IMG/VR virus record: IMGVR_UViG_3300026478_000263
Length of the DNA: 64,000 nucleotides
Origin: a virus
Lineage: Duplodnaviria; Heunggongvirae; Uroviricota; Caudoviricetes
Direction: 5' to 3' (one strand)
Below are positions 1-64,000 of the stretch, one piece after another. The position numbers were made by a program, and so were the translations under genes. How positions within the stretch are numbered: position 1 is the stretch's first letter; every line of letters starts with the position of its first letter. The notes under the pieces are model-generated. The model saw only the letters and a list, made by a program, of their open reading frames with translations, made no database searches and was not told where the DNA came from.

Positions 1-177
1 GCTGTCCAAAAGGATATGCTAAATGTAGTTACAATTGGCTTTGGTTTTATTGTTCAAGCCGTTTTAATGGCATTGATATTCTTTAAGTAATTCGATTACC
101 AAACCAGTTGACACCACCTTCGGGTGGTGTTATACTTTTAACTGTCGTAAATTGTTTCACACACAGAAAGGCACATT

Positions 178-642
178 ATGAAAAAGGCACTTTTGGCAAT
201 ATCTATGGTAAGTATTCTTTCTGCTTGTTCAAGCATGAAGGAAATTGAAGTCCGTAAAACTGCGGCACACCCAAGTTGGTATGCTGATTGCGAACAACGA
301 GGCAAAGAAGGCTGGTTTTGGGCACGTGAGGGTTATGTCTATTCTTGCGGTATGGGCGAAAGTCGTTACCAGCAAGCATCAGAAGCACAAGCAGATGCCT
401 TTGCATTAGACGGCTTTGCCAAACGCTTAGGTAGTCGAGTCAATTCTTTGACTAAAGTAGAAATTATCGACGAACGAAAGGCTACTCAGACCCGAGTAGA
501 AACATCTACTGGTAACCAATTGATACAAGATCAATTAGAGTCTAAGAAACATCAGTACTCGTTAAACGGACAATATTACACTTATGTTCGTTTGAAAATG
601 ACTGAAGATACTTTCAATCGTCTTAAGGCAAAGGCTCAGTAA
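178..642 (+). CDS. putative lipoprotein
   Basis: N-terminal signal peptide ending in lipobox LSAC; compact ORF. Confidence 0.5.
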   Translation: MKKALLAISMVSILSACSSMKEIEVRKTAAHPSWYADCEQRGKEGWFWAREGYVYSCGMGESRYQQASEAQADAFALDGFAKRLGSRVNSLTKVEIIDERKATQTRVETSTGNQLIQDQLESKKHQYSLNGQYYTYVRLKMTEDTFNRLKAKAQ

Positions 643-980
643 TGACACACCCTTATACAGTTAAGAACTATCTGTGGTTAGCAATAATTGTAATGTTTGT
701 GATTATTGCTCTACTCTCGGGCTGTAGTTCTGCTCCTACTAAAACGGCACAGTTTTGTAACACATCAAAAACTATCGAAGTAGTCGATGGAGCCAATGTG
801 TCTAGCAAAACTACTGTAAGATGCTCCGATGATTTTATTGAACGTCATGTTCCTGCAAGAATTGGCGTAGATCAAAATTGTCGTCCTGTAGTTACACAAT
901 ATGGAAGAAACTATGTTTGCGAAACACATCGTCAAGGTCATTACGTTTACATTTCTGACCCTGCTAATCTGTCAAACTAG
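642..980 (+). CDS. putative lipoprotein/secreted protein
   Basis: N-terminal TM/signal followed by LLSGCSS lipobox; ATGA start overlap with upstream gene. Confidence 0.4.
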   Translation: MTHPYTVKNYLWLAIIVMFVIIALLSGCSSAPTKTAQFCNTSKTIEVVDGANVSSKTTVRCSDDFIERHVPARIGVDQNCRPVVTQYGRNYVCETHRQGHYVYISDPANLSN

Positions 981-1359
981 TCAGGCTTCAGATCTCCGTG
1001 TTCCATTAAGTGCAACCGGAGGTGTGAGAAATGATTACGATTATCCTGGAAGTGCTGTTAGTGTTTTTGCCAACCTAATTAAAAGTTGGGATGGCGCATT
1101 GAGTAAAGAAGATAGACGTAGACACACAAATGCTGTTATACTAACATTAGAATCTGTACCAGATGGACAGGTTATGGAGTGGTATAACAACACAGAAGAA
1201 TCGTGGGGTAAAATTAAACCGGTATTGTCTTGGCATGTTCAAGGCGGTGTATGCCGTAAATTAATTACTCTAGTTTATAAACAAGGCAAAAGTAGAGAAT
1301 ATGAAGAAGTTGGTTGCTATACATTAGATAGTCAGTTTTGGACTTTTGCTCGCCAATAA
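901..1359 (+). CDS. secreted hypothetical protein
   Basis: hydrophobic signal peptide (FLTLLICQTSQA); overlaps upstream ORF end, true start may be downstream. Confidence 0.4.
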   Translation: MEETMFAKHIVKVITFTFLTLLICQTSQASDLRVPLSATGGVRNDYDYPGSAVSVFANLIKSWDGALSKEDRRRHTNAVILTLESVPDGQVMEWYNNTEESWGKIKPVLSWHVQGGVCRKLITLVYKQGKSREYEEVGCYTLDSQFWTFARQ

Positions 1360-1369
1360 ATAATAGATT

Positions 1370-2737
1370 ATGCGATATCAAACTAGTGACAAACTAATTG
1401 CTTGGCTAACATTGTTCAGCGGATTAACCATATCCGCTGTAGCCATTTATTACAGCGTAGCGGGCCTAATGGCCATTTTCTCTGCGGCTGTTATTCCTAT
1501 CATTGTTATGGGTGTAGCCCTAGAAGTTAGTAAGTTAGCCGCAACTGTTTGGCTAAAACAAAATTGGTCCAGGGCACCTAACTTTATTAGAGGTTATCTA
1601 TTATCCGCTATTGCTATACTAATGCTTATTACCTCTATGGGTATTTTTGGTTTCTTATCCAAAGCACACAGTGACCAAAGTCTAGTAAGCGGCGATGTTC
1701 AAAGTAAGATTGCTATCTATGATGAAAAGATCAAAACCGAAAAAGAAAATATTGAAGCAAACCGTAAAGCACTTAAACAGATGGATGAAGGAGTGGACCA
1801 AGTATTGGGTCGCTCAGCAGATGAAAAAGGTGCCGACAAGGCTGTGGCTTTGCGTAAGTCCCAGCAGAAAGAACGTGCTAGACTTCAAGCAGAAATATCA
1901 CAGTCGCAGAAGTCTATCGCGGAACTTAATGATGCCCGTGCGCCTATTGCCGCCGAGGTACGCAAGGTCGAAGCCGAAGTTGGTCCAATTAAGTATATCG
2001 CATCGTTTGTCTATGGCGAGACAAATGAAACGATTTTAGAAAAAGCAGTTACCTGGGTAATCATTATTATTGTTATAGTATTTGACCCATTGGCTGTTAT
2101 TTTGTTGCTGGCTAGCCAATATAGTTTCCAATGGTTTAGGAAACAAGAAGAGGAAGAACCTGAGCCAGCGCCAATTGTGCCAACTCCAATTGATGCACAG
2201 AATGAACCTAAATACGAAGCAGACGATGGTCCATTAGTCGAAGAGCAAGTCGAACAGATTAAAGAAAGTGCTGATCCGCATCCAATTGGTTGGATGTATC
2301 CTAAACACGCAGACATCCAAAACTATCAAGTAGAAGATGCCGACGATGAAGATGCTGAAATAGTAGAACATGCTAGATCTTATATTCCAGAAGAAGAAAA
2401 GGACATTGTTGAAGACATTGGACTAGAGCAATGGAATAAAATGATTGAAGAAGCAGAACGCGAACTTGAAAAAGAAAAAGAAGCCAAGCGCATTTGGAAG
2501 GAACAGAATCCAGATGACACTATTAAGCATCAGGAAAAATTAAAAGAATCTGGTGTAATTGAAGAGTTACCTTGGAAGGAAACTTTGGACGAGCGTCCTG
2601 GGGATTATATATCCGAAGTAACAGGAGACAGATACAAGCCCGATCTTACAGAAGTCATAGAACCTGACAGTTCAAAAAAAAAGACAACCTACATAGTGAA
2701 GGAACAGAATCAACAAGTGACCAAGACCAAGGAGTAA
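1370..2737 (+). CDS. membrane-anchored coiled-coil protein with acidic C-terminal region
   Basis: 2-3 N-terminal TM helices, long coiled-coil, E/D-rich C-terminus; 455 aa. Confidence 0.5.
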   Translation: MRYQTSDKLIAWLTLFSGLTISAVAIYYSVAGLMAIFSAAVIPIIVMGVALEVSKLAATVWLKQNWSRAPNFIRGYLLSAIAILMLITSMGIFGFLSKAHSDQSLVSGDVQSKIAIYDEKIKTEKENIEANRKALKQMDEGVDQVLGRSADEKGADKAVALRKSQQKERARLQAEISQSQKSIAELNDARAPIAAEVRKVEAEVGPIKYIASFVYGETNETILEKAVTWVIIIIVIVFDPLAVILLLASQYSFQWFRKQEEEEPEPAPIVPTPIDAQNEPKYEADDGPLVEEQVEQIKESADPHPIGWMYPKHADIQNYQVEDADDEDAEIVEHARSYIPEEEKDIVEDIGLEQWNKMIEEAERELEKEKEAKRIWKEQNPDDTIKHQEKLKESGVIEELPWKETLDERPGDYISEVTGDRYKPDLTEVIEPDSSKKKTTYIVKEQNQQVTKTKE

Positions 2738-2774
2738 CCTACGTCCAAAACGCTGAACAAGACACAGAGACATT

Positions 2775-3167
2775 ATGGCAGAGAATACAAAGAAGAAAAT
2801 CAAAATCATAACCGCTCCGGATCGTATATACGATCAAAGTCAAACAATGCTAGTTATTACTCCTAGCGACACACTCAAAGACGCTGTACAGGAATATGCT
2901 TTAGACTGTAGTGAACACTTAAACATATATCTGTACACAGGCGACGAAGACAACATAGCATGGTTACTCAGCGTAGCCAATTCCGTCGACACTATTCTTA
3001 TAGATATGGATAATAGTCCTGTAAGTATAAGCCAGTTCTTTGCTTACATTTTGAGTATTCCTACTACATACTATAGATGCACGAATATGCAAGCACCTTG
3101 GGATTTAATAAATAAAAATCGTTTTTACGACTTTCCAAAATTAACAGAGGAAGATAATGAGGGATAA
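2775..3167 (+). CDS. hypothetical protein
   Basis: intact ORF in operon context. Confidence 0.4.
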   Translation: MAENTKKKIKIITAPDRIYDQSQTMLVITPSDTLKDAVQEYALDCSEHLNIYLYTGDEDNIAWLLSVANSVDTILIDMDNSPVSISQFFAYILSIPTTYYRCTNMQAPWDLINKNRFYDFPKLTEEDNEG

Positions 3168-3390
3168 ACAACTACGTGGTAGTGGAGTTACTGTAAAAGA
3201 CGGTGAACCCGTTGAAAGAGCTCTACGCCGTTTCAAAAAGAAAATACAGGATAGCGGATTATTGCAGGAACTAAGAGATCGCGAGTTCTATGAAAAGCCA
3301 ACAACTGCTCGTAAGCGAGCAAAGTCTGCGGCTAAGAATCGTTGGCAAAAAGAACTGCGTAAACAACAACTACCTAAAAAAATGTATTAA
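3157..3390 (+). CDS. rpsU: 30S ribosomal protein S21
   Basis: 77 aa; motif ALRRFKKK...LQELRDREFYEKPTTARKRAKSAA matches bacterial S21 almost residue for residue. Confidence 0.85.
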   Translation: MRDKQLRGSGVTVKDGEPVERALRRFKKKIQDSGLLQELRDREFYEKPTTARKRAKSAAKNRWQKELRKQQLPKKMY

Positions 3391-3392
3391 AA

Positions 3393-3677
3393 ATGGACGA
3401 ACAAAATAACGAAGTTATGGACATTCTGCAGGAAGAGTGTGCAGAAGTTATTCAAGCAGTAAGTAAAATTAGGCGTTTTGGCATAGACAATGCTAAACAC
3501 GGAACAGAGCAGACCAATCGACAGCACCTAGAAGAAGAACTAGGGGATATGCTGGCTATGATTGATATACTAATGATCAACGAAGTAGTCAGTTGGGGCA
3601 AATTGCACGAAGCAAAAAGGGCAAAAGTCGAAAAGTTAAAAAAATGGTCTAAAATACCAAATTTAGATAAAATCTGA
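3393..3677 (+). CDS. MazG-like nucleotide pyrophosphohydrolase (small)
   Basis: EExxE...EELGD motifs typical of MazG/HisE all-alpha NTP-PPase. Confidence 0.5.
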   Translation: MDEQNNEVMDILQEECAEVIQAVSKIRRFGIDNAKHGTEQTNRQHLEEELGDMLAMIDILMINEVVSWGKLHEAKRAKVEKLKKWSKIPNLDKI

Positions 3678-3694
3678 TATAAATAATTTTGTAG
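3676..3694 (+). promoter_or_regulatory. T4-type late promoter motif GATATAAATAATTTTGTAG
   Basis: TATAAATA core at 3678-3685; near-identical copy at 33150-33168. Confidence 0.4.
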
Positions 3695-3767
3695 AACGCC
3701 AATAGGGTTTTACGAAACGGGCAGTTGCCCACAATTAAAATCTTGCTTAATTATAAGGAGAAATGTT

Positions 3768-5633
3768 ATGAGCAAAGTCATCGGTATCGACTTGGGTACT
3801 ACCAATTCATGCGTAGCAGTCATCGAGTCAGGAAATTCCAAAGTTATTGAAAACAGCGAAGGTGCAAGAACTACACCTAGTATTGTTGCCTATTCTACAG
3901 ACGAAGTACTTGTAGGTGCTAGTGCTAAACGTCAAGCAGTAACAAATCCCAAAAACACAATCTATGCGGCCAAGCGTCTTATTGGACGTAAGTTCAAAGA
4001 ACAGGCTGTACAAAAAGATATTGACCTAATGCCTTACGAAATCATGGAATCCAAGAATGGAGATGCATGGGTTCGCGCACAGGGTAAAGAATTAGCACCT
4101 CCGCAGATTAGTGCTGAAGTTCTGCGTAAGATGAAAAAGACAGCAGAGGATTATTTAGGTGAAAAAGTTACTCAAGCAGTTATCACAGTTCCCGCATACT
4201 TTAATGACAGCCAAAGACAGGCAACTAAGGATGCTGGAAAAATCGCAGGCTTGGAAGTATTGCGTATTATTAACGAGCCTACTGCGGCAGCTCTTGCTTA
4301 TGGTGTTGATAAAAACGACAAAGCAGATCGCAAAGTTGCTGTTTATGACCTTGGTGGTGGTACTTTCGATGTATCGATCATTGAAATTGCCAACGTGGAT
4401 GGCGAAAAACAAATCGAAGTACTAAGCACTAACGGCGACACATTCTTAGGTGGTGAAGACTTTGACCAACGTATTATGGACTACTTGGTCGACGAGTTTA
4501 AGAAAGAGTCAGGCATGAACCTTAAGAAAGACATGTTGGCCTTACAACGTCTAAAAGAAGCCGCTGAAAAAGCCAAGATTGAGTTATCTAGCAGTGCCAG
4601 CACTGATGTTAACTTACCTTACATCACAGCAGACGCAAGTGGTCCTAAGCACATGAATGTTAAGATTACTCGTGCTAAGTTAGAAGCATTGGTAGAAGAA
4701 CTAATCCAACGTAGTATCGAACCATGTAAGGTTGCTATGAAGGATGCAGGTGTTACTCCATCAGAAATTGACGAAGTTATTCTTGTTGGTGGGCAAACAC
4801 GTATGCCCAAGGTACAAGAAGCAGTTGAAAAACTATTCGGTAAGGCTCCACGCAAAGACGTTAACCCAGACGAAGCAGTAGCAGTTGGTGCGGCTATTCA
4901 AGGTTCAGTACTAGCAGGTGATCGTACAGACGTTCTATTGTTAGACGTAACACCATTGTCACTAGGCATTGAAACTATGGGAGGTGTGTTTACTAAACTT
5001 GTACAAAAGAACACAACTATACCTACTAAGGCTAGCCAAGTGTTTAGCACAGCAGAAGATAATCAACCAGCAGTTGATATCAAAGTAGCACAAGGCGAGC
5101 GTGAACTATTCCAATACAACAAACTCCTGGGTGAGTTTAAGTTAGACGGTATTGCTCCAGCACGTCGTGGCACTCCACAGATTGAAGTTACATTTGACAT
5201 CGATGCTAACGGCATTATGAAAATTAGTGCTAAAGATAAAAACACCGGCAAAGAAAATCAAATCACAATTAAGAGTGACAGTGGTCTAAGCAAAGAGCAG
5301 ATCGAACAAATGGTTCGTGATGCAGAAGTTAATGCCGAATCAGATAAGAAGGCACGTGAACTTATCGATGCTAGGAACACAGCCGAGGCGTTGATCAACA
5401 ATGTTGAAAACGACATGAAAGAAACAACACTTTCAGACACAGATAAAACAAAGATCGAAGATGCTGTTAAAGCACTTCAAACAGAATTGACAGGTTCTGA
5501 CAAAGACGCTATCGTACAAAAGACTAGCGAACTAGCAGTGGCCAGTCAAGCGATTGCACAGGCCAAACAGGACAAGCCATTTGAACCTGTTCAGGAAGAT
5601 GCAATCAATGCCGAGTTTAAGGAAACAAACTAA
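3768..5633 (+). CDS. dnaK: chaperone DnaK (Hsp70)
   Basis: [19 protein letters not shown]-terminus, full-length Hsp70 ATPase and substrate-binding domains, 621 aa. Confidence 0.95.
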
Positions 5634-5699
5634 ACTCGTTATGTAGGGTGCCCGGGTGGGGCCCTACTAAAATTCTTGCTTAATTAAAGGAGATATAAA

Positions 5700-6146
5700 A
5701 TGACACAATTAACACGTTTTGACACAGCCGCTCTAAACAGAGCATTAATCGGTTTCGACAATCTATTCGATACTTTCGAAACACGCTTTGCACATCAGAT
5801 TTCGAACAACTATCCTCCATATAATATTGAAAAGTCTGGAGAAAACCAGTATAATATAGTTGTTGCTGTAGCAGGATTCGGTAAAGATGAAGTTGCAGTA
5901 GAAGTGGAAGGTGATCAATTAACTATTCGCGGCGAGAAGGCAATCAATGCTAACGAAGGCGAATACCAAGTTGAGTACTTACACAGAGGTCTTGCTTTCC
6001 GTGATTTCGAACGTAGATTTACTCTAGCAGAACACATGGAAATCAAGTCAGCAGAAATTAAGGATGGTGTGCTTACAATTCAAATCGAGCGCATTGTTCC
6101 TGAAGCACTTCTGCCACGTAAGATTGAAGTGAAAGAAGTTAAGTAA
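5700..6146 (+). CDS. small heat shock protein (Hsp20/IbpA-like)
   Basis: alpha-crystallin domain pattern (GVLTIQI...); 148 aa; shares leader motif with dnaK. Confidence 0.8.
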   Translation: MTQLTRFDTAALNRALIGFDNLFDTFETRFAHQISNNYPPYNIEKSGENQYNIVVAVAGFGKDEVAVEVEGDQLTIRGEKAINANEGEYQVEYLHRGLAFRDFERRFTLAEHMEIKSAEIKDGVLTIQIERIVPEALLPRKIEVKEVK

Positions 6147-6201
6147 AAAATCGGGGGCTCCGGCCCCCACTAATAAATACCATTAAGAATGGAGGGCCAA
6201 T

Positions 6202-6510
6202 ATGCCAACTGTAGACACCGAAATTAAAATTGACGAAAAGATTAAAATCGATATCACTGAACCTAAGCGTTACAAGGTATTGTTTTTAAATGATAACAAA
6301 ACTCCAATCGACTTTGTTATTGAATTACTAATGACTGTGTTTAAGCACTCCAGAGAAAATGCTGAACAGATTACATTAACTGTACACAATGAAGGTTCAG
6401 CAGTAGTAGGTGTTTATACCTACGAGATCGCCGAGCAGAAAGGTGTTGAGGCAACACACCTTGCACGTCAAGCAGGCTTCCCATTACAAATTAAAGTGGA
6501 TTCCGAATGA
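6202..6510 (+). CDS. clpS: ClpS ATP-dependent Clp protease adaptor
   Basis: YKVLFLNDNKTPIDFVIELLMTVF...QITLTVHNEGSAVVGVYTYEIAEQK matches the ClpS core. Confidence 0.85.
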   Translation: MPTVDTEIKIDEKIKIDITEPKRYKVLFLNDNKTPIDFVIELLMTVFKHSRENAEQITLTVHNEGSAVVGVYTYEIAEQKGVEATHLARQAGFPLQIKVDSE

Positions 6511-7061
6511 GTCTAAAAGAACTTACACACGAGCAACATCGCAGAGCAGAAACAAGGCCTTTTGTTAAAGTCTTATTTTCAGGAAATGTAAATCCTAAAC
6601 TATACGCAACATATCTAAAAAATCAACATCCAATGTATGAGATTTTAGAAGTCTGTGCTATGCCACATGGATTACTTTCCGGTCTACCAGAGATACGCAG
6701 AGCACCTGCAATTTTATCTGACTTCATAGAACTATGGGGCTCAGACAATCCTGAAGAACCAAAAATGTGTCCGGTAGTGGATGAATATATCAAATATATT
6801 CTCAGCATCAAAGATGATCCTAAAAAGTTGATGGCACACATTTATGTACGTCACATGGGAGATTTATCAGGCGGTCAAATGATTGCTAAAAGAGTTCCAG
6901 GCAGTGGCAAATACTATCAGTTTGGAGACGAACCTGAAAAGATCAAAGAAGCAATTCGTGCAAAACTAGATGATAGTCTAGCAGATGAAGCAAGAGTATG
7001 TTTTGATTTTGCGGCAAAATTCTTTGATCAAATGATGGATATAGTTCCACACTATGAGTAA
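6507..7061 (+). CDS. heme oxygenase
   Basis: LKELTHEQHRRAE proximal-His motif and overall HO-fold length (184 aa); immediately upstream of bilin reductase. Confidence 0.7.
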   Translation: MSLKELTHEQHRRAETRPFVKVLFSGNVNPKLYATYLKNQHPMYEILEVCAMPHGLLSGLPEIRRAPAILSDFIELWGSDNPEEPKMCPVVDEYIKYILSIKDDPKKLMAHIYVRHMGDLSGGQMIAKRVPGSGKYYQFGDEPEKIKEAIRAKLDDSLADEARVCFDFAAKFFDQMMDIVPHYE

Positions 7062-7734
7062 AGTATGGGACACGCTGATTGAAGTTCAGCATCTTTTAGA
7101 AAGCAGTTTTAATGAAACAGGAACAGAAATCTTTGAACCGGGCATGGATCGCTTTAATCAGCCTGGTTGGGTTAATCGTGTTTGGACCAGTGGGTCTTAT
7201 CGCCGTGCTCACGTTGATGTTGTGGATGCTAGAGAAACCAAAGGACTCTGGATGATGCATTGTTGCATCTTCCCACACTTACACAATCCAGCACCAATTT
7301 ACGGCTTTGACGTTGTAGCAGGCAAGAATAAGATTACTGGCTGTTTTCATGATTACAGCAAAGCAGGAGATTCTAATCATCCTATGATGGAATGGTTTGC
7401 TGATTATGTTAAACGACTCGAATGGCGCAGAGAACGCCAACTACCAGAATGGGCTACCAACATATTCAGCCCTAGCATGGTAGCCGCAGGTAATGTGCAG
7501 AGCGAAGAAGAACTAGCGCAGATTATAGAAATGGCTAAAGATACACTGGCACATTACTTAGAAACTGTAGCAGAAACTAATAATACTACTGAAAATACCA
7601 CAGAAGCGCAGAACTACTACGCAATCAATCAAAAATGTAACCCACATACTCCACGTGTAATGGCTAGTTTAGGCTTAGATGAAGAGGATGTTAGGGTATT
7701 CATACAGGAATGTTTGTTCCCAGAAATTCGCTAA
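7054..7734 (+). CDS. ferredoxin-dependent bilin reductase (PcyX/PcyA/PebS family)
   Basis: FDBR family signature region (WMMHCCIFPH, DVVAGKNK); 226 aa; coupled to heme oxygenase. Confidence 0.75.
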   Translation: MSKVWDTLIEVQHLLESSFNETGTEIFEPGMDRFNQPGWVNRVWTSGSYRRAHVDVVDARETKGLWMMHCCIFPHLHNPAPIYGFDVVAGKNKITGCFHDYSKAGDSNHPMMEWFADYVKRLEWRRERQLPEWATNIFSPSMVAAGNVQSEEELAQIIEMAKDTLAHYLETVAETNNTTENTTEAQNYYAINQKCNPHTPRVMASLGLDEEDVRVFIQECLFPEIR

Positions 7735-7757
7735 ATACAGAATAGACGGATTTTACC

Positions 7758-8666
7758 ATGAGAGCAAAAGAATTCATCACAGAAGCAACCAATGCCGCAC
7801 AACAAGCCGCTATCGCTATTGCTAAAAAGAAAAAGCAAAATGTAAAAGAATTTGCGCCGGATAATAGTGGCGACGAAGAAGAAACATTACTCAAGTACGC
7901 TCGTATTTGGTACAATGGCGATGACGACATACAACAAAAAGTTGAAAAACTATTAAATCGTATGGGTTGGGAAATTGGCGAAATCGAATCAGAAGAAGGC
8001 GGCGCATTTGTTGTGCAGTCTGGCGATGAGCATGGTAAGAGTTATATTGGTTTTGCCCCAGAAGACTTAACTGAAGCCGCCATGGCGGAAGGTGTCGATA
8101 TTGGCCGAGAGTGGATGAGCGACACTGAATTGGATCAGTATGTGCCAGATCGCTTACAACAACAATGGCGTGAATTGTTGGGTTACGATCGCCATGGCAA
8201 TCCAAGTGCATTGTGGGCAAACTTAACAGGCGGATATGAACCGGATGTTAATGATCGTCAACATCGTGCCCTAATGGTTAAAGTGGCTAACAAATGGTTT
8301 GCGGCTAAGAAGATTCCTAATGTTAAATTCTTCAGTGTTAGAGATGCAGACGATGAATTAGAATGGTTAGTTCAAATTGGCCCAGAAGGTATGTCAGAAG
8401 ATTGGCAGAAGGTTAATAAGAAAGACAAAACCGATGGCATGAGCAGTAAAGCCGTTAAAGCATATCGTAGAGAACATCCTGGTAGTAAATTAAAAACAGC
8501 AGTCACTACACCTCCTAGCAAATTAAAGAAAGGATCTAAGGCAAGTAAGCGTAGATCAAGTTTTTGTGCTAGAAGTGATGGCCAAAAGAAAATGCACAAT
8601 ATTGATTGCACTAAGACACCAGACAAGGCAATCTGCAAAGCACGTAAACGTTGGAACTGTGAATGA
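7758..8666 (+). CDS. putative internal head protein with T4-like capsid-targeting N-terminus (MRAKEFI)
   Basis: N-terminus MRAKEFITEA resembles T4 IP capsid-targeting sequence MKTYQEFIAE; Cys/basic-rich C-terminus. Confidence 0.5.
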   Translation: MRAKEFITEATNAAQQAAIAIAKKKKQNVKEFAPDNSGDEEETLLKYARIWYNGDDDIQQKVEKLLNRMGWEIGEIESEEGGAFVVQSGDEHGKSYIGFAPEDLTEAAMAEGVDIGREWMSDTELDQYVPDRLQQQWRELLGYDRHGNPSALWANLTGGYEPDVNDRQHRALMVKVANKWFAAKKIPNVKFFSVRDADDELEWLVQIGPEGMSEDWQKVNKKDKTDGMSSKAVKAYRREHPGSKLKTAVTTPPSKLKKGSKASKRRSSFCARSDGQKKMHNIDCTKTPDKAICKARKRWNCE

Positions 8667-10216
8667 GAGCAAAAGAATTTATTTTATTTGAATCTGAAGG
8701 CGGCATGGCCCGCCGTGCAGAAGAAGCCGGCCGTGGCAAACGTGTAGCATTTAAAAATGCAGATGGAAATGTTATTCATATGATTGCATCTCAAGTGTTT
8801 CCACAAGACGTAGACAAGCGAGACAATTATCAAGAACTAGTTCCAGAGATTATGGACTATGTGAAGGCTAACAATGTAGCAGTATCTAACGCACTAACAC
8901 TTCCGCCAGTGGGCGGACTAAGCATACCTGAAAAAGCAGGTGCCGCATTAGTAATGATTTTTAAAGATGAAAAATCTAAAAAGAACATAGCATGGATCGC
9001 TCTTAAGCCTGCTAAGAAGCCAGGTGCTTATCCAATCTTCTTACAGACTAAACAGTTTTCAGACCTAACTGGTTATGTACAACTAAGCGGCAAAGCAGGA
9101 GAGGAAGATAAAATTTCTGGAGTACAACAACGTGCTCTAACTAATTTAAAACCTGTTGGAATTATTCCTACTAATACAACCATTGCTGTAGATGATATTC
9201 CTACACAAGTGCAAGGTTCTATTCAAGAGCGTGATGATCTAGCAGATGCTATTAAACAACAGGTAGTACAACTATTGCAGGCTGTTGCTTCTGGTAGCAG
9301 TAATCCTGTCCCCGGCGCCGGCGACTATGCTAAGAGTTACGAAATTGATTTAGGTGAAACAGCCGCACCAATTTCATTAATTAAGAAAAAGTTCTTAAGT
9401 GGTGCATGGCAACAGGCCGAAGCCGGAATGGGTTTGAAGTTTGAAGAAGCCGTTGGTGTAGAATTTCCAAACGATCCTGCTGAAAAACTATACGATAGTT
9501 ATTTGAAGTTTTCAGGTGATGTGAAGATTCGTGTAAGTTCCAAAGACAAGCAAGGCGGCGCAAAGGCATCTGTATCTGGTGTGGTAGACGATATAGCGGC
9601 ATACCCGCAACGTTATGAAGGATTGTTTGATCCTAAAGTCAACCCAGGCTTCCAAGAGCTACTAGACATTGTAAACATTATTAAAGACCCTGACATGAGT
9701 TATGTGGCTAAAAGCGCACAATGGAAACGAAATGGTTCTATTGCTGGTGCATTAGAATTAGGTGTCAAAGTAGGCATCATCGATGGTACACAAGCAGAAA
9801 AAATTATGGAAATCATTGACAGCGATCAGCCGCATGTTGATGACGAAACACTAGGCGACTTAAAAGGATTGTTAGTTTATAAAGGCACAGACGATTCGAC
9901 AAGACCAGACTACAGAATTGGTTGGCATTTATTAGCCGCAGTAGCAACTGGCACAGCAAATAAAGTAAACAAGGACTACAAGACAGATGCTTTCTTCAAA
10001 GCAGTTCTGGAACGTTCCAATATGTTACAAGTCAAAACTTCATTACAACAGAAGCCTACTAAGGACGCTGAAGGTAAACCATCAAATGGAGCATACTTCT
10101 CCAATTTTGAAGTTATCTATCCTCCAGTATTCACGGGCACAATTAAATTGGATGCCAGCAGTAACTTCTACGCTACAAGAAGACCAGTTGGTAAAATGGG
10201 TTTCGCAATCCGTTAA
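8663..10216 (+). CDS. putative internal head protein with T4-like capsid-targeting N-terminus (MRAKEFI)
   Basis: N-terminus MRAKEFILFE; paralogous N-terminus shared with 7758 and 17604 genes; 517 aa. Confidence 0.5.
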   Translation: MRAKEFILFESEGGMARRAEEAGRGKRVAFKNADGNVIHMIASQVFPQDVDKRDNYQELVPEIMDYVKANNVAVSNALTLPPVGGLSIPEKAGAALVMIFKDEKSKKNIAWIALKPAKKPGAYPIFLQTKQFSDLTGYVQLSGKAGEEDKISGVQQRALTNLKPVGIIPTNTTIAVDDIPTQVQGSIQERDDLADAIKQQVVQLLQAVASGSSNPVPGAGDYAKSYEIDLGETAAPISLIKKKFLSGAWQQAEAGMGLKFEEAVGVEFPNDPAEKLYDSYLKFSGDVKIRVSSKDKQGGAKASVSGVVDDIAAYPQRYEGLFDPKVNPGFQELLDIVNIIKDPDMSYVAKSAQWKRNGSIAGALELGVKVGIIDGTQAEKIMEIIDSDQPHVDDETLGDLKGLLVYKGTDDSTRPDYRIGWHLLAAVATGTANKVNKDYKTDAFFKAVLERSNMLQVKTSLQQKPTKDAEGKPSNGAYFSNFEVIYPPVFTGTIKLDASSNFYATRRPVGKMGFAIR

Positions 10217-10227
10217 GCCAAATCTAG

Positions 10228-10257
10228 TTGACAAATCTTACGAAGTTCATATATAAT
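10228..10257 (+). promoter_or_regulatory. sigma70-like promoter (TTGACA-17-ATATAA/TATAAT)
   Basis: consensus -35 and -10 with 17-18 bp spacer directly upstream of tRNA-Thr. Confidence 0.5.
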
Positions 10258-10266
10258 AAAAACATT

Positions 10267-10342
10267 GCCCCTTTAGCTCATCTGGTAGAGCAACTGATTT
10301 GTAATCAGTAGGTGGTCTGTTCGAGTCGGACAAGGGGCACCA
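10267..10342 (+). tRNA. tRNA-Thr (anticodon TGT)
   Basis: cloverleaf with 7-bp acceptor, anticodon loop TTTGTAA, T-loop TTCGAGT, encoded CCA. Confidence 0.8.
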
Positions 10343-10364
10343 TTTTTAACTTCAGGAGAAATTT

Positions 10365-11054
10365 ATGTTTGGTGCAAGTTACACAGGTACTGGAATTTAC
10401 CGTTCAGCCGCACAGATCAATGAAGCAATGGGTCGTGTCTATGGACACATGAGCCTAGCAGTTCTTGTGTCTATGATTGTTAGTTACTTTGTAGGTACTA
10501 GCCCAGAATTGTTACAATTCTTCTTTACAGGTGTAATGAAGTGGATTGTAATTTTTGCACCACTGGTTGCTATCTTTGGTGTTAGCATGGTACTATCTAA
10601 TAACCCTAGTAAACAAGTCGCCCAACTATGCTTACATGGTTTTGCGGCATTAATGGGTTTGAGCTTTGCTACAATTTTTGCTATCTTTACCATGGGCAGT
10701 ATTGTTAGTGCGTTTATGGGTGCGGCGATCTTGTTTGGTACAATGAGCTTCTATGGATACTTTACAAAACGTAGTTTGGAAAGTCTTGGACAGTTTATGT
10801 TCATTGGATTGATTGCTATTGTTATTGCCAGTATTGTTAACATCTTTATTGGTAGTAGTGTAATGGCCATGGTTATCAGTGCATTAGCAATTATTATCTT
10901 TCTAGGATTAACTGCTTACGATACACAGCAAATACGAGAAATGGTTTCAATCGACTCTGATCCTGCAACCGAAGTAACAGGTGCATTAACACTATATATG
11001 GATTTTATTAATCTGTTCATTAATTTACTACAGTTGTTTGGTGATAGAAAATAA
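10365..11054 (+). CDS. Bax inhibitor-1/YccA family membrane protein (FtsH modulator)
   Basis: 7 predicted TM helices, 229 aa, C-terminal AYDTQQI...LYMDFINLF motif characteristic of the BI-1/YccA family. Confidence 0.8.
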   Translation: MFGASYTGTGIYRSAAQINEAMGRVYGHMSLAVLVSMIVSYFVGTSPELLQFFFTGVMKWIVIFAPLVAIFGVSMVLSNNPSKQVAQLCLHGFAALMGLSFATIFAIFTMGSIVSAFMGAAILFGTMSFYGYFTKRSLESLGQFMFIGLIAIVIASIVNIFIGSSVMAMVISALAIIIFLGLTAYDTQQIREMVSIDSDPATEVTGALTLYMDFINLFINLLQLFGDRK

Positions 11055-11075
11055 TTAACTAGTATGTTAATTAAT

Positions 11076-11105
11076 AAAAGGGCTCTTCGGAGCCCTTTTT
11101 TATTA
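11076..11105 (+). terminator. rho-independent terminator
   Basis: GGGCTCTTCGGAGCCC hairpin followed by TTTTTTATT. Confidence 0.7.
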
Positions 11106-11168
11106 TGTGGTAATAGAATCTTTCTTGCTCTAGATTAAATAATAGTGAGATAGCCGGGAGCGAACCGA

Positions 11169-11708
11169 ATGAAAAAACTATTATCACTTATAGCATTATT
11201 GCCTATGATTGTATCGGCAGCACCTTTAGGTGATTACACCTTTAAGAGTCCTGCCTTTAACGGCGTAGGTTACAGCAGTCATGTATTAACCATTGAGAAT
11301 CAAGAGCGCACACGTCAGAAAGAACGTGCAGATAAACTACAGGCTGAAATTGACAAAGCAGCCGCAGATAAGAAAAACACCAACCTTGCTAAGTTTGTTA
11401 GTAACTTAGAATCACGTATCTATGCACAGATTAGTCAGAACGTAGCAACCGCTATGTTTGCCAATAACAACTGTACAGCAAGTAGCAACACAAACTGTTC
11501 TGGCAACATTGACTTCCAGGGCAACTATATTAGTTGGGGCAGAGTTAGTAGTGCTAACGATGCTAACTGTTCAACAGCCTACGGATACTGCATTATGTTA
11601 AAGATTGCAGATCCTACAGCCACTAACCCAAGTACAGCATCATGCACAGACACTGGAATGAGTTGTGTGTATGTTCCATTAAGTTCATTCCAAATGCCGG
11701 GGAACTAA
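11169..11708 (+). CDS. csgF: CsgF-like curli assembly protein (secreted)
   Basis: signal peptide; YTFKSPAFNGVG resembles CsgF FQFRNPNFGG motif; downstream QISQNV segment resembles CsgF; directly upstream of csgG. Confidence 0.55.
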   Translation: MKKLLSLIALLPMIVSAAPLGDYTFKSPAFNGVGYSSHVLTIENQERTRQKERADKLQAEIDKAAADKKNTNLAKFVSNLESRIYAQISQNVATAMFANNNCTASSNTNCSGNIDFQGNYISWGRVSSANDANCSTAYGYCIMLKIADPTATNPSTASCTDTGMSCVYVPLSSFQMPGN

Positions 11709-11711
11709 GAC

Positions 11712-12881
11712 ATGAAAAAGACAATACTATCCCTAGCAGTTTTAACTATGCTTTCAGGTTGTGCTGTTATGCAGACAACTGGAGTACTAGACAAGAGTCC
11801 TGAAGTTACAGGGCAAATGACTAATGTTAAGAAAGAATTTGATACAATACCTAGTCCAATCGCTGGAAGACCACTAAGCGTGGCCGTTTATAGTTTTACT
11901 GATAAAACAGGTCAACGTAGACCGCAGGCAAACATTGCCAGTTTATCAACAGCAGTGACACAGGGTGCAGAAACATTCTTAATACAGGCATTACAAAATG
12001 TAGGACGCGGTCAATGGTTCGACGTTGTAGAACGTGTGGGCATTGATAACCTAACTAAAGAACGTTTAATTATTAGGCAAATGCGCGAAGCATATGAAGG
12101 TAAAGATGCTAAACCATTGCTACCAATGCAATTCGCTGGAATTATTGTAGAAGGCGGAATAGTAGGCTACGATCAAAGCACTACCAGCGGTGGTGTAGGT
12201 CAACGTATATTTGGCATAGGCAAAAATACACAGTGGAGCACTGATACAGTAACAGTAAGTTTACGAGCAGTTAGCGTAAACACTGGTAAGGTATTAGCCA
12301 CAGTGACAGTACAAAAGACTATCTTAAGTTCAGCAGACAGCGTATCTGCATTAAAATTCTTTGACGCAGGCACTAAGGCATTTGAAGCAGAAGCAGGTTT
12401 AACTATCAATGAACCTGGCACTTACGCTACAAAGGCAACTATTGAAATGGCAGTCGTAGAGTTAATTAAGGAAGGACAACGTAAAGGTGTATGGGAGTTT
12501 AAACCAGAATCCGCACCAGCGGCCAAGGCACCTGTACCAGCACCAGCGGCCCAGCCGGTAATTAGCTCTGAGATTAAAGAAGAAGTTAAAGTAGAGGAGA
12601 AGAAAGATGTCGTGGTTCAATCACAAACCAAATCCGAAACCGAAACCAAGGCCGTACCCAGTACCGCCGCAAAAGAACTAGAGAAGTTACCTACAGAAGC
12701 AATTCTAAAGGATGCTCAGTTTATATACAAGGAGCCAAACGAAAAGAGTCAAAGGACTTGGCAGTTTAAGCCAAATACACGAGTATTCATAACCGGGAGC
12801 GAAGGTGATTGGGTACAAGTGCAGGACGTAGAGAAGCGTAAAGGGTTTGTTAAAAAAGAAGTAGTTAACAAACAAAAATAA
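11712..12881 (+). CDS. csgG: CsgG curli secretion channel lipoprotein with C-terminal SH3b-like extension
   Basis: lipobox LSGC; long blocks nearly identical to E. coli CsgG (IIVEGGIVGYDQSTTSGGVGQRIFGIGKNTQW...LRAVSVNTGKVL...KTILS); extra Pro/Ala linker plus ~70 aa GDWVQVQ domain. Confidence 0.9.
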   Translation: MKKTILSLAVLTMLSGCAVMQTTGVLDKSPEVTGQMTNVKKEFDTIPSPIAGRPLSVAVYSFTDKTGQRRPQANIASLSTAVTQGAETFLIQALQNVGRGQWFDVVERVGIDNLTKERLIIRQMREAYEGKDAKPLLPMQFAGIIVEGGIVGYDQSTTSGGVGQRIFGIGKNTQWSTDTVTVSLRAVSVNTGKVLATVTVQKTILSSADSVSALKFFDAGTKAFEAEAGLTINEPGTYATKATIEMAVVELIKEGQRKGVWEFKPESAPAAKAPVPAPAAQPVISSEIKEEVKVEEKKDVVVQSQTKSETETKAVPSTAAKELEKLPTEAILKDAQFIYKEPNEKSQRTWQFKPNTRVFITGSEGDWVQVQDVEKRKGFVKKEVVNKQK

Positions 12882-12964
12882 GAAAGAGAGGTAGCACTTT
12901 AAATTTTTTAATGGTCTTAGACCAAGGAGCGAGTTAGGGAAGATAACCTAATTCTGTAAAAACG

Positions 12965-13939
12965 ATGCATAAGAGAATCACAGGCGCTGGTGGGTTGTCG
13001 AGAAAATTACTCACAATTCTGGTGTTGTCTGCAATGACAACATTGGGTTATGCGGCTGACAATAGCATTTACATTGATCAGTCCGGCGATAATAGTACTA
13101 TTACTATGACTCAAGACGGAGCAGGAAACAAAGTAAAGGGTATATTATTAAATGGCACAGCAGGTGGAACAACTGATCCTGCTAAACTAACTGGTGCCGC
13201 ACAGACTATCAACATTGAGCAAACAGGAGCAACTAACGTATTGGCGTTAGGTGTTAACTCAACACAAGGTGGTACTGTACAAGGTTATGCTAATATTGGT
13301 GTGAATTTAAATTACCAAGTAAGTGGTGGTGGAAACACAGGTTACATTAATATTAACAATAATGGTACAGGCACAGCCAGTGGTAACGTTGTTAGTTTTG
13401 TTCAAAGTGGCGGTAGTGCAACTACAACACTTAACATGACTGGTACAAGTAACCAATTAACTGTTGGAACTAGTGGTGGTGCTAACAACACATTTACAGG
13501 TACAATCAACGCTGATGAAACTGTAGCAACTGTTAGTCAAACAGGTGGCGGCGGCAACGCAACTACACTTAACATGACCGGAAACAAAGGTCAAGTTAGT
13601 CTAACAACTGTTGGTGCAACTAACACTACATCTGTAACACAGAGTGCATACGGTGTAACTGGTGCTCAAGCAATTATCAACATCACAGGTTCTGGTAATA
13701 CTACAGACGTAACACAAACTGGTGCGTACGATCACTATGCTAGTATTACTGTAACAGGCGGTAGCAATGGCATTACACTTGCACAAACAGGTGGATCTGC
13801 TACTGGACACAGCACAACGTTATCTGTAACAGGTAGTACTAATACTATTGGTATTACACAACAAGGATCAGTTAGCAATCTAACTAATCTTGCTATATCA
13901 GGAAGTGGCAACACTTACACTATTTTACAGAAAAACTAA
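12965..13939 (+). CDS. curlin-repeat (CsgA/CsgB-like) secreted protein
   Basis: signal peptide; many degenerate repeats of type xTQxGxxNxxxxxxxGxxN (e.g. VTQTGAYD..., ITQQGSVSN...) typical of curlin subunits; Gly/Thr/Asn/Gln-rich. Confidence 0.7.
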   Translation: MHKRITGAGGLSRKLLTILVLSAMTTLGYAADNSIYIDQSGDNSTITMTQDGAGNKVKGILLNGTAGGTTDPAKLTGAAQTINIEQTGATNVLALGVNSTQGGTVQGYANIGVNLNYQVSGGGNTGYININNNGTGTASGNVVSFVQSGGSATTTLNMTGTSNQLTVGTSGGANNTFTGTINADETVATVSQTGGGGNATTLNMTGNKGQVSLTTVGATNTTSVTQSAYGVTGAQAIINITGSGNTTDVTQTGAYDHYASITVTGGSNGITLAQTGGSATGHSTTLSVTGSTNTIGITQQGSVSNLTNLAISGSGNTYTILQKN

Positions 13940-13948
13940 GAGGGTTCC

Positions 13949-15055
13949 ATGAAATTATGGATGGTAGTATTATGCGTTCCGTTGCTGAGTACATCGTTGG
14001 CCTACGCCGCGATAGGCAAAGTAACGGAACAAATCAATACACCCCCGACTATCCAGAGACAGAATTCGACACTAACGGCGTCGAAAGGGACTGGAGTGGA
14101 AATGAACGATGCGATCAAGACCCAGCAGGGCAAGGTGGGGATAACATTTGAGGACGATACTAAAGTCCAAGTCAATGAAAATTCTAAACTTGTAATTGAT
14201 GATTTCGTTTATGATCCAAAAAGTAAGGCGGGTAAACTAGGTGCTAAGATTGCTCTTGGCACAGTTCGTTATGCGTCTGGACAGATTGCTAAGAATTCGC
14301 CTCAGAATGTGGCCCTTTCTACTCCTAGTGCTACTGTTGCTGTACGCGGTACTGACTTTACTGCCACTGTAGACGAGCTAGGCGAAAGTACAATTATTCT
14401 TTTACCTAGTTGTCCTAATGATAGACCAACACGCTCAGTTAGAGATATTGAAACTAACTGTAAGACTGGCAGTATTGAAGTTAGCAATGATGTAGGTACT
14501 GTAATACTAAATCAACCCTTCCAAGTAACTAAAGTTCAAAGTAGAACACAACCTCCTACACCGCCTAAAGTATTAAATCTAAGTGAAATGGCCATTGGCA
14601 ATATGTTAATTGTCAGTCCTCCGCGCGAAGTCAAACAAGCACAACAAGAACAACAGAGAACATTTAATGCTTTAGACTTTGACTTTTTAAAAGAGAAAGG
14701 TTTGGAGAATTATTTAGATATGCAGGCCAATATGATTTATGAAGATAAGTTAGCCAAAAACTTTTTGTCTAATGATTTCCTTGCTAACTTATTCGACATT
14801 GTGGGAAACATACTGGATCAAAAGTTTTTAGATCCTGTAGATCCTGTGCTACCAGACTATAAAAAGTCCAGTGGCATTATAGCCTACAAAGATGATATGA
14901 GTGTTGAACTCTGTCGCGACAACGGTGCTGACATACAATGTGTTAAAACACCACTCACACAAAACTCAACAATATTACAAACACAGGGCAATTTAGAATT
15001 TAAGAACAGAATAAATCAGGGAGGTAATACTATTATTACCTTGATACAAAAATGA
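13949..15055 (+). CDS. secreted hypothetical protein (curli-cluster associated)
   Basis: signal peptide; beta-rich; sits between curlin-repeat genes, ATGA overlap with downstream gene. Confidence 0.4.
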   Translation: MKLWMVVLCVPLLSTSLAYAAIGKVTEQINTPPTIQRQNSTLTASKGTGVEMNDAIKTQQGKVGITFEDDTKVQVNENSKLVIDDFVYDPKSKAGKLGAKIALGTVRYASGQIAKNSPQNVALSTPSATVAVRGTDFTATVDELGESTIILLPSCPNDRPTRSVRDIETNCKTGSIEVSNDVGTVILNQPFQVTKVQSRTQPPTPPKVLNLSEMAIGNMLIVSPPREVKQAQQEQQRTFNALDFDFLKEKGLENYLDMQANMIYEDKLAKNFLSNDFLANLFDIVGNILDQKFLDPVDPVLPDYKKSSGIIAYKDDMSVELCRDNGADIQCVKTPLTQNSTILQTQGNLEFKNRINQGGNTIITLIQK

Positions 15056-17445
15056 TAAAACGTTTATTACAGTTCCTTGTGTTTTTAACTGTGTGCATTA
15101 GCGCACATAGTCAGGCTGTGACTTATAATGCTATTGCTACTGCTTATGTTACTACTACAATTAGTCAACAAGTAGTGTTTGATAGTAATATGCAACAAGG
15201 CGGTACATTTACAATGAGTGTACTAGCACACAACGGCGGCGGCCGTGCAGGACAAAGTGATACGGCTAACGTAAAGATACAGTTCTATAACAGCAGTGGT
15301 GGATTAATCACTAGCGTAAACTCAACTAACTCTGCTAACTTACCAAACCCAAATGCTGTGTGTGGTAATCCTTGTATTGATACTGCGGTACCTTGGACTA
15401 CAGTAACTATCAGTGCAACGCTTACTGCGGCACAAGCAAGCCAAGTAGCCTATGCCACAGTCAGTATGTACGGTATTGATGGAAGTTACTGGGCAGGTGA
15501 TTATGGTCCTTGGTATCGTGCTCCTACATTCCAACTTAATGGCGGCGGCAACTTATTGTATAACCCGGAGTTTGGGCCTTATAATAATATAACAGCACAA
15601 GGTTGGGTATCAAATCCAGGGTTCGGTGCTTGTCAAGGTGCATGGGGCGGATCAAATGCCTGTATCGTTAACAGCGATGGAGTGCCTGGTTCGAGTACAG
15701 TTGGCTTAGTTGCTAACGCTAACGGTGGCGGCCCTAGTGCTACTGGTGGTACTACTAGTGGTACTGCTGGTGGATATAATAACACAATGTCAGTGACCAA
15801 TGCTGGCACGGGCGCAACTGCCGGTGCGGCTCCTGCTCCGACTCCTACAGTAACAGGAACTAGTGTAACTTATACAACTAGAACTGTGGTTAATGGTAAT
15901 ACAACTACTGTTTATCGCACACCTGTAACTACAACAACTTACAGCGACGGAACTAGCACAAGTACAAATGGTACTGAAGCAGTATATCAAACTAAGGTTG
16001 CGTCTAACGTAGTAACTACAAAAATTGTAAACGGTGTTCTGACAACAACTACAACACCAATTAATACAGTTACTACAACCGGCGTTAATGGCAGCACCAT
16101 AGAAGCAAACGGCACAGCAACAACTACAACACAAAACATACAGCAGGGATTAAACTATAAAGTCTACAAATTCGATCCTTACACTTATAACTGCGGTTGG
16201 TTAGGTTGTATTAAAAACTGGTTAGGGCCATATCGTGTACCTGATATGCCACCTGGTGGACAGCCTGTTAGTATTGGTACAACTAGTAACGGAGTTTATG
16301 TTCCGACTAACGGCAGTTTTCCAAATATGGACACTGGTACCTTAGTTAGATTCAACGGAACGATTACTGCTCCGACGACACAAAATTATCCTGCAGGTAC
16401 TGTATATAGATTATACTTCTATAGCAACAGCGATGACGGATTTGTTATGAGTGTAAACGGACAAACAGTTATCAACGATAGATCTACATTCCAACTTCAG
16501 AGTATAGGTGGCTATACAGCGTCTGGCTGGATAGACATAGTAGCAGGACAGACTTATAATTTTGAAGCATGGTACTGGAACGACACCGGCGGCTATGGAC
16601 TACGTTTTCAATGGGACTACGGTGCAGGCCGTATGAACGTACCTAACTCTGCATTTACTACAGGGTGGATTACTGAAACAAATACAATTGACACTAGTGG
16701 ATTTGTTTATTCTAACAGCGCAGTAGTTGACGTGTCGGGTACAACAGTTTTATTAGGACCAGTAGTTGAAGGTGGAACAATTACACAAACAAATGCGCCT
16801 GGTGATCAAGTTATAGGTAGCGGTGGCTCATACGTTCCTCCAGCAGATATAGATGTTAAACAAACTAGAATTAATACTTGGAACAACGGTACACAAAACT
16901 ACAATAACGAATTGTACATCACACAAACATACGGTACTAACAATAATGTAACTATTACACAAAGTGGTACTAAGAACAAAATCGAATTTACCTTAGAAGG
17001 AAACAACAATATTGTTAATAATACTCAAACTGGCAGTAACTACTTAAAGCAAGAAGTGCCTGGGTGGGGCAATAACATAACTACTAATCAGTCAAATGCT
17101 AGTGGTTCAAATTATGCTGAAACTAAAATACAAGGAAATGGTAATACTGTAAATCATACACAAACCGGTAATCACATATTGTTCAGTAAAGTTACAGGCG
17201 ATATTAATACTGTAAACACTACACAGTCTGGCGGTGCTGGCCATTTCGCTGATATTACACTAACAGGAAATAACAACTCAGCACTAGTGACACAAACAGG
17301 AAATACTGCTAACAGAGCAGTTATTGATGTAACTAACGCAGGTGGCCCAGCCAGTGTTGACCTGCAACAAACAGGCGGCAAATCATTTAGCATCATTCAA
17401 AGTTGTACAAATCCAGCGGGTTGTAGCACAGTTGTTCGCCAATAA
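15052..17445 (+). CDS. giant secreted Thr-rich protein with PA14-like domain and C-terminal curlin repeats
   Basis: signal peptide; Thr/Gly-rich low-complexity; PA14-like segment (GYGLRFQWDYGAG); C-terminal repeats VTITQSGTKN / NTTQSGGAGH / VTQTGNTAN of curlin type. Confidence 0.6.
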   Translation: MIKRLLQFLVFLTVCISAHSQAVTYNAIATAYVTTTISQQVVFDSNMQQGGTFTMSVLAHNGGGRAGQSDTANVKIQFYNSSGGLITSVNSTNSANLPNPNAVCGNPCIDTAVPWTTVTISATLTAAQASQVAYATVSMYGIDGSYWAGDYGPWYRAPTFQLNGGGNLLYNPEFGPYNNITAQGWVSNPGFGACQGAWGGSNACIVNSDGVPGSSTVGLVANANGGGPSATGGTTSGTAGGYNNTMSVTNAGTGATAGAAPAPTPTVTGTSVTYTTRTVVNGNTTTVYRTPVTTTTYSDGTSTSTNGTEAVYQTKVASNVVTTKIVNGVLTTTTTPINTVTTTGVNGSTIEANGTATTTTQNIQQGLNYKVYKFDPYTYNCGWLGCIKNWLGPYRVPDMPPGGQPVSIGTTSNGVYVPTNGSFPNMDTGTLVRFNGTITAPTTQNYPAGTVYRLYFYSNSDDGFVMSVNGQTVINDRSTFQLQSIGGYTASGWIDIVAGQTYNFEAWYWNDTGGYGLRFQWDYGAGRMNVPNSAFTTGWITETNTIDTSGFVYSNSAVVDVSGTTVLLGPVVEGGTITQTNAPGDQVIGSGGSYVPPADIDVKQTRINTWNNGTQNYNNELYITQTYGTNNNVTITQSGTKNKIEFTLEGNNNIVNNTQTGSNYLKQEVPGWGNNITTNQSNASGSNYAETKIQGNGNTVNHTQTGNHILFSKVTGDINTVNTTQSGGAGHFADITLTGNNNSALVTQTGNTANRAVIDVTNAGGPASVDLQQTGGKSFSIIQSCTNPAGCSTVVRQ

Positions 17446-17463
17446 AATCTAACTAAATATTGG

Positions 17464-17607
17464 ATGCTGAAAAACATCTTAATATTAGCAATTATTACAA
17501 CCTTAGCAGGCTGCGCCGGAATAGCATTTTGCGACAAAGACGGACGACCCAAGGGTTGCCACTCATGGGATCCTGCTACTCGAAACGGCGCGGCACCAAG
17601 ATCATGA
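17464..17607 (+). CDS. small lipoprotein (47 aa), not in ORF track
   Basis: ATG at 17464 encodes MLKNILILAIITTLAGCAG... with a classical lipobox; stop overlaps next gene start (ATGA). Confidence 0.3.
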   Translation: MLKNILILAIITTLAGCAGIAFCDKDGRPKGCHSWDPATRNGAAPRS

Positions 17608-18140
17608 GAGCAAAAGAATTTATAAAAGAAGCAGAAGCAAGTGACGCCGATTTAAAAGCAAGATATGGTGACTTCGATCCTGAAGATAAAATAATGCTTC
17701 CAACTACAAAATTAAGCAGAGAACCTGCAGCCACGCTTTGGACAGCATATGATGTAGTTAGAAATATTCTAGGTAGAGATAGAGTAACTGACGATGATGA
17801 CGAATTAGGTCCTGGAATGTATTATGTCTACCAGAGTAGCGGAGATCCAATGTTTAGGGATACAGGCGACGGCGTTGGCAGTATCAACTTACCAAATCTA
17901 GACAGCACCGCGGCACGAGACGTTGCTGTTGCGGCCCACGAAGCATATCACGCTTATGTACACGCTAAAAGTAAAGGCGGCTTTGCACACGCTAATGAAA
18001 AGATTATTAACAACTTAGCAGAAAAATGGTTGCGTAAACATTTATCAGGACAAGCCTTACATACAGCATTAGAACAAATTATAGGCAGTAGAATTAGTTA
18101 CGGCCGCAACCACTTACCAAAGCCAGGATTTAAAAAATGA
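17604..18140 (+). CDS. putative injected zinc metalloprotease with T4-like capsid-targeting N-terminus
   Basis: starts MRAKEFIKEAE (internal Met of track ORF 17460..18140); contains HEAYH (HExxH) motif. Confidence 0.5.
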   Translation: MRAKEFIKEAEASDADLKARYGDFDPEDKIMLPTTKLSREPAATLWTAYDVVRNILGRDRVTDDDDELGPGMYYVYQSSGDPMFRDTGDGVGSINLPNLDSTAARDVAVAAHEAYHAYVHAKSKGGFAHANEKIINNLAEKWLRKHLSGQALHTALEQIIGSRISYGRNHLPKPGFKK

Positions 18141-20188
18141 AAATACAATTCAAAAAAATACTAGTAAGTCCATGGACTGCTTTACTAACTCTAGCACTAG
18201 TTGTTGGTGTCAGAGTTGCAGATCCTACATTTGTTGAAAGCGTAAGACTACGTTATTTTGACACATTAATTACAAGTAAAGAAGTTACAGTTAACAACAT
18301 AGTTACTGTAAATATCGACGAAGCCACGTTAGACAAATATGGTCAGTGGCCCTTACCAAGAGCAGAATATGCTAAACTTGTGAAGGAACTATACCAAAGA
18401 AATGCAGGACTTGTTGTACTTAATGTTCTTATGCCAGAGACAGATCGTACTGGTGGAGATGGTGCGCTAGGACAAACTCTAAAAGAGTTCCCTGTAGTAC
18501 TAGGAAGTGCGCCAGCACAGAAAACAAAGAATACACCACGTGTTCCAGGATCGGCTGTACTAGGTCCAGAACATCTAGATCAAATTATTCAATACCCGGG
18601 ACTAATCGCCAACGTTCCTCAACTAGAACAAAATGCCGCAGGTGTTGGCATTACAGGAACACTTCCAGAAGTAGATGGTGTTAATCGCCGCATGCCGTTA
18701 ATTGTTACTGTAGACGGCAAATTATATCCAGCATTGAGTTTAGAGACACTTAGAGTCGCCGCAGGAGACTCTACCTTCCAAGTAAAACTTTTTGAAGGCG
18801 GCGTTGAGAAAATGCGTATTCCAAAGTTTGGTCCTATTGCTACAGATAGTTTAGGAAGAATTTGGATCGATTGGAGCCAAGAAGCTCATAGCGTTAGTGC
18901 TGTTAAACTTCCAAAAGATTTAGGTGGCGCCGTCGTTATTGTAGGTCCTACTGCCGCTGGTATTAGTAATCCGTTACCGACAAGCAAAGGTGCTGTATTT
19001 CCTCACGAAGTGCAGGCCGCAGTAATTGGTACAATGGTTAACGGCATTGTTATTCAACGTCCCGACTATGCCGACGGGGTTGAAATTTTAGCATTAGTAT
19101 CACTTGGCATATTATTAATTTTCTTATCGAGGTGGACTTATGTTGGCATTGGTGCTACTGTGGTTATTGTTGGTGCCATCGTTCCTGGTACTATCTACGC
19201 TTTCAATAATTGGCTCGTCTTGGGAGACGCGACTGCGATCGCGTTTGGCCTTATTATCGTTGCTCTTCATTGTTATGGCGTTAAGTTTATAAGCGAGTTT
19301 TTACAGAAACAGGCAATTAAGAAACAGTTCGCTGGATACTGTAGTAAGGAAGTAGTAGAAATGCTACAAAAAGATCCAGACCTAATCAAGCGTGGTGTGC
19401 GTAAAGACGTATCCGTTATGTTCAGTGACTTGCGTGGCTTTACACCCATTGGAGAACACTACGGTGATGATGTTGCTGGATTAGGCAAGTATATGAACGG
19501 TTACATGGATGCTATTAGTCAGCCTATCATGGACAACAAGGGTATGGTCATAAAGTATGTAGGTGACGCAAGTATGCACATACACGGTGCTCCGATTGAA
19601 GATCCTAATCATGCCCGTACTATTGTTGCTGTTGGTTTACAGATGTTAGATGCTGTTGATGAGTATACTAAACTAATGGAAGCACAAGGCTTACCACCAG
19701 CCGCAATGGGTTGGGGTTGTAACTCAGGTATTGGCTTTATTGGTGAGATGGGATCAACTGACAGACATAGTTACGACATCTTAGGTGACATGGTTTCAAC
19801 CGCCGCTCGTTTAGAAGCACGTTGTAAGGCCTATGGCGTGTTATGTATCATCGGTGCTGAAACTTACAACCGTACTAAAGATGACTTCTTCTATCTAATG
19901 CTAGATAACTTACAACCTAAAGGCAAAACTGTAGCAGACTTAATCTATACAGCATTAAGAACCAAAGGTGAAGATTACAGTAAAGATAAAGTACAGCACG
20001 AGTTGATGCATGCCTTGTATAAACAAAAGAAGTTCGACGAAGCAGCCGCTATGTGTAAAAAACTAAAAGGCAACTTTGGTGGACAAATGGACAAGTACTA
20101 CAAAATCTGGATTGAACGTTGCGAGTTTATGAAAGAACAGAACCTTCCAGATAATTGGAATGGTGAATTCATAGCACATGAAAAATAA
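18137..20188 (+). CDS. CHASE2 sensor domain / class III adenylate(guanylate) cyclase
   Basis: N-terminal TM plus periplasmic CHASE2-like domain and several TM helices; C-terminal cyclase motifs VSVMFSDLRGFT ... KYVGDASM. Confidence 0.8.
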   Translation: MKIQFKKILVSPWTALLTLALVVGVRVADPTFVESVRLRYFDTLITSKEVTVNNIVTVNIDEATLDKYGQWPLPRAEYAKLVKELYQRNAGLVVLNVLMPETDRTGGDGALGQTLKEFPVVLGSAPAQKTKNTPRVPGSAVLGPEHLDQIIQYPGLIANVPQLEQNAAGVGITGTLPEVDGVNRRMPLIVTVDGKLYPALSLETLRVAAGDSTFQVKLFEGGVEKMRIPKFGPIATDSLGRIWIDWSQEAHSVSAVKLPKDLGGAVVIVGPTAAGISNPLPTSKGAVFPHEVQAAVIGTMVNGIVIQRPDYADGVEILALVSLGILLIFLSRWTYVGIGATVVIVGAIVPGTIYAFNNWLVLGDATAIAFGLIIVALHCYGVKFISEFLQKQAIKKQFAGYCSKEVVEMLQKDPDLIKRGVRKDVSVMFSDLRGFTPIGEHYGDDVAGLGKYMNGYMDAISQPIMDNKGMVIKYVGDASMHIHGAPIEDPNHARTIVAVGLQMLDAVDEYTKLMEAQGLPPAAMGWGCNSGIGFIGEMGSTDRHSYDILGDMVSTAARLEARCKAYGVLCIIGAETYNRTKDDFFYLMLDNLQPKGKTVADLIYTALRTKGEDYSKDKVQHELMHALYKQKKFDEAAAMCKKLKGNFGGQMDKYYKIWIERCEFMKEQNLPDNWNGEFIAHEK

Positions 20189-20209
20189 TTTGACAGAGAT
20201 TATAGCAGA

Positions 20210-20959
20210 GTGTACAATAGACAGATGTGTAGAGTTATATCTATATTGGTATTTTTTGCCTTTTTACATCATGGGCAAACAAGCGCCGCCACTGCCAAAC
20301 CTCTGTCTATCACCGCTCAGAGCTGGCTCGTGGCCGATGAATCCGGCAGAATTATTCAAAGCGAAAACATAGATCAACAGCGTAGTATTGCCAGCATTAC
20401 TAAACTAATGACGGCAATGGTTGTGTTAGATGCTAATCAAAACTTAGATGAACAAATCGGTAAGTATACCCGAGCCGAAACAATACAACTAGCATTAGTA
20501 CACAGCGACAACAAAGCGGCTGATCTACTGTGTCAATACTATCCTAATGGTAAGGATGCCTGTGTTAGAGCAATGAATACTAAAGCACATCTGTTAGGTA
20601 TGCACGACACAAAGTATGTCGAACCTACAGGGCTTAGTGTGTTTAATGTAAGCACAGCCACTGATTTAATTAAACTAGTTCTAGCGGCAAAGAACTACGC
20701 AGAGATTATTGAAGCATCACGCACACCGCAGGTTAAAATTAAGATAAAGAAAAAGTGGTTTATCTTTAATAATACTAATCCAATTATTGGCAAGCGTCAT
20801 GAATTTATTGTCAGCAAAACTGGCTACATAAGAGCCAGTGGAGGTTGCATAGTAATGATGTTGGATACAGAAATAGGACGCAGAATTGTAGTAGTACTAG
20901 GAAGTAAGAATACTAAGACACGTATTCCTGAAGCAGAGTTTATTGCTGTTAATTCCTAA
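20210..20959 (+). CDS. D-alanyl-D-alanine carboxypeptidase/endopeptidase (peptidase S11, PBP)
   Basis: signal peptide; SxxK (SITKLM), SxN (SDNKAAD) and KTG (SKTGYI) active-site motifs. Confidence 0.75.
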   Translation: MYNRQMCRVISILVFFAFLHHGQTSAATAKPLSITAQSWLVADESGRIIQSENIDQQRSIASITKLMTAMVVLDANQNLDEQIGKYTRAETIQLALVHSDNKAADLLCQYYPNGKDACVRAMNTKAHLLGMHDTKYVEPTGLSVFNVSTATDLIKLVLAAKNYAEIIEASRTPQVKIKIKKKWFIFNNTNPIIGKRHEFIVSKTGYIRASGGCIVMMLDTEIGRRIVVVLGSKNTKTRIPEAEFIAVNS

Positions 20960-21653
20960 CCTGTGCAAGGTTAAAGAAGCGTAGTACCTTAATATAGATC
21001 CAACCGATATCTAATTCAAACCAACGTTGACGGAAACTAGCATTGGCCCCATCGGCATGATGATTGTTATGTAGTTCCTCACCACCGATCCAAATAGCCC
21101 AAGGCCATAAGTTACGGCTAGTGTCTTTGGTGTCAGTATTACGATATCCCCACCAATGTGCCAGTCCATTAATAACACCAGCGGCCCAGAATGGAATCCA
21201 TATCATTTGAATGCCCCACACAAGAATACCCCAAGGACCAAAGAACAATAAGTCTATGACTAACATTAAGAGAATTCCAAGGCGGCTGTGTAGGGTGTAA
21301 ACATTACGCTCTAGCCAATCATCAGGAGTACCTACTCCTAACTTTTCAACCATTGCGGTATCTTTACTGGCAGAGTGATATAAACTCCAGCCTTTGAATA
21401 GCACAGTTTTAATACCGTAAACTTGTGGACTGTGCGGATCTAAATCTGTATCGCTGGCTTGATGATGTTTGCGATGTATTGCTACCCATTGCTTGGTAAC
21501 CATACCTGTTGTAAGCCAAAGCCAAAAACGCATGAAGTGATTTACTGCTGGATGGAATGTTACTGCTCTGTGTGTTTGTCCTCTATGAAGATAAAGGGTA
21601 ACACAGGCTATGGTGATTTGAACCATCACCAAGGTGGCTATAATTGTTGACAT
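20949..21653 (-). CDS. membrane fatty-acid desaturase (delta-9 acyl-CoA/lipid type)
   Basis: three His boxes (HRGQTH, HRKHHQASDTDLDPHSP, HNNHHAD) and 4 TM helices. Confidence 0.8.
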   Translation of the reverse strand: MSTIIATLVMVQITIACVTLYLHRGQTHRAVTFHPAVNHFMRFWLWLTTGMVTKQWVAIHRKHHQASDTDLDPHSPQVYGIKTVLFKGWSLYHSASKDTAMVEKLGVGTPDDWLERNVYTLHSRLGILLMLVIDLLFFGPWGILVWGIQMIWIPFWAAGVINGLAHWWGYRNTDTKDTSRNLWPWAIWIGGEELHNNHHADGANASFRQRWFELDIGWIYIKVLRFFNLAQVRN

Positions 21654-21655
21654 TA

Positions 21656-22090
21656 TTAACTCTCGCCAGCGGCCGCAGTCTTTTTATCGTCCGGGTCAAC
21701 TTTCTTTGCGCCAATCTTGTCTGCTTCTTCCATTGCTTCGTGGAACTTCTTGTTAGCCTGTGCTTCTACAAGTGCAGTTTCCATAACACGATCCGATTCA
21801 ATCATCTTACCACGTAGGTGTAAGACTGTATTAACTTTTTGGTTAAGACGAATCAAGTCATTGTCTAGCATACGGATACGGTCGATAAGAGCAATCAACA
21901 CAGTATTAGCATCGCTGATAACTGGCTTAACTTCTTTTGTGGCCCATTCCCAAACGTATTTGATAATGAAACCCATACCAACCGCCATAACGATTGGAAA
22001 CCCATACTTATTGACTAACTCTACGACATCCATTATATAATCATCCCTATTATTAAACCAACAACTAATCCAGTAATGCCAGCCTTCCAC
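21656..22090 (-). CDS. hypothetical protein
   Basis: intact minus-strand ORF; true start may be the internal Met at 22033. Confidence 0.35.
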   Translation of the reverse strand: MEGWHYWISCWFNNRDDYIMDVVELVNKYGFPIVMAVGMGFIIKYVWEWATKEVKPVISDANTVLIALIDRIRMLDNDLIRLNQKVNTVLHLRGKMIESDRVMETALVEAQANKKFHEAMEEADKIGAKKVDPDDKKTAAAGES

Positions 22091-22174
22091 ATATCGCTGT
22101 CATACCAAATTGCTCTTGGCTGATCCATCCAATCTTTGATGTGTTGGGGTTGTGCATCATACCACAACTGCCAT

Positions 22175-22372
22175 TTATTCTTCTTGAACATTTACTGGGT
22201 ATCCTTTTACAAATTGCTCTACTGGGTGCATTTTAACCAGCATTGCCTTACCATTAACGTTGGTAATTCTAAAGCAATCGCCGTGCTTCCAACCTAACTT
22301 ATCAATATCAAGTTCTTCATCGAATATGATACCGCTAGGATTTAAATCCCAACTGTAATCAACATACAGCAT
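22175..22372 (-). CDS. hypothetical small protein
   Basis: minus-strand ORF within the small convergent cluster. Confidence 0.3.
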   Translation of the reverse strand: MLYVDYSWDLNPSGIIFDEELDIDKLGWKHGDCFRITNVNGKAMLVKMHPVEQFVKGYPVNVQEE

Positions 22373-22553
22373 TTTCGACTCTTTCCTTAATCAATACATT
22401 GACTCTATTAGCACAGTTTCTAATATCGTCACTAAGGTTACCTCGGCCAACTTCTTGTTCAATTAGTCTGGCTATGTCATGCAACGTTATAATTGCATCT
22501 TGTAATTTTGTATTAGTCTCGTCTAGCATCGTTCTTACCATCTGCTCTAGCAA
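22359..22553 (-). CDS. hypothetical small protein
   Basis: minus-strand ORF, overlaps neighbours by a few codons. Confidence 0.3.
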   Translation of the reverse strand: MLEQMVRTMLDETNTKLQDAIITLHDIARLIEQEVGRGNLSDDIRNCANRVNVLIKERVENAVC

Positions 22554-22794
22554 TACGATCTACGTCAGGGCGTAAACCTAATGCGTTGGACACAATAGTA
22601 TCAATACGTACAACATCGTGGTTCATTGTTTTTACACGATTGTCTAACGCAGTAATAATACCGGCCATACCTTTGATACTTCCCAAAACACCTTGTAGTA
22701 GTAATTTGATTGTTAGGTAAACAAAGTATCCACCTGCCAATGCCGCCGCTACCGGCATACCCAAATCACCAATTATTTTGAATATATCACCCAT
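22513..22794 (-). CDS. small membrane protein
   Basis: two predicted TM helices; 93 aa. Confidence 0.35.
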   Translation of the reverse strand: MGDIFKIIGDLGMPVAAALAGGYFVYLTIKLLLQGVLGSIKGMAGIITALDNRVKTMNHDVVRIDTIVSNALGLRPDVDRIARADGKNDARRD

Positions 22795-22846
22795 TTTACG
22801 CTCCGCTCTTTATACGTGTATTTATGTTAACTGAGTAGATAAGTAT

Positions 22847-22874
22847 TTGACAGGTTAAATAAATGTGTTATAAT
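22847..22874 (+). promoter_or_regulatory. sigma70 promoter with extended -10 (TTGACA-16-TGTTATAAT)
   Basis: TTGACA at 22847-22852, TATAAT at 22869-22874, TG extension; 27 nt upstream of gene 22901. Confidence 0.6.
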
Positions 22875-22900
22875 AGTAGCACTTAATAAAGTAAGGAATC

Positions 22901-23188
22901 ATGTCACAAGCACACGTTCAGAAGTTCGAAGCATCTATGTTTGAGTATTGCTCGGACCATGCCGAAAGGGCATACAAGTTATTTGAAGATGGAGAAGTAG
23001 ATGTTGGATTGGAAAGATTAGGCCATTTAGCAGATATACTCCAAATGTTAAAAAGTTCTAAAAGTTCAAACGGAACTATTAACATTAATACATTTGCACA
23101 AGAAGTAAAAGCATTAGATGAAATAGATAAAGATGCCGTATACACACACTTCCAAGAGAACGGCTTTGGACAATATATACCGGAGTGA
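22901..23188 (+). CDS. hypothetical protein
   Basis: ORF downstream of strong promoter; ATGA overlap with clpP. Confidence 0.4.
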   Translation: MSQAHVQKFEASMFEYCSDHAERAYKLFEDGEVDVGLERLGHLADILQMLKSSKSSNGTININTFAQEVKALDEIDKDAVYTHFQENGFGQYIPE

Positions 23189-23748
23189 AAATGAAAAAAA
23201 TTGATGAGTTCAATGCGGAAGATAGAATTGATCTTAGATTACTGGAAAATTCTACTTTTTATTTGAATGGAGAGATAGATGAAGATACAGTAGGCGAAGC
23301 CATCAAATGGATTCTCTATGAAAATTTACAAGGCGAAGGTAGAACTTTGACCTTGTATATTAACAGCACGGGCGGAGATTTGTATCAGGCTCTAGCGTTA
23401 ATTGATGTAATGCGTAGCAGTCCACATATTGTAAGAACTATTGGAATTGGTGCTGTCATGAGTGCGGCATTTTTAATTTTTGCCTGCGGTGATAAAAAGC
23501 ATCGTTATGCGGCTAGTAATACTAGTTTTATGTGTCACCAATTTACATCCGGAATGGATGCTAAGTATCACGACCTAAAAGCAGAAATGAAAGAAACCGA
23601 ATTGTTAAATGAAAAGATGATAACAATTCTAACCGAAACAACAGGCTTGGTTAAAAGTAGAGTTAAAGCAAAACTACTACCAGCCAGCGATGTTTACCTA
23701 ACTGCACAAGAAGTGGTTGACTTTGGGGTAGCGGATCATATAGTATAG
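23185..23748 (+). CDS. clpP: ClpP-family serine protease subunit
   Basis: 187 aa; GIGAVMSAAFLIFACGDKKHRYAASNTSFMCHQ matches ClpP catalytic Ser/His region. Confidence 0.8.
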   Translation: MKMKKIDEFNAEDRIDLRLLENSTFYLNGEIDEDTVGEAIKWILYENLQGEGRTLTLYINSTGGDLYQALALIDVMRSSPHIVRTIGIGAVMSAAFLIFACGDKKHRYAASNTSFMCHQFTSGMDAKYHDLKAEMKETELLNEKMITILTETTGLVKSRVKAKLLPASDVYLTAQEVVDFGVADHIV

Positions 23749-23886
23749 TGATGTATAAGGTAAGATACTACATGACTGCTGGAACACTTTCATCGAGAAC
23801 GTTTGCTACACTAAGTGAGGCAATAGAGTTTTCGGTGTACAAGGTCGGCTTCATGCAACTCTACGGAATAGATAAGATAGATTAAA

Positions 23887-24723
23887 ATGCGTAATCATTA
23901 TTGGACTTGTTCAAAATTTGCAGATTGGCTTCGTGGTACTACTAAACTAAAGTGTGGGACTAGCGAAGAGTGGGACGAGTGGGAATCTCGTGCTAAAGCC
24001 GCGTATCCTATCCGTTGGTGGTTAGCAGAAGAAGGATTGGATCATTTACAAACAGTTGTATTTTTTATTCCGGATAAACTACATGCTCTCAAATATTACA
24101 TTAACAACCGTTGGGTTACTAAAACTCATGCCCTTACCGCTCATCCTCGTGATATCAAGCCCGGTGATTGGCACGATGTTGGTAATCGTTTTTTACCTTG
24201 TCTCTTTAATGAACTTCAAGATTTTGTCGAGGTTGAACTAGCCTGGTGGCACATAGCATGGAGTGACAAGAGTGAAAGAGAAAAATACAAAGCACCGTTT
24301 TGGGCTACTGGTTGGTTCAGATGGCGCACTTGGCGTTGTCCTCAAGCCGGACTTGACAACCTTGAATGGCAACGTAATCTACGTTGGAAAGAAGACGAAG
24401 TTGGACCAGACAGTAAGAACCTTGGCGAACTTACTCCGCAGGCAGTCAAAGCGCAGGAAATCTTAGACTTGTACACATGGTGGACACAGGTATATCGTAA
24501 TCGTCCAGAGCCGATGGAAGCAAGTGGCTGGACTGCTTACTGTGAAGCCGCACGTTTAGCCAACGGTGGCAAATTAAGTTTCAGTAATGACAAGACTCCT
24601 GAACTTAGAAAGATGAGCGATAAAGCACACAAGTTACTTCGTAAAATCGAAGCAGACTATGAAAAAGAAGATGAGGCTATGATGATTCGCCTAATCAAAG
24701 TGAGGCACGGATTATGGACATAA
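23887..24723 (+). CDS. hypothetical Trp-rich protein
   Basis: 278 aa intact ORF. Confidence 0.4.
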   Translation: MRNHYWTCSKFADWLRGTTKLKCGTSEEWDEWESRAKAAYPIRWWLAEEGLDHLQTVVFFIPDKLHALKYYINNRWVTKTHALTAHPRDIKPGDWHDVGNRFLPCLFNELQDFVEVELAWWHIAWSDKSEREKYKAPFWATGWFRWRTWRCPQAGLDNLEWQRNLRWKEDEVGPDSKNLGELTPQAVKAQEILDLYTWWTQVYRNRPEPMEASGWTAYCEAARLANGGKLSFSNDKTPELRKMSDKAHKLLRKIEADYEKEDEAMMIRLIKVRHGLWT

Positions 24724-24881
24724 GTTATAAGTGTCCTGTCTGTGAAAGTGAGAAACAATATAGCAACAAGTACGATGCGTATTTTTGCGAGTTGTGTAAT
24801 AAGTGGCTAGAAGAACCGTGCAAGGATCCAGAGTGTCAATTCTGTACTACACGGCCAGAAAAGCCCAGCCAAGTTGGCTAA
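24714..24881 (+). CDS. small zinc-ribbon protein (55 aa), not in ORF track
   Basis: MDISYKCPVCESEKQ...CELCNKW...CQFCT: two CxxC pairs; ATGA overlap with upstream gene. Confidence 0.3.
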   Translation: MDISYKCPVCESEKQYSNKYDAYFCELCNKWLEEPCKDPECQFCTTRPEKPSQVG

Positions 24882-24913
24882 AAGTAATAAACATAATAAC
24901 AAGGAGAAACATT

Positions 24914-25114
24914 ATGGCAACAAACAGATTTCAAGATTTTTCAAAACTAATCGAAGCCGCAGAAGGTGACTTTGAAAAGTTCTATGACAAGGGTGTTAAT
25001 GCCGCAGGTACTCGTGTTCGCAAGCACTTACAAGAGTTAGCCAAACTATGTAAAGAAGTTCGTAACGATGTAACCGCAGTAAAGAACGAACGTAAAGAAT
25101 CCGCAGGTAAGTAA
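24914..25114 (+). CDS. small basic alpha-helical protein
   Basis: AAGGAG RBS 8 nt upstream of ATG at 24914 (internal Met of track ORF 24803..25114). Confidence 0.4.
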   Translation: MATNRFQDFSKLIEAAEGDFEKFYDKGVNAAGTRVRKHLQELAKLCKEVRNDVTAVKNERKESAGK

Positions 25115-25497
25115 TGGATAAAAAAGAAATCAAACGCGATGTAGCAACATTCGCTCATATGCTCAAGGAGTTAATGAACGATCCTACACCAGATGTACTA
25201 GTAACATTGGATCGCGACATTCAGCATTTCATCTATGGCAGAACCGCAGTATTAGTAAAACATAATGAAGGCAAGCCAATTGGTACAGTAGCAGATATTG
25301 CCGCAGTAGTTGGGGCGGCCTTTGCTGATGTACTAAAAGAATTTACTAGAGGTCGTGTTAGTGATGCAGAATTAGATACAATAGTCCAAACTGCAAGAGC
25401 CAACTTACTCAGTGGATTTGAAGCAAGAGCTCCTAAGCCTGAAGTAAATACAGAAGCACCGGCAGAAGAGCCAGCAAAAGAGGAAGTAGCACAATGA
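25114..25497 (+). CDS. hypothetical protein
   Basis: ATGG overlap with upstream gene; 127 aa. Confidence 0.4.
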   Translation: MDKKEIKRDVATFAHMLKELMNDPTPDVLVTLDRDIQHFIYGRTAVLVKHNEGKPIGTVADIAAVVGAAFADVLKEFTRGRVSDAELDTIVQTARANLLSGFEARAPKPEVNTEAPAEEPAKEEVAQ

Positions 25498-25703
25498 TTC
25501 CAGCATACAGTGAAGAAGTAAAGATTCATGTACATGAAAAAGATCCAAATCTTCTTCCGCTGGAGCAACAGGTTCGACAACTTCAAGAGCAGGTTCGACT
25601 GTTACAGGAAAGCGTTGAGTATATAAATCGAGAACGCAGTCGTTTAAAAAGCGAACTTGATATAATTAGAAATGCAATGAATAGGAGTAGCAATGGATCG
25701 TGA
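25494..25703 (+). CDS. coiled-coil small protein
   Basis: 69 aa; heptad-like QLQEQVRLLQE. Confidence 0.35.
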   Translation: MIPAYSEEVKIHVHEKDPNLLPLEQQVRQLQEQVRLLQESVEYINRERSRLKSELDIIRNAMNRSSNGS

Positions 25704-25878
25704 AAAAATTCAACACCACATTAAGCATTTACAAAAGAAGCACGACGAATTGGATCGTTTAATTCAAGAAGAGTTTAATAGATACCAAGACGACAAAGCA
25801 GTAAGTAATCTTAAAAAAGAAAAATTACATCTTAAAGATGAAATTGAAAAATTTAAGAAGGACTTAGATTTATTATGA
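25693..25878 (+). CDS. DUF465 (YdcH-like) small protein
   Basis: KKHDELDRLIQEE...LKKEKLHLKDEIEKF matches the DUF465 consensus. Confidence 0.45.
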   Translation: MDREKIQHHIKHLQKKHDELDRLIQEEFNRYQDDKAVSNLKKEKLHLKDEIEKFKKDLDLL

Positions 25879-25970
25879 CGTTGCTGTTCTGGTTAATTAT
25901 CGCCGCAGTGGTCGGTTGGGTCATTTGGTGGATCATGGACTGGCACGATAAATTTCCAGATGGCGAATAA
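25875..25970 (+). CDS. tiny transmembrane peptide (31 aa)
   Basis: MTLLFWLIIAAVVGWVIWWIMDW; ATGA overlap. Confidence 0.25.
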   Translation: MTLLFWLIIAAVVGWVIWWIMDWHDKFPDGE

Positions 25971-25972
25971 CA

Positions 25973-26551
25973 ATGCAGTACAATGAATTTTTAGATTGGG
26001 TAGATATTGACAAGTTTTCAGATGCTTGTAATAACATCTGTCATCAGACAGTATTAAATGAATCCACAAATCGAATGATGAAAGAAAAATTCATTATTGC
26101 GGCAATGCAATTATCTAATCATAAAAAGAACATCGAGTGGACTGACGTTCGCGATTACGATATAAAATTTACCGATTGGACCAATGGCGACGTAGAAGTT
26201 AAAACTGGCAACGAACCTTTGTTCTACGCAAAGTCAGGAACTCCTAAAAAGACAATCAGTCTTAAATTAAAAAATGTTTACGAAAGTAAGAATCAAAGAA
26301 CTACACTAGACAAAGTTTTTAATCATTTAATGATAGTCCAAATTAAAGGAACATTCGCTGTTGCCTTTGTAGATTACGCAACAGTTAAGGCTAATCTAAA
26401 ACAATTAACAGACGGCTTCTTAGTCAAACTAACACACGACCAAATAAATATTGTGTACAAAAAAGATATGAGAAATGAACCGACATCTTGGACAATTGAC
26501 TTAGATCCAAAACCTTGGATATTTGGCACATTAGCAAAGGCAGGCGTTTAA
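25973..26551 (+). CDS. hypothetical protein
   Basis: 192 aa intact ORF. Confidence 0.4.
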   Translation: MQYNEFLDWVDIDKFSDACNNICHQTVLNESTNRMMKEKFIIAAMQLSNHKKNIEWTDVRDYDIKFTDWTNGDVEVKTGNEPLFYAKSGTPKKTISLKLKNVYESKNQRTTLDKVFNHLMIVQIKGTFAVAFVDYATVKANLKQLTDGFLVKLTHDQINIVYKKDMRNEPTSWTIDLDPKPWIFGTLAKAGV

Positions 26552-26885
26552 AGAATTGTTGTAATCCCTTCAAAGCGAAGGACTTCTGGACGCGGGTTCG
26601 ACTCCCGCCAGGTCCACCATAAGGACATAAATTTACTTTGGTATTCATTGTAAATTTACTTTGGTATTGTGTTTTTATGATGGGCCTGCCATGGTTTCGA
26701 CAGGGGTAGATAGTAGAGACGGCAACACGGTAGGCGATGACCGTAAATCAAGCAAAACTAGTAAATGCAAACGCATCTACATTTGAGTACTTCACTGTTG
26801 AAGGCTTCACAGCCGACAATGGTCTAGTAGCAGCCTAAGAAACTGCAACTCCGGGGTAGGACTTACCTTGTAACCCAAACAACCA
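26552..26885 (+). ncRNA. ssrA: circularly permuted (two-piece) tmRNA
   Basis: acceptor piece 26552-26619 ends GGACGCGGGTTCGACTCCCGCCAGGTCCACCA (T-arm + CCA); coding piece starts GGGCCUG at 26682, which pairs with CAGGUCC giving a G3-U70 wobble; tag frame ends ...GLVAA then TAA at 26836. Confidence 0.6.
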
Positions 26886-26910
26886 AAGGGCCTTCGGGCC
26901 CTTTTTTATT
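26886..26910 (+). terminator. rho-independent terminator
   Basis: GGGCCTTCGGGCCC hairpin + TTTTTTATTTT; identical hairpin reused at 35323. Confidence 0.75.
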
Positions 26911-26922
26911 TTACCAAACACA

Positions 26923-26951
26923 TTGACAGATGCCCTGTCCGAGCCTATAAT
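26923..26951 (+). promoter_or_regulatory. sigma70 promoter TTGACA-17-TATAAT
   Basis: perfect consensus hexamers. Confidence 0.6.
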
Positions 26952-26987
26952 ACACAGTATCGCAGTTTTATTTCATAGAAAGATCAC

Positions 26988-28067
26988 ATGACCTATTTCC
27001 TAAAGCAAGGTAGCACTTACCGAGTATCCAAAAAAGAAGCACTTGATATTCAAGAGAAGTTGCCGGCTGGTAACTATGTCGTTAAAAAGGACGAGATGTC
27101 TGGGCAGTTGTTTCTTGAAACAATTGACAAGTTCGAAATCAAAGGCAAGATTTACGGCGATACAAACAAACGTGCCGACCGTATTCTTTATGCGTTTGAG
27201 GATCGTCCCAGTACTACTGGCGTAATGCTTACTGGTGAAAAAGGTTCTGGCAAAACACTATTGGCTAAGATGCTTTCTGTCAAGGGATATGACAAAGGTA
27301 TTCCTACTATTGTAATCAATGCTCCTTGGTGTGGAGACCAATTCAATGCGTTCATTCAAAGTATTGAACAACCTGTAATTGTAGTGTTTGATGAATTTGA
27401 AAAAGTCTATGATGAACACGAGCAAGAACAGATGCTGACTCTGCTGGACGGTGTGTACCCAACCAAAAAGTTGTTTGTGCTTACTTGTAACGACAAATGG
27501 CGTGTTAATAGCCATATGCGTAATCGTCCTGGTCGTGTTTATTACAGCCTTGAGTATAAGGGCTTGGATGCAGACTTCATTCGTGAATACTGCATGGACA
27601 ATCTTCAAAACAAAGAACACATTGAAAAGATTGTAGGTATTGCTGGTACGTTTGACCAATTCAACTTTGACATGCTGAAGGCATTGGTTGAAGAAATGAA
27701 TCGTTTCGACGAAACTCCGCAGGAAGCAATGACTATGCTGAATGCCAAACCAGAATACGGTTCGACTTCTCGTTATGCAATCAAGTTGGTTATCAATGGC
27801 GAAGAAGTCAAAGAAAACAATTTTGAAGACAAGGAATGGGAAGGCAATCCTCTTAACAAGAATGTCAACATTTCTTACAAGGTTATTGAACGTGACGAAG
27901 AAACTGGTGACGAAGATTGGGATTGGCAGGGTATCCGATTCACTCCGGACGAGTTGAAGAAGATTGATGACAATGGTACCAAGTACGTGTTCACTAACAA
28001 GGAAGGTGCAAGCCTTATCCTTACCAAAGTTAAAGAGAAGACTTACTCTTACTGGGACGCTTTTTAA
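26988..28067 (+). CDS. AAA+ ATPase (ClpX/HslU-like Walker A)
   Basis: Walker A GEKGSGKTLLAKML, Walker B VIVVFDEFEK; 359 aa. Confidence 0.7.
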   Translation: MTYFLKQGSTYRVSKKEALDIQEKLPAGNYVVKKDEMSGQLFLETIDKFEIKGKIYGDTNKRADRILYAFEDRPSTTGVMLTGEKGSGKTLLAKMLSVKGYDKGIPTIVINAPWCGDQFNAFIQSIEQPVIVVFDEFEKVYDEHEQEQMLTLLDGVYPTKKLFVLTCNDKWRVNSHMRNRPGRVYYSLEYKGLDADFIREYCMDNLQNKEHIEKIVGIAGTFDQFNFDMLKALVEEMNRFDETPQEAMTMLNAKPEYGSTSRYAIKLVINGEEVKENNFEDKEWEGNPLNKNVNISYKVIERDEETGDEDWDWQGIRFTPDELKKIDDNGTKYVFTNKEGASLILTKVKEKTYSYWDAF

Positions 28068-28074
28068 GCGCAAG

Positions 28075-28105
28075 GGTGTTGTAGAAATACAACACCTTTT
28101 TTACG
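28075..28105 (+). terminator. rho-independent terminator
   Basis: GGTGTTGTAGAAATACAACACC hairpin + TTTTTTAC. Confidence 0.65.
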
Positions 28106-28106
28106 A

Positions 28107-28135
28107 TTGACATTTCTTACTAGATCGCTTATACT
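28107..28135 (+). promoter_or_regulatory. sigma70 promoter TTGACA-17-TATACT
   Basis: consensus hexamers upstream of 28163 gene. Confidence 0.5.
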
Positions 28136-28162
28136 AAAAGCCTAGTAAGAAAGGAGCCCAAA

Positions 28163-28354
28163 ATGTCCGAAGTTAGAGTTAGCACCCTGTACAAAGTCAC
28201 CGTAACTGAGTACGAAGCAGGATGGGGACAGCGTCCTTGCCCAGAAGAAACCAAATTCTTCACTACCCGCGAAGAGGCCGAAACCTACGCAGAAGCCTGT
28301 AATCAAGGCACTTATGAGATCTATTGGAGAGCCCGCATAGATCAAATTGGTTAA
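28163..28354 (+). CDS. hypothetical small protein
   Basis: AAGGAG RBS; 63 aa. Confidence 0.35.
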   Translation: MSEVRVSTLYKVTVTEYEAGWGQRPCPEETKFFTTREEAETYAEACNQGTYEIYWRARIDQIG

Positions 28355-28393
28355 TCTTGTGTCGATGGGTTCATATTTTGGACTCATCGACAG

Positions 28394-28422
28394 TTGACAG
28401 ACCACAGTTCATTTGCTATAAT
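28394..28422 (+). promoter_or_regulatory. sigma70 promoter TTGACA-17-TATAAT
   Basis: consensus; lies inside the first 23 codons of track ORF 28394, so the real start is 28463. Confidence 0.55.
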
Positions 28423-28462
28423 ATACACATACAGTAAACAACTAGGCGCAGAAAGGCTAAAG

Positions 28463-30625
28463 ATGATTATTAACAATGCTCCGCAAAACGAAGCAATTTT
28501 GAGTAATGTAAGTGAAGTGGGCGAGTTCCGTATTCGCAACTCTGCTAAGGCATTTAACATTTTGAGTTCAGGCTTGTATGCTAACAAGATCCGTGCTATC
28601 ATCCGTGAACTGAGTTGTAACGCAGTAGATAGCCATACTGCCGCAGGCAAACAAGATACTCCTTTTGATGTACACTTGCCCAACCAATTGGAACCTTGGT
28701 TTAGTATTCGTGACTATGGTACTGGTTTGAGCCACGAACAAGTTACAAACATCTATACCACATACTTTGAAAGTACTAAGACCAACAGCAACGATTTTAT
28801 CGGCGCATTAGGTTTGGGTTCTAAGAGTCCTTTTAGTTATACAGATAACTTCACGGTAACCGCAATCAAAGACGGCGTTAAAGGTGTTTACTCTGCTTTT
28901 ATTAACGAAGCAGGTGTGCCTAGTATTGCCAAGATGGGTGAAGAACAAACCAGCGAACCCGACGGTGTCGAAGTTAAATTCTCAGTCAGTGACCGTTGGG
29001 ACTTTAGTAAGTTCCAAGAAGAAGCACGATATGTCTACACTTATTTTGCTCTGCGCCCAGTTATCAGCGGTGTCAGCGACTTCCGTTTCCGTGATGTAGA
29101 ATATGATGCTAAGGATATCATTCCAGGCGTTCACTCATACACAGACGGACACCGTCGTGCTGTAGCCATCATGGGCAATATTGCCTATCCTATAGATGTT
29201 CCTAACACAGAACAGGCTATGGGCGAATTGCGCCTGTTGTTGAACTGTGGTTTGGAAATGCACTTTGCTATTGGCGAATTAGACTTCCAAGCAAGCCGTG
29301 AAGGTTTGTCATACATTCCTCAGACTGTAGATGCCATCAAGCGCAAGTTAGAGGCAGTAAATGCTCAGTTGGCTGTTCACGTAGCCAAAGAAGCAGATGC
29401 TATTCCTAACCTGTGGGATCGTGCTATCTTCTTGACTAAGAAGTATCATAATGGTTTGTGGCAAGCGGCGGTTAAGAAGTATGTAGCAGACACTAACCTG
29501 TCTACATTCGATGACAGCCGTTACGGCGGTACTAAGACTTTCAAAATGGGTGTTGAAGATCTTGCTAAGAAATACAACATCGTTATCAGAGGTTTTAACT
29601 ATGCCAAGCACACTAAGGCATATCCTAACCGTAAGGCTGACACACAATACAGTGATAACAAGAACGCTCAAGGGCATTACGATATGTTTGCCTACTGGGG
29701 CATTACTGTAGAGGACCGTGTACAGTTTATCGTTAATGATACCAATATCGGTGCCCTTGAACGTGCCAAGTTCCACTATCGTGAAACTAAGCCAGACAAT
29801 AGTGCTACAGTCTTTGTCTTAGATAAATTAAACAAAGACAAAGTCATGAACACTAAGGCGTTCTTTAAGGCTATTGCTAATCCTCCAGAGGATCGTATTG
29901 TAAAAGCCAGTTCGTTGTCGAAGAAAGAACGTCAAGTTGGTTTGGCAAAGAACGTTACAATCTTGTGTTTGCAAGAACGTGGCACAGGTGGCTACTATCG
30001 TGAACGCGAAATGGTTTGGCGTGATGCTGGTAAGGCTGACAGTTTTGATGATGCTACTACTTACTACTACTTGCCTTTGAGCGGTTTTGAAGTTCAAAGT
30101 AAGTATGGTATGAGCAACGTCAAAGAGTTTTACAACGATTTGAAAGACTGTGGTTTAACTGGTTTGAAGACTACAATCTACGGTGTGCGTAAAGGCGACA
30201 TTGAGTTTATTAAGACTCAAAAGAATTGGGTCAACATTGAAGAGCACATTGTTAGTGTTTTGAGCAAGCCAATTGATAATAAACTTGTTATGAGTTTGGT
30301 ATTGCAGGCTGTTGACAATTTCAACCTGTTGCAGTATAATGAAAGCATCATGTTTAATGTTACTAACAAAAATAGTCCGTATGTTGAATTGGTAAAACAG
30401 TTCAAGGGCTATGAAAAGATTAAGTACAGTGAACAAAGTTTGAAGCGTTTGTGCAATCGTTATGCTCCTGGTGTAACCTTTAGTCCAGAAGCTCAAGTGC
30501 AGAAGTTTACTGATGAATGTGCAACCATTAGTAAGCGTTATCCGTTGTTGGCATACTTGCGTAGTGCGCCAAATCATGAAGTTGCTGAGTACGTTAATTT
30601 GATTGACACACAGAAAGGTGTTTAA
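28463..30625 (+). CDS. Hsp90/HtpG-like GHKL ATPase
   Basis: N-terminal motifs GLYANKIRAIIRELSCNAVDS, DYGTGLS and FIGALGLGSKS align with Hsp90 ATP-binding boxes ([36 protein letters not shown]); 720 aa. Confidence 0.6.
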   Translation: MIINNAPQNEAILSNVSEVGEFRIRNSAKAFNILSSGLYANKIRAIIRELSCNAVDSHTAAGKQDTPFDVHLPNQLEPWFSIRDYGTGLSHEQVTNIYTTYFESTKTNSNDFIGALGLGSKSPFSYTDNFTVTAIKDGVKGVYSAFINEAGVPSIAKMGEEQTSEPDGVEVKFSVSDRWDFSKFQEEARYVYTYFALRPVISGVSDFRFRDVEYDAKDIIPGVHSYTDGHRRAVAIMGNIAYPIDVPNTEQAMGELRLLLNCGLEMHFAIGELDFQASREGLSYIPQTVDAIKRKLEAVNAQLAVHVAKEADAIPNLWDRAIFLTKKYHNGLWQAAVKKYVADTNLSTFDDSRYGGTKTFKMGVEDLAKKYNIVIRGFNYAKHTKAYPNRKADTQYSDNKNAQGHYDMFAYWGITVEDRVQFIVNDTNIGALERAKFHYRETKPDNSATVFVLDKLNKDKVMNTKAFFKAIANPPEDRIVKASSLSKKERQVGLAKNVTILCLQERGTGGYYREREMVWRDAGKADSFDDATTYYYLPLSGFEVQSKYGMSNVKEFYNDLKDCGLTGLKTTIYGVRKGDIEFIKTQKNWVNIEEHIVSVLSKPIDNKLVMSLVLQAVDNFNLLQYNESIMFNVTNKNSPYVELVKQFKGYEKIKYSEQSLKRLCNRYAPGVTFSPEAQVQKFTDECATISKRYPLLAYLRSAPNHEVAEYVNLIDTQKGV

Positions 30626-30626
30626 A

Positions 30627-31424
30627 ATGTTTCCATATTTGATTCAAGGCAAAAATATTGTTGTTGTAATTAACAACAATCCACATACAATTACTTCTAC
30701 TCATATTGCCTATGAGAAAGTCAAAGAAGCAATTAAGACAGGTGACTGGGACACAGTACAGGAAGTAATTGAGCCAAAGAAAATTGTGCTCGAATATGGT
30801 GCTGGTAACATCGCTATCCAAGGAGACAAGTTCTACTGGAAGGGACAAGAGTTCCACAACACATTGGCAGATAGAATTATTTCTATGTACCAAGATGGTT
30901 TCCCAATTGAGCCTATGGTTCAGTTTATGGAGAACTTGATGAGCAACCCAAGTCATCGTGCTGTTACAGAACTGTACAAGTTTTTGGAAAAGGGTAATTT
31001 GCCAATTACCAATGACGGTCACTTCTTGGCATACAAGAAAGTTCGTAAGGACTATAAGGATTGCCACAGTGGTACAATGGATAACTCTGTTGGACAGATT
31101 GTTGAAATGGAGCGCAACCAAGTTGACGACAAGGCCGAAAACACTTGTAGTTCTGGTCTGCACTTCTGCTCACGTGAGTACTTGGACCACTTTGGTGGTG
31201 AACGTACAGTGATCCTTAAGATCAATCCACGTGATGTTGTAAGCATTCCTACTGACTACAATGCGTCTAAGGGTCGTGCTTGCCGCTACGAAGTTATTGG
31301 TGAATTGGGCGTACATCCAGACGATGCTTTCAAAGCACCTGTCCAGGATGAAGCCTACACACAAGAGCAGTTGGATGCCGCTGTTAAGGCCGCAGTCGAT
31401 GCCGCTCTTAAGGTAACACAATGA
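30627..31424 (+). CDS. hypothetical protein
   Basis: AAAGG RBS before ATG at 30627 (internal Met of track ORF 30603). Confidence 0.45.
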   Translation: MFPYLIQGKNIVVVINNNPHTITSTHIAYEKVKEAIKTGDWDTVQEVIEPKKIVLEYGAGNIAIQGDKFYWKGQEFHNTLADRIISMYQDGFPIEPMVQFMENLMSNPSHRAVTELYKFLEKGNLPITNDGHFLAYKKVRKDYKDCHSGTMDNSVGQIVEMERNQVDDKAENTCSSGLHFCSREYLDHFGGERTVILKINPRDVVSIPTDYNASKGRACRYEVIGELGVHPDDAFKAPVQDEAYTQEQLDAAVKAAVDAALKVTQ

Positions 31425-31597
31425 TTAGACTTTGGCTAGTCTTTGCAATCCTTGCCGTCCTGATCCATTTAGGTATTACTACCTGGAGGAAAATGGAGGG
31501 CAAGGAGCGTTGGTCATTGACAAAGTCATTGGCCTATAGTATAATTGTTTCACTGTTAGCACTAATGGTGATGACAGCAATCGTAATTTTATTTTAA
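31421..31597 (+). CDS. small membrane protein (58 aa), not in ORF track
   Basis: MIRLWLVFAILAVLIHLG... two TM helices; ATGA overlap. Confidence 0.3.
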   Translation: MIRLWLVFAILAVLIHLGITTWRKMEGKERWSLTKSLAYSIIVSLLALMVMTAIVILF

Positions 31598-31606
31598 GGA
31601 AAAACA

Positions 31607-32407
31607 ATGAAGCGTATTTTAACTCTCTCTATTCTTGCCGCCGCAGTTTTGGCAACGGGTTGTACTCGTATCGAAACTGGTGAAGTTGGTCTCCGTGTCG
31701 GTTTTGACAAGCAGGTCAAGAATGAGGAATTGCTTCCTGGTTCGTTTAACCAAACTATTATCGGCGATGTACTTACATTCCCAACTAAGGAAATTAGTGT
31801 CAAAGTTGAAGACATGACTCCATTGGCTAAAGATAATAGCACAATGAAGGACTTTGATGCGTTGGTTACTTATAATATCAATCAAGCACAAGTGGCCGAG
31901 ATTTATAATACAAAAAATAAATCATTCCACGCTAGTCATAATGGCGATGTTTACTTGATGTATAATTACATCTTTAATGCTTCACGTAATGCTATCTACA
32001 AAGCCGCACGTAAGTATGAAGCATTGGAAATGGGTGATGCACGTCAAGCAATGGAAACTGAAATCAAAGAACAAGTTACTCGTACACTGGCTGAAGAAAA
32101 GTTGGATGGTACTATTGTAATTGGACAAGTTCTTATTCGTAACATTGTGCCTGCAGACTCTGTTGTAGCCAGCGCCAACGAATTGGTCAAAGCCAAGAAC
32201 GAGTACAAGACCGAAGAAGTCAAAGTTGCTACTGCTAAGAAACGTAACGAATCGATGCAGGCCAATCCGATGGCAATTCCATTGTTGAAGGCGGAGGCAG
32301 AAGCAGAAGCCATGCGTAAGTTGCCCGATGCTATTGCCAACTTCAAAGGTCAAACTTTGGTTATCAACGGTGTTGTAACTCCTACTGTTACTACCAACGG
32401 TAAGTAA
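31607..32407 (+). CDS. SPFH/band-7 (HflK/C-, prohibitin-like) lipoprotein
   Basis: lipobox LATGC; SPFH-like core IETGEVGLRVGFDKQV... with coiled-coil and Ala/Glu-rich tail. Confidence 0.7.
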   Translation: MKRILTLSILAAAVLATGCTRIETGEVGLRVGFDKQVKNEELLPGSFNQTIIGDVLTFPTKEISVKVEDMTPLAKDNSTMKDFDALVTYNINQAQVAEIYNTKNKSFHASHNGDVYLMYNYIFNASRNAIYKAARKYEALEMGDARQAMETEIKEQVTRTLAEEKLDGTIVIGQVLIRNIVPADSVVASANELVKAKNEYKTEEVKVATAKKRNESMQANPMAIPLLKAEAEAEAMRKLPDAIANFKGQTLVINGVVTPTVTTNGK

Positions 32408-32408
32408 T

Positions 32409-32618
32409 ATGTTAAAACGTTTACTTTGGCAACGCAGTGGCGGACATTACCTCTTTTGGCTGTCCGCCATTTATCTAGTAGTTGGCTTTGCTAACATTGC
32501 CTACAAATTTACAGAAGCAGAATACATCCAAATGGTTTGGATTCTTTGCTTAATGATTCCGCTGGTAGTTAAACCCGTAGCACGTTGGCTCAACATGACT
32601 ACAATTTGGGAACGATAA
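32409..32618 (+). CDS. small membrane protein
   Basis: two TM helices; 69 aa. Confidence 0.35.
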   Translation: MLKRLLWQRSGGHYLFWLSAIYLVVGFANIAYKFTEAEYIQMVWILCLMIPLVVKPVARWLNMTTIWER

Positions 32619-32619
32619 T

Positions 32620-32693
32620 GCGCTTGAAGCTCAATGGATAGGCAGGGACTTCTAAACTCCCGATAGCAGGTTCGATTCCTGTCTAGCGCACCA
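32620..32693 (+). tRNA. tRNA-like gene with anticodon CTA (amber-suppressor type), slightly non-canonical
   Basis: acceptor GCGCTTG/CTAGCGC (one U-U), D-arm, anticodon stem GGGAC/CTCCC with loop TTCTAAA (CUA), T-arm GCAGG-TTCGATT-CCTGT, discriminator A, encoded CCA. Confidence 0.45.
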
Positions 32694-32714
32694 TTTTTAA
32701 GAAAGAGAAGTAGT

Positions 32715-32963
32715 ATGGATATGGATCAGGCGGCAGTATTTTTAGCCGGATCAGTTTTAACAGTTTTAGGATTCTTGATAATCCTAGGCGGTATTCTTAT
32801 CGCTAATAACTTAGTTGCCAAATATTGGAAGTCGTGGGGTTGGTCATGGATGCCACATTGGGCACATGAACCACAACGGTTTATGACACAAGAAGAATCT
32901 GAAAAGATTCCGCCATATATGAAAGACAATCATGGCAAAGAAGAAACAAGCAAAACAGTTTAA
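32715..32963 (+). CDS. small membrane protein
   Basis: N-terminal TM helix, 82 aa. Confidence 0.35.
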   Translation: MDMDQAAVFLAGSVLTVLGFLIILGGILIANNLVAKYWKSWGWSWMPHWAHEPQRFMTQEESEKIPPYMKDNHGKEETSKTV

Positions 32964-33156
32964 CTACGCAGTAGGACATTACTGGGAAGGCGAAACCGGC
33001 TCGGTAGGAACTTATGCTTACGGTAATGACATCTTCTACGGTACTATGGAACAGGCACAGAGCTTCTTGAAGTATGTTCAGGAAGAGAACAAGAAGAAAA
33101 AAGTGGCTGATCGCAGAGATTGGAGAATTTTTCAACTGATCGAAGTGCCGATATAA
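32932..33156 (+). CDS. hypothetical small protein
   Basis: 74 aa ORF; overlaps upstream gene end. Confidence 0.3.
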   Translation: MAKKKQAKQFNYAVGHYWEGETGSVGTYAYGNDIFYGTMEQAQSFLKYVQEENKKKKVADRRDWRIFQLIEVPI

Positions 33157-33168
33157 ATAAATTTGTAG
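33150..33168 (+). promoter_or_regulatory. T4-type late promoter motif GATATAAATAAATTTGTAG
   Basis: TATAAATA core 33152-33159; near-identical to motif at 3676. Confidence 0.4.
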
Positions 33169-33235
33169 GGTGGTCCTACACTAACACTCTTTAATAACTA
33201 GGCGTTTAGAGTGTACGCCGTAAAAAGGAAGAACC

Positions 33236-33994
33236 ATGATGTATAATCAAAAACTAGTAGCCTCTATCAAATCAAAAGGCAAAGTGCTCCGTGAATTCAA
33301 GGACACAGTCTATATTCCGTTCGCTAGCGAATATAGTATCTTACTCAAAAATCTTAATACAACTCGTGCTGTCGTAAATGTGTTTATCGACGGAGAGAAT
33401 GTCGTCCCTGGCGGATTGGTCATTGACCCGGGTCGGACTGTCGACTTAGAGCGTTGGATTAAAAACGGCAATCTCTCCGAAGGTAACAAGTTTAAGTTTA
33501 TCGAACGCACAAGTGCAATTGAAGATGGTCCACGTGGTATCAAACTAGAAGACGGGTTAATCCGTGTTGAATATCAATTTGAAATTCCACGCCCTATTCT
33601 AAACATTCCTACTTGGAGCTCAACTACTCTTACTAGGGGTATTAGTGGTAGTACAGGAGATTGGGCAAGCCCGATGGGTGCTACTTACTCTACCAATGCC
33701 AGTCTTAACAGTATGAATGTAACAGCAAGTGCCGCAAGTTTTAAAAATGAAACCGGCATTACTGTTCCAGGTAGCAAGTCCACTCAGTCATTCCAACATG
33801 TCACAGTTGGCGCACTAGAATCTACAGTACACAATATTGTGCTGAGACTAGTAGGCGACTTGGGAGATAACAAACCTGTTGAAAAGGCAGTGACAGTTAA
33901 AGCCAAACCAAAATGCGTAACTTGCGGCAAGCAGAATAAAGCTCACGCTAAGTTCTGTTCAGAATGCGGTACTGCATTAGAAATATTTGCGTAA
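33236..33994 (+). CDS. hypothetical protein with C-terminal zinc ribbon
   Basis: 252 aa; CVTCGK...CSECG C-terminal motif. Confidence 0.45.
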   Translation: MMYNQKLVASIKSKGKVLREFKDTVYIPFASEYSILLKNLNTTRAVVNVFIDGENVVPGGLVIDPGRTVDLERWIKNGNLSEGNKFKFIERTSAIEDGPRGIKLEDGLIRVEYQFEIPRPILNIPTWSSTTLTRGISGSTGDWASPMGATYSTNASLNSMNVTASAASFKNETGITVPGSKSTQSFQHVTVGALESTVHNIVLRLVGDLGDNKPVEKAVTVKAKPKCVTCGKQNKAHAKFCSECGTALEIFA

Positions 33995-33995
33995 A

Positions 33996-34030
33996 TAAAA
34001 ACACGGGGGGTGAAAGTCCCCCTTTAACTA
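33996..34030 (+). terminator. rho-independent terminator-like hairpin
   Basis: GGGGGGTGAAAGTCCCCC hairpin followed by TTTAAC. Confidence 0.45.
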
Positions 34031-34075
34031 AAGGAAACGAAAATGAAATAGATTGAATATGCTTGTAAGGACCTA

Positions 34076-34615
34076 GTGTTCCATTTTAACAAAAAACACT
34101 TAGAAGATCAGACCATACCTATGTGGGTCTTAAAATTTCATGGGGAGACATTATATGTCAATCACGTAGACTGTACAGTTGCTTGGAGCACCAAGGAAAC
34201 ACCAGACAACAGTCATACAAAAGGTAGCATTAAAGTCAAGAACGTACTATTACGTGTCGACGATGAAAACAATGCTCAAATCTCCGAACTCACGTTAATA
34301 GATAAATTTAGACTACGTAACCAAAAGTTAGGTATTACTAGAATTATGTTTAGACCTCATAGCGAAATGCACAAAGCATTGTTGGCTAACGAATACAAGC
34401 ACGGTCCTATGAAATACATTCAAGGTAGATGTACTAGTACATTTATTATTTGTGATCTTTTGGATAGGAAACAAGTAACGTTCGCCCAACTCAAGTATGA
34501 TGATTGGAGAGAAGTTAAACCAAACGAGTCGTACTACACACAATACGATGACACTAAAGGATCCAATTTACATGTCGACTATGGACACCCAAGTACACCG
34601 TTTGAATATAGTTGA
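34076..34615 (+). CDS. hypothetical protein
   Basis: 179 aa intact ORF. Confidence 0.4.
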   Translation: MFHFNKKHLEDQTIPMWVLKFHGETLYVNHVDCTVAWSTKETPDNSHTKGSIKVKNVLLRVDDENNAQISELTLIDKFRLRNQKLGITRIMFRPHSEMHKALLANEYKHGPMKYIQGRCTSTFIICDLLDRKQVTFAQLKYDDWREVKPNESYYTQYDDTKGSNLHVDYGHPSTPFEYS

Positions 34616-34750
34616 TTTGGCACTAAAATATATTGACTACTGATTTACACTTATATATACTATACAAAGTGATTTAGTATAATCGCTTTTAATTGCCGTA
34701 CGGAAGGTATGTAAATTTGCCGTACGGTTTACACATAAGGAAAATTTAAA

Positions 34751-35311
34751 ATGAAAAAATTTGTTATTGCAACTCTGTTTGCCGCTGTTGCCGGTGTCGC
34801 TTCTGCGGCAGGTAACGTAGTTGGATTGGAATATAAATTCGAAGATCCACGTGGCACAGGAGCCAACCAACAAGGTTATGAGTTTACTATCGGTACACAA
34901 GCCGCATCAAATGTTGGTGTTGACCTAAAAGGTGAAAACATGTACACAAATGGTAACGGTGCAAACTCTAGTAAACTAGAAGTTGGTGTTACTCCAACAG
35001 TTGGTATTACAGACAAACTAAGCGGATATGTTCGCGGTGCAGTCGGTGAGAAATGGCAAGTTGGTAATCGTTTCGATTACTACTCTGTTGAACCAGGTGT
35101 TAAGATTGCAGTTAATGATCGTTTTGGTCTAAGAGCTGGTTATCGTTATCGTACTGGTTTCTCCAGTGGCGACAACTACATGACACGCACTTGGAGAATT
35201 GGTGCTGACTACGGTGTTACTAAAAATGGTACAGCCTTTCTTGGATTTGATCGCCAGGAAGGTGATATCAACAGTAACGTAGTAAGTGTTGGTTACAAGT
35301 ACGGTTTCTAA
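34751..35311 (+). CDS. outer-membrane beta-barrel protein (OmpW/OmpA-like small porin)
   Basis: signal peptide AVAGVASAAG; alternating beta-strand pattern; C-terminal ...GYKYGF aromatic terminus typical of OMP barrels. Confidence 0.6.
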   Translation: MKKFVIATLFAAVAGVASAAGNVVGLEYKFEDPRGTGANQQGYEFTIGTQAASNVGVDLKGENMYTNGNGANSSKLEVGVTPTVGITDKLSGYVRGAVGEKWQVGNRFDYYSVEPGVKIAVNDRFGLRAGYRYRTGFSSGDNYMTRTWRIGADYGVTKNGTAFLGFDRQEGDINSNVVSVGYKYGF

Positions 35312-35322
35312 TCAAACCAAAA

Positions 35323-35350
35323 TTAATAAAGGGCCTTCGGGCCCTTTTGT
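35323..35350 (+). terminator. rho-independent terminator
   Basis: GGGCCTTCGGGCCC hairpin + TTTTGTTATT. Confidence 0.7.
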
Positions 35351-35484
35351 TATTGAAAAAACCTATAAGCGTTATTAAAATAATTATTGGAAAAACCTAT
35401 TGATTTTGCATTTTAATAGGATATATAATATACACATACAACGAAGAGTTGTTATAGTTTTCAAACACACACAAGGAGAAACAA

Positions 35485-36024
35485 ATGAAAACAGTTGGAC
35501 ATAAATTAGAAAAATTCGCAATTACTGGTGTTAAGCCAGGACAACCAGAAGATGCTTTCTTTGACATTACAGATGAAAGTTTTGCTGGCAAGTGGAAAGT
35601 AATCGTTTACTACCCAAAGGACTTCACATTCGTTTGCCCTACAGAGATTGTAGCCTACGATAAACTAGCAGGTGACTTTGCTGACCGTGACGCAGTATTG
35701 CTAACAGGTAGCACAGATAACGAGTTTTGTAAAATCGCATGGCAAAAAGCACACCCAGACTTACAGAAAATTACACATACACAATTTGCAGACACACAGC
35801 GTGGCGAGTTGTCATTGATTGAGCAGTTGGGTGTATTTTATGCTCCAGCAGGTGCGGCTCTACGTGCTACATTTATTGTTGACCCAGAGAACGTTATCCA
35901 GCACGTTACTGTCAACAACTTGAACGTTGGTCGTAGCCCAGAAGAAACTTTACGTATTCTTGATGCGCTACAAACTGGTGAGTTGTGCGCTTGTAACCGT
36001 ACAGTAGGCGGCGAAACTCTTTGA
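35485..36024 (+). CDS. peroxiredoxin (AhpC/TSA family)
   Basis: peroxidatic Cys motif FTFVCPTEI; 179 aa. Confidence 0.85.
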   Translation: MKTVGHKLEKFAITGVKPGQPEDAFFDITDESFAGKWKVIVYYPKDFTFVCPTEIVAYDKLAGDFADRDAVLLTGSTDNEFCKIAWQKAHPDLQKITHTQFADTQRGELSLIEQLGVFYAPAGAALRATFIVDPENVIQHVTVNNLNVGRSPEETLRILDALQTGELCACNRTVGGETL

Positions 36025-36458
36025 TAGGATCAATTATGCTTGATTGTTTAATCCTAGGCGATAGCCTAGCAGTAGGAGTAGGACAAGTTCGTACAGAATG
36101 TGTTACTCGTGCTAAGAGTGGCATTAACAGTTATGACTATGTTAATCGTCATGTGTTACACACTCAGGGCACTACACAGGCAAAAAATGTAATCATTAGT
36201 CTAGGGTCAAACGATACAGCAAAAATAAACACAGTGGAGGAACTAGACAGTCTAAGACAACTAGTAGACGCCACTCGTGTTTATTGGATTGTACCTAATA
36301 TCAAGGACGATAAGAGACGGGCAGTTCTTGCAGTAGCAGAAAAATACAAGGACTTTGTAATAGATGCTAGAAAGCACGAAACTAGCCCGGATCACGTACA
36401 CCCAACTTACAAAGGCTATAAAAGCATAGCCAAAGCAACTAAAGGAGACACACTATGA
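36021..36458 (+). CDS. SGNH/GDSL-like hydrolase (putative)
   Basis: LILGDSLAVGVG N-terminal block typical of the SGNH family; ATGA overlaps on both sides. Confidence 0.4.
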   Translation: MIGSIMLDCLILGDSLAVGVGQVRTECVTRAKSGINSYDYVNRHVLHTQGTTQAKNVIISLGSNDTAKINTVEELDSLRQLVDATRVYWIVPNIKDDKRRAVLAVAEKYKDFVIDARKHETSPDHVHPTYKGYKSIAKATKGDTL

Positions 36459-36973
36459 CACAATGGGTTGATCAATTAAAAGAAGGTTTACCAGAATACG
36501 CCAAGGACACAAAACTAAATCTGGATGCAGTAATCAAGCGTAGTACACTATCAGATGTTGTAGAAGCAGAAGGTTGTGCATTGGCCGCGGCTATGAGCAC
36601 CGGCAATGGAAAATTGATTAGTTTCATCATGAGCAACATCACAGACGAAAAAGAACGTGATGCCGCGATGACCGCTGGTTCAATTATGGCACAGAACAAC
36701 GTTTGGTATCCATATGTTGAGATGGCAGACGATGAGCAACTAAAGGGCTTGCCAGCACAGTTACGCATGAACGCTATCGCAAGCCATGGCGGAACTACCA
36801 AGGCTCGCTTTGAAGCATACAGTCTTGCCGCAAGTATTGTTGGCAAGTGTCATTTCTGTGTTAAGGCGCACTACGAAACATTGAAGAAGGAAGGCTACAC
36901 CGTAGAACAACTTCGTGACATCGGACGTATTGCCGCAGTGATCAATAGTCTAGCAAAAGTACTAAACGGTTAA
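36455..36973 (+). CDS. AhpD-like alkylhydroperoxidase (carboxymuconolactone decarboxylase family)
   Basis: CHFCVKAH CxxC-H motif; co-transcribed with peroxiredoxin. Confidence 0.75.
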   Translation: MTQWVDQLKEGLPEYAKDTKLNLDAVIKRSTLSDVVEAEGCALAAAMSTGNGKLISFIMSNITDEKERDAAMTAGSIMAQNNVWYPYVEMADDEQLKGLPAQLRMNAIASHGGTTKARFEAYSLAASIVGKCHFCVKAHYETLKKEGYTVEQLRDIGRIAAVINSLAKVLNG

Positions 36974-37030
36974 TACAAAAGTGTGGCGGTTTTCAAAATG
37001 TTGCAAAATCGCCACATTTCAACATAGGTA

Positions 37031-37059
37031 TTGACAAGTTTTATAAATACTCATATAAT
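37031..37059 (+). promoter_or_regulatory. sigma70 promoter TTGACA-17-TATAAT
   Basis: perfect hexamers; tandem with the promoter at 37124. Confidence 0.55.
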
Positions 37060-37123
37060 ACAAATATTGTAAAGCAATCACTTTCCACAAAACATTAGGT
37101 TGTCCAAAAAAGACAAAAAGATG

Positions 37124-37152
37124 TTGACAAAGATGTTGAAAGGCATTACAAT
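37124..37152 (+). promoter_or_regulatory. sigma70 promoter TTGACA-17-TACAAT
   Basis: consensus; drives small ORF 37211 and possibly the tRNA array. Confidence 0.5.
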
Positions 37153-37210
37153 ACAAAGACAGTAGCAATTCCGCTACAACTTTTAAGAAGGTAAGAAAAA
37201 GAGAAACAAA

Positions 37211-37372
37211 ATGCAAACGATTAGTTTACATAGACAAACGATATCTAAACAAGCCAAAGCGCCGGCATGTATGTCCGCCTATTGGTCACAGTTTAGTAAT
37301 GTCGGGCTAGGTCTAGGTAATGATCGTACACCTGAGATTATCGTAGGGTTCTTGGAGGATCGTGTAAGTTAA
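37211..37372 (+). CDS. hypothetical small protein (53 aa), not in ORF track
   Basis: RBS-like AAGAAGG upstream; followed by terminator hairpin 37395-37425. Confidence 0.3.
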   Translation: MQTISLHRQTISKQAKAPACMSAYWSQFSNVGLGLGNDRTPEIIVGFLEDRVS

Positions 37373-37394
37373 CAGTAACATACACAATAACTTT

Positions 37395-37425
37395 TAAGAA
37401 CCCTGGACTAAAAACCCAGGGTTTT
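37395..37425 (+). terminator. rho-independent terminator
   Basis: AACCCTGG..CCAGGGTT hairpin + TTTTTGTTTT. Confidence 0.65.
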
Positions 37426-37815
37426 TTGTTTTGTAAGATTTGGAAATGAAAATGAATTTTGAAGATTTTAGAAAACAGAAAAGTGCCAAAGTGCTAAGTG
37501 AGCATGAACTGGACGACGATGCTTTTGAAAAACTCATCGAAGAAAAGTTTAATCGTGCTCGTGCTTATCACACAGCACTTTACAAGAGAGAAGTTGAGCT
37601 CGTAGAGCAAGACTAATCTCAAACGTGTTATAGGGAACGCGACCCTGCCTGCACGTAAAACATGGGCTTAATGTGGGCGGCCTACCGGATGGTAAGTTCT
37701 AGGCGATAACTAGAATGTGTAAAAAGGTAGCGTATTAAAGCATACTGCCGAACAATCAAATGGCAGTAGCCGATGAGTAGTATGCTTTAATACACACTTT
37801 CGAAAGAGAGTGTTA

Positions 37816-37890
37816 TGTATCCCTAGTGTTAATGGCAGCACGACAGTCTCCAAAACTGCTAGTCGGGGTTCGAGTCCCTGGGGGTACGCC
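37816..37890 (+). tRNA. tRNA-Trp (CCA)
   Basis: acceptor GTATCCC/GGGGTAC, anticodon loop CTCCAAA, T-loop TTCGAGT, CCA encoded. Confidence 0.75.
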
Positions 37891-37895
37891 AATAA

Positions 37896-37973
37896 TGCAA
37901 CGGTGGCAGAGAGGCCCAATGCAACGGATTGCAAATCCGTAAAACCGTCAGTTCAAATCTGACCCGTTGCTCC
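37896..37973 (+). tRNA. tRNA-Cys (GCA)
   Basis: acceptor GCAACGG/CCGTTGC, anticodon arm ACGGA-TTGCAAA-TCCGT, T-arm GTCAG-TTCAAAT-CTGAC. Confidence 0.8.
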
Positions 37974-37981
37974 AGGTTATA

Positions 37982-38071
37982 TCCCCCGTTAGCTCATGGA
38001 GAGCAGGTCGGCTTATAACCGATTAATCTAGATAAGGTCCAGGATGAGGTTCGATTCCTCAACGGGGGACC
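37982..38071 (+). tRNA. class II-like tRNA (90 nt, long variable arm), anticodon loop CTTATAA (formal anticodon TAT) - isotype unresolved
   Basis: acceptor CCCCCGT/ACGGGGG + A + CCA, T-arm TGAGG-TTCGATT-CCTCA, 21-nt variable region. Confidence 0.5.
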
Positions 38072-38243
38072 ATAAGGAGAATATTATGGCAGTACTTGTA
38101 GTGTTAGTTATAATGTTCGTGTTGTATCAAGTTTTGAAAAAATATTAAAAGGAGAGTAGCATGAAACGTGCTAAACGTTAGTGTCACTCTAGATCTCCCG
38201 TATGGTCTAGGGTTGGCACGTAAAATCAAATCAATACGTACAA

Positions 38244-38319
38244 CCCTGTTTAGCGTCAATGGTAGCGCACTTGACTCTTAATCAATGAGGTGTGAGTTCG
38301 AATCTCACAGCAGGGACCA
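38244..38319 (+). tRNA. tRNA-Lys (CTT)
   Basis: anticodon loop CTCTTAA, T-arm GTGAG-TTCGAAT-CTCAC, CCA encoded. Confidence 0.7.
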
Positions 38320-38322
38320 TAT

Positions 38323-38397
38323 GGGGGTATAACTTAATGGTTAAAGTAGCGGGCTTTTAACCCGTAAATCAGAGTTCGATTCTCTGTGCCCCTACCA
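38323..38397 (+). tRNA. tRNA-Lys (TTT)
   Basis: anticodon arm GCGGG-CTTTTAA-CCCGT, T-arm CAGAG-TTCGATT-CTCTG. Confidence 0.8.
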
Positions 38398-38579
38398 TAT
38401 GAAAGCATTCTTAACTGGTCGCATAGCGTCAGTAGTAAGGACGGGCCACCATCTTATGACGAAAAAGGCATAAGAGTGCTTCCATATGGTAGTGTATAAA
38501 AACAAACTAACCACAGCCAGGAACTATAGACTCTGGGTGCATAGCGCATTGTCGTTAGTTTCTTTTTGTATAGTATTAT

Positions 38580-38653
38580 TCCTGGATAGTTAAATGGTAT
38601 AACAATCGGCTGATAACCGGTCATTCTGAGTTCAATTCTCGGTCCAGGAACCA
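38580..38653 (+). tRNA. tRNA-Ile (GAT)
   Basis: perfect acceptor TCCTGGA/TCCAGGA, anticodon loop CTGATAA. Confidence 0.75.
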
Positions 38654-38659
38654 ATTTAC

Positions 38660-38734
38660 ATAGCGTTCGACTTCTGGGGAGGTCATCACCCTTTCAAGGT
38701 GACTAGGCGGGTTCGATCCCCGTACGCTATACCA
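38660..38734 (+). tRNA. tRNA-Glu (TTC)
   Basis: perfect acceptor ATAGCGT/ACGCTAT, anticodon arm TCACC-CTTTCAA-GGTGA. Confidence 0.75.
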
Positions 38735-38819
38735 GAGCAAATAGAGATCTTGTGGGTTCATCCATGTTCTCTCAATGTTTGTTAGTTTCAATGGGTGGTA
38801 TAGAAACTAACACCAATTT

Positions 38820-38894
38820 GGGGGCAGTAGTGGGCTACGGTCTTCCCTTGCAAGGAAGATGTCTAGAAGGATTCGATTTCCTCGGCCTCCACCA
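38820..38894 (+). tRNA. tRNA-Ala (TGC)-like with truncated D-arm
   Basis: acceptor GGGGGCA/GGCCTCC with G3-U70, anticodon arm CTTCC-CTTGCAA-GGAAG; D region only 15 nt, variable 8 nt. Confidence 0.45.
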
Positions 38895-38983
38895 AATTTG
38901 CGACAATGGTGGGTTAACCGGCCTTGCCGGGGCATTCTAGATTACCGCGAAGGTTCGAGTCCTTCGGTCGCAATTATTTTTAT

Positions 38984-39061
38984 CTCTGCGTAATGTCAAT
39001 CTGGTAGACGGCCTGATCTGGAGTCAGGAGGCTGTACGTTCGAATCGTACCGTGGAGACCA
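38984..39061 (+). tRNA. tRNA-Pro (TGG)-like (C33 in anticodon loop)
   Basis: anticodon arm CCTGA-TCTGGAG-TCAGG, T-arm GTACG-TTCGAAT-CGTAC, CCA encoded. Confidence 0.5.
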
Positions 39062-39066
39062 ATTTT

Positions 39067-39141
39067 GCCCTTGTATCCTTAGTGGTAGAGGTCCTGTTTT
39101 GTAAGCAGGGTGTGGTGGTTCGATTCCATCCTGGGGCACCA
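39067..39141 (+). tRNA. tRNA-Thr (TGT), second copy
   Basis: anticodon arm CCTGT-TTTGTAA-GCAGG, T-arm GGTGG-TTCGATT-CCATC. Confidence 0.6.
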
Positions 39142-39367
39142 AGTTTTGTAAGTGTCAGCAAGAGAATGTCACGCTATTGTAGGTAAGTTCGAACTACCTT
39201 AATAGTAAAAGGGGACGGGTTCAACTCCCGGGGGATCGGAAGATCCCTGCAGATTGGTTGCTAACTGGACTAGTATCCCAAGTGACGTACCGAGTCCCAG
39301 CCGGCTTTATATACATGGGTGAATGGTTGCTATAACGATGGGGCAACTACTTACAAATTCAATCTGT

Positions 39368-39441
39368 TGGCCTATGGTGTAATGGTAACACAACTGACTT
39401 TGACTCAGTCGTTCCAGGTTCGAGTCCTGGTAGGCCTGCCA
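39368..39441 (+). tRNA. tRNA-Gln (TTG)
   Basis: anticodon arm ACTGA-CTTTGAC-TCAGT, discriminator G, weak 1-72 pair as in bacterial tRNA-Gln. Confidence 0.7.
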
Positions 39442-39448
39442 ATTTTAA

Positions 39449-39525
39449 CGGTCCTTAACTCAATGGATTAGAGTGCCAGTCTTCGAAACTGGAGGTTGGG
39501 AGTTCGAGTCTCTCAGGGCCGGCCA
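39449..39525 (+). tRNA. tRNA-Arg (TCG)
   Basis: anticodon arm CCAGT-CTTCGAA-ACTGG, D-stem ACTC/GAGT. Confidence 0.75.
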
Positions 39526-39527
39526 AT

Positions 39528-39602
39528 GGTGTTGCTAGTGTAGTGGTCCGCACGGCTGTCTGTGAAACAGTAAGGCAGGGTTCGATTCCCGGCTTCACCC
39601 CA
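39528..39602 (+). tRNA. tRNA-His (GTG) with G-1
   Basis: anticodon arm GCTGT-CTGTGAA-ACAGT, extra 5' G pairing with C73, two U-U mismatches in acceptor stem. Confidence 0.6.
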
Positions 39603-39608
39603 AATATC

Positions 39609-39684
39609 GCCGCTTTAGCAAATGTGGTCATTGCACCGGTTTGAAGCACCGAGGAACTTGGTTCGATCCCAAGGGGCGGCACCA
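39609..39684 (+). tRNA. tRNA-Phe (GAA)
   Basis: anticodon loop TTGAAGC, T-arm CTTGG-TTCGATC-CCAAG. Confidence 0.75.
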
Positions 39685-39691
39685 TAATTAT

Positions 39692-39768
39692 GCCCTTGTA
39701 CGCTAATTGGTAATGCGAATGGATTTAAAATCCGTTGTGTGTAGGTTCGAATCCAACCAAGGGTACCA
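39692..39768 (+). tRNA. type-I (short variable arm) tRNA with anticodon TAA (Leu codon UUA) - atypical
   Basis: anticodon arm ATGGA-TTTAAAA-TCCGT, 5-nt variable loop, discriminator A, CCA encoded. Confidence 0.55.
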
Positions 39769-39769
39769 T

Positions 39770-39841
39770 GCCTCTGCTGATGGAGCAGTGCCAGGTCTTC
39801 TAAACCAGGTTATAGTAGTTCGAATCTACTCAGAGGCGCCA
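39770..39841 (+). tRNA. tRNA-Arg (TCT)-like, short D-arm
   Basis: perfect acceptor GCCTCTG/CAGAGGC, anticodon loop CTTCTAA, T-arm AGTAG-TTCGAAT-CTACT; 72 nt. Confidence 0.5.
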
Positions 39842-39843
39842 AG

Positions 39844-39917
39844 GCTCTTGTAGGTAAATGGTATACCAGTGTCTTGGTACGACACAATCGAAAGTTCGAT
39901 TCTTTCCTTGAGCACCA
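39844..39917 (+). tRNA. tRNA-Thr (GGT)
   Basis: anticodon arm GTGTC-TTGGTAC-GACAC; two U-U mismatches in acceptor. Confidence 0.65.
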
Positions 39918-39922
39918 GATAT

Positions 39923-40000
39923 ACCCCTGTGGACAAATTGGTAAAGTCGTCTCTCTCAAAAGGAGAAGTTCTCTCCGTTCGAATCGGAGCAGGGGTACCA
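39923..40000 (+). tRNA. type-I tRNA with anticodon CAA (Leu codon UUG) - atypical
   Basis: perfect acceptor ACCCCTG/CAGGGGT, anticodon arm TCTCT-CTCAAAA-GGAGA, 6-nt variable loop, discriminator A. Confidence 0.55.
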
Positions 40001-40046
40001 CATTTGTAGCAGATTCTATCTACAACGAATTATACAAGTAAAACAA

Positions 40047-40136
40047 CGAAGCGTGGCAGAGTCCGGTTTATTGCACCTGTCTTGAAAACAGACGATCCGA
40101 AAGGGTCCGTGAGTTCGAATCTCACCGCTTCGGCCA
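40047..40136 (+). tRNA. tRNA-Ser (TGA)
   Basis: class II, perfect acceptor CGAAGCG/CGCTTCG, anticodon loop CTTGAAA, long variable arm GATCC-GAAA-GGGTC. Confidence 0.8.
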
Positions 40137-40143
40137 AAAGGTG

Positions 40144-40172
40144 TTGACTTGTTTAACAGTTGATCGTATAAT
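40144..40172 (+). promoter_or_regulatory. sigma70 promoter TTGACT-17-TATAAT inside tRNA array
   Basis: consensus hexamers 9 nt upstream of tRNA-Ser(GCT). Confidence 0.55.
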
Positions 40173-40180
40173 ACAAATAT

Positions 40181-40275
40181 AGTGAGTTGGCCGAGCTGGT
40201 CGAAGGCACCTTCCTGCTAAGAAGGCATTCCTGCAAAAACGGGGATCAAGGGTTCGAATCCCTTACTCACTGCCA
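40181..40275 (+). tRNA. tRNA-Ser (GCT)
   Basis: class II, perfect acceptor AGTGAGT/ACTCACT, anticodon arm CCTTC-CTGCTAA-GAAGG. Confidence 0.8.
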
Positions 40276-40282
40276 AAATGTC

Positions 40283-40311
40283 TTGACTAGTTTCTAAAGT
40301 TCATATACAAT
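40283..40311 (+). promoter_or_regulatory. sigma70 promoter TTGACT-17-TACAAT inside tRNA array
   Basis: consensus hexamers upstream of tRNA-Tyr. Confidence 0.5.
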
Positions 40312-40362
40312 AGAGACTAGTTAAGAAATTAACCTAGTTCTTTAAAAATTTCAAGCAGATAT

Positions 40363-40448
40363 GGATGTGTAGGAAAATTGGTAACCCCAGTGGACTGTAA
40401 ATCCGCCGCCTTACGGCACTGCTGGTTCGACTCCAGCCGCATCCACCA
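40363..40448 (+). tRNA. tRNA-Tyr (GTA)
   Basis: class II, anticodon arm GTGGA-CTGTAAA-TCCGC, T-arm GCTGG-TTCGACT-CCAGC. Confidence 0.75.
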
Positions 40449-41093
40449 TTAAGAAATAGCATTGACGGGTATCGTCTATGGACGCATAGACTTATGAAGG
40501 ATAAGGCCATCTTACCCTTCTGAGAAAACCGTGAACAATGGCTTATGAGGAGAATCGAACTCCACTCAGAAATACGTTTCATCCCATAGGGTGTAATGTT
40601 ATTTTTTAATGGTAAAAATTTAAGGGTAGTTTATTATCCTGTTGGCGGTTCGCCGTTGACGAAGAATAAGTTGAGTGATCAACCCAAAGGAGGTAAGCCT
40701 ACGCAACTCCGCCAGTAATGGTTCATGTAAACAAGCCTGCTCACTACCGCGAGGTAGCGTTCACTGAGAAGACCGGTGGATGTAACAATGAAGCAAGTGT
40801 TAGGGAAAGAATGTGTATCGACTGGCCCGCAAGGGAACCAGGGTGCATGAAAAGTAACGGGTGGTGCTGACTTCCTAACAAAACCAACTTGCGAATTGGT
40901 ATGAGAAAGGGTAGTGTATTTGTCCAAGGGGTCGCTCCTAAGGGCTTGTATGCAATATTAATGGTTAGTGGACTGTTTTGATGCAGGACATTGATCGTGA
41001 AATATCACTGAGTAGTCCGCGAGACAAAAGGTATGTGGTGAGTTGTATTCAGTAATCCAAAAGGTTATTGAGCAACAGAGGCAGCTCATCGCG

Positions 41094-41169
41094 GTAGGTT
41101 TGATATAGCGTAATGGTAACGCAATTGCCTCTTAAGCAATGGACTGTTGGTTCGATCCCAACTATCGAT
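41094..41169 (+). tRNA. tRNA-Lys(CTT)-like, defective acceptor stem, no CCA (possible pseudo-tRNA)
   Basis: D-arm GCG-TAATGGTAA-CGC, anticodon arm ATTGC-CTCTTAA-GCAAT, T-arm GTTGG-TTCGATC-CCAAC; 5' acceptor pairs poorly. Confidence 0.3.
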
Positions 41170-41588
41170 TATAAAATGCAAAGACTGCCTCGGTCATATG
41201 TGAAAAGCATCTAATACTCGAGCCGCAAGGTAATCGAGTCAGACGTAGCTCGCAAGGTGAAATCTGTTTATGCTGGAAGTTTCGTAAGTGGTTAGCGCCG
41301 CTGAATGGCTCGCAAGGTCAACGGAGTAGATAGCGTAGAATAGCATATGGCGACAAGACTACTGCCTGTCTTTAAAAACGGCGATGCTGATAGTGGACAT
41401 AGGTACAGTAATGGCTTATGTGGATGTCTAGAGAAGGTTGGCTCGCAAGGCTGACTATAATGCTAGAGGCACTATTGGCTAACGTATAATCTCAGCGTTA
41501 GCACTATTCTAAAACACATTAGCTCGAACCGAATAACGGCATTATAAATGCTTCTGGTAGTTGGTTAGTGTGTTTCAGAATAGAATTT

Positions 41589-41665
41589 GCACCGTTAGCT
41601 CAGTTGGTCAGAGCGCCGGCCTGTCACGTCGGAGGCCAGGGGTTCAAGTCCCCTACGGTGCGCCA
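41589..41665 (+). tRNA. tRNA-Asp (GTC)
   Basis: perfect acceptor, anticodon loop CTGTCAC identical to the E. coli tRNA-Asp loop. Confidence 0.85.
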
Positions 41666-41679
41666 AGATAACTATTAAT

Positions 41680-42483
41680 ATGAAAACACTTTTAATTTTA
41701 GGAGATTGCCAAAGTAATGGCAATAATTGTTTGGCTGGTGACATAGTCAACGACGATGCTCCGAGGACTTGGAGTCTACGTTTCCATAATGATTTTAGAA
41801 GTGTTTTTAAATGGTATCTAAAACATAGAAAAGAAAACAATGTTACAACACCTATGCCCAATGGCAATATGGAAAATGTTGTTTGGCATTATCTATGGGA
41901 AGAAGAACAAAAAGCCGCATGGCCTAATTTCTTAAATGTTTCCAATGTAGTTAATATATCTATTAACGGTGGACATTTTATAGGTCATCACAAAAGATTA
42001 AAACAGTACCTAGCAGAGAATCCTAAACCGGATCATGTATTAGTTACAGATTACACGTTTAGTCATATAGCACACAGTTTCAAATATAACAATCAACGAT
42101 ATGTATTTGAACGTGAAAATTATGTAGACGGAGAATGGAATCCAGATAGATATCCAATTGAAGTTCATAAAAAGCGATTAAACGGTATTGCTTTTCAAAA
42201 AAGTCAAAGCAAAGATTGGCATATTCGTAGACATAGAAATGGTTACAATATGTTAATTAAGTTTTTAGATTCTCAAAATATTAAATGGACGACTGTTAGG
42301 TTTGGAGATCCTAATCCTGACAACTCAGAAATTTTTAAAGAGTTTATGCACACTGGTATAGATTGTACTGAATACGGAAAACAGTATATGAGTGCTAATG
42401 GTGAGAATGCAAAAATTAAATTGTCTGTGCAAGAAAAAATTGCAACGACAATTCAGGAATACTTAAATAGTATTGTCAGTTAA
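41680..42483 (+). CDS. SGNH/GDSL-like hydrolase (putative) embedded in tRNA array
   Basis: N-terminal LILGDCQSNGNN resembles the GDS(L) block; 267 aa intact ORF. Confidence 0.4.
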   Translation: MKTLLILGDCQSNGNNCLAGDIVNDDAPRTWSLRFHNDFRSVFKWYLKHRKENNVTTPMPNGNMENVVWHYLWEEEQKAAWPNFLNVSNVVNISINGGHFIGHHKRLKQYLAENPKPDHVLVTDYTFSHIAHSFKYNNQRYVFERENYVDGEWNPDRYPIEVHKKRLNGIAFQKSQSKDWHIRRHRNGYNMLIKFLDSQNIKWTTVRFGDPNPDNSEIFKEFMHTGIDCTEYGKQYMSANGENAKIKLSVQEKIATTIQEYLNSIVS

Positions 42484-42484
42484 T

Positions 42485-42568
42485 GCCCTGGTGGTGGAAT
42501 GGTAGACACGCTGGTCTTAGAAGCCAGTGGCGAGAGCCGTGAGAGTTCGAGTCTCTCCTGGGGCACCA
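42485..42568 (+). tRNA. tRNA-Leu (TAG)
   Basis: class II with 13-nt variable arm, anticodon arm CTGGT-CTTAGAA-GCCAG. Confidence 0.8.
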
Positions 42569-42574
42569 AAATAT

Positions 42575-42650
42575 GCGGGTGAAGTGTTTGTGGTTACACG
42601 TCAGTCTTCCAAACTGAAATAGACGAGTTCAACTCTCGCCTCCCGCTCCA
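42575..42650 (+). tRNA. tRNA-Gly (TCC)
   Basis: anticodon arm TCAGT-CTTCCAA-ACTGA; U-U at 6-67. Confidence 0.7.
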
Positions 42651-42655
42651 TCATT

Positions 42656-42732
<77 letters not shown>

Positions 42733-42742
42733 ATGTTAGTTT

Positions 42743-42817
42743 GCCTGGTTAGCTCAGTGGTAGAGCGTCTCGTTTACACCGAGAGGGTCGGCAGTTCGAA
42801 ACTGTCACCAGGTACCA
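42743..42817 (+). tRNA. tRNA-Val (TAC)
   Basis: anticodon arm TCTCG-TTTACAC-CGAGA. Confidence 0.8.
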
Positions 42818-42824
42818 AGTTTAT

Positions 42825-42900
42825 TCCCTAGTAGCTCAGCGGTAGTAGCACCTGACTGTTAATCAGGGTGTCGGTGGTTCGATCCCACCCTGGGGAGCCA
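42825..42900 (+). tRNA. tRNA-Asn (GTT)
   Basis: anticodon arm CCTGA-CTGTTAA-TCAGG. Confidence 0.8.
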
Positions 42901-42906
42901 AGTAAT

Positions 42907-42982
42907 GCACGGTTCGTCTATCGGTTTAGGACACTGGCCTTTCACGTCAGTAAGACGGGTTCGATTCCCGTACCGTGTACCA
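42907..42982 (+). tRNA. tRNA-Glu (TTC), second copy
   Basis: anticodon loop CTTTCAC as in E. coli tRNA-Glu. Confidence 0.75.
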
Positions 42983-43030
42983 TATATGGCCTTTGGATAA
43001 GTTATAAACTTTGCCTTAGGTTCTTCATAT

Positions 43031-43106
43031 GCGGGAGTAGCTCAGTTGGTAGAGCATTACCTTGCCAAGGTAAATGTCGCGAGTTCGAACCTCGTCTCCC
43101 GCTCCA
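43031..43106 (+). tRNA. tRNA-Gly (GCC)
   Basis: perfect acceptor GCGGGAG/CTCCCGC, anticodon arm TTACC-TTGCCAA-GGTAA. Confidence 0.85.
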
Positions 43107-43172
43107 GTTTTGCCAAAAGGCATTGATTTAGATTTAAAAGATTGTATAATAGAAACATTAAAGGAAAAACAA

Positions 43173-43745
43173 ATGAATATCTCCCTACGTAAGGCAAATG
43201 CACTTCAGAACAGTATCAACGATACCGTCAAAGGTTTCCAGTTTGAGACCACAGTAAAAATCAACGAGTTCCAAGAAGCGGAACAAGAAATTTCCAAAGT
43301 TGCAGGAACACTCTGCGACAACCTTACACGCAGAGATGCGTTAGTGGAAGCACTTTACGAGATTCGTAAAAGTGTCAGCGGTGCTAACACAGAAGTTAGA
43401 ATCGACACTAGATTGGCCGATGTTGCACATCTAGAAAAACAAATCCAATTCTACAACGGATTGGCTAGTAAGACCGTTCGCGAAAGCGCAAAGGTTGTAG
43501 CAGGTCGTTTGGACAAGATCCGTAACGACAAAAGCGAAAACCGTCGTAGCATCTATGGCTACAACGACACAGTAGACACTAGTGTGCTCACTCGTGAAGA
43601 TCTAGACGGATTCCGTCGTAGAGTGGCAACTGCTAAAAAGCAGAAACAAAAACTTCAGGATGAAATCCTAGAGTTAAATGTTCAGACAACTATCCAATTG
43701 TCTGACAAAACAGAAGCAGTTCTGCAAGCAGAAGGTTTACTGTAA
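43173..43745 (+). CDS. hypothetical coiled-coil protein
   Basis: AAAGGAAAAAC RBS then ATG at 43173 (track ORF 43074 N-terminus overlaps tRNA-Gly and was trimmed). Confidence 0.4.
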   Translation: MNISLRKANALQNSINDTVKGFQFETTVKINEFQEAEQEISKVAGTLCDNLTRRDALVEALYEIRKSVSGANTEVRIDTRLADVAHLEKQIQFYNGLASKTVRESAKVVAGRLDKIRNDKSENRRSIYGYNDTVDTSVLTREDLDGFRRRVATAKKQKQKLQDEILELNVQTTIQLSDKTEAVLQAEGLL

Positions 43746-44082
43746 CAGACCCCGCGTTAACTCAGCGTGATAGAGTTAGGTAATTGCTACACCTTAATGG
43801 CTCGGTGCATTGGATCTACCGCAAGGCTTGTTTAAAGCGACTTGAGAAATCACAAAGGCGGACCTCAGCACCGTCTAAATGGAAAGGCTAGTGGACAGAG
43901 TAACAGCTCGGTTTAGGGCTCCTGTGGTGGGAGTGGCTAGACACTTTATAAATGCTCTCTGAGCTGAACTACACTGGATAACACGAGTTAGGTGCTAAGT
44001 CGACTACCCACCGAAAGTGCCAGGAAGATAAGGAGCTCAGCAGGTTTCGTTCGAGTCGAACAGAGAGCACCTATAAAGTTAT

Positions 44083-44156
44083 CGCGGGATAGAGAAACGG
44101 TAACTCAAGAGTCTCATAAGCTCTAGATCCTGGTTCGATTCCAGGTCCCGCAACCA
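44083..44156 (+). tRNA. tRNA-Met (CAT) with C1-A72 mismatch (initiator-like acceptor end)
   Basis: begins CGCGGGA, ends TCCCGCAACCA as in bacterial tRNA-fMet; anticodon loop CTCATAA. Confidence 0.65.
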
Positions 44157-44695
44157 AGTTTTGGCAAAGGCGAAAGCCCGAGCCTGGAGTAGAGAAGGAG
44201 ATTAGGATAGACAGACTTAGGCTACATGCCTAAGGTTTGATCTCTTATAGAGACCGAACATCAACTACTGGCAAAACGTCTTGAAAACGTTTCGTGCTTG
44301 TGTGAACCAGTTCTATATATTAATCGACTTTGTGAGTTGCTAACTGGAAATATACAGGTCCCTGTGCTTTGCGCCTTGTGACTTGTTAAGGGTATCTTTA
44401 TAGAGCCCGCTTGTACATTGTCCAGTCTATTACTTGCCTTTCTCTCTCCACCCCTTTTATTAGTAAGTAGTTAAGGTTCTAAAAGCATCCGCAAGGAGTT
44501 AACAAAGATCGGAAGTTTTTGTTAATTGAAGTTATAAACTTTAATGCTGTAGAGTATATGTATCAAGCGCCGGTGCAAGGTGAGCGGATTGAGACTACAA
44601 GAACTTCATGTTGGGCTAGACAAAGAGAGGGACGAATCGCACCGTCGGATGGCCTTACCCAAACCAAAACTCTCGGGACATCTTACTAATAATCT

Positions 44696-44770
44696 GGTAA
44701 CGTAGCATAATGGTCGTGCACCTCCTTCATACGGAGCAAGGTGTGAGTTCGAATCTCACCGTTACCACCA
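44696..44770 (+). tRNA. tRNA-Met/Ile2 (CAT), second CAT tRNA
   Basis: perfect acceptor GGTAACG/CGTTACC, anticodon loop TTCATAC. Confidence 0.7.
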
Positions 44771-44793
44771 TAACACCATAATCTGCCCACTAA

Positions 44794-45249
44794 ATGCTAA
44801 ATAGTTATATGCTAACATTAATCAGAGAAACTACTAATCCATTACTTGACTATATCAAGGATGATCCAGTACGTCCAGAAATTCCCAAAGAATTTCGTGT
44901 TAGCGGTAGCAGATTTGTCGCCACCACTGTAGAAGGCGAAAAACCACGTGCAATGGTCTGTGTTAGTCTGCACGATTTTGTGCCAACAACTGTTGAAGAT
45001 TTGGCTAAAACACCCACAGAACCAACTACAGCAATCTTCTATACAATTTGGAGTTATGCGCCGGGTGCGGCCGCAGAGCTACTTTTTGGTGTAGTGGATC
45101 AAATAAAAGAACTTTTCCCAACTGTTAATCGTTTTGTAACACTTAGCCCAAAAACTGAAATGGCCTACAAGTTCCATATCAGAAATGGTGCCTGTGTGTT
45201 GCAAGAAAACGACAACACAGTGAACTACGAATACCTCATAACCCGTTGA
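44794..45249 (+). CDS. hypothetical protein
   Basis: 151 aa ORF between tRNA genes. Confidence 0.4.
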   Translation: MLNSYMLTLIRETTNPLLDYIKDDPVRPEIPKEFRVSGSRFVATTVEGEKPRAMVCVSLHDFVPTTVEDLAKTPTEPTTAIFYTIWSYAPGAAAELLFGVVDQIKELFPTVNRFVTLSPKTEMAYKFHIRNGACVLQENDNTVNYEYLITR

Positions 45250-45280
45250 CAAACTGCTGAAAAGGTTATATACTTAGTAT

Positions 45281-45388
45281 GTGACCGTGAGCGAATAGGC
45301 AGAGCTCCAGGACTGTTGTGAAACACTCCGTGGGTCGGGACTAGGCGATATGCCGTCCTTGGAGGTTCGAACCCTCCCGGTCACACCA
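45281..45388 (+). ncRNA. 108-nt tRNA-like RNA (canonical acceptor/T-arm/CCA, non-canonical 72-nt core)
   Basis: perfect 7-bp acceptor GTGACCG/CGGTCAC + A + CCA and T-arm GGAGG-TTCGAAC-CCTCC, but no standard D/anticodon arms could be folded. Confidence 0.4.
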
Positions 45389-45398
45389 AATTCCCTCC

Positions 45399-45473
45399 CT
45401 CGCTATAGTTCAATGGATAGAACGACTCTCTCCTAAAGAGTAAGTCTACGTTCGATTCGTAGTAGCGGGACCA
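45399..45473 (+). tRNA. tRNA-Arg (CCT)
   Basis: anticodon arm ACTCT-CTCCTAA-AGAGT, T-arm CTACG-TTCGATT-CGTAG. Confidence 0.8.
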
Positions 45474-45509
45474 ATTGACAAAATATTGAAGTGAAGATAT
45501 AATAATTGA

Positions 45510-45728
45510 ATGTATAAAGTAATATGGAAAGATGTAAACAAGAATGTTTACGAACGAGATTTTGATAATCTTGGCCCAGCAATGGATTGGGCAAAAACAT
45601 TGGCAGTATTTGTAACTATCAAAAGTAGCGAATACGAAATTGTTGGCATGTTTGGTGCTGACAGCATTGTAGATGGAAAGTGTCCAGACGGTGTAGATTA
45701 CACCTGGATGAAACGGCGAAAGCAGTAA
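45510..45728 (+). CDS. hypothetical small protein
   Basis: 72 aa ORF. Confidence 0.35.
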   Translation: MYKVIWKDVNKNVYERDFDNLGPAMDWAKTLAVFVTIKSSEYEIVGMFGADSIVDGKCPDGVDYTWMKRRKQ

Positions 45729-45737
45729 GGAGATATC

Positions 45738-46109
45738 ATGGGATATTGGGACAGAGAATATTGTAACGTTGATGTGTTGAAGGGCAAGACTTTGTCCAAC
45801 ATCAACGAGAGTGGCGACGAGATCGTTTTTGAAACCACAGATGGCGAACGCTATCGTATGTATCACGAGCAAGACTGTTGCGAAAGCGTAAGCATAGAAA
45901 GCATAGTCGGCGATTTGCAGGACTTAGTAGGTTCAGAGATTCTAATAGCAGAAGAAGTTGATGGCGAAAGCCCAGCCGACTTCGAAGCATACGAGTCTTA
46001 CACATGGACTTTCTACAAGTTTGCAACTCGCAAGGGTTATGTGGACATTCGTTGGCTAGGTCAATCGAATGGCTATTACAGTGAAAGAGTTGATTTTGTA
46101 AAGGAGTAA
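45738..46109 (+). CDS. hypothetical protein
   Basis: 123 aa; GGAG RBS. Confidence 0.4.
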   Translation: MGYWDREYCNVDVLKGKTLSNINESGDEIVFETTDGERYRMYHEQDCCESVSIESIVGDLQDLVGSEILIAEEVDGESPADFEAYESYTWTFYKFATRKGYVDIRWLGQSNGYYSERVDFVKE

Positions 46110-46111
46110 TT

Positions 46112-46480
46112 ATGTCAATGTACAACATGATATTTGGCATGAATCCCGATAGCGGAAAGTTACTTGAAATTCTAGGCAAAACTGCAAGCGACTTTGGTCG
46201 TTTCCGTAATGTCTATATGGATGAAGGTTACATTGTTGTTCATACACGTAATGGTGGTGGTAACCGTGAAGACTACGAAGATGTTTTTGATGAAATGTCA
46301 GAACATCCTTGGTACAGTCATGATGAGGACGACTCATTTGACTGCACTTATGCTAACATCTATTTCAAGGTTCCAGAAAACTACAAGGATTTTCTTGCTA
46401 TTATGAATCTTAACGAAGGTCAAAAGCCTAGTGAACAATGGGCTGAACTTTTCGGAATGATGGAAGCAATGAAAAAATAA
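46112..46480 (+). CDS. hypothetical protein
   Basis: 122 aa; tightly packed operon. Confidence 0.4.
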   Translation: MSMYNMIFGMNPDSGKLLEILGKTASDFGRFRNVYMDEGYIVVHTRNGGGNREDYEDVFDEMSEHPWYSHDEDDSFDCTYANIYFKVPENYKDFLAIMNLNEGQKPSEQWAELFGMMEAMKK

Positions 46481-46489
46481 GGAGGCATT

Positions 46490-46957
46490 ATGCCTTGGAT
46501 TGAAAATGTAGCCGCCGATGATATCCCAAAAAGATTTCATCACGAAGCAGGCGAAAATAGTATGCTGATTAGTATCGTTGACCCGGCGAGCTGGCGTCCT
46601 ACTCCTGCCCATAAGTTCAAGGAAATTCATAACTTTGAATTTTTGGACGTGGAGGAAAACGACCACGTAGACGACGAAGCAATGAAGTGTAGTCAAGAAC
46701 AAGCCAATCAACTTGTGGCTCTTTTACAACACGCTTTGGATAACAAAATGAACGTTGTTGTTCATTGTTTTGCTGGAATTTGTCGTAGCGGTGCTGTATG
46801 CGAAGTAGGCGTAATGCTGGGCTTTCAGGATACAGGGCGGTTTAGAAGCCCTAATCTGCTCGTTAAGCACAGAATGATGCGAGCCTTGGGTTGGACCTAC
46901 GATGCGGACGAAAAGCCCAACATCGACGATTGGCGCACATACAAGCCCGTTGTATAA
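46490..46957 (+). CDS. dual-specificity/protein-tyrosine phosphatase (CX5R)
   Basis: VHCFAGICRSGA active-site P-loop (HCxxGxxRS). Confidence 0.7.
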   Translation: MPWIENVAADDIPKRFHHEAGENSMLISIVDPASWRPTPAHKFKEIHNFEFLDVEENDHVDDEAMKCSQEQANQLVALLQHALDNKMNVVVHCFAGICRSGAVCEVGVMLGFQDTGRFRSPNLLVKHRMMRALGWTYDADEKPNIDDWRTYKPVV

Positions 46958-46984
46958 AAACAACATTTGCCCTGTCTTCGAGAG

Positions 46985-47013
46985 TTGACAGGGCGTTCTT
47001 TTGGCTGTATAAT
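46985..47013 (+). promoter_or_regulatory. sigma70 promoter TTGACA-17-TATAAT
   Basis: perfect hexamers upstream of 47038 gene. Confidence 0.6.
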
Positions 47014-47037
47014 ATAACAAGAAAGAAGAGCGAAAAA

Positions 47038-47586
47038 ATGAAAACATGGATTACAAGCGACTTACACTTTGGACATAAGAACATCATGAAGTTCTGTCCA
47101 GTGACGAGAGCACGATTTAAAGACGACGTTGCATATATGAACAACGCCATGGCCGAAGAATGGAACCATAAAGTCAAACCTGAAGACACAGTCTACATCT
47201 TAGGCGATGTAGCGTTCATGTCAGGTAGTGATGCTGGTAGAATGGTAAAGCGTTTGAATGGCACAAAGATTTTAATTAGAGGAAATCATGACCGTAAGAC
47301 ATTGATGGACGAAACGTTCCGTGGTGCGTTTGCAGAAGTACACGAGTATTTGGATATTACATATGATGGTCACAAGATTGTCATGTTTCACTATCCGATT
47401 GCTGAGTGGGATCAAATGCACAGAGGAGCATTACATTTTCATGGTCACTTACACGGAGGTGTTAGTGGATTAGAAAAGTATCGTGCATTCGATGTAGGTA
47501 TGGATTCAACCGGTGAGATTGTTGTGTCAATGGAATATGCGATTGGCAGAATTAAAAACAACGAAATTAAGGGTCATCATGTTTAA
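47038..47586 (+). CDS. metallophosphoesterase (calcineurin-like)
   Basis: DLHFGH, GDVAF, GNHD motifs; start trimmed to the Met after the promoter. Confidence 0.65.
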   Translation: MKTWITSDLHFGHKNIMKFCPVTRARFKDDVAYMNNAMAEEWNHKVKPEDTVYILGDVAFMSGSDAGRMVKRLNGTKILIRGNHDRKTLMDETFRGAFAEVHEYLDITYDGHKIVMFHYPIAEWDQMHRGALHFHGHLHGGVSGLEKYRAFDVGMDSTGEIVVSMEYAIGRIKNNEIKGHHV

Positions 47587-48463
47587 AGATGAATTGAAGG
47601 AGTATGTAAACACTAGTAACCTAGTCAACATGAAAGAATGTGGCGATGGTATCTATGTGCTAAAGTACAAGAAGAAAGTGTTCTACGATAACTTGTGGAA
47701 CGAATACATCGCCGAATGTCGAGGTACTATTGTAGACTCTGAGTTTAATGTAGTACAACGACCATTCACAAAGATCTATAACTATGGTATTGAAAAGGAA
47801 GCACCAGTGCTATCCGACGATACTGAGATCACAGCACTTCGTAAAGTTAACGGCTTTATGGTTGCTATGACTTGGCACAATGGAGATATCCTAGTTTCAA
47901 CAACAGGTTCTACTTCAGGCGAGTTTGTCGATATGGCAAAGGAATATATCACTGATAACTTCCGTGATGTACTAAGATGTGCCCCAGATTTTACTTTTAT
48001 GTTTGAGTGCGTTCATCCAACTGACCCACACATCATACCTGAAGAACCTGGACTGTACTTTATCGGATTCCGTCACAAAGACTGGAACGGTAAGTTATAC
48101 TACGAAAAGTTTACGCTAGAACCTTTGGGCAAGCATCTTGGATGCCTCCCTGTGGATATCTTTACTACTACAGTAGGCGAGTTAAAGGCTCTAGTAAAGA
48201 CTGTTAAGCACGAAGGTTTTGTATTCTATACTAAGGACGGCGTTGGTTCTAAGATCAAGTCACCTTACTACTTGACTTCAAAGTGGGTTGCTCGCAATCC
48301 ACGCACAGACAAGTTAGTAGACTTGAACAAAGACATCAAGCACAATTTAGACGAAGAATACTATCCACTAGTGGATGCTATCCGTGCTAACATTGAGGAG
48401 TATACTGCTATGGACGAGCAAGCTCGTTTATCTTGGGTACGCAACTATATGGAGACAGTATGA
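47579..48463 (+). CDS. RNA ligase-like nucleotidyltransferase (putative)
   Basis: KVNG lysine motif variant and overall Rnl-like length; ATG at 47579 overlaps upstream stop; sits next to a kinase and phosphoesterases. Confidence 0.5.
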   Translation: MFKDELKEYVNTSNLVNMKECGDGIYVLKYKKKVFYDNLWNEYIAECRGTIVDSEFNVVQRPFTKIYNYGIEKEAPVLSDDTEITALRKVNGFMVAMTWHNGDILVSTTGSTSGEFVDMAKEYITDNFRDVLRCAPDFTFMFECVHPTDPHIIPEEPGLYFIGFRHKDWNGKLYYEKFTLEPLGKHLGCLPVDIFTTTVGELKALVKTVKHEGFVFYTKDGVGSKIKSPYYLTSKWVARNPRTDKLVDLNKDIKHNLDEEYYPLVDAIRANIEEYTAMDEQARLSWVRNYMETV

Positions 48464-48693
48464 GATGTGAAGATGAAAGTCATTTGCCTGTAGCAGAGCA
48501 AAGCCTAGTGTTCCGCTTGTATAAACGAGCAGAGATACGTAGGCAGATTCCTGGCAGGTTAGCAGTCACAGAAGGTAAGCCCGACAAGATTGCTAACTTG
48601 TTAGAAGAAGCCGCAATGGAAATTCAAATGCTAAGGGCAACCTTAGCCGAAATCAGTAAGCATACAAAAGGAAGGGACAACTTTCAACCATGA
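48460..48693 (+). CDS. hypothetical small protein
   Basis: ATGA overlap start MRCEDESHL. Confidence 0.3.
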   Translation: MRCEDESHLPVAEQSLVFRLYKRAEIRRQIPGRLAVTEGKPDKIANLLEEAAMEIQMLRATLAEISKHTKGRDNFQP

Positions 48694-49148
48694 AGTGTTA
48701 TCAATTAATCGGAGTGCCAGGTGCAGGTAAGAGCACTTGGATTAAGAATCAAGACTGGGCTAAGGATATTCCTGTGGTTAGCACAGATAAGTTTGTGGAA
48801 GAATACGCTGAAAAAATGGGTAAAACCTACAACGAAGTTTTTGATGAATATATGCCTATTGCCGTAAAGTTGATGGCTAACCAAGTCGAAATTTGTAAGG
48901 CAAATAATTTAGATATCATCTGGGATCAGACCAGTGTTTCGATTAAGAGCCGTAAGCGTAAGTTCAATATGTTGCCTAACTATGAACATATTGCTGTGGT
49001 ATTTCCAACTCCTAAAAAGGAAGAATTGGATCGACGTTTAGCCAGTCGTCCAGGCAAGAACATTCCAGATTCAGTTATGCGTAGCATGATTGATACTTTT
49101 GAAATGCCAACCGAAGACGAAGGCTTTAAGGAAATCTGGAGAACTTGA
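48690..49148 (+). CDS. P-loop polynucleotide kinase-like protein
   Basis: Walker A GVPGAGKST at N-terminus, 152 aa, resembles T4 Pnk kinase domain / AAA_33. Confidence 0.55.
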   Translation: MKCYQLIGVPGAGKSTWIKNQDWAKDIPVVSTDKFVEEYAEKMGKTYNEVFDEYMPIAVKLMANQVEICKANNLDIIWDQTSVSIKSRKRKFNMLPNYEHIAVVFPTPKKEELDRRLASRPGKNIPDSVMRSMIDTFEMPTEDEGFKEIWRT

Positions 49149-49184
49149 CCTTCTCCAGATAACTATACTTTTAAGGAGTGTGGT

Positions 49185-49370
49185 ATGGTAGCAAGAAACG
49201 ACATCACAGGCGACTCTATTCAAACCAAAGGAGTCACTGACAACTATCGTAATAATTACGATAACATTTTTCGAAAAAATAAAAAGACAGATGCAGAAAA
49301 GTTTGATGAAGCAATAATGAAAAACGAATACTACGATTTGGACGAATCGAACGATAAACCCAAGAAGTAA
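49185..49370 (+). CDS. hypothetical small protein
   Basis: 61 aa ORF. Confidence 0.3.
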   Translation: MVARNDITGDSIQTKGVTDNYRNNYDNIFRKNKKTDAEKFDEAIMKNEYYDLDESNDKPKK

Positions 49371-49372
49371 AC

Positions 49373-49401
49373 TTGACTTTACATTAATAAGATAGTATAA
49401 T
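49373..49401 (+). promoter_or_regulatory. sigma70 promoter TTGACT-17-TATAAT
   Basis: consensus hexamers 8 nt upstream of gene 49409. Confidence 0.55.
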
Positions 49402-49408
49402 CATAAGC

Positions 49409-49771
49409 ATGGACTATCTAACTATTGCACTCATTCTATTGGCTTTACTTCAGGTTAAGCATTGGTACATTGACTTTGTTAATCAAAGTGACGAAGAGGT
49501 CAAGCATAAAGGAATTTATCTCGACTGGCGTGGCATTAAACACAGTCTAAAACACGGCTTTGGTACAACCGTAGTCGTGCTAACTGTGGCCAATCTTAAT
49601 GTAGCACTGGCTATGGGTGCGTTAGATTTTATAATGCACTACCACATAGACTGGGCTAAAATGAATTGGGGTAATAGAGATATTACTACTAAGGAATTTT
49701 GGAATCATTTAGGCCTAGATCAAATGGCTCATCAACTAGGTTATCTTTTAATCATTTTCATTCTGGTATAA
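49409..49771 (+). CDS. membrane protein
   Basis: 3-4 TM helices; 120 aa. Confidence 0.4.
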   Translation: MDYLTIALILLALLQVKHWYIDFVNQSDEEVKHKGIYLDWRGIKHSLKHGFGTTVVVLTVANLNVALAMGALDFIMHYHIDWAKMNWGNRDITTKEFWNHLGLDQMAHQLGYLLIIFILV

Positions 49772-49774
49772 TAT

Positions 49775-50308
49775 ATGGCACAACACTTAATGGTCGACTT
49801 GGAAACTCTTGACACAAAGACTACAGCAACTATTCTTACCTTGGGCGCAGTAAGGTTTGATCCGTTTACAAATGCACCCATGAAAGAACTTTATCTGCGT
49901 GTGGAGATAGACAGCCAAGATGCTCTAGGTTGTACTGTAAGCGACGACACACTAAAATGGTGGAATCAGCAGGATACTAACATCATGGAGGAAGCATTTG
50001 ATCCAAGGGATCGTATTCCAATCCATGAAGTTATTAATCAGTTTCATGCACTAGCATGGGGGTGCAGTCATTTTTGGAGTCACGGTGCTACTTTTGACTT
50101 AATGATTTTGCAGAATATCTACGAAAAATTAGGTCGTGCATATCCTTGGAACTTCTGGGAAATGCGTGACACACGTACATTGTTTGAACTAGCAGATCCT
50201 GAAATGCCGCAGGATGCAAAACACAATGCGTTAGAAGATGCTAAACGACAGGCTATAGGAGTGCGTAATGCCTACAGAAAACTCGGATTCACCGGATACA
50301 AACGTTAA
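49775..50308 (+). CDS. DEDDh 3'-5' exonuclease (DnaQ-like)
   Basis: Exo I motif MVDLETLDT and C-terminal HNALEDA (Exo III) motif. Confidence 0.65.
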   Translation: MAQHLMVDLETLDTKTTATILTLGAVRFDPFTNAPMKELYLRVEIDSQDALGCTVSDDTLKWWNQQDTNIMEEAFDPRDRIPIHEVINQFHALAWGCSHFWSHGATFDLMILQNIYEKLGRAYPWNFWEMRDTRTLFELADPEMPQDAKHNALEDAKRQAIGVRNAYRKLGFTGYKR

Positions 50309-50861
50309 AATAAGCTCAAGCCCAGAGCGTCATAGTTTTCAATTAAACGGATATATCGAACGTTGTGCGGAAGAAGGTAAAGAGCCTAGAGAAGATTACT
50401 TAAATCTTTTTAAAACCTTTCGTGAACAAGACGAAGAAAACATGTCTAACCCCGAATGGCAGGAAAATAATTTAGAATACGACCTACGTAGTACAGATTG
50501 GATTCTAGCCAAGGTTCGTAACAGCGATGCCTATGCACAGAATCTTTATGCGGCTATGTGTAATATGCGTTTTGTTCGTAAAGAAATGTTTCCTTATCTG
50601 CGACAAGATCCTGACAAAGATTTGTGGAGTGCTAGTTGGCGTAGTGCTGGCGGCATTGTTGCAGATATGCGTCAAGAAGGTGATTACATTGATTGGTACT
50701 GTTCAGGTATGGGCGGACTTAATCAAGAGTACGATGCTAAAGAAACTAATGAACAATGGCAAAAGCGTACAGGATATGTGCCCGAAGGCATTGTTACAGA
50801 AGAAATAGAAGCAGATTTACTTAAACTAGGTTGGATTCCTGTACCCTGGGAAGACGAATAA
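50268..50861 (+). CDS. hypothetical protein
   Basis: 197 aa; 40-nt overlap with upstream gene, start uncertain. Confidence 0.4.
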   Translation: MPTENSDSPDTNVKISSSPERHSFQLNGYIERCAEEGKEPREDYLNLFKTFREQDEENMSNPEWQENNLEYDLRSTDWILAKVRNSDAYAQNLYAAMCNMRFVRKEMFPYLRQDPDKDLWSASWRSAGGIVADMRQEGDYIDWYCSGMGGLNQEYDAKETNEQWQKRTGYVPEGIVTEEIEADLLKLGWIPVPWEDE

Positions 50862-50865
50862 ACTA

Positions 50866-50897
50866 CAAACTTTACCCGCTTCGGCGGGTATTTTTTT
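50866..50897 (+). terminator. rho-independent terminator
   Basis: CCCGCTTCGGCGGG hairpin + TATTTTTTTGA. Confidence 0.75.
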
Positions 50898-50951
50898 GAC
50901 TATTGTATCTATACCAAAACTCGCTAAATATAGGATAAGCGAGGATTTCCC

Positions 50952-53111
50952 ATGGCATATACACCATTAAATTTAGGCGACGGCATTAGTAGAGAACCGT
51001 TAGGATCAGCCTTAAAAAAGATTGATACAATGATCGGAGAATTGTACACTACAATTCCAGAAGGTGACTTTTCAGCAGTATCACAAAATATTGTTCCAGA
51101 CAGTGATTTAACATACAACTTAGGTAGCCCTACAAATCGTTGGCACAGTTTATATGTTGGTTCTGGATCTGTGTATATTGGCGATGCCAAACTATCAGCA
51201 ACTACTAATGGACAGGTTATTCTTCCTGGTGTTTATGATCCTACTGGACACCAAGCAGTTGAAGTCTATCCCAAAGCAGGTCCAGTACAAGACAGAACAT
51301 GGGGGAACGCTTTAAATGTTAAATTAATCGATGCTTTTGCATGGGCAGTATTAGGTGGTACACAACTAACTGTTCCCTATGGATGGATCAGAGCAACGTA
51401 TTCTGCAACATTAGATGCTGATGGTTATATCAGCGGCGCCACCGTAGACACTGGCGGTAACCACTATTCTGACAGCGATATCAATGGAGTTGTTGATGTT
51501 GCTACAATCTGTACAGATTATATGTATGTTTACATCGGTGGCGTAACTGATCCGTTTGCCTCCTTTGTAGCGTCCGATTGGCAACAGATTCCTTTCGCTG
51601 TTCGCTGTCAAGCAACTGCTACCACTTTAAGTGCAACTATTGGTCAGAGTGTAAGTTATAACGATTTGTTAGATGCACCTAATCAAAATTTAAACACAAC
51701 AGATAGCGTAGAATTTGCAGACGTCACAACTCCTTCGATTACTAATAGTACTAATACTTGGTCATTTGGTACAGACGGTGCGTTAGATTTTCCTACTAAT
51801 TTAAAAATTGCTAAGTTAGGCGACTATAGCCCAAGTCTCGGAACGATGATGATTCAGGCACTAAATGAATCAATACATATTGCGGCACCGGGTAATAATT
51901 CTCAGATATTAGTAGGCTGGACATCTTCTAACGGTCTCGATTTGGCGACCATTGGCTTTAATTCTGATTCCGATGGATTAAAGGCAGTAAAGATTTCAAC
52001 TGGTAACTATGGTGCAACCGTGCATGGTTGGATATTTGGAGACGATGGTACTCTAACATTACCAGCAGGTGGCACTATTGCATTTGACAACGGTACATTG
52101 GCTGTGGACGGATATACAAGAAATACTAACGACCCGTTTGCCATTAATGTTGCCGATACCGCAGGTAGCATTACACTTAACTGGGGTGTAAGTCATAGCG
52201 CATATACTAATAAAATTATTTTAAATAATACCGGTGTTAAATTAACTACAAACGGTACTAAAGATTTTACATTTAATACAGACGGTTCAGTAACACTACC
52301 TAACAACGGTATTATTAATGCAGGCAGTGCTGCCAATGGACAAGCATCAGTTGGTTGGAAAGAATTCCTAGCAGGTCCAACTATTGGTTGGGGGCTATAT
52401 GCTGAGAACGATATCTATATTCAAACGTTCAACGATATTACCAAGCCTACATGGGTATTCAAAGAAAACGGCACAACAAGATTTCCAGGGTTCACATTCC
52501 CAGCCACAGACGGAACCAGTGGACAAGTTCTAGCAACAAACGGTTCAGGAACATTGGCATGGACAACAATTAGCGGCGGAGGTGGTGGCACAGATATTTC
52601 TACGGCCAGTATTAATGACCTGGCAGATGTGACTGTTTCTAGTCCAAGTGTTGGGCAAGTTTTAAAATGGAATGGTAGTGCATGGGTTAATGATACCGAT
52701 GCAACTGGTGGCGGGGGCGGCGGTGGTACACTATCGACCAGAACAACACGTTCTGTTACTACTTCTTCGATAGCAAACTTAGCCAGTGCTAATGCTACAA
52801 TTACAGGCTTCAGTGGTTATGCGTTATTAAGTATTCAAACTAGTGCGGCGGCTTGGGTAACTGTTTATACATCTTCTGCGGCACGTACAGCAGATGCTAG
52901 TCGTGCAATTACAGATGATCCAGTACCAGGTAGTGGAGTAATTGCTGAGGTAATTACTACCGGAGCACAAACACAAACATTTACTCCTGGTGTATTTGGC
53001 TATAACGATGAATCTAGTCCAACTACAGATATACAAATTAAAGTAGTTAACAGAAGCGGCTCAACAGCGGCTATTACTGTTACAGTAAAACTACTACAAT
53101 TGGAAGCATAA
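50952..53111 (+). CDS. putative tail fiber / virion structural protein
   Basis: 719 aa, beta-rich, Gly/Thr/Asn-rich with poly-Gly linkers, directly upstream of large S8-domain structural protein. Confidence 0.45.
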   Translation: MAYTPLNLGDGISREPLGSALKKIDTMIGELYTTIPEGDFSAVSQNIVPDSDLTYNLGSPTNRWHSLYVGSGSVYIGDAKLSATTNGQVILPGVYDPTGHQAVEVYPKAGPVQDRTWGNALNVKLIDAFAWAVLGGTQLTVPYGWIRATYSATLDADGYISGATVDTGGNHYSDSDINGVVDVATICTDYMYVYIGGVTDPFASFVASDWQQIPFAVRCQATATTLSATIGQSVSYNDLLDAPNQNLNTTDSVEFADVTTPSITNSTNTWSFGTDGALDFPTNLKIAKLGDYSPSLGTMMIQALNESIHIAAPGNNSQILVGWTSSNGLDLATIGFNSDSDGLKAVKISTGNYGATVHGWIFGDDGTLTLPAGGTIAFDNGTLAVDGYTRNTNDPFAINVADTAGSITLNWGVSHSAYTNKIILNNTGVKLTTNGTKDFTFNTDGSVTLPNNGIINAGSAANGQASVGWKEFLAGPTIGWGLYAENDIYIQTFNDITKPTWVFKENGTTRFPGFTFPATDGTSGQVLATNGSGTLAWTTISGGGGGTDISTASINDLADVTVSSPSVGQVLKWNGSAWVNDTDATGGGGGGGTLSTRTTRSVTTSSIANLASANATITGFSGYALLSIQTSAAAWVTVYTSSAARTADASRAITDDPVPGSGVIAEVITTGAQTQTFTPGVFGYNDESSPTTDIQIKVVNRSGSTAAITVTVKLLQLEA

Positions 53112-53112
53112 T

Positions 53113-55767
53113 ATGACAACACCAATTCCTCATCTAGGGAATCCAGAAGATCAAAGTCTTAAAGAATACATTGTTACCTTAAAAGACTTTAAAGACTCGG
53201 AAGAGTTTTATAAAGATATGGAAACACCTAGCGGAAATTTATACATTCCTGATCGAATGGTAGAGTGTGTTAACAGACGACCTATTAGTCGAAATACACA
53301 TTATATGTTGACCTATGACGAAGCGGCACAGGTTAGAAACGATCCTAGAGTTTTTACTGTTGAATTAAATCATACAGATCTTGGTATGGTTATCGGCTGT
53401 GACGGGTTTACTCAAACTAGTTCAAACTTTGACAAACGTGTGGCCAGCGACAGCGTCGATATCAACTGGGGCCTGTTACGACTAAACAGAAAAACAGATA
53501 TTAGTAATTGGGGTATTACTGGCACAGTTAATCAAGCGGCAACTATTATTATGGATGCCAGTGGTAAAAATGTTGACGTAGTTGTTATGGACGATGGAAC
53601 TCCGTACCCTACTGTGTACGAATATGCACAGAATCCAGATGGTACTGGTTATAGCCGAATGGTTGAATACAACTGGGAGCAACACAATCCTGTAGTAACT
53701 GGTGGTGCGGCAGGCGAATACAGTTATCCGGGTTACCGATTACAAGAACATGGTGGACATACTACTGGAAACTGTGCAGGTAACACACAAGGGTTTGCTC
53801 GCGATGCTAATATCTATAATATTACATTCTACGATAGCATAGATTATGTAAGAGAATTTCATAAAAATAAACCAATCAATCCGTTGACTGGTGTTAAAAA
53901 TCCAACAGTTATGAATAACAGTTGGGGATATCGTTTAAATGGAATTACAGAGTCTAGCATTAGTTCTGTGTATTATAGAGGTGTTACATATAATCGTCCT
54001 AGTACAGGATGGACTACAGCAGATTTAGACACATTTAGGATCCGTACTGGTGCGGCATTGCCAACACAAAGTTCCGCAACGGATATAGATATGATTGAGG
54101 CGATGAGCGAAGGCGTCATCATTGTAGCCAGCGCAGGAAATAGTTATTGGTATATAGATGTTCCTGGAGGTCCTGACTATGACAATTATATGGTCTACGG
54201 AGGAGTTAGTTACTATATTCACCGAGGTAGTAGTCCTGGCTCGGCAAATGGTGGCACAGAAGATACAAAAATTATCTGTAGCGGAGCAATAGGACAACAC
54301 AACGAAGCAACAAATGCTAGTATCTACGCCTCGACTGGTATTGAGGTCGGCGACTACAAAGCAGAATTTAGTAACTACGGTCCTCGCATTGATGTATATG
54401 CACCCGGTTCTGGTGTTCAAAGTGTTTGGAATAGTGGAGCATCGTTGTATGATGGGACTGCCGCTACTGATCCAAGAGTTACTGCATTAGGCGGATCTGA
54501 CTCAATTAATAATAATTTTAAAAAGTGTCCTGGCACTAGTATGAGTTGTCCTAATACCGTAGGTGTAATTGCCTGTTATGCAGAAAAATATCCTCGTATG
54601 ACACAGGCAGATGCTCGTGCATTAATAGCCGCAATTAGTACAGACACAGTATTAAGTACCAACGGCGGAACGTTTGATGGTAAAGATGCTGGGTTTACTT
54701 ACAATCCAAATAGTTGTAGAAAGATGTTGTTCTTTCAAGGAACAAGACATCCAGGTCAAGAAGTCGGTGGATATTATCCAACACCTTTCCCAACAGTAAA
54801 CAACTGGTACAGACCTACCAGTGGACAAGTATATCCAAGAAAGAAAACTCTTAACAGTTATAATAAGGCCGCAACATTTAGTCTAGCAGTAGACGATTCA
54901 ACAGTATCAAATACTCAAACTGCTACAGTAACATTAACTACTACTAACGTTGCTAATGGTACACAGGTTCCTTATATTATTACAGCAAAGCCTGCGCCGT
55001 CCGGTTCATTGACTACTACTGCGTTCTCTGGTGTTTATACTGCTGATGCTATAGTTACTGGTATAACTTTAGATACAAGACCTAACAGCGGAAATAGATT
55101 CTTAACTACTGGTTTACCTAACGGTTCCAGTAGTGTTATTACAAATAGTATATTAGGTGCCCTAGCATTGTCTAGTTCAACACCTACTGTGCCTGGAGCG
55201 TTGACCTTTGTTGGCAGTCAAGACGATGGATACTGGACTGTTCCACTGCCGTTCAATGTAACATTCTGTGGTACAACATACAATACAATTTATATTGGAA
55301 CAAATACATATATCACATTTGGTGCTGGTTCATCAAACTGGAGTCAGTTAAATGGTACTAACCCTCCTTATCCAAAGATAATGATAAGTTCTGCAGACAA
55401 TAGTTGTCAACGAATCTATTATGGTGCAGAAGGCACAGCACCTAACAGAACTTTCCGTGTTCGCTGGGAGGGAACAGCGTCTACATCTGGCACACTAGGT
55501 TCACCTAATATGGTTTACGAAGCAGTCTTTTACGAAGCCACTCCTAATCAAGTTGATGTACATACAGGAGTTAACGCTCGTTGGTCTACTACTGTAGCAA
55601 CATATCCATTTGCGGCTGGTGATGTTAGTGTTCCATTAACTGGAGTAATGACGGTTAGCAGTAATACCGCATCATTACCAATAACTATTAACACCCAATC
55701 GGCGCTGACTATGAATGTGCGTTTGGGGATATTTCCTGCACCAAATGTCAATATATCGGTAAACTAA
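53113..55767 (+). CDS. large structural protein with subtilisin-like (S8) peptidase domain
   Basis: Asp (VVVMDDGT), His (HGGHTTGNCAGN) and Ser (GTSMSCPNTVG) catalytic-triad motifs; 884 aa with Thr-rich beta C-terminal region. Confidence 0.65.
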   Translation: MTTPIPHLGNPEDQSLKEYIVTLKDFKDSEEFYKDMETPSGNLYIPDRMVECVNRRPISRNTHYMLTYDEAAQVRNDPRVFTVELNHTDLGMVIGCDGFTQTSSNFDKRVASDSVDINWGLLRLNRKTDISNWGITGTVNQAATIIMDASGKNVDVVVMDDGTPYPTVYEYAQNPDGTGYSRMVEYNWEQHNPVVTGGAAGEYSYPGYRLQEHGGHTTGNCAGNTQGFARDANIYNITFYDSIDYVREFHKNKPINPLTGVKNPTVMNNSWGYRLNGITESSISSVYYRGVTYNRPSTGWTTADLDTFRIRTGAALPTQSSATDIDMIEAMSEGVIIVASAGNSYWYIDVPGGPDYDNYMVYGGVSYYIHRGSSPGSANGGTEDTKIICSGAIGQHNEATNASIYASTGIEVGDYKAEFSNYGPRIDVYAPGSGVQSVWNSGASLYDGTAATDPRVTALGGSDSINNNFKKCPGTSMSCPNTVGVIACYAEKYPRMTQADARALIAAISTDTVLSTNGGTFDGKDAGFTYNPNSCRKMLFFQGTRHPGQEVGGYYPTPFPTVNNWYRPTSGQVYPRKKTLNSYNKAATFSLAVDDSTVSNTQTATVTLTTTNVANGTQVPYIITAKPAPSGSLTTTAFSGVYTADAIVTGITLDTRPNSGNRFLTTGLPNGSSSVITNSILGALALSSSTPTVPGALTFVGSQDDGYWTVPLPFNVTFCGTTYNTIYIGTNTYITFGAGSSNWSQLNGTNPPYPKIMISSADNSCQRIYYGAEGTAPNRTFRVRWEGTASTSGTLGSPNMVYEAVFYEATPNQVDVHTGVNARWSTTVATYPFAAGDVSVPLTGVMTVSSNTASLPITINTQSALTMNVRLGIFPAPNVNISVN

Positions 55768-55806
55768 AAGTTGACATTTTTAAACTAATATAATAAACTA
55801 AGGATT

Positions 55807-55980
55807 ATGAACGAATCAAAAACGTACACGGTAGAGGAAATATTCGAAGACATACCTGGAGATCCAGATAATGTCATGTTCAAAATTCCTCCTGAAATCT
55901 GTGAAAAAATGGGATGGAAAGAAGGAGATAAAATTCATATCTCCGTAACCGATGGTCGTATGATCTTTACTAAAGAATGA
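55807..55980 (+). CDS. AbrB/SpoVT/MazE-like small DNA-binding protein (57 aa), not in ORF track
   Basis: [17 protein letters not shown] swapped-hairpin-like motif; AAGGAT RBS; ATGA overlap with infA. Confidence 0.35.
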
Positions 55981-56192
55981 GCAAAAGCGATTTATTAGAA
56001 ATGGAAGGATCCATTTCTGAAGTATTACCTAGCAATATGTTTAGGGTAACTTTGGAAAATGGGCATGTTCTTACTTGCTACACTAATGGCCGACTGCGCC
56101 AAAATAAAATCAAAATCATCTTGGGCGACAAAGTTCGGATTGAAATGAGCCCTTACGATTTGTCCAAAGGCCGAATTACATACCGCCTTTGA
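55977..56192 (+). CDS. infA: translation initiation factor IF-1
   Basis: 71 aa; [64 protein letters not shown] aligns along the full length of bacterial IF-1. Confidence 0.85.
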
Positions 56193-56193
56193 C

Positions 56194-56222
56194 TTGACTT
56201 TTAAATAATTTGACTGTATAAT
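56194..56222 (+). promoter_or_regulatory. sigma70 promoter TTGACT-17-TATAAT
   Basis: consensus hexamers upstream of 56288 gene. Confidence 0.55.
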
Positions 56223-56287
56223 ATTCCATATACACAATAATAATGTTGTGTGTAGGTGGCCAAGAGAAGGCCTAGAAAGGAAATTAT

Positions 56288-57433
56288 ATGACACAAAAAA
56301 CCCATGCTCAGATTATCAACGAGCAATATCTCAAATCGGATAGCCATTTTGTAACTCTACAAGAACGTTTGGCTGAAGCACTCAAAACCGCTCCTATGTT
56401 TGTTGGACTACTCACCGGAGTAGTTGACGAATTTAAACGTCGTCACAAAGAATGGACAACCTTTACCGACCTGCTGTTGTGCCAAGCAATCATGGTGCCA
56501 ATGGACAAGATCCTAATTGACTCCACGATGCAACGCAGTCTTAATCTGCGACATGTTCTAAACATTCTTCAACACTTCCGTAGCACAATGACTATGGCTA
56601 TTCAAGTTTATATTGACGAAGACAAGCCTGGTTATTACATTGCCTGGGACGGACAGCACACCGCAATTACTCTTTACATTATTCTTACCAAAGTGTTCGG
56701 TGAACGCACAGCACAAACAATGGTGCCAGTGGTTGTGTATAATGTAAAACACAAATTAGAAATTCGTCGTAACTTTATTTTGTTAAACGGCGATGCTAAA
56801 GAAGAACTTGACTTCATTGACAAGTACAAGCAAATGGTTTATGGCTCTAAGGTTGACGGTGCAGATGACACCGAATGGACTGACACAGCCAAGAAGAACG
56901 ATTATCTTGCGGCCGCTGGCTTGTTTGCCACACACAGCAAGTTTGGTGACGAAGACCAACCTGGTGCGTTCAGTTTGTTGGCTGACACACTTATGAGCAA
57001 GAGTCTGAAGACTCGTAAGGATCCGGAAGTCACCCGTATGTTTGCTCAGTACTGGACTTACTTAAACCAACAACGTCCTGTAGAACCTAAGGAAGCACGT
57101 CAGTTATACGAATACTTTAATCTGTGTTTTGAACAAGGCATTACTGTTGATGACAAATACTTGCTAGACTTTGCGGCATTTACAAAAGAATACTTCGATG
57201 GTGACTTTGGCCCCAACGGTCCGTTCTGGGATAAGGTTAAGATGGCCTATGAAGAATGGTACAAGAAGGCCAACCCAGAGTCATACGCAGAGTCAGGATT
57301 GCGTGGCTTTACTTCAGAAATGCGTACAGGTATTCCGTTCTTGATTGCACAGGTTAAGAAGAGTACTAAATTGAAGACACCAGAATATTCTGCTAACAAC
57401 GGTTTTACTGTTGCTAAGAAAGACTTGTGGTAA
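56288..57433 (+). CDS. DUF262/DGQHR-type ParB-like nuclease-domain protein
   Basis: IAWDGQHTAITLYI block resembles the DGQQR/DGQHR motif of DUF262 (GmrS N-domain) and DndB/ParB-like proteins. Confidence 0.45.
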   Translation: MTQKTHAQIINEQYLKSDSHFVTLQERLAEALKTAPMFVGLLTGVVDEFKRRHKEWTTFTDLLLCQAIMVPMDKILIDSTMQRSLNLRHVLNILQHFRSTMTMAIQVYIDEDKPGYYIAWDGQHTAITLYIILTKVFGERTAQTMVPVVVYNVKHKLEIRRNFILLNGDAKEELDFIDKYKQMVYGSKVDGADDTEWTDTAKKNDYLAAAGLFATHSKFGDEDQPGAFSLLADTLMSKSLKTRKDPEVTRMFAQYWTYLNQQRPVEPKEARQLYEYFNLCFEQGITVDDKYLLDFAAFTKEYFDGDFGPNGPFWDKVKMAYEEWYKKANPESYAESGLRGFTSEMRTGIPFLIAQVKKSTKLKTPEYSANNGFTVAKKDLW

Positions 57434-57434
57434 T

Positions 57435-57905
57435 ATGTCCAAGCTCAGAGATCCTAATAAGGATAAACTCAAAGGACAGAGTATCCTTAAGGAACAATAT
57501 CGCTTACAATGCAAATGTAAGTTAGAAGATTGTGACAATGACCTTACAATCTTCGATGGTCCTGGTAGCGATGGTTACTGTCGTGAACACCAACTGCAAT
57601 TAACAGAGTACGGTGGTATGGGCAAAGCGGATCGTCCACACACATTCTATCGTGGGTGGGTGTGCGAGAAGTGTGGATACGATCCTCGTGTTGATCCGCA
57701 GTTTGACGATATCGAAGATCCGTTCCATAAATTACGTTGTATGCGTGGTGTAATGCACGGCGACCACTTAGAACGTCAAAGCGATGGTGGTAAAGATGTT
57801 GCAGAAAATATTCAAACACTCTGCTGTCGTTGTCACATGATTAAGACTTACAAAGAAAAAGATTATCTTAAGGGTAATAAAGGAGAATCTAATGGAAGTA
57901 ATTAA
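57435..57905 (+). CDS. HNH endonuclease with N-terminal Cys-rich zinc module
   Basis: HGDHLERQSDGG...NIQTLCCRCHMIK HNH motif; ATG at 57435 (internal Met of track ORF 57411). Confidence 0.65.
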   Translation: MSKLRDPNKDKLKGQSILKEQYRLQCKCKLEDCDNDLTIFDGPGSDGYCREHQLQLTEYGGMGKADRPHTFYRGWVCEKCGYDPRVDPQFDDIEDPFHKLRCMRGVMHGDHLERQSDGGKDVAENIQTLCCRCHMIKTYKEKDYLKGNKGESNGSN

Positions 57906-58137
57906 CATCAACGACCGCAACGAAAAACGTCGCAAAGAAAATATGCTGGATGTTATCGAAGAAGTGCGTAAGCGTATCGAAGAAGGTAGCATGGAAGAAT
58001 TTGTCATGGCCAGTATAGACAAAGATGGCGAAGTAAACATTCACGCCAGCGTTAAAGACCTTATTGGCGGGGTAGGCTTATTTGAAATAGGCAAAAACAT
58101 TCTTATTCAACAACAAACGATGATCGATTATGAATGA
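57892..58137 (+). CDS. hypothetical small protein
   Basis: 81 aa ORF. Confidence 0.35.
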   Translation: MEVININDRNEKRRKENMLDVIEEVRKRIEEGSMEEFVMASIDKDGEVNIHASVKDLIGGVGLFEIGKNILIQQQTMIDYE

Positions 58138-58843
58138 TTTTACTCCATTAAATGAACGTACATGGCCTGCTGAAAATGTTTTGGCTATGGCCTGTGCTAT
58201 TTTTAGAACTAAAGGCTATACCAGCGTTAGTGCTTTTACCAATGCAGATCCTGACAGCGATGAACGCTGGAATAGCAAAGAACATTTGAGTTATCAAATG
58301 GTTCCGGACTTGAATAAAGATTATAAAGTACTGGTCAAAGTTACTCAGGAAGATACAGATACAGCCAGTGCTATTATACATTATTATCGTAGACTGACAT
58401 TTGGTGTTATTGCAGACAATCTCAACGACTATATGCAACGAGTGTTTTCTAGTACTCAAAAACCTGAAGTAATTTTTAAAGACTTTGGTATTTTGGCCAG
58501 CGTTCCTAGTTTGTATTTCAAAGAAATGGAAAAGAAACGTATTATCACAGAGTCCAAAACTGCCAAACAAGAGCATATCGGAGTAGTAGGTGAGCCAATT
58601 TTACTGAATATTAGATATGTTAATACTAGATATGTCAAAAAACTTAACTGCTATGCCCACGATGCTGTCACAGATGGCGGTCATTTGGTAAACTTTTTGA
58701 ATAAGTCTGCACTAGGTAAGACTGGAGAGACTCAAACTATACGTGCCAGAGTCAAAGCACACGGTGTAAATTACACAACCAAATCCATTGAAACCCAATT
58801 AAATTATGTCAAACCAATTGACAAAGAGTTAATTTGGCAGTAA
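58130..58843 (+). CDS. hypothetical protein
   Basis: 237 aa ORF. Confidence 0.4.
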   Translation: MNDFTPLNERTWPAENVLAMACAIFRTKGYTSVSAFTNADPDSDERWNSKEHLSYQMVPDLNKDYKVLVKVTQEDTDTASAIIHYYRRLTFGVIADNLNDYMQRVFSSTQKPEVIFKDFGILASVPSLYFKEMEKKRIITESKTAKQEHIGVVGEPILLNIRYVNTRYVKKLNCYAHDAVTDGGHLVNFLNKSALGKTGETQTIRARVKAHGVNYTTKSIETQLNYVKPIDKELIWQ

Positions 58844-58875
58844 AATAATAGCATAGTTAAATTTTAGGAGATATT

Positions 58876-60198
58876 GTGAGCGATCCATGCCAAAATGTTA
58901 TTAGTACACTAGAAGATCATCCTAGTCGTTTGAACAAAGAAGCAATCATTCTTGCACAAGCGGAGGCAGGTAACAACGAATTCTTCGAAGGTGTGCGTCT
59001 TGCATTAGATCCAATGATTACCTTTGGACTTAAACAAATCCCAGAGAAAACAGATGCAGACGGTCCAGGCTTAGACTGGGGCAGTTTTACTCTCGCTATT
59101 ACTGGCTTTGTCACTCGCAATGTCACCGGTAATACAGCGAGGGATATGATTCAAACAATGATAAAGTCAGCCACTAAGAAACAGTGGAATGGCTGGTATC
59201 GTCGTATCCTTATTAAAGACTTGCGTTGTGGCGTAAGCGAAAAAACAATCAACAAAGTTGTGGAGAAGAAATATGCTCACTATAGTGTGCCTGTGTTTAG
59301 TTGCCAGCTCGCTCACGATAGCGCAAATCATGAGGCTAAGGTGGTTGGAAAGAAACTTATCGAAGTCAAACTTGATGGAGTACGAGTTATTACTATCGTC
59401 AGGGCCGACGGGCGTGTTGATATGTTTAGTCGTAACGGCAAAGAGCTTGTCAATTTTCCTCACATAGCAGAGCAGATTAGTGCAGTAGTTAAACAAGATC
59501 CTCCGCCATATGATTTGGTGCTAGACGGCGAAGTTATGTCTAGCAGTTTCCAAGATTTGATGAAGCAGGTACACCGCAAGAGTGATGTACAAAGCGATGA
59601 TGCTGTACTTAATTTGTTTGACGTACTACCTTTGTCAAACTTTGAACAAGGCTCTTGGGATAAAAGCCAATCGGATCGTAGCGATATGGTCTACTACTGG
59701 CACAAGAAACATAAAGATGCGTTACCTAATGTAGCAGTTGTTGGACACGAACTTGTCGATCTCGATACTGATGCAGGTAAAAAACGTTTCAAAGAAATTA
59801 ATCAAAAGGCAATCGATGGCGGTTACGAAGGTATTATGATCAAAGATCCTAATGCTGGATATGAATGTAAACGTAGTGTGGCTTGGCTTAAACTAAAGCC
59901 ATTTATCGAAGTGTCATTGGCTGTTACAGCAGTAGAAGAAGGAACAGGTAAAAATGTCGGAAAACTTGGCGCTTTTGTTTGCGAAGGCAGAGACGATGGA
60001 CGTGATATCATTGTTAATGTTGGTAGCGGTTTTACTGATGCTGATCGCGATGCTTATTGGTCCGGTCGTGAAGAGGTGGTTGGCAAAATCGTTGAGGTAC
60101 GTGCTGACGCTATCACACAAAACCAGGATGGAAGTTACTCTTTACGCTTTCCGCGCTTCTTACATTTTAGAGGGTTCCAAAGTGGCGAGAAAATTTGA
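58876..60198 (+). CDS. ATP-dependent DNA ligase
   Basis: motif I KLDGVR (IEVKLDGVRVI), 440 aa, adenylation + OB-fold layout; GTG start with GGAG RBS. Confidence 0.8.
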   Translation: MSDPCQNVISTLEDHPSRLNKEAIILAQAEAGNNEFFEGVRLALDPMITFGLKQIPEKTDADGPGLDWGSFTLAITGFVTRNVTGNTARDMIQTMIKSATKKQWNGWYRRILIKDLRCGVSEKTINKVVEKKYAHYSVPVFSCQLAHDSANHEAKVVGKKLIEVKLDGVRVITIVRADGRVDMFSRNGKELVNFPHIAEQISAVVKQDPPPYDLVLDGEVMSSSFQDLMKQVHRKSDVQSDDAVLNLFDVLPLSNFEQGSWDKSQSDRSDMVYYWHKKHKDALPNVAVVGHELVDLDTDAGKKRFKEINQKAIDGGYEGIMIKDPNAGYECKRSVAWLKLKPFIEVSLAVTAVEEGTGKNVGKLGAFVCEGRDDGRDIIVNVGSGFTDADRDAYWSGREEVVGKIVEVRADAITQNQDGSYSLRFPRFLHFRGFQSGEKI

Positions 60199-60211
60199 TA
60201 TCCGCAGAAGT

Positions 60212-60433
60212 ATGCACAAGGATATGCTCTATGGAGCATTACTAGAACTTAGCCAAAACGGTAGAGTCTGGCACGAAAGTACTGTAAGTCCTGAATACAG
60301 TCACTTAACTGAAGACGGTAAGAATGCTATTATTCATGTAGTCGAAGAAATGTTTCGCGGATTGCAGACAATTCATAAACAAGAAGTCAAAGAAGAAGCC
60401 AAACGTCAAACGTTAGAAGGACTGAAGTCGTGA
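60212..60433 (+). CDS. hypothetical small protein
   Basis: trimmed from track ORF 59954 (N-terminus overlapped ligase out of frame); ATG 60212. Confidence 0.3.
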   Translation: MHKDMLYGALLELSQNGRVWHESTVSPEYSHLTEDGKNAIIHVVEEMFRGLQTIHKQEVKEEAKRQTLEGLKS

Positions 60434-60684
60434 GTAAAGCAAAGCATAAACCTTATCAATGGATTGATGGCGAAACTGCGGATCGAATTACTAGTCTTAA
60501 TCTAAAAGACTATCGTGCTTACTTGAAAAAAGAATTACGTCAATGGAAAAAGAATCCTAAAACAGAATCAAATCCAGACGGCTATTGGTTACACCCTGAA
60601 GATGTTGTAATCAATATGCGTACCATTGAAGCATTAGATTTAATTATTAGCCATTTCCCTGAAACCTCGGATGATATAAAATGA
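60430..60684 (+). CDS. hypothetical protein
   Basis: 84 aa. Confidence 0.35.
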   Translation: MSKAKHKPYQWIDGETADRITSLNLKDYRAYLKKELRQWKKNPKTESNPDGYWLHPEDVVINMRTIEALDLIISHFPETSDDIK

Positions 60685-61163
60685 CAGAAGATCAAGAGTA
60701 TAACGAATACGAAGCCTTTGCTAAACGTATGGAAGAAAGATTTCCATTAATGTTTGCGGAACGCTACGGCGGATTTGCTGTAGGTAAAGGTTGGTGGCCT
60801 ATCCTAGAAAATCTCTGTGCCAATATACAGGGCAGGATTGATTGGGCAAAGAAGCAACACGATTGGGACGTTGAAAATAAAAAAGAACCTGCTCGTGAAC
60901 TTATTCCGCAGGTAGTTGTAGAACAAATTAAAGAAAAGTTTGGCGGGCTTCGTTTCTATTATCAAGGCGGTGACGAATACATTCACGGCATGGTTACCAT
61001 GGCAGAATCCTGGGCAGACTCTTGTTGCGAAGAATGTTGTGCTCCTGGCAAACGTAGAGATGGCGGATGGATTCGTACGCTATGCGATATGCACGAAGCA
61101 GAGTATCAGAAAAAACGTCAATCACCCGAGGATTATGCCAAACAAAACGGTTTAGAACTTTAA
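60681..61163 (+). CDS. hypothetical Cys-rich protein
   Basis: 160 aa, CCEECC cluster. Confidence 0.4.
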   Translation: MTEDQEYNEYEAFAKRMEERFPLMFAERYGGFAVGKGWWPILENLCANIQGRIDWAKKQHDWDVENKKEPARELIPQVVVEQIKEKFGGLRFYYQGGDEYIHGMVTMAESWADSCCEECCAPGKRRDGGWIRTLCDMHEAEYQKKRQSPEDYAKQNGLEL

Positions 61164-61174
61164 GGAGAAGTAGC

Positions 61175-61678
61175 ATGGCAACCTGGACAGTAAGAACTTA
61201 TTACAAAAAGAGTGTACAAGAAGTTGAATTTTGGGTTCAACGAGAAGGTAAAGGCAGAATTACTACCACCAATGGATTCCGTTGGGGAGAATGGTCAGTA
61301 GAAACCAGTGACGACAATCCTCCAGAATTTGAATTTACAGAAGTTCCTGGAGGCGATGGCCGAAAAGACAGCATCAATATGCTAGACTGCTCATACAATA
61401 ATATTGAAGAAGTTGAACTTATCAGTATGGACGACGGTGGTTGCTGGTATGATATCGAGTTTGATGGCCTAACAGAAGAAGAGGAAGAAGAACTGCAAGA
61501 GTTTATCGACGAGAATAGCATTTACGATTTAGAAGATCGCGAAGATTCATGGTATCAAGATGAAACTGAATGGTGGATTTGGGGTCCTATTGAGATTAAA
61601 AACGAAGACGGCGAAACTGTACGCATCATCTGTGCAGATGAAGACGGTAATGTTATTGACTTTAAGGACGAAGAATGA
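61175..61678 (+). CDS. hypothetical acidic protein
   Basis: GGAGAAG RBS then ATG at 61175; Glu/Asp-rich. Confidence 0.4.
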   Translation: MATWTVRTYYKKSVQEVEFWVQREGKGRITTTNGFRWGEWSVETSDDNPPEFEFTEVPGGDGRKDSINMLDCSYNNIEEVELISMDDGGCWYDIEFDGLTEEEEEELQEFIDENSIYDLEDREDSWYQDETEWWIWGPIEIKNEDGETVRIICADEDGNVIDFKDEE

Positions 61679-61896
61679 ACGAACGAATTCAACAACTTGA
61701 GCAACAGGCTCGTATCTATGCTGTCAAGCAAAACGAAACTACAGCAATGCCGTATAGTCAAGCATACGCAGAAAAGTATGTAGAGTTGATGGAACGAATG
61801 GTGTTGGATGCAATGGTAGAATCTGAATGGTTTCATGGCAAGGCAACCAATAATCAGCGAACCCAAGCGTATGTGGCAAGAACATTTCGGAGTTGA
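61675..61896 (+). CDS. hypothetical small protein
   Basis: 73 aa. Confidence 0.35.
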   Translation: MNERIQQLEQQARIYAVKQNETTAMPYSQAYAEKYVELMERMVLDAMVESEWFHGKATNNQRTQAYVARTFRS

Positions 61897-61899
61897 AGA

Positions 61900-62439
61900 A
61901 TGAGCAAAGTATATCTGATCAAACCGTTAGAAAAGAAAAGTATCTGCTGGCACATTGAAATGTACCGCGAAAATGCGGATGGTTCAATTAGTTGGTTCAA
62001 CATCGATGATCACTATCGTTGGGGTCAAGGGTTTGTTGAAGAAGACATGGATTGTAACTTGCCTTTAGAAGGCGATGCTCAAGCACACGCTAAGACAGAC
62101 TGCGGTTGGGGGTCTGAATTAGATGACCAACACGCTTGTTGGTTTGAATTTAGCGATGATATCACTGAAGAAGAGCAAGAACAAATTAAAGAGTGTTACC
62201 TAGAAGGCGATCCAGACGATGACGACGAGCGCAGTGGTGCGGCTTGGTTGTTTGAAGGCAATCATGATTGGCAAGTTGAAGATGACTACCTAGTTATCGA
62301 CGCTCCTTTCCAAGTCAGTCTCTGTGAAGATGACGGTACTGTTGTTGAAGAAAACGTTAAATTACGTACTAGAGAAGAACTTGCTGAGTCTGTTCGAAAA
62401 TGGCAGGAAGAAAATGGGAACAATAAGTGGCCGTTTTAA
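61900..62439 (+). CDS. hypothetical acidic protein
   Basis: 179 aa, Asp/Glu-rich. Confidence 0.4.
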   Translation: MSKVYLIKPLEKKSICWHIEMYRENADGSISWFNIDDHYRWGQGFVEEDMDCNLPLEGDAQAHAKTDCGWGSELDDQHACWFEFSDDITEEEQEQIKECYLEGDPDDDDERSGAAWLFEGNHDWQVEDDYLVIDAPFQVSLCEDDGTVVEENVKLRTREELAESVRKWQEENGNNKWPF

Positions 62440-62809
62440 TTGGCCTGTAACTATGCCCACTCCAAACAATTACAATAATAATCCTCCGGGTCATTACAAA
62501 CATCAATATAATTTAATCGATGACAAGGTTGTAGAGTTCAAAGAACTAATTGTACATCGATTTAAAATGGGAGATGTGGAAGATCCAGACCTGTATGCCG
62601 CACAACCATTATTAGAATGGCAGGAAAGCGAATCGGGTAAATGGGTTATGAGTCACGCTGTAGAAACTCCTATATGGCATAGACATATGGCTCCAATGAA
62701 CTATCATACCGATTATGCTATAACAGCCAAACTAACTGCTCAAGATGCTACATTTTTTATATTAAAATGGGGCAATAGCATTGACAGAATCGGTACATTT
62801 CAAGTATAA
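62414..62809 (+). CDS. hypothetical protein
   Basis: internal Met of track ORF 62324; upstream part overlaps previous gene. Confidence 0.35.
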   Translation: MGTISGRFNWPVTMPTPNNYNNNPPGHYKHQYNLIDDKVVEFKELIVHRFKMGDVEDPDLYAAQPLLEWQESESGKWVMSHAVETPIWHRHMAPMNYHTDYAITAKLTAQDATFFILKWGNSIDRIGTFQV

Positions 62810-62816
62810 TACTAGT

Positions 62817-63668
62817 ATGAAAATTAAACTTGTGTCAGATCTCCATTTAGAGTTTAGCGACATCAATATCCAAAATGATCAGGATTACGATGTGCTTATT
62901 CTTGCCGGCGATATTATGATTGCAGAGGAACTCTACGACCATCCTGTTGTGCCCAGCATCTACGAGTATGGTGCGTTTGCTGACCTTGGACGTAAACAAC
63001 AAAGGGTAGCTCGCTTTCGTGACTTTTTGAAACGTTGCAGTTTCCAATTCCCAAATACAATTTACGTAGCGGGTAACCATGAATTCTATCACGGTAAATG
63101 GAATCGTACACTTACTGTACTATCTGAGGAGTGCGCTCAGTTCCCTAATGTCTACTTCTTGGAGGCAGGCTCAAAGAAAATTGATGATGTAACATTTATT
63201 GGTGGTACATTGTGGACTGACATGAACAAAGGTGATCCTTTGACACTCCATGCTGTGCGGGATATGATGAATGACTTTCGTGTTATCAAAAAGGAAGAAG
63301 AAGGTTACACTAACCTTAAGCCACATGATACTGTTATCCGTCATCGTCATATGCTTGGCTACATCAAAAATGTAGTAGCAGAACGCCCTGACGAAAAGTT
63401 TGTTGTAGTAGGACATCATTCGCCGAGTTTCCAAAGTGTACACGAACAGTACAGAGGTGAAACACTAATGAACGGTGCTTACCACAGTGATTTGAGTGAG
63501 TTCATCTTGGATCGTCCACAAATCAAACTGTGGGTACACGGTCACACTCATCATTGTTTTGATTATATGATTGGTGAAACAAGAGTTGTGTGTAATCCAC
63601 GTGGTTACGAATCAGATGGTTACAGCGAAGATAGTGGCTGGAACCCTAACATAGTATTGGAAGTATAA
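62817..63668 (+). CDS. metallophosphoesterase (calcineurin-like)
   Basis: DLHLEF, GDIM, GNHEFYHG, GHHS, GHTH motifs; ATG 62817. Confidence 0.7.
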   Translation: MKIKLVSDLHLEFSDINIQNDQDYDVLILAGDIMIAEELYDHPVVPSIYEYGAFADLGRKQQRVARFRDFLKRCSFQFPNTIYVAGNHEFYHGKWNRTLTVLSEECAQFPNVYFLEAGSKKIDDVTFIGGTLWTDMNKGDPLTLHAVRDMMNDFRVIKKEEEGYTNLKPHDTVIRHRHMLGYIKNVVAERPDEKFVVVGHHSPSFQSVHEQYRGETLMNGAYHSDLSEFILDRPQIKLWVHGHTHHCFDYMIGETRVVCNPRGYESDGYSEDSGWNPNIVLEV

Positions 63669-64000
63669 TGAAAGTTGGATTAAGTTATAGCCGTTGTGTT
63701 CGAGACATTGTTGATGGTGTTGTAGATATCAATGATGTTCTTGTTCTCATTACTCGTACGGACTTTGATCCGCATAACGATGAACAATGGGGCAATATTT
63801 GGGAAGGCTACGGCGGTGGTCGTAGTGCGGGCAGTATCTGGAGTAACCCAGAATGGACTGGTTATCATAACGAACAACAGTTTCGTGATATTAGCATCGA
63901 ATTGTATGATTCGGGTAAAATGCACCAGCCAAGAAAGTTTGGCGCACATCCAAGTCGTCGCCCAGAGATTTGGTTAGAAACAGTTTTGCCTAGCAGTGAG
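63668..64000 (+). CDS. hypothetical protein (3' partial, runs off window)
   Basis: TAATG overlap start, open frame to window end. Confidence 0.3.
   Translation, partial: MKVGLSYSRCVRDIVDGVVDINDVLVLITRTDFDPHNDEQWGNIWEGYGGGRSAGSIWSNPEWTGYHNEQQFRDISIELYDSGKMHQPRKFGAHPSRRPEIWLETVLPSSE

Follow-up and report, generated by a model that had tools for sequence, protein, structure and literature searches.

Gene content of the locus

The window, by which we mean the whole 64,000-nt stretch of DNA analysed, which comes from a large freshwater phage, carries a contiguous series of plus-strand genes at the positions given by an earlier note, and further genes of translation and proteostasis elsewhere. The gene calls rest on Pfam, NCBIfam and PHROG profile matches.

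1370..2737, +, conserved membrane/coiled-coil protein, 455 aa; upstream neighbour of the cassette, in the same position in 60/80 related loci
2775..3167, +, orf130, conserved gene; 11-nt overlap with the S21 start
3157..3390, +, ribosomal protein bS21, 77 aa (PF01165 5e-21; TIGR00030 72.5 bits vs cut-off 29)
3393..3677, +, MazG-like NTP pyrophosphohydrolase domain protein, short, 94 aa (PF03819 29.3 bits vs 22; PHROG 4856 9e-22)
3768..5633, +, DnaK (Hsp70), full length, 621 aa (HSP70 2e-257; NF001413 973 bits vs 648; TIGR02350 above cut-off)
5700..6146, +, Hsp20/alpha-crystallin small heat-shock protein, IbpA-like (PF00011 8e-19)
6202..6510, +, ClpS adaptor, 102 aa (PF02617 1e-29)
6507..7061, +, heme oxygenase (PF01126 4e-23), its ATG sharing bases with the stop of clpS (ATGA)
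7054..7734, +, ferredoxin-dependent bilin reductase, PcyA/PcyX-like (PF05996 2e-16)
23185..23748, +, divergent ClpP-family peptidase (PF00574 4e-33; NCBIfam models under cut-off; Ser-His-Asp aligned with E. coli ClpP)
26466..26929, +, tmRNA, betaproteobacterial type, permuted into two pieces; tag peptide ends in LVAA (ARAGORN; Rfam RF04321/RF01850)
55977..56192, +, translation initiation factor IF-1 (PF01176 5e-23; TIGR00008 100.7 bits vs 61)

Family matches of the 455-aa protein were all below threshold. Alignment with E. coli S21 showed that the bS21 is extended at its N terminus by a short basic stretch and ends in Tyr. The top NCBIfam match of Hsp20 was IbpA at 126 bits, under the cut-off of 212, and every NCBIfam equivalog model for ClpS was under its cut-off. 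Among the ClpS residues that correspond to the pocket and the ClpA contact of the E. coli protein, N34, D35, T38, H66 and E79 were invariant and K84 was present in 67/73 sequences.

The five genes named in the earlier note (S21, MazG-like, DnaK, Hsp20 and ClpS) were all supported by these searches, although the block it delimited at 3157-7061 ends with a heme oxygenase that it had not named. Its ClpP, IF-1 and tmRNA assignments also held. Its Hsp90-like ATPase, in contrast, was rejected in favour of rIIA (28394-30625; PHROG 612, 2e-138), and its ClpX-like AAA+ protein (26988-28067) lacks the ClpX zinc finger and matched only a generic phage AAA ATPase, PHROG 2376. The described density of translation and proteostasis cargo thus loses these two members, but the window remains rich, with S21, IF-1, tmRNA, 33 tRNAs, DnaK, Hsp20, ClpS and ClpP. 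Since there are reports of large phages encoding each of S21, IF-1, tmRNA, ClpS, ClpP, Hsp20 and DnaK (PMC7162821, PMC7824862, PMC12619734), the density alone is not new.

Promoter-like boxes and leaders of the chaperone genes

The intergenic regions of the locus carry short elements, which were compared with those of 80 related IMG/VR viral contigs of up to 383 kb.

3108..3114, +, ATAAATA box, late-promoter-like, 49 nt before the S21 start
3678..3685, +, TATAAATA box, matching the late-promoter consensus of T4 type, 89 nt upstream of the ATG of dnaK
3691..3730, +, dnaK leader, two predicted stem-loops at 3691-3713 and 3719-3730 (RNAfold MFE)
3741..3761, +, ROSE-like element of dnaK: UCUUGCUU, loop, AAGGAGA (Shine-Dalgarno, SD) (R1 25.1 bits, E 7.8e-5)
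5643..5667, +, stem-loop P1 of the hsp20 leader (RNAfold; covariation in 9/10 pairs, 91 distinct sequences)
5674..5693, +, ROSE-like element of hsp20: UCUUGCUU, AAUUA loop, AAGGAGA (R1 73.6 bits, E 1.6e-18)
6152..6179, +, GC-rich stem-loop 6152-6169 and ATAAATA box 6173-6179, ahead of clpS

Thus S21, dnaK and clpS are each preceded by a NATAAATA box like those of late promoters in the T4 family, and such late promoters are known from T4-like cyanophages (PMC2984593). Of 67 distinct dnaK upstream regions, 65 carried the ATAAATA box, with a median distance of 80 nt, and in 1.39 Mb of related loci it occurred 297 times on the plus strand vs 22 on the minus strand. Further copies lie at 1356, 14 nt upstream of the 455-aa membrane/coiled-coil gene, and at 26444, ahead of the tmRNA. 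Motif and strand bias together suggest that these boxes may serve as late promoters.

The dnaK and hsp20 leaders share one design, found in relatives also ahead of groES, in which UCUU[G/A]CUU stands opposite an AAGGAGA ribosome-binding site with a single bulged base. The exact 13-mer TCTTGCTTAATTA has two copies in the 64-kb window, ahead of dnaK and hsp20 only. When both strands of the 1.39 Mb were scanned for CT[TC][GA]CTT-N2-10-AGGAG-N3-13-ATG, all 162 matches were on the plus strand, preceding dnaK (83), hsp20 (75), groES (3) and one phasin-like ORF; the sole variable position was the predicted bulge (G in 93, A in 40). A covariance model, R1, was built with the window left out of the seed. 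Searched with filters off, the window gave two R1 sites only, those in the two leaders, and the related loci gave 114 matches, each ending at a dnaK or hsp20 ATG except for one at a phasin-like ORF. R1 had no match ahead of dnaK in the bacterial loci listed. In a scan of viral contigs, 120/123 motif matches were ahead of Hsp20, DnaK or GroES, and the same design precedes hsp20 in the cultured cyanophages S-RSM4, P-SSM2 and S-RIM2, in Pelagibacter phage HTVC115P and in a PA5oct-like Pseudomonas phage.

Stem-loop P1 was strongly supported by covariation: nine of its ten pairs show compensatory changes, 95.6% of cells are paired as opposed to 51-64% in slid registers, and its covariation score is 0.359 vs 0.121 in shuffles (0/500). 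The dnaK leaders of relatives have equivalent hairpins of different sequence. Downstream of P1, the MFE fold of the hsp20 leader (RNAfold) is the SD hairpin with a bulged G. ROSE elements are defined by U(U/C)GCU facing the SD with a bulged G (PMC11342760), and the leaders, lying behind a stem-loop with strong covariation, look like this RNA-thermometer signature. About a third of them have a bulged A rather than the canonical G; in another ROSE-like element, which is functional, the bulge is a U (PMC4152365).

On this pattern we infer that the leaders sense temperature. The dnaK and hsp20 mRNAs would start with one or two stable stem-loops followed by a weak, bulged SD hairpin, which would keep synthesis of the phage chaperones low in the cold and open with rising temperature or folding stress. 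If so, the phage owns a heat-shock-type control that is independent of host sigma-32.

Alternatively, the leader could be a genuine conserved cis-element that is indifferent to temperature, either a translational operator (a RegA-type repressor site or chaperone feedback) or a 5' stabiliser that keeps translation low and constant. Since the SD/anti-SD helix does not vary, the alignment lends it no covariation support, and computed SD accessibility as a function of temperature did not separate the chaperone leaders from other cassette genes. In the window's dnaK leader, RNAfold pairs UUGCUUA with codons 1-3 (UGAGCAA) instead, so that the SD stays open. Rfam ROSE_3 scored the leaders at 19.6 to 33.6 bits (19.6 for the window's dnaK leader), under the threshold of 43, and in S-RSM4 and P-HM2 regA lies directly upstream of hsp20. 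Against such an operator or stabiliser, the leaders have the exact U(U/C)GCU, SD and single-bulge geometry by which ROSE-like thermometers are defined (PMC11342760), and apart from the one phasin-like ORF the element is restricted to heat-shock-type genes. Its helix is weak and rich in U.G pairs (MFE at 37 C -1.6 to -2.8 kcal/mol, and -5.4 without the bulge), of the kind that thermometers use, and ROSE_3 was the sole thermoregulator family among the weak Rfam matches, recurring on four separate leaders. We regard a temperature-independent element as possible, if doubtful.

Conservation and origin of the cassette

The arrangement recurs in the 80 related contigs, so it is more than chance. Hsp20 is directly 3' of DnaK in 71/76 of these relatives and ClpS directly 3' of Hsp20 in 72/72, while heme oxygenase follows ClpS in 54/67 and S21 lies no more than 2.5 kb upstream of DnaK in 55/67. 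The cassette described by the earlier note is therefore real. Its order is membrane protein, orf130, rpsU (S21), a variable slot (here MazG-like), dnaK, hsp20, clpS, heme oxygenase and bilin reductase, probably a conserved expression unit shared by large aquatic phages of one T4-like clade, whose hosts are probably Burkholderiales.

It is conceivable that the block is a hitch-hiking island of host-derived auxiliary genes, held together by common descent with no functional coupling, in which case the word "takeover" used in the earlier note would be unjustified. What lies between S21 and dnaK is hypervariable (an exonuclease, GMP reductase, MazG or GroES-GroEL), and these insertions show that S21 is tied only loosely to the chaperone genes; S21 of pelagimyophages has been reported outside any cluster (PMC7029224). 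The MazG-like gene adjoins dnaK in only 23/79 relatives, the heme oxygenase and reductase are missing in about 20%, and the two bilin-pathway genes, with no known link to proteostasis, do not fit the "translation and proteostasis" label. However, Hsp20-ClpS adjacency persists even where neighbouring proteins share just 40-60% identity, and it recurs in DnaK-less relatives, which keep the order S21-Hsp20-ClpS, as well as beside clpX in an unrelated Pseudomonas jumbo phage. Some relatives have additional proteostasis genes here, ClpX ahead of S21 and GroES-GroEL ahead of dnaK, and one regulatory leader is common to dnaK, hsp20 and groES. Mere hitch-hiking therefore seems unlikely to us.

A functionally coupled cassette would act through host partners. 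The phage DnaK would work with host DnaJ and GrpE, since neither is encoded nearby: E. coli queries for GrpE, J-domain, ClpA and SmpB had no match in the phage loci, and the GrpE and J-domain queries did detect the bacterial copies. Hsp20 would be a holdase feeding DnaK, ClpS would dock on host ClpA and redirect ClpAP, and S21 would enter host 30S subunits. "Takeover" is an interpretation, and the overall interpretation of the earlier note is partly supported.

The phylogeny of DnaK bears on the host origin that the earlier note had raised. In a neighbour-joining tree, all 81 of 81 phage DnaKs fell in one clade (mutual identity 74-92%) whose nearest neighbours were Burkholderiales. Among the matches listed, the bacteria closest to the window's DnaK, at up to 74.5% identity, were Limnohabitans, Polynucleobacter, Paracidovorax and Variovorax. 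The bacterial loci among these matches are of the grpE-dnaK-dnaJ type (grpE detected in 79/80 and dnaJ in 76/80 of the fetched stretches), and none of the 80 listed has S21, Hsp20 or ClpS near dnaK; the assembly is thus phage-specific. It appears that dnaK was captured once, from a betaproteobacterium and without grpE and dnaJ, and would have been inserted between S21 and hsp20. Since DnaK-less relatives carry S21-Hsp20-ClpS, this core is older than the DnaK clade. That the window is instead of cellular origin, bacterial or through mis-binning of a contig, with an ordinary bacterial stress locus is extremely improbable: every cassette protein has bacterial homologues and DnaK is 70-74% identical to Burkholderiales DnaK among the matches listed, but the window has rIIA (PHROG 612), a T4 Rnl1-like ligase (PHROG 562), a 31-gene tRNA array, GOLLD RNA, many ORFans and near-unidirectional genes, its relatives are 80 IMG/VR contigs of up to 383 kb, and the cassette is in none of the grpE-dnaK-dnaJ loci listed.

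Taken as a whole, we favour, with modest confidence, a conserved phage cassette with a captured dnaK, late-promoter boxes, ROSE-like leaders and host-partnered proteins.

Comparison with known systems

Like the cassette phages, huge phages with translation gene sets (Al-Shayeb et al. 2020, PMC7162821) and phages with bS21 (PMC6375957, PMC9723584) carry an N-terminally extended S21 together with IF-1, tmRNA and numerous tRNAs, and phage S21 is reported to be expressed late (PMC6375957, PMC9723584). Unlike in those sets, S21 here stands at the head of a conserved cassette that includes Hsp20 and ClpS (and DnaK). Those of the bS21 phages that have the gene in the structural module presumably infect Bacteroidota. 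That placement was reported in PMC9723584. Moraphages and Lak phages (PMC12619734) likewise have a full-length DnaK, sometimes with Hsp20. The moraphage DnaK, however, comes from Flavobacteriaceae, often with DnaJ, and large tRNA sets are absent (PMC12619734), whereas the present DnaK is of Burkholderiales type and DnaJ and GrpE were not found in its phage loci. Lak and huge-phage DnaKs are 49-57% identical to it.

Pelagimyophages and the T4-like Pelagibacter phage Mosig (PMC7029224, MT647606) share S21, a CsgF/CsgG curli cluster and T4-like features with the present phages, and Mosig also has the heme oxygenase and PcyX-like reductase pair (reductase 50% identical). Mosig, however, has no DnaK or ClpS beside its S21 and bilin genes. 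The present phages are larger than pelagimyophages and, judging by their DnaK and tmRNA, probably have betaproteobacterial hosts. PA5oct-like Pseudomonas jumbo phages (Arenbergviridae) have clpX ... hsp20-clpS on one strand, with hsp20 behind a hairpin and UCUUGCGU-AA-AGGAGA, but their locus lacks S21, DnaK and bilin genes and their Hsp20 is only 27% identical; the hsp20-clpS arrangement is either independent or very old.

The short ROSE-like thermometers of Pseudomonas ibpA (Rfam ROSE_3, RF02523; PMC3669281, PMC11342760) likewise lie in the 5' UTR of a small heat-shock gene, with an upstream stabilising hairpin followed by a U(U/C)GCU-SD hairpin with one bulge. The present element differs in being phage-encoded, in lying also before dnaK and groES, in its frequent bulged A and in scoring under the Rfam gathering threshold. 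ROSE elements are not known before dnaK or groES, and we found no description in the literature of an RNA-thermometer-like leader in phages. While the gene content itself is of a known kind, the regulatory leader shared by the chaperone genes is new; neither this leader nor the way in which the cassette was assembled in phages could be seen by the earlier note.

Gene content and conservation of the chaperone cassette

The earlier note described five contiguous genes at 3157-7061 as a translation and proteostasis takeover block. The genes are contiguous, but six ORFs occupy the interval, the sixth encoding a heme oxygenase. The cassette consists of the following features:

3157-3390, + strand, ribosomal protein S21 (TIGR00030, 72.5 bits, cut-off 28.95; PF01165, 74.6 bits, 5e-21)
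3393-3677, + strand, MazG-like protein of 94 aa (PF03819, 29.3 bits, cut-off 22; PHROG 4856, 9e-22)
3768-5633, + strand, full-length DnaK (HSP70, 2e-257; NF001413, 973 bits, cut-off 648; TIGR02350, 909 bits, cut-off 822.55)
5700-6146, + strand, Hsp20 (alpha-crystallin domain PF00011, 68.2 bits, cut-off 20.8, 8e-19)
6202-6510, + strand, ClpS (PF02617, 102.6 bits, cut-off 23, 1e-29)
6507-7061, + strand, heme oxygenase (PF01126, 4e-23), its start overlapping the clpS stop
7054-7734, + strand, ferredoxin-dependent bilin reductase, directly after the heme oxygenase

The five identities proposed from the sequence alone were thus recovered by profile searches. NF001413 and TIGR02350, the NCBIfam DnaK equivalogs covering NBD, SBD and lid, span DnaK residues 1-619. 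The MazG-like protein matches PF03819 at profile positions 4-40 of 74 alone. Hsp20 is IbpA-like yet scores under the NCBIfam equivalog cut-offs (126.5 bits versus 212 for IbpA; 120.4 versus 207 for IbpB), and ClpS is divergent because all eight NCBIfam ClpS equivalog models score under theirs. Outside the cassette, the calls of a ClpP at 23185 (divergent, with the Ser-His-Asp triad aligned), of IF-1 at 55977 and of a tmRNA were also right, the last being a permuted, betaproteobacterial-type RNA at 26466-26929. The tmRNA is a two-piece molecule with a long tag, ANASTFEYFTVEGFTADNGLVAA, and an ATAAATA box in front of it (26444-26929). Two other props of the takeover reading were wrong. The supposed Hsp90-like ATPase at 28463 is rIIA (PHROG 612, 2e-138 over the full length; HATPase_c at an E value of merely 0.006). 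The supposed ClpX-like AAA+ protein (26988-28067) has only generic AAA matches and one to PHROG 2376 'ATPase'; it lacks the ClpX zinc finger and gave no BLASTP hit against E. coli ClpX, while three relatives (L060, L064 and L069) encode true ClpX. The takeover reading is no more than plausible.

The window has a G+C content of about 41% and nearly all of its genes lie on the + strand. It is phage DNA, since it encodes rIIA, a T4 Rnl1-like RNA ligase and an ATP-dependent DNA ligase, carries many ORFs without a family match, has IMG/VR relatives on contigs of up to 383 kb, and contains 33 tRNA genes, 31 of which form one array at 37817-45473. The array encloses a full-length GOLLD RNA (41035-41498; Rfam, 207 bits) with a tRNA-Lys gene embedded at 41098-41171. 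A further tRNA at 32620-32693, isolated from the array, has the anticodon CTA and is of amber-suppressor type (ARAGORN label Pyl; Rfam tRNA, 38.4 bits). The exact window DnaK sequence is indexed in 74 blocks, some on contigs of 0.2-1 Mb, indicating that the same phage is present in many assemblies.

Megablast of the cassette block against the INPHARED phages returned no match, and relatives were therefore located through proteins. A DnaK search of viral contigs yielded 80 loci with DnaK 76-91% identical, in which the window proteins were placed by tblastn. Hsp20 lies immediately 3' of DnaK in 71 of 76 loci and ClpS immediately 3' of Hsp20 in 72 of 72; heme oxygenase follows ClpS in 54 of 67, the reductase follows heme oxygenase in 48 of 51, and S21 is found at most 2.5 kb upstream of DnaK in 55 of 67. 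MazG adjoins DnaK in 23 of 79 loci. S21 and dnaK are separated by a variable slot, which holds a DEDD exonuclease, GMP reductase, MazG or GroES-GroEL depending on the locus, and a true ClpX lies immediately 5' of S21 in four relatives; the locus has therefore repeatedly gathered proteostasis genes. The cassette, for which sharing by related phages had been the proposed check, is thus real, conserved and phage-assembled. Relatives with a true ClpX (zinc finger plus AAA_2) immediately 5' of S21, or with GroES-GroEL in the slot, include L060 (5397-6626), L064 (8487-9686), L040 (7922-9908) and L028 (about 11950).

Further cargo was seen in the window. A curli-like cluster at 11169-17445 comprises CsgF, a CsgG-SH3 fusion, two curlin-repeat proteins and a FecR-like protein; about 30 relatives keep it 3' of their cassette, and it is similar to that of pelagimyophages. 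Other genes of host type encode a Bax-inhibitor-1 membrane protein (10365-11054), a CHASE2-sensor adenylate/guanylate cyclase (18137-20188) and a chlamydial Hc1-type histone-like protein (24803-25114). The T4-like pelagimyophages (PMC7029224) have S21, the CsgF/CsgG curli cluster and the heme oxygenase-reductase pair in common with this phage. In gene content, the phage adds another member to the large-phage lineages already known to carry translation and chaperone genes of host type.

The phylogeny that the earlier note had suggested as a check of host origin was built by a distance method (neighbour-joining), with the bacterial set being the matches listed. The 81 phage DnaKs are monophyletic in this tree, with mutual identities of 74-92%. 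Among the matches listed, the closest cellular DnaKs are from Burkholderiales (Limnohabitans, Polynucleobacter, Paracidovorax, Variovorax), at most 74.5% identical to that of the window, in agreement with the betaproteobacterial type of the tmRNA. Moraphages were rejected as the source of DnaK because of the Flavobacteriaceae origin of their DnaKs and their different gene sets. In the 80 bacterial dnaK loci among the matches listed, grpE is present in 79 and dnaJ (J-domain) in 76 within the stretch fetched, and S21, Hsp20, ClpS or bilin genes are near dnaK in none. Queries that detected these bacterial copies found neither GrpE nor a J-domain in the window or the 80 phage loci, and the usual bacterial grpE-dnaK-dnaJ arrangement, which is typical but not defining, was not seen around phage dnaK. 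ClpA and SmpB were undetected in the phage loci, as was SmpB in the window.

Residues of the phage ClpS were examined in E. coli numbering. We take N34, D35, D36, T38, M40 and H66 to be the N-degron pocket and E79 and K84 to be contacts to the ClpA N-domain. In 73 phage ClpS proteins, N34, D35, T38, H66 and E79 are invariant and K84 is kept in 67. The window protein carries D36N and M40I, both minority states (D in 55 and M in 63 of the 73). These residues fit an adaptor that would dock on host ClpA and bind N-degrons, although its specificity may be altered. Hsp20 and ClpS are strictly paired, also in unrelated jumbo phages, and this points to a putative functional link between the holdase and the ClpAP adaptor during infection. 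In most relatives S21 bears a basic N-terminal extension of 7-11 residues; its last residue is Tyr or Phe.

A leader common to phage dnaK, hsp20 and groES

Directly 5' of both the dnaK and the hsp20 start, the window carries the 13-mer TCTTGCTTAATTA followed by the Shine-Dalgarno (SD) sequence AAGGAGA. Only these two exact copies of TCTTGCTTAATTA exist in the 64 kb. UCUUGCUU is complementary to AAGGAGA provided that the G bulges out. The pattern CT[TC][GA]CTT-N2-10-AGGAG-N3-13-ATG was searched on both strands of 81 phage loci (1.39 Mb). All 162 matches are on the + strand, before dnaK (83), hsp20 (75), groES (3) and one phasin-like ORF, and the leader adjoins no other start in this sequence. 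Among 133 distinct contexts, the predicted bulge is the sole variable position of the motif, being G in 93 and A in 40 (30%), with CUUGCUU in 91, CUCGCUU in 2, CUUACUU in 37 and CUCACUU in 3. AA precedes GGAG in 131 of the 133, and the loop is mostly 3-5 nt long and variable in sequence.

A covariance model was built from twelve hsp20 leaders, with the window left out of the seed. With filters off, its significant matches in the window number exactly two, one at the hsp20 leader with 73.6 bits (E value 1.6e-18) and one at the dnaK leader with 25.1 bits (E value 7.8e-5). In the related loci it gave 114 matches, all on the + strand and all ending at a dnaK or hsp20 ATG save that at the phasin-like ORF; it matched nothing before dnaK in the 80 bacterial loci among the matches listed. 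We consider it very probable that the leader is a functional cis-element. One marginal match in the bacterial loci (20 bits, E value 0.03) lies between dnaK and dnaJ at 6009-6066 of L131, a Burkholderiales MAG. Among the matches listed, the only non-chaperone genes behind the leader, seen at 18722-18783 of L050 and about 4184-4209 of L195, are small phasin-like ORFs (103 aa and 65 aa). In relatives with GroES-GroEL, groES bears the same ROSE-like leader.

The possibility that CTTGCTT is a sigma-32/sigma-70 promoter was ruled out: it lies 15-25 nt from the ATG, 5' of the conserved SD, and a matching -10 is absent. A different promoter-like element lies further upstream. In the related loci there are 297 copies of ATAAATA on the + strand and 22 on the - strand. 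Of 67 distinct dnaK upstream regions, 65 carry the box; its median distance to the ATG is 80 nt, and it lies a few bases 5' of the first hairpin. In the window it precedes a membrane protein gene, S21, dnaK (as TATAAATA at 3678), clpS and the tmRNA, and lies at two other sites. TATAAATA is not enriched in the window alone (3 found versus 4.9 expected); the signal emerged only with the shorter ATAAATA, which is strand-biased and conserved in relatives. As T4-like phages have NATAAATA/TATAAATA for a late promoter (PMC2984593), the boxes, oriented with the genes and at a promoter-like distance, may be T4-family late promoters. The annotation of the 64-kb window contains no gp55 or gp33 late transcription factor. 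Phage S21 is reported to be expressed late in another lineage (PMC9723584).

Occurrence of the leader beyond the clade

IMG/VR contigs were scanned for TCTTGCTT-N3-6-AAGGAGA-N4-10-ATG, which was found in at least 120 stretches. Among the 123 motif matches listed, 110 are before Hsp20 (two incomplete), 9 before DnaK (one incomplete) and 1 before GroES; one of the remaining three is before another phasin-like ORF and two are chance-like. Several loci (L173, L192, L254, L256, L195 and L196) have S21-Hsp20-ClpS without DnaK, and DnaK is present in 7 of the 79 leader-bearing Hsp20 loci with enough upstream sequence among the matches listed. This distribution points to S21-Hsp20-ClpS as the core of the cassette, into which dnaK would have been inserted later together with an hsp20-type leader copy.

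The same leader design stands 5' of hsp20 in cultured phages, namely the cyanophages S-RSM4, P-SSM2 and S-RIM2, a Pelagibacter phage and a PA5oct-like phage:

S-RSM4, hsp20 leader: a hairpin, then GUCGCUU...AAGGAC
P-SSM2, S-RIM2 and HTVC115P, hsp20 leaders: CUCGCUU...AAGGAG
PA5oct-like Pseudomonas phage, hsp20 leader: UCUUGCGU-AA-AGGAGA

As in the window cassette, clpS immediately follows hsp20 in the PA5oct-like phage, and clpX lies 1 kb upstream. In the record of this phage (Pseudomonas phage 30-3; L283, 146-3307), a single strand carries clpX, two small genes and the hsp20-clpS pair, with hsp20 and clpS annotated only as hypothetical proteins. The PA5oct omics paper mentions neither hsp20 nor clpS, and our literature search found no paper joining cyanophage, hsp20 and RNA thermometer. 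What this analysis adds is a ROSE-like, chaperone-specific leader that is common to phage hsp20, dnaK and groES and is found in cultured phages.

Leader folding and resemblance to ROSE thermometers

In the upstream stem-loop of the leader (P1), 9 of 10 pairs have undergone compensatory change and 95.6% of cells are paired, with a covariation score of 0.359 versus 0.121 in shuffles (0 of 500 reach it) and 51-64% pairing in slid registers; these statistics come from an alignment fitted to the model, and such fitting favours structure. The SD helix is 98.6% paired yet invariant, and for this reason covariation lends it no support. From a plain MAFFT alignment of the hsp20 leaders, RNAalifold retrieved the P1 core only, since differences in loop length misaligned the SD; the covariance model took its place. 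By RNAfold, the minimum-energy fold of the hsp20 leader is the bulged-G SD hairpin. For the window dnaK leader a competing fold is preferred, with UUGCUUA paired to codons 1-3. The dnaK leaders with CUUGCUU, including that of the window (3741-3775), start with AUG AGC/AGU AAA, whose complementarity to UUGCU creates the competing helix; those with CUUACUU start with AUG UCU/UCA AAG and the competing helix is absent.

Temperature modelling was not decisive. The SD accessibility computed with ViennaRNA over temperature for 65 dnaK and 62 hsp20 leaders did not discriminate them from eight control genes, because the controls were equally or more closed, and melting-temperature estimates of isolated SD hairpins were uninformative because a shuffled control gave an identical value. 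In Rfam, ROSE_3 is the sole thermoregulator family that recurs on the leaders. Its scores are under the gathering threshold of 43, being 19.6 bits for the window dnaK leader and 33.6, 26.1 and 23.9 bits for phage hsp20 leaders, and the window hsp20 leader has no ROSE_3 match; the threshold thus passes over the phage elements. We give the leader about an even chance of being an RNA thermometer.

We consider it an evenly balanced prospect that aquatic T4-like phages, and jumbo phages in some cases, possess a heat-shock regulon of their own, with chaperone translation switched by phage-borne ROSE-like thermometers. Its targets would be hsp20 generally and, in this clade, dnaK and groES-groEL too, and the supply of chaperones would be matched to temperature independently of the host sigma-32 response. 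If the leader works as its sequence suggests, temperature would directly tune phage chaperone translation in very abundant aquatic viruses, and the genes concerned would include cyanomyovirus hsp20, long counted among the auxiliary genes whose regulation is unclear. This would offer a concrete molecular handle on the water-temperature dependence of infection outcome and add dnaK and groES to the small heat-shock genes under ROSE-like control. The leader, rather than gene content alone, is what matters.

ROSE-like thermometers are marked by a U(U/C)GCU stretch whose imperfect pairing to the SD leaves a G bulged out (PMC11342760). The phage leaders share with them the location in the 5' UTR of heat-shock genes, the U(U/C)GCU-SD pairing with a bulge and the upstream hairpin. 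They differ in that the bulged base, G in ROSE (PMC11342760), is A in 30% of the phage copies. A base other than G at this position is not disqualifying, since a bulged U is on record for a ROSE-like thermosensor of cyanobacteria (PMC4152365).

Follow-up and report, generated by a model that had tools for sequence, protein, structure and literature searches.

The window analysed here, the whole 64,000-nucleotide stretch of the IMG/VR virus record IMGVR_UViG_3300026478_000263, carries two overlapping genes whose products resemble a heme oxygenase and a ferredoxin-dependent bilin reductase (FDBR), and it raises the question of which bilin such a pair would make and what use a phage could have for it in a host other than a cyanobacterium. 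The first-pass annotation had proposed this pair at positions 6507–7734, and the proposal is borne out by the open reading frames, by the Pfam matches (PF01126 and PF05996) and by an 8-nt overlap, ATGAGTAA, that can be read in the sequence between the stop of hemO and the start of pcyX. Judging from the sequence features described below, the locus probably holds a functional phage hemO-pcyX cassette that would make a reduced bilin. Adjacent hemO and pcyX or pcyX-like genes have been published from marine viral metagenomes, in this case along with a crystal structure, from a cultured pelagiphage and from large freshwater phages. The points added by the present locus are modestly new: the coupling to clpS and the chaperone context, a ranking of constraint over five genes, the variation at position 55 of the reductase and a corrected view of the host. 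The later open papers that describe the hemO-pcyX cassette make no mention of the clpS and chaperone coupling.

The genes dnaK, hsp20, clpS, hemO and pcyX appear in the list of open reading frames as one run on the same strand (Table 1). The end of clpS overlaps the start of hemO by 4 nt, which read ATGA in the sequence, and since hemO in turn overlaps pcyX the coupled unit comprises three genes instead of two. Thus, clpS, hemO and pcyX are predicted to be translationally coupled, and this unit would sit at the end of a block of chaperone and protease-adaptor genes (dnaK-hsp20-clpS). A scan for promoters and terminators gave a site count no higher than in shuffled sequence, and therefore no operon boundary is claimed from it.

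Table 1. Predicted features of the locus and the tmRNA in the window
Feature	Coordinates	Strand	Evidence and remarks
dnaK, Hsp70 chaperone	3768..5633	+	Pfam HSP70; first gene of the conserved module
hsp20, small heat-shock protein	5700..6146	+	Pfam HSP20, 68.2 bits
clpS, Clp protease adaptor	6202..6510	+	Pfam ClpS, 102.6 bits
hemO, heme oxygenase, 184 aa	6507..7061	+	Pfam PF01126, 82.8 bits
pcyX, ferredoxin-dependent bilin reductase (PcyX type), 226 aa	7054..7734	+	Pfam PF05996, 60.6 bits
permuted (two-piece) tmRNA	26466..26929	+	ARAGORN + Rfam

The hemO reading frame is predicted to encode a canonical heme oxygenase with its motifs intact. The match to the Heme_oxygenase profile, well above the cut-off of 23 bits, covers positions 6–180 of 204, and heme oxygenases of known structure in the PDB (HO-1, HO-2 and bacterial enzymes) are found with E values between 1e-14 and 1e-8. 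His11, placed in the context T-x-x-x-H-x-x-A-E, aligns with the proximal His of HO-2, and the distal helix, with the pattern Y-x-R-H-x-G-D-L-x-G-G-Q, corresponds to residues 113–124. Both His11 and the stretch G118-D119-L-x-G122-G123-Q124 are invariant in 80 HemO homologues, in which the overall identity goes down to ~40%. The roles of the proximal His and of the G-D-L-S-G-G-Q residues of the distal helix are presumably those known from HO-1.

The second protein matches Fe_bilin_red (cut-off 31 bits) and is assigned by PHROGs to 'ferredoxin oxidoreductase', a family of auxiliary metabolic genes. A closer look at its relatives indicates a reductase of the PcyX type, in line with the earlier suggestion. 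The best match in a search of PDB sequences is 5OWG ('PcyX_EBK42635'; E 1.6e-69, 237 bits, residues 4–224), compared with at most 46.5 bits for PcyA, and no match to PebS was obtained in this search at E ≤ 1. The identity to the crystallised PcyX of 5OWG is 49% over 224 residues (BLASTP), against 23% to PcyA; in a common alignment the values are 51% for the PcyX of phage Mosig, 23–24% for PcyA and 15% for PebS.

The alignment runs through the catalytic Asp/His region, which the first-pass annotation had named as the test of FDBR identity, and this region is conserved. Residues Asp55, Met67, His69, Cys71 and Asp86 are the same as in 5OWG and in Mosig PcyX, with the same numbering as in PcyX, and all of them are invariant in 121 close homologues, in which 107 of the 226 positions, including every signature residue, do not vary. 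PcyX is distinguished from PcyA by an Asp in place of Glu76 of PcyA, with His88 and Asp105 retained (PMC13446030), and Asp55 has been described as the PcyX-specific catalytic residue (PMC11480375). Two other identities were considered for the protein and rejected: it falls below the cut-off of the NCBIfam PcyA equivalog NF002760 (83.8 against 206 bits) and has Asp at the Glu76 position, and it differs from PebS by the low identity given above and by a His, instead of the Asn of the Asn88/Asp206-type active site of PebS, at the position of His88 of PcyA.

The AlphaFold2 model of the reductase, obtained with 60 sequences (pLDDT 93.7, pTM 0.91), has the predicted α/β/α fold of the FDBR family. 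Foldseek places 5OWG first among the matches of the model, followed by PcyA structures at a TM score of ~0.82, and structures of PebS appear at rank 36 or lower. Neighbour-joining trees were calculated with 86 and then 73 FDBR sequences (100 bootstraps; sets without alphaproteobacterial PcyA and CB_2 sequences), and the reductase is located, as are 5OWG and Mosig, among the sequences without Glu at the Glu76 position. As the bootstrap values of the backbone are below 10%, the trees are not counted as evidence for membership of a PcyX clade. No relative of PcyX was found in 185,579 species-representative cellular genomes, a weak negative because the search depended on six exact 8-residue patterns of the window protein.

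In the proposed pathway, HemO would convert host heme into biliverdin IXα, iron and CO, and PcyX would then reduce biliverdin by four electrons taken from reduced host ferredoxin. Characterised PcyX converts biliverdin via 15,16-dihydrobiliverdin (15,16-DHBV) into the pink pigment phycoerythrobilin, and this would be the likeliest route for the window enzyme. By analogy we infer the enzymatic activities, the phycoerythrobilin product and the use of host ferredoxin as the donor; phycoerythrobilin as the specific product is somewhat favoured. The Pfam lists of the 64-kb window and of the 10 kb upstream contain no ferredoxin, and the slot downstream of pcyX in the related loci holds no ferredoxin, alaS, pmoC, photosynthesis gene or bilin acceptor; the donor would therefore be supplied by the host or be encoded in another part of the phage genome.

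The product could also be phycocyanobilin (PCB), if the reductase functioned as PcyA in the manner of the CB_2 'PcyA/X'. CB_2 is a large freshwater phage whose pcyX-like gene product forms PCB (PMC11480375), the relatives of the window are freshwater as well, and the unresolved backbone of the tree leaves room for such an assignment. However, the PCB activity of the CB_2 enzyme is attributed to the absence of Asp55 (PMC11480375), a residue that the window protein possesses, and both the higher identity to PcyX (49%) than to PcyA (23%) and the score far under the NCBIfam PcyA cut-off argue against a PcyA function, which we consider unlikely. The weight of Asp55 itself deserves some caution. Position 55 is occupied by D, S, N, K or Q among related FDBRs, and a sister lineage whose FDBR is 48% identical has a Ser there within the same hsp20-clpS-hemO-FDBR operon, which suggests that Asp55 may not be decisive.

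The organisation of the locus is maintained well beyond the window. In all 79 related viral loci taken from IMG/VR, hemO immediately precedes pcyX, and the order dnaK-hsp20-clpS-hemO-pcyX is conserved across these contigs. The gene clpS is present in 76 of them and hsp20 and dnaK in 74 each, the missing copies corresponding to contig ends, and the 4-nt overlap between clpS and hemO is kept in 62 of the 76 loci having clpS. The distant Ser55 lineage follows the same order, hsp20-clpS-hemO-FDBR-...-csgF-csgG-...-FecR. In the assembly collection, 96 blocks list the exact PcyX protein of the window; homologues at least 81% identical are carried by contigs of up to 330 kb, and 379 relatives were found in IMG/VR, on contigs reaching 399,796 bp.

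The two enzymes differ in how far they have diverged. Across the 79 loci the amino-acid identity to the window protein is 77–91% for PcyX and 39–84% for HemO, and HemO occurs in at least three divergent types that are 41–49% identical to one another. HemO types have been exchanged, while the adjacency of hemO and pcyX stays. The similarity of pcyX does not track that of its flank, as seen in locus L006 (PcyX 91%, ClpS 55% identical to the window) and in locus L034 (PcyX 83%, ClpS 96%), which points to exchange among related phages. The values of pN increase from pcyX (0.125) through dnaK (0.158), hemO (0.247) and hsp20 (0.273) to clpS (0.296), with synonymous sites near saturation in the five genes (pS ~0.68–0.76), and the dN/dS of pcyX is ~0.08. 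PcyX is the most constrained of the five proteins and is under strong purifying selection. The conservation of the pair, together with the low pN, indicates that hemO-pcyX is maintained by selection and that the constraint is stronger on the reductase than on HemO.

What the phage would gain from the pathway can be addressed more tentatively. One possibility, which we put forward with reserve, is that heme turnover frees iron during infection and that the bilin itself is also selected for, to serve some acceptor. NrdAB and an IscA-IscU-IscA cluster are located within 10 kb upstream of the window, and the proximity of the iron-dependent NrdB and of IscA/IscU fits an iron-salvage role of HemO; the stronger constraint on PcyX than on HemO suggests that the bilin matters too. 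The same surroundings (a di-iron NrdB and Fe-S assembly proteins), the lack of a bilin acceptor in the window and the variation at position 55 in related FDBRs would also be in keeping with heme detoxification or iron salvage only, PcyX merely clearing biliverdin so that HemO is not inhibited by its product, whichever bilin is formed. However, iron release as the sole benefit would predict a PcyX no more constrained than HemO, and it is in fact more constrained than both HemO and DnaK, with a number of invariant positions beyond the needs of a biliverdin sink, and this narrower explanation seems doubtful to us.

Regarding the acceptor, the Pfam lists of the window and of its 10-kb upstream flank show no candidate bilin-binding protein, bilin lyase or phytochrome. 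A bolder version of the selected-bilin idea, quite improbable as a whole, is that in this widespread lineage of freshwater jumbo phages, with non-photosynthetic Betaproteobacteria as probable hosts, the product of PcyX acts on a dedicated, specific target. It is prompted by the fact that PcyX is the most constrained member of a clpS-hemO-pcyX operon embedded in a chaperone/protease block. If this were true, the bilin could act as a ligand in the modulation of Clp/N-degron proteolysis or of some other stress pathway or, alternatively, as a non-isomerisable chromophore that locks bilin sensors of the host, and the natural Asp55 to Ser or Asn variants of the sister lineages would make different bilins.

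The source of the DNA is a large T4-related jumbo phage, probably a freshwater one, and the phage origin stated at first pass is supported by rIIA and rIIB, by 33 tRNAs and a tmRNA, and by relatives of up to ~400 kb. The best matches of rIIA are jumbo phage XacN1 and T4-like phages. In addition to these, the window contains ClpP, a DNA ligase, HNH genes and a GOLLD RNA. A tail-fibre-like gene, the NrdA/NrdB and Isc genes mentioned above and a glutaredoxin are found in the 10 kb that precede the window on its contig. The G+C content of the window is ~40%. The presence of csgF/csgG, a two-piece tmRNA, S21 and hsp20 is common to the window phage, to pelagimyophages and to the OM43 phage Melnitz.

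The two-piece tmRNA reported at first pass is indeed present. ARAGORN detects a permuted tmRNA at 26527–26929, and the Rfam model beta_tmRNA (RF01850) matches with 129.4 bits over its entire length (positions 1–331 of 331, spanning 26466–26908), the tmRNA_permuted model giving 138.4 bits. In the competition within the tmRNA clan it is beta_tmRNA that wins, alpha_tmRNA (RF01849) not being the best scorer; the tmRNA database paper recommends the three older models for assigning tmRNA subtypes. The phage DnaK offers a second line of evidence. Its closest cellular sequences are from Burkholderiales (72–77% identity), and the best 80 cellular sequences (66–77%), drawn from candidates preselected by exact peptide patterns, are mostly Burkholderiales such as Limnohabitans, Polynucleobacter, Comamonadaceae and Paraburkholderia, with no Alphaproteobacteria among them. 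In the identity matrix the phage DnaK is 73–74% identical to Burkholderiales, compared with 72–76% between Gammaproteobacteria and Burkholderiales, and it is not nested within Burkholderiales; owing to this and to the pattern-limited set of candidates, the signal is taken as a weak lean only.

The habitat of the relatives completes this picture. Of 12 IMG sample numbers, 2 were traced to their origin and both belong to lake studies: 3300009164, with two loci whose PcyX is 82–83% identical (L022 and L047), comes from Lake Simoncouche, and 3300020141 (locus L044) from a freshwater bacterioplankton study. Many of the remaining numbers we take to be North American lakes and bogs.

The first-pass annotation had read the two-piece tmRNA as a sign of a marine alphaproteobacterial host, and this part lacks support in view of the beta subtype, the Burkholderiales-like DnaK, the lake relatives and the example of phage Melnitz, which has a SAR11-related two-piece tmRNA and yet infects OM43 (PMC9004378). 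Two-piece tmRNAs are typical of Alphaproteobacteria, and they are also common in aquatic phages generally. An alphaproteobacterial host, either marine and SAR11-like or a freshwater variant such as LD12 or Methylocystis, would agree with this typical distribution, with the SAR11 host of the only cultured phage having the hemO-pcyX pair and with Methylocystis as the predicted host of CB_1, which has adjacent ho1 and pcyX-like genes (Chen et al.). Nevertheless, the tmRNA is of the beta subtype, none of the 80 closest DnaK sequences is alphaproteobacterial, the G+C content and the lakes in which the relatives occur also speak against it, and Melnitz illustrates that the tmRNA type of a phage need not match its host (PMC9004378); such a host is rather unlikely in our estimate. 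The host is probably not a marine alphaproteobacterium, and a freshwater betaproteobacterium is our best guess.

A cyanobacterial host would give the bilin an immediate purpose, namely as chromophore for the host phycobiliproteins. Cyanophages do carry ho1, pcyA and pebS, hsp20 is a cyanophage core gene, and some cyanobacteria have two-piece tmRNAs. On the other hand, the FDBRs of cyanophages are only 22–31% identical to the window reductase, the Pfam lists of the 64 kb and the 10-kb flank contain no photosynthesis genes, the tmRNA is of the beta and not of the cyanobacterial subtype and the DnaK is of proteobacterial type, all of which makes a cyanophage cassette very improbable.

With a non-cyanobacterial host as the preferred reading, the value of the locus lies in the material that it offers. 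The cassette itself is established, and this instance of it consequently opens no new question. It does belong to a very abundant and strongly conserved lineage of PcyX outside the ocean that is available for study, and to a family with natural variation (Asp, Ser, Asn, Lys and Gln at position 55) at the residue to which product specificity is ascribed. The lineage, its clpS and chaperone coupling and the position-55 variants together provide the means to test what leads phages to make bilins in hosts other than cyanobacteria.

Among the known systems are the cyanophages P-SSM2 and P-SSM4 (ho1 with PebS or PcyA). Their genes are also phage-borne and follow the same logic from heme through biliverdin to a four-electron-reduced bilin, but the window reductase shares 15% identity with PebS and 24% with phage PcyA, ho1 and the bilin reductase gene are far apart in P-SSM2 and adjacent in the window, and bilin acceptors are known in the cyanobacterial host.

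Another group comprises TP6_1, BML_S_1, CB_1 and CB_2, large freshwater phages with adjacent ho1 and pcyX-like genes (Chen et al. 2020; PMC11480375). They are 159–527 kb in size, 32–44% in G+C, tRNA-rich and cyanophage-related, and have hsp20; the likeness to the window phage is drawn from their description only. The CB_2 enzyme lacks Asp55, makes PCB and comes with alaS (PMC11480375), in contrast to the window protein with its Asp55 and to the Pfam lists of the window and of its 10-kb upstream flank, in which neither alaS nor pmoC is seen.

The pair in Pelagibacter phage Mosig EXVC030M (MT647606), the only cultured phage with hemO-pcyX, is adjacent, overlapping and in the same order as in the window. 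Mosig, likewise a myophage related to T4, infects a heterotroph, and its proteins are ~50% (PcyX) and 45% (HemO) identical to those of the window. Its genome is 141 kb long, whereas the window lineage has contigs of 300–400 kb, and its pair is surrounded by genes for 2OG-Fe(II) oxygenases and for a ferrochelatase, beside the neck genes, without clpS, hsp20 or dnaK.

The nearest biochemical reference is PcyX_EBK42635, which Ledermann et al. reportedly described in 2016 and 2018 together with a phage HemO and with the structure available as PDB 5OWG. The cassette is the same, hemO followed by pcyX, the predicted fold of the window reductase matches, and by analogy its activity may resemble that of this biochemically characterised enzyme. 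PcyX_EBK42635 originates from marine metagenomes, whereas the relatives of the window lineage are from lakes, and in the window locus, unlike that cassette, clpS is coupled upstream. With 49% identity to the characterised enzyme, the window locus is by its sequence a further member of the established hemO-pcyX cassette.

The residue that separates PcyX from PcyA (Asp55 in PcyX, aligned with Glu76 in PcyA) varied widely among the homologues of the FDBR (ferredoxin-dependent bilin reductase). The homologues concerned are P0121–P0270 and L170 5001–5684; when one representative was taken per 50%-identity cluster, this site was occupied by Glu (37), Asp (18), Ser (13), Asn (7), Lys (3) or Gln (3). 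A Ser form was found within the same hsp20-clpS-hemO-FDBR operon, and a Lys form adjoins T4 gp59, with no hemO called beside it. No account of what these position-55 variants produce was found.

Features around hemO and pcyX are summarized in the table below. In one related contig (L012, 4504–6001) the two genes are separated by about 1.5 kb containing a 515-aa ORF, which may be an inserted mobile gene. The set of ribonucleotide reductase subunits, glutaredoxin and Fe-S assembly proteins is placed within 10 kb of the cassette. On the other side, the slot immediately 3' of pcyX is filled in the related loci by unrelated proteins of 400–650 aa, many of them with an MR..F start. The MRAKEFI start shared by three ORFs of the window is similar to the N-terminus by which T4 internal proteins are targeted to the capsid. 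These starts and the unrelated occupants of the slot would be consistent with injected proteins that form a hypervariable set. Further downstream, the FecR-domain protein and the CHASE2 cyclase, both encoded by the phage, suggest that cyclic nucleotides may be made by the phage.

Features around the hemO-pcyX cassette and in the rest of the window (window coordinates unless L168, the same contig, is named)
Feature	Position	Strand	Remarks
NrdA, NrdB, glutaredoxin, IscA-IscU-IscA Fe-S assembly set	L168 1069-8290		upstream of window
Ribosomal protein S21 + MazG	about 3157-3677		directly ahead of dnaK
ORFs with MRAKEFI N-terminus (n=3)	7758-8666, 8663-10216, 17604-18140		
csgF + csgG (curli pore genes)	11169-12881		csgA and csgB absent
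FecR-domain protein	13949-15055		
CHASE2-guanylate/adenylate cyclase	18137-20188		
tRNA, anticodon CTA	32620-32693		separate from island; amber-suppressor type; 'Pyl' per ARAGORN
tRNA island	37817-45473		31 tRNA genes; ARAGORN
tRNA-Ile(TAT)	37983-38072		90 nt
GOLLD RNA, full-length	41035-41498	+	Rfam RF02032, 207 bits, model positions 1-416 of 416

The GOLLD RNA lies midway along the tRNA island, and tRNA-Lys(CTT) (41098–41171) is nested within it. The tag peptide predicted by ARAGORN for the tmRNA (26466–26929), ANASTFEYFTVEGFTADNGLVAA, is unusually long. A glutamine riboswitch is reported for the ssrA of Melnitz, a phage of OM43; the Rfam search of the window found no such riboswitch. The csgF and csgG genes, kept downstream of the cassette in most related loci, occur here without their csgA and csgB partners, an oddity that the window phage shares with pelagimyophages and Melnitz (PMC9004378).

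Follow-up and report, generated by a model that had tools for sequence, protein, structure and literature searches.

What is the peptide MRAKEFI, which opens three genes in a 64,000-nucleotide stretch of tailed-phage DNA (IMG/VR record IMGVR_UViG_3300026478_000263; hereafter the window), and is the protein behind it that contains an HExxH motif delivered into the host? The first-pass annotation took the three products for paralogs that carry a T4-like capsid-targeting sequence and suggested that they are packaged in the head and injected into the host. We compared the three genes with one another, with environmental contigs and with cultured phages. The features concerned are as follows.

g7758: 7758..8666, + strand; 302 aa, starts with MRAKEFITEA; assigned as an ORF with the leader
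g7758 leader: 7758..7784, + strand; 9 codons, MRAKEFITE, predicted to be cut after Glu9
DUF6321 domain of g7758: residues 222-299, nt 8421-8654, + strand; Pfam PF19846
g8663: 8663..10216, + strand; 517 aa, leader MRAKEFILFE followed by SEGG
g8663 leader: 8663..8692, + strand; 10 codons, with L-F-E in place of I-x-E, one residue later
47-aa ORF: 17464..17607, + strand; lipoprotein-like signal, TGA stop overlapping the ATG of g17604 (ATGA)
g17604: 17604..18140, + strand; 178 aa, leader MRAKEFIKE followed by AEASD, body a small zincin-like putative metallopeptidase
g17604 leader: 17604..17630, + strand; 9 codons, MRAKEFIKE
HEAYH motif: residues 112-116 of g17604 (178 aa), nt 17937-17951, + strand

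A shared leader on dissimilar proteins

All three plus-strand ORFs indeed start with MRAKEFI, and the Glu said to follow is found at position 9 in g7758 (I-T-E) and g17604 (I-K-E) and one residue later, at position 10, in g8663 (L-F-E). The identity extends to the DNA: the same 20 nucleotides (ATGAGAGCAAAAGAATTYAT) open all three genes, and, with up to three mismatches allowed, ATGAGAGCAAAAGAATTYAT has three matches in the window compared to none in 100 shuffles. The search for additional MRAKEFI ORFs that had been proposed returned, in the six frames of the window, the three known strings only. The supposed paralogy did not hold up: pairwise BLASTP aligns residues 1 to 7-10 alone and, judging by these alignments, the three are unrelated proteins that share a leader. 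On public contigs, g17604 was independently called from the same ATG (178 aa), not from an upstream TTG. The ATG of g8663 overlaps the TGA stop of g7758 (ATGA), and the equivalent overlap between the 47-aa ORF and g17604 suggests translational coupling. In the AlphaFold models, g8663 and g17604 are large folded proteins (pLDDT of 78-87 for the window proteins) in which residues 1-11 and 1-9, respectively, are disordered, with pLDDT below 50 for residues 1-9 of g17604. For g8663, a PD-(D/E)xK nuclease, a class defined by a restriction-endonuclease-like fold and the motif D...(D/E)xK, was considered as a tentative identity. The neighbors of the three genes encode a bilin reductase, a BaxI-like protein, curli-like proteins and an adenylate cyclase.

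The exact 20-mer was identified on more than 115 IMG/VR contigs, with 117 matches, which all encode M-R-A-K-E-F-[IM] and lie at an ORF start or close to it; 115 of these are located at most 21 codons from an upstream in-frame stop. The respective proteins fall into 24 clusters that show no similarity past the leader. Among 154 distinct leaders selected on residues 1-6 alone, position 7 is I/L/V/M in 153 and P3 I/L/V in 150, and 144 (94%) have Glu at position 9; positions 10-13 are variable, and conservation collapses past Glu9. Orthologs of all three window proteins retain a leader in varied form. In those of g8663, a conserved 517-aa protein, indels keep (I/L/F)-x-E-S, with hydrophobic-x-E directly before Ser; homologs of g7758 carry variants such as MKITEIITEA and MKINEIITEN; and in the HExxH family, where MRAKEFIKEAE, MRINELLEA, MKIHEILSEAE and long forms ending in SLEEAE are found, hydrophobic-x-E-A is always present. 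The sharing of the leader, its retention in orthologs and the conserved (I/L/V)-x-E end support its identification with a propeptide of the gp21 type, for which this appearance is expected. The 50,697 deposited phage records contained neither the exact 20-mer nor homologs of g8663 or g17604.

Likeness to T-even capsid targeting

The resemblance to the T4 capsid-targeting sequence turned out to be real and closer than claimed: the KEFITEA stretch of g7758 is identical to that in an internal-protein leader of Klebsiella phage JD18. The T-even leaders include MKTYQEFIAEA (IPII and IPIII of T4), MKTYKEFITEA and MKTYQEFLNES (JD18), and MKTYQEFITEA and MKTYSEFLSES (JK45), and the core that they have in common with the window leaders, E-F-[IL]-x-E-[AS], contains the gp21 site I/L-x-E. 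Moreover, T-even internal head protein genes are among the matches listed for a 30-nt query from the window, and cyanophage contigs that carry gp21 contain ORFs starting with MK[TS]FKEF[IL]xEA about 3 kb downstream of it. T4 internal proteins enter the core via the capsid-targeting sequence, and gp21 removes their N-terminal propeptides after Glu (PMC5694885; PMC3012670); Alt is cut at ITE-6 and LTE-619 (PMC5694885; PMC3012670), and IPI* is an injected counter-defense factor against GmrSD (PMC3012670).

As in the window, the leader of the T-even proteins IPI, IPII, IPIII and Alt (MKTYQEFIAE) is short, is attached to unrelated proteins and ends in (I/L)-x-E; in both lineages, the leader DNA is conserved between genes, and the cargo genes at a fixed locus vary. 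The window leader differs in starting with MRA(K) rather than MKTY(Q) and in being one residue shorter; because the first four residues differ (MRAK vs MKTYQ), convergence with T4 is possible. The cargo differs as well. Typical T4 internal proteins are small, basic and Lys-rich, whereas g8663 and g17604 are larger and folded; the cargo of the window lineage spans 178-583 aa, includes a zincin-like protein, an M23 peptidase and an amidoligase-like protein, and is larger and has a more enzyme-like character than the T4 proteins used for comparison (IPII, 100 aa, and IPIII, 193 aa, from CDS coordinates). The small, basic, Lys-rich character is typical but not strictly defining, and T4 Alt is also large.

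These comparisons lead us to the view that MRAKEFI-x-E is probably a T4-type N-terminal capsid-targeting propeptide. During prohead assembly, the leader would direct the freshly synthesized protein to the scaffolding core. There, a protease of the gp21 family would cleave (I/L/V)-x-E behind its Glu (Glu9 in g7758 and g17604, Glu10 in g8663), and the processed protein would remain in the head with the DNA and enter the host at infection. A related strategy operates in phiKZ and SPN3US, which load many proteins into the head and remove their N-terminal propeptides after Glu with a gp21-related protease; the paralogs gp53 and gp54 of this type share an identical 15-residue N-terminus (PMC5694885). 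The inner-body or ejection proteins of these phages resemble the predicted window system in being jumbo-phage proteins with propeptides cut after Glu. However, the motif of their S80 protease is S/A/G-x-E rather than I/L-x-E, their propeptides are long and varied compared to the short window leader, and they belong to a lineage other than that of the window phage, with its rIIA and T4-type large terminase.

Phage lineage, prohead protease and other readings of the leader

By its gene content, the window phage is an uncultured member of the PA5oct/Rak2/XacN1 jumbo group, which is T4-related, with a genome of about 330 kb. The window encodes rIIA, with the best match in XacN1, and an RNA ligase (PHROG family 'RNA ligase and tail fiber protein attachment catalyst'). 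The structural genes of leader-bearing loci are syntenic with those of PA5oct, the closest cultured relative among those examined, and in one such locus the large terminase shows identities of 48-51% with its counterparts in Phosso, PA5oct and Atu_ph07 and of 42-45% with its counterparts in GAP32 and other Rak2-like phages.

The capsid-targeting reading had led to the prediction of a T4-type prohead protease elsewhere in the genome, and this prediction fared differently in the genome itself and in PA5oct. The 84 kb examined (the window and 10 kb on each side) of the approximately 330-kb genome contained no such gene; PA5oct has a homolog, 36% identical to T4 gp21, in a gene order that is the same as in T4 (portal, small protein, protease, scaffold, major capsid protein). 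No gp21 homolog was detected on any contig with an MRA-type leader, and a search with the PA5oct protease yielded 80 gp21 loci, all free of MRA leaders within 10 kb.

The small protein in the PA5oct module is gp333 (PQE65_gp333; 73 aa), which is encoded between the portal and the gp21 homolog, starts with MKINDIITE and carries an ESI-MS/MS virion flag. Its start, MKINDIITE-G, fits the pattern M-[KR]-x-x-[DE]-hydrophobic-hydrophobic-x-E, as do the MKITEIITEA, MKINEIITEN and MKIHEILSEAE variants in the window families. It differs from the window proteins in being a small head-module protein at the position of T4 gp67 and in having a leader that is not of the MRA type, and it is probably part of the core, not an effector. 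No processing of gp333 is reported in the PA5oct text consulted. The flag itself is weak evidence because the flagged list includes ribonucleotide reductase and thymidylate synthase, obvious non-virion enzymes. A second leader-like ORF of PA5oct, gp213 (MKIKEIILE), has no mass-spectrometry flag.

The position of gp333 brings up another reading, namely, that the leader marks prohead-core or scaffold parts that are degraded and expelled at maturation, so that the proteins would be assembly factors and not injected effectors. In T4, gp67, gp68 and gp22 are core or scaffold components with this fate, degraded by the protease and expelled. Along the same lines, the commonest leader family, which accounts for 86 of the 117 proteins with the exact 20-mer, consists of proteins of about 125 aa that are often encoded in adjacent pairs; the large terminase is encoded in the same locus in about 40 leader-bearing loci; and in another locus (L044), leader genes lie between homologs of PA5oct gp282-284 and the terminase, the site of MS-flagged PA5oct structural proteins. 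Against this, the window trio does not lie in a structural module but among the neighbors listed above, and its proteins are large and folded (see the pLDDT values above), with enzyme-like motifs such as HExxH; leaders elsewhere are attached to an M23 peptidase and an amidoligase; and one conserved cleavage motif was noticed per protein, at the leader (a count that excludes internal I/L-x-E). We regard a core or scaffold role for the leader-bearing proteins as rather unlikely.

The DNA of the leader could also be what is selected, either as an A-rich, unstructured coding start with ATGA coupling or as a recombination sequence, with the peptide as a by-product. The codons for R, A, K and E agree among the three window genes (a chance of about 8e-5 from codon usage alone, as the product of codon frequencies), and Arg2 is encoded by AGA in 145 of 158 leaders, compared to a window usage of 51% for CGT and 24% for AGA. 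In 81 of the 158 leader genes in related contigs, a count that includes g8663 and g17604, ATGA closes an upstream frame that stays open over 40 codons or more. Furthermore, cargo is swapped at a syntenic locus: in a contig that aligns with window positions 178-12881 (L077), one unrelated 476-aa leader-tagged gene replaces g7758 and g8663. The Arg2 codon choice is more uniform than selection on the protein needs, and therefore some constraint acts at the nucleic-acid level. Nevertheless, the leaders contain synonymous variants with unchanged residues (GAA/GAG at 33:10, GCA/GCC/GCG/GCT, TTT/TTC and AGA/CGA), those with altered residues hold M-[RK]-x-x-[DE]-hydrophobic-hydrophobic-x-E, the strong conservation of Glu9 with a sharp boundary after it is not predicted for a translation-start element, and the peptide matches the T4 leader, the function of which is proven at the protein level. 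The two levels of constraint can coexist, and a purely nucleic-acid element appears very improbable. As an additional role of a capsid-targeting leader, the identical 20-nt start and the swap of cargo in L077 suggest that the leader DNA may also be a recombination site for the exchange of cargo genes; such recombination at the leader DNA was reportedly proposed by Repoila et al. in 1994 for T-even internal-protein loci.

The remaining reading involves the following genes, along with an 884-aa subtilase.

ClpS: 6202-6510, window gene
ClpP: 23185-23748, window gene; a second ClpP-like gene lies just outside the window

That the leader signals some other fate, for example processing or regulated breakdown by the phage Clp system or by the subtilase, where a cut after A-K-E5 would expose Phe6 as an N-degron, seems highly implausible: the window and its flanks do encode ClpS, two ClpP-like proteins and the subtilase, A-x-E is the SPN3US protease motif, the proteases of SPN3US, phiKZ, 201phi2-1 and T4 cut after Glu (PMC5694885), and PA5oct ClpP is annotated as 'head maturation protease' and has a mass-spectrometry flag, but nothing ties the Clp genes to the leader, the ClpX, ClpA and ClpS that PA5oct also encodes fit general proteostasis better than a prohead protease, conservation reaches Glu9 and not just Glu5, and the leader is short and charged, with no signal-peptide character evident by inspection.

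The predicted cargo

The motif HEAYH reported for g17604 is present at residues 112-116, and the structure prediction that had been called for fits a putative zincin: the model has a zincin-like fold, in which the motif lies within the helix 104-122 that follows a three-stranded sheet, and HEA[YCF]H is found in all 120 homologs among the matches listed. An invariant Glu is located 16 residues past the second His. The same arrangement, with the HExxH helix after a three-stranded sheet and Glu 16 residues after the second His, is characteristic of minimal zincins (the minigluzincins proabylysin, projannalysin and selecase, the protease domains of SprT/Spartan and ArdC, CapP, and the M32 core), which g17604 resembles in fold and motif, without sequence-level membership. 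Comparison with Pfam gave no match above the cut-off, the best being Zn_peptidase_2 (E of 0.14, 12 bits, cut-off 27); PHROGs yielded a single weak match to a family of unknown function (E of 0.035); NCBIfam and a profile search of PDB sequences gave no match, and BFVD gave none at E <= 0.001. By sequence, g17604 is thus outside the curated peptidase families. We predict that it is a Zn metallopeptidase that is active in the host after injection.

On other contigs, the leader heads an M23 peptidase, in which a peptidoglycan-binding match is weak and below the cut-off, along with an amidoligase-like protein and a DUF5591 protein. Proteins that are injected with phage DNA act before any phage gene is expressed, and they are very hard to recognize from sequence. 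Should the leader indeed direct packaging and cleavage, nine residues would suffice to pick out candidate injected effectors of uncultured jumbo phages directly from metagenomes, with 24 unrelated leader-bearing clusters as the candidate set at hand; the motif could also be used as it stands to load foreign proteins into these capsids, as is done with the T4 tag, and T4 head-assembly logic would extend to the PA5oct/Rak2/XacN1 group. More speculatively, it is possible that throughout an uncultured radiation of T4-related jumbo phages, one portable nine-residue tag loads a large, fast-changing arsenal of enzymes for delivery to the host (zincin and M23 peptidases, amidoligase-like proteins and possibly other enzymes), far richer than that of T4 and swapped by recombination at the 20-nt leader, with the HExxH protein as a conserved injected protease for host takeover or anti-defense.

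The remaining window protein, g7758, consists of the leader MRAKEFITE, followed by A, a mosaic of small modules and a C-terminal DUF6321 domain, which scores above the Pfam gathering threshold (PF19846, E=2e-10, 41.6 bits, cut-off 28.5); the modules are shuffled among the homologs. The domain shares 71% identity with the C-terminal end of a protein of cyanophage S-SRM01. In T4-like cyanophages (S-SCSM1 and S-E7), DUF6321 forms the C-terminus of proteins with the annotation virion or structural protein. In one environmental locus (L107), MRAKEFINE is followed by SWSQKYKNSINCSHPKGF, and the S-SRM01 homolog begins with MGWSEKYKKSIDCNNPKGF, a comparison that marks the leader as an add-on to the body of the protein. 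The C-terminus of g7758 is visibly rich in Lys and Cys.

The leader genes of the window

In a six-frame translation of the window, the string MRAKEFI is found only at the starts of three open reading frames (ORFs), the same three that the first-pass annotation had singled out:

7758-8666, plus strand: g7758, 302 aa, start MRAKEFITEA
8663-10216, plus strand: g8663, 517 aa, start MRAKEFILFES
17604-18140, plus strand: g17604, 178 aa, start MRAKEFIKEA

The HEAYH motif attributed to the g17604 protein is likewise present (residues 112-116), and the ATG of this gene is also the start in the public gene calls for contigs carrying the same genes. The first 20 nt of the three ORFs (ATGAGAGCAAAAGAATTYAT; hereafter, the 20-mer) are identical, and a search for this sequence with up to 3 mismatches yields 3 matches in the window compared to 0 in 100 shuffles. 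The description of the three proteins as paralogs has to be abandoned: in pairwise BLASTP comparisons, the alignment is confined to the first 7-10 residues, so that unrelated bodies have only the leader in common, an arrangement more in keeping with a targeting signal than with paralogy. In the AlphaFold models, residues 1-9 of g17604 and 1-11 of g8663 are disordered. At its C-terminus, g7758 has a DUF6321 domain. In T4-like cyanophages, proteins of 517-609 aa end in this domain; some of these proteins carry the annotation 'virion protein' or 'structural protein' and have their genes next to the terminase genes.

The proposed resemblance to the T4 capsid targeting sequence holds up well. The element E-F-[IL]-x-E-[AS] is common to the window leaders and those, as read from the records, of T4 internal proteins IPII and IPIII (MKTYQEFIAEA), of internal proteins of Klebsiella phage JD18 (MKTYKEFITEA and MKTYQEFLNES) and of Shigella phage JK45 (MKTYQEFITEA and MKTYSEFLSES); the KEFITEA segment of JD18 is identical to that of a window leader. 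Among the matches listed, a 30-nt query from the window also hit 'internal head protein' genes of T-even phages. [quoted passage not shown] The internal proteins of T-even phages are a diverse set of defense proteins in which the targeting sequence alone is conserved (PMC3012670). The leader probably has a T4-type function in capsid targeting and cleavage, in a lineage for which no such leader has been described. Cleavage after Glu would produce the mature N-termini ATNAAQQAAIAIAK (g7758), SEGGMAR (g8663) and AEASDADLK (g17604), and the tagged proteins would be loaded into the head and then, probably, delivered to the host. What goes past sequence pattern, homology and predicted fold in this scheme, we infer.

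Conservation of the leader and a possible cassette exchange

Among 154 distinct leaders selected on residues 1-6 only, 153 have I, L, V or M at position 7 and 144 (94%) have Glu at position 9, with no preference at positions 10-13; a unit ending at (I/L/V)-x-Glu would be expected to show such a sharp boundary after Glu9. The families of the individual proteins display the same pattern. In the HExxH family (g17604 orthologs; 120 listed matches, 69-100% identical), the body begins at a conserved EA-[ED]-ASD and the leaders vary (MRAKEFIKE, MRINELLE, MRITDLFE, MKIHEILSE), being about 45 residues longer and ending in SLEE in some members, and a hydrophobic-x-Glu precedes the Ala in every leader of the 120. 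In the g8663 family, where identity drops to 34%, the leaders contain indels, with (I/L/F)-x-Glu kept immediately before Ser-x-Gly-Gly. The g7758 protein is built from small modules in mosaic fashion; its homologs contain these modules in many different orders, under leaders that include MKITEIITEA and MKIRDILTEQ.

The codons of the leader vary less than selection on the protein would demand: Arg2 is encoded by AGA in 145 of 158 leaders, compared to a window background of 51% CGT and 24% AGA. Synonymous leader variants in which the residues are kept also occur, so that the peptide is under selection too; we consider a purely nucleic-acid element improbable. In 81 of the 158 leader genes, ATGA closes the upstream reading frame (the stop of g7758 in the case of g8663, and that of a 47-aa lipoprotein-like ORF in the case of g17604); these overlaps suggest translational coupling. 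Late-promoter motifs like TATAAATA show no enrichment upstream of leader genes over a control set that contains spurious ORFs (TAAATA: 11% vs 26%).

A contig syntenic with window positions 178-12881 (L077) carries, in the interval between the bilin reductase and BaxI-like genes (8828-10258), one unrelated leader-tagged gene for a 476-aa protein in place of g7758 and g8663 (window 7758-10216). From the sequences, this looks like a cassette exchange and resembles the situation at the polymorphic internal-protein loci of T-even phages; the difference in cargo is consistent with recombination at the conserved leader.

Cargo of the leader in IMG/VR

An exact scan of IMG/VR with the 20-mer detected at least 115 contigs of 4-525 kb. 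All 117 matches listed translate as MRAKEF[IM], and in 115 of these, an in-frame stop lies within 21 codons upstream. After removal of the leader, the proteins from the matches listed fall into 24 clusters without mutual similarity, namely, a family of about 125 aa with 86 members and 23 small clusters of 70-583 aa. The commonest bearer of the leader, the ~125-aa family with the motif YRFGVALAGA (L007 and about 40 other loci), has no match in PHROG; its genes often form adjacent pairs overlapping by ATGA and, in about 40 loci, share the locus with a T4-type large terminase. Many loci contain 2-4 adjacent leader genes, including the variants MRANEFVSE, MRASEFLTE and MKSTEFIKE. An IMG/VR protein that starts with MRAKEFINE-SWSQKYKNSINCSHPKGF has a homolog in cyanophage S-SRM01 that starts with MGWSEKYKKSIDCNNPKGF; as a natural control at the sequence level, this pair shows that the leader is an add-on.

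Among the domains recognized behind the leader are an M23 peptidase, accompanied by a peptidoglycan-binding match that is weak and below cut-off, an amidoligase-like protein and a DUF5591 protein. The tagged proteins could alternatively be degraded core components, not effectors; with such domains among the cargo, we consider this unlikely. The mechanism of a targeting and cleavage leader is already known from T4, and what is added here is the breadth of cargo; the leader could also serve to pick out candidates for injected proteins from metagenomes.

The full 20-mer was not found in 50,697 phage records, which yielded only two partial chance matches, and tblastn searches with g17604 and g8663 gave no match among cultured phages. 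The string 'MRAKEFI' was not found in the literature, and the papers listed for the 'capsid targeting sequence' deal, by their titles and abstracts, with T4, P1, P22 or the phiKZ-like SPN3US, and none with this lineage. An early-region ORF of the Riemerella siphovirus vB_RanS_CRP19 (L118 3000-3323) starts with MTAKEFLTE; this isolated look-alike outside T4-related phages may be due to chance, or the motif may not be exclusive to gp21-type systems.

Head genes, phage lineage and gene content

The first-pass annotation also predicted a T4-type prohead protease. No homolog of gp21, portal or major capsid protein was detected in the window or in 10 kb on either side, but a gp21 homolog is encoded by a member of the same clade, the Pseudomonas jumbo phage PA5oct, the closest cultured relative examined. 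Tblastn searches with head proteins of T4, S-SRM01 and PA5oct against all loci carrying the 20-mer, the window and its flanks revealed no portal, gp21/gp22 or major capsid protein, only tail sheath (gp18) and other non-head genes; none of the retrieved contigs with an MRA-type leader encodes gp21, portal or major capsid homologs; and, among the matches listed, no contig from two IMG/VR scans for gp21 (at least 160 loci) overlaps the 20-mer set. The tagged contigs do not keep the gene order that T4 has downstream of its terminase.

In about 40 leader-bearing loci, a large terminase is encoded in the same locus; that of L088 is 48-51% identical to the terminases of Phosso, PA5oct and Atu_ph07, and 42-45% identical to those of GAP32 and other Rak2-like phages. 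The structural genes of leader-bearing loci are homologous to, and partly syntenic with, those of PA5oct, where the order is that of T4: portal, a 73-aa protein, a 270-aa protein, protease (gp331; 36% identical to T4 gp21, with the conserved motifs kept), putative scaffold (annotated as hypothetical) and major capsid protein. The 73-aa protein starts with MKINDIITE-G, which follows the leader pattern M-[RK]-x-x-[DE]-hydrophobic-hydrophobic-x-E, and is flagged as detected in the virion by mass spectrometry, in a list that includes clear non-virion enzymes; a second leader-like ORF of PA5oct carries no such flag. In PA5oct-like contigs from the environment, MRIDEIYDP and MKIHELFEP occupy the position of the 73-aa protein. 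In freshwater cyanophage contigs with gp21, ORFs starting with MK[TS]FKEF[IL]xEA lie about 3 kb downstream. Judged by these sequence comparisons, the evidence from the clade on a matching protease appears favorable.

Two coding sequences of PA5oct (NC_071039.1) are named 'head maturation protease' (L210 30350-31021 and L211 44079-44711); gp212 was rejected as a gp21 homolog because it is a ClpP-family protein, the true homolog being gp331. In the S-SRM01 record (MW015081.1; L123, L126), the names 'tail sheath protein' and 'terminase large subunit' are apparently swapped, and the gp21 homolog is annotated as 'primosomal protein'.

The window comes from a jumbo phage of the T4-distant PA5oct/Rak2/XacN1 group. 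This uncultured phage is abundant and about 330 kb in size, as indicated by identical copies of g17604 on 37 contigs, the longest of 330,125 bp; contigs of relatives measure 343-350 kb. At the DNA level, the region resembles deposited phages only in two matches of ~50 nt that lie at the gene for tRNA-Thr. The window encodes rIIA (best match in Xanthomonas jumbo phage XacN1), an ATP-dependent DNA ligase, an RNA ligase (PHROG 'RNA ligase and tail fiber protein attachment catalyst'), a BaxI-like protein and a metallophosphoesterase; accessory genes also present in PA5oct are those for S21, Hsp20, ClpS, ClpP, an FtsH-interacting membrane protein, DNA ligase and metallophosphoesterase. Other features are as follows:

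Host-like run, 3157-7734
3157-3390: ribosomal protein S21
3393-3677: MazG-like
3768-5633: DnaK, 68% identical to gammaproteobacterial DnaK
5700-6146: Hsp20
6202-6510: ClpS
6507-7061: heme oxygenase
7054-7734: ferredoxin-dependent bilin reductase
Curli-like secretion set, 11169-17445
11169-11708: CsgF-like
11712-12881: CsgG with SH3 domains
12965-13939 and 15052-17445: two Thr/Gly/Asn-rich repeat proteins
13949-15055: FecR-domain protein
Other proteins
18137-20188: CHASE2-sensor adenylate/guanylate cyclase
20210-20959: S11 D-Ala-D-Ala carboxypeptidase
20949-21653: fatty-acid desaturase, on the strand opposite to the cyclase and carboxypeptidase
23185-23748: ClpP, 187 aa
53113-55767: subtilase (Peptidase_S8), 884 aa
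RNA genes
10267-10342: lone tRNA-Thr
26527-26929: tmRNA-like gene, tag ANASTFEYFTVEGFTADNGLVAA
32620-32693: tRNA with anticodon CTA (ARAGORN label 'Pyl')
37817-45473: array of about 31 tRNA genes

The window ClpP shares 22% identity with the PA5oct ClpP (RefSeq 'head maturation protease'), and a second ClpP-like protein is encoded about 2 kb past the window end (L292 12921-13544). It is very improbable that the leader is some other processing or degradation signal tied to these Clp genes or the subtilase.

The two repeat proteins could be secreted fiber subunits. Altogether, the window contains 33 tRNA genes and the tmRNA-like gene; the tRNA with anticodon CTA would decode UAG and could function in amber suppression or recoding.
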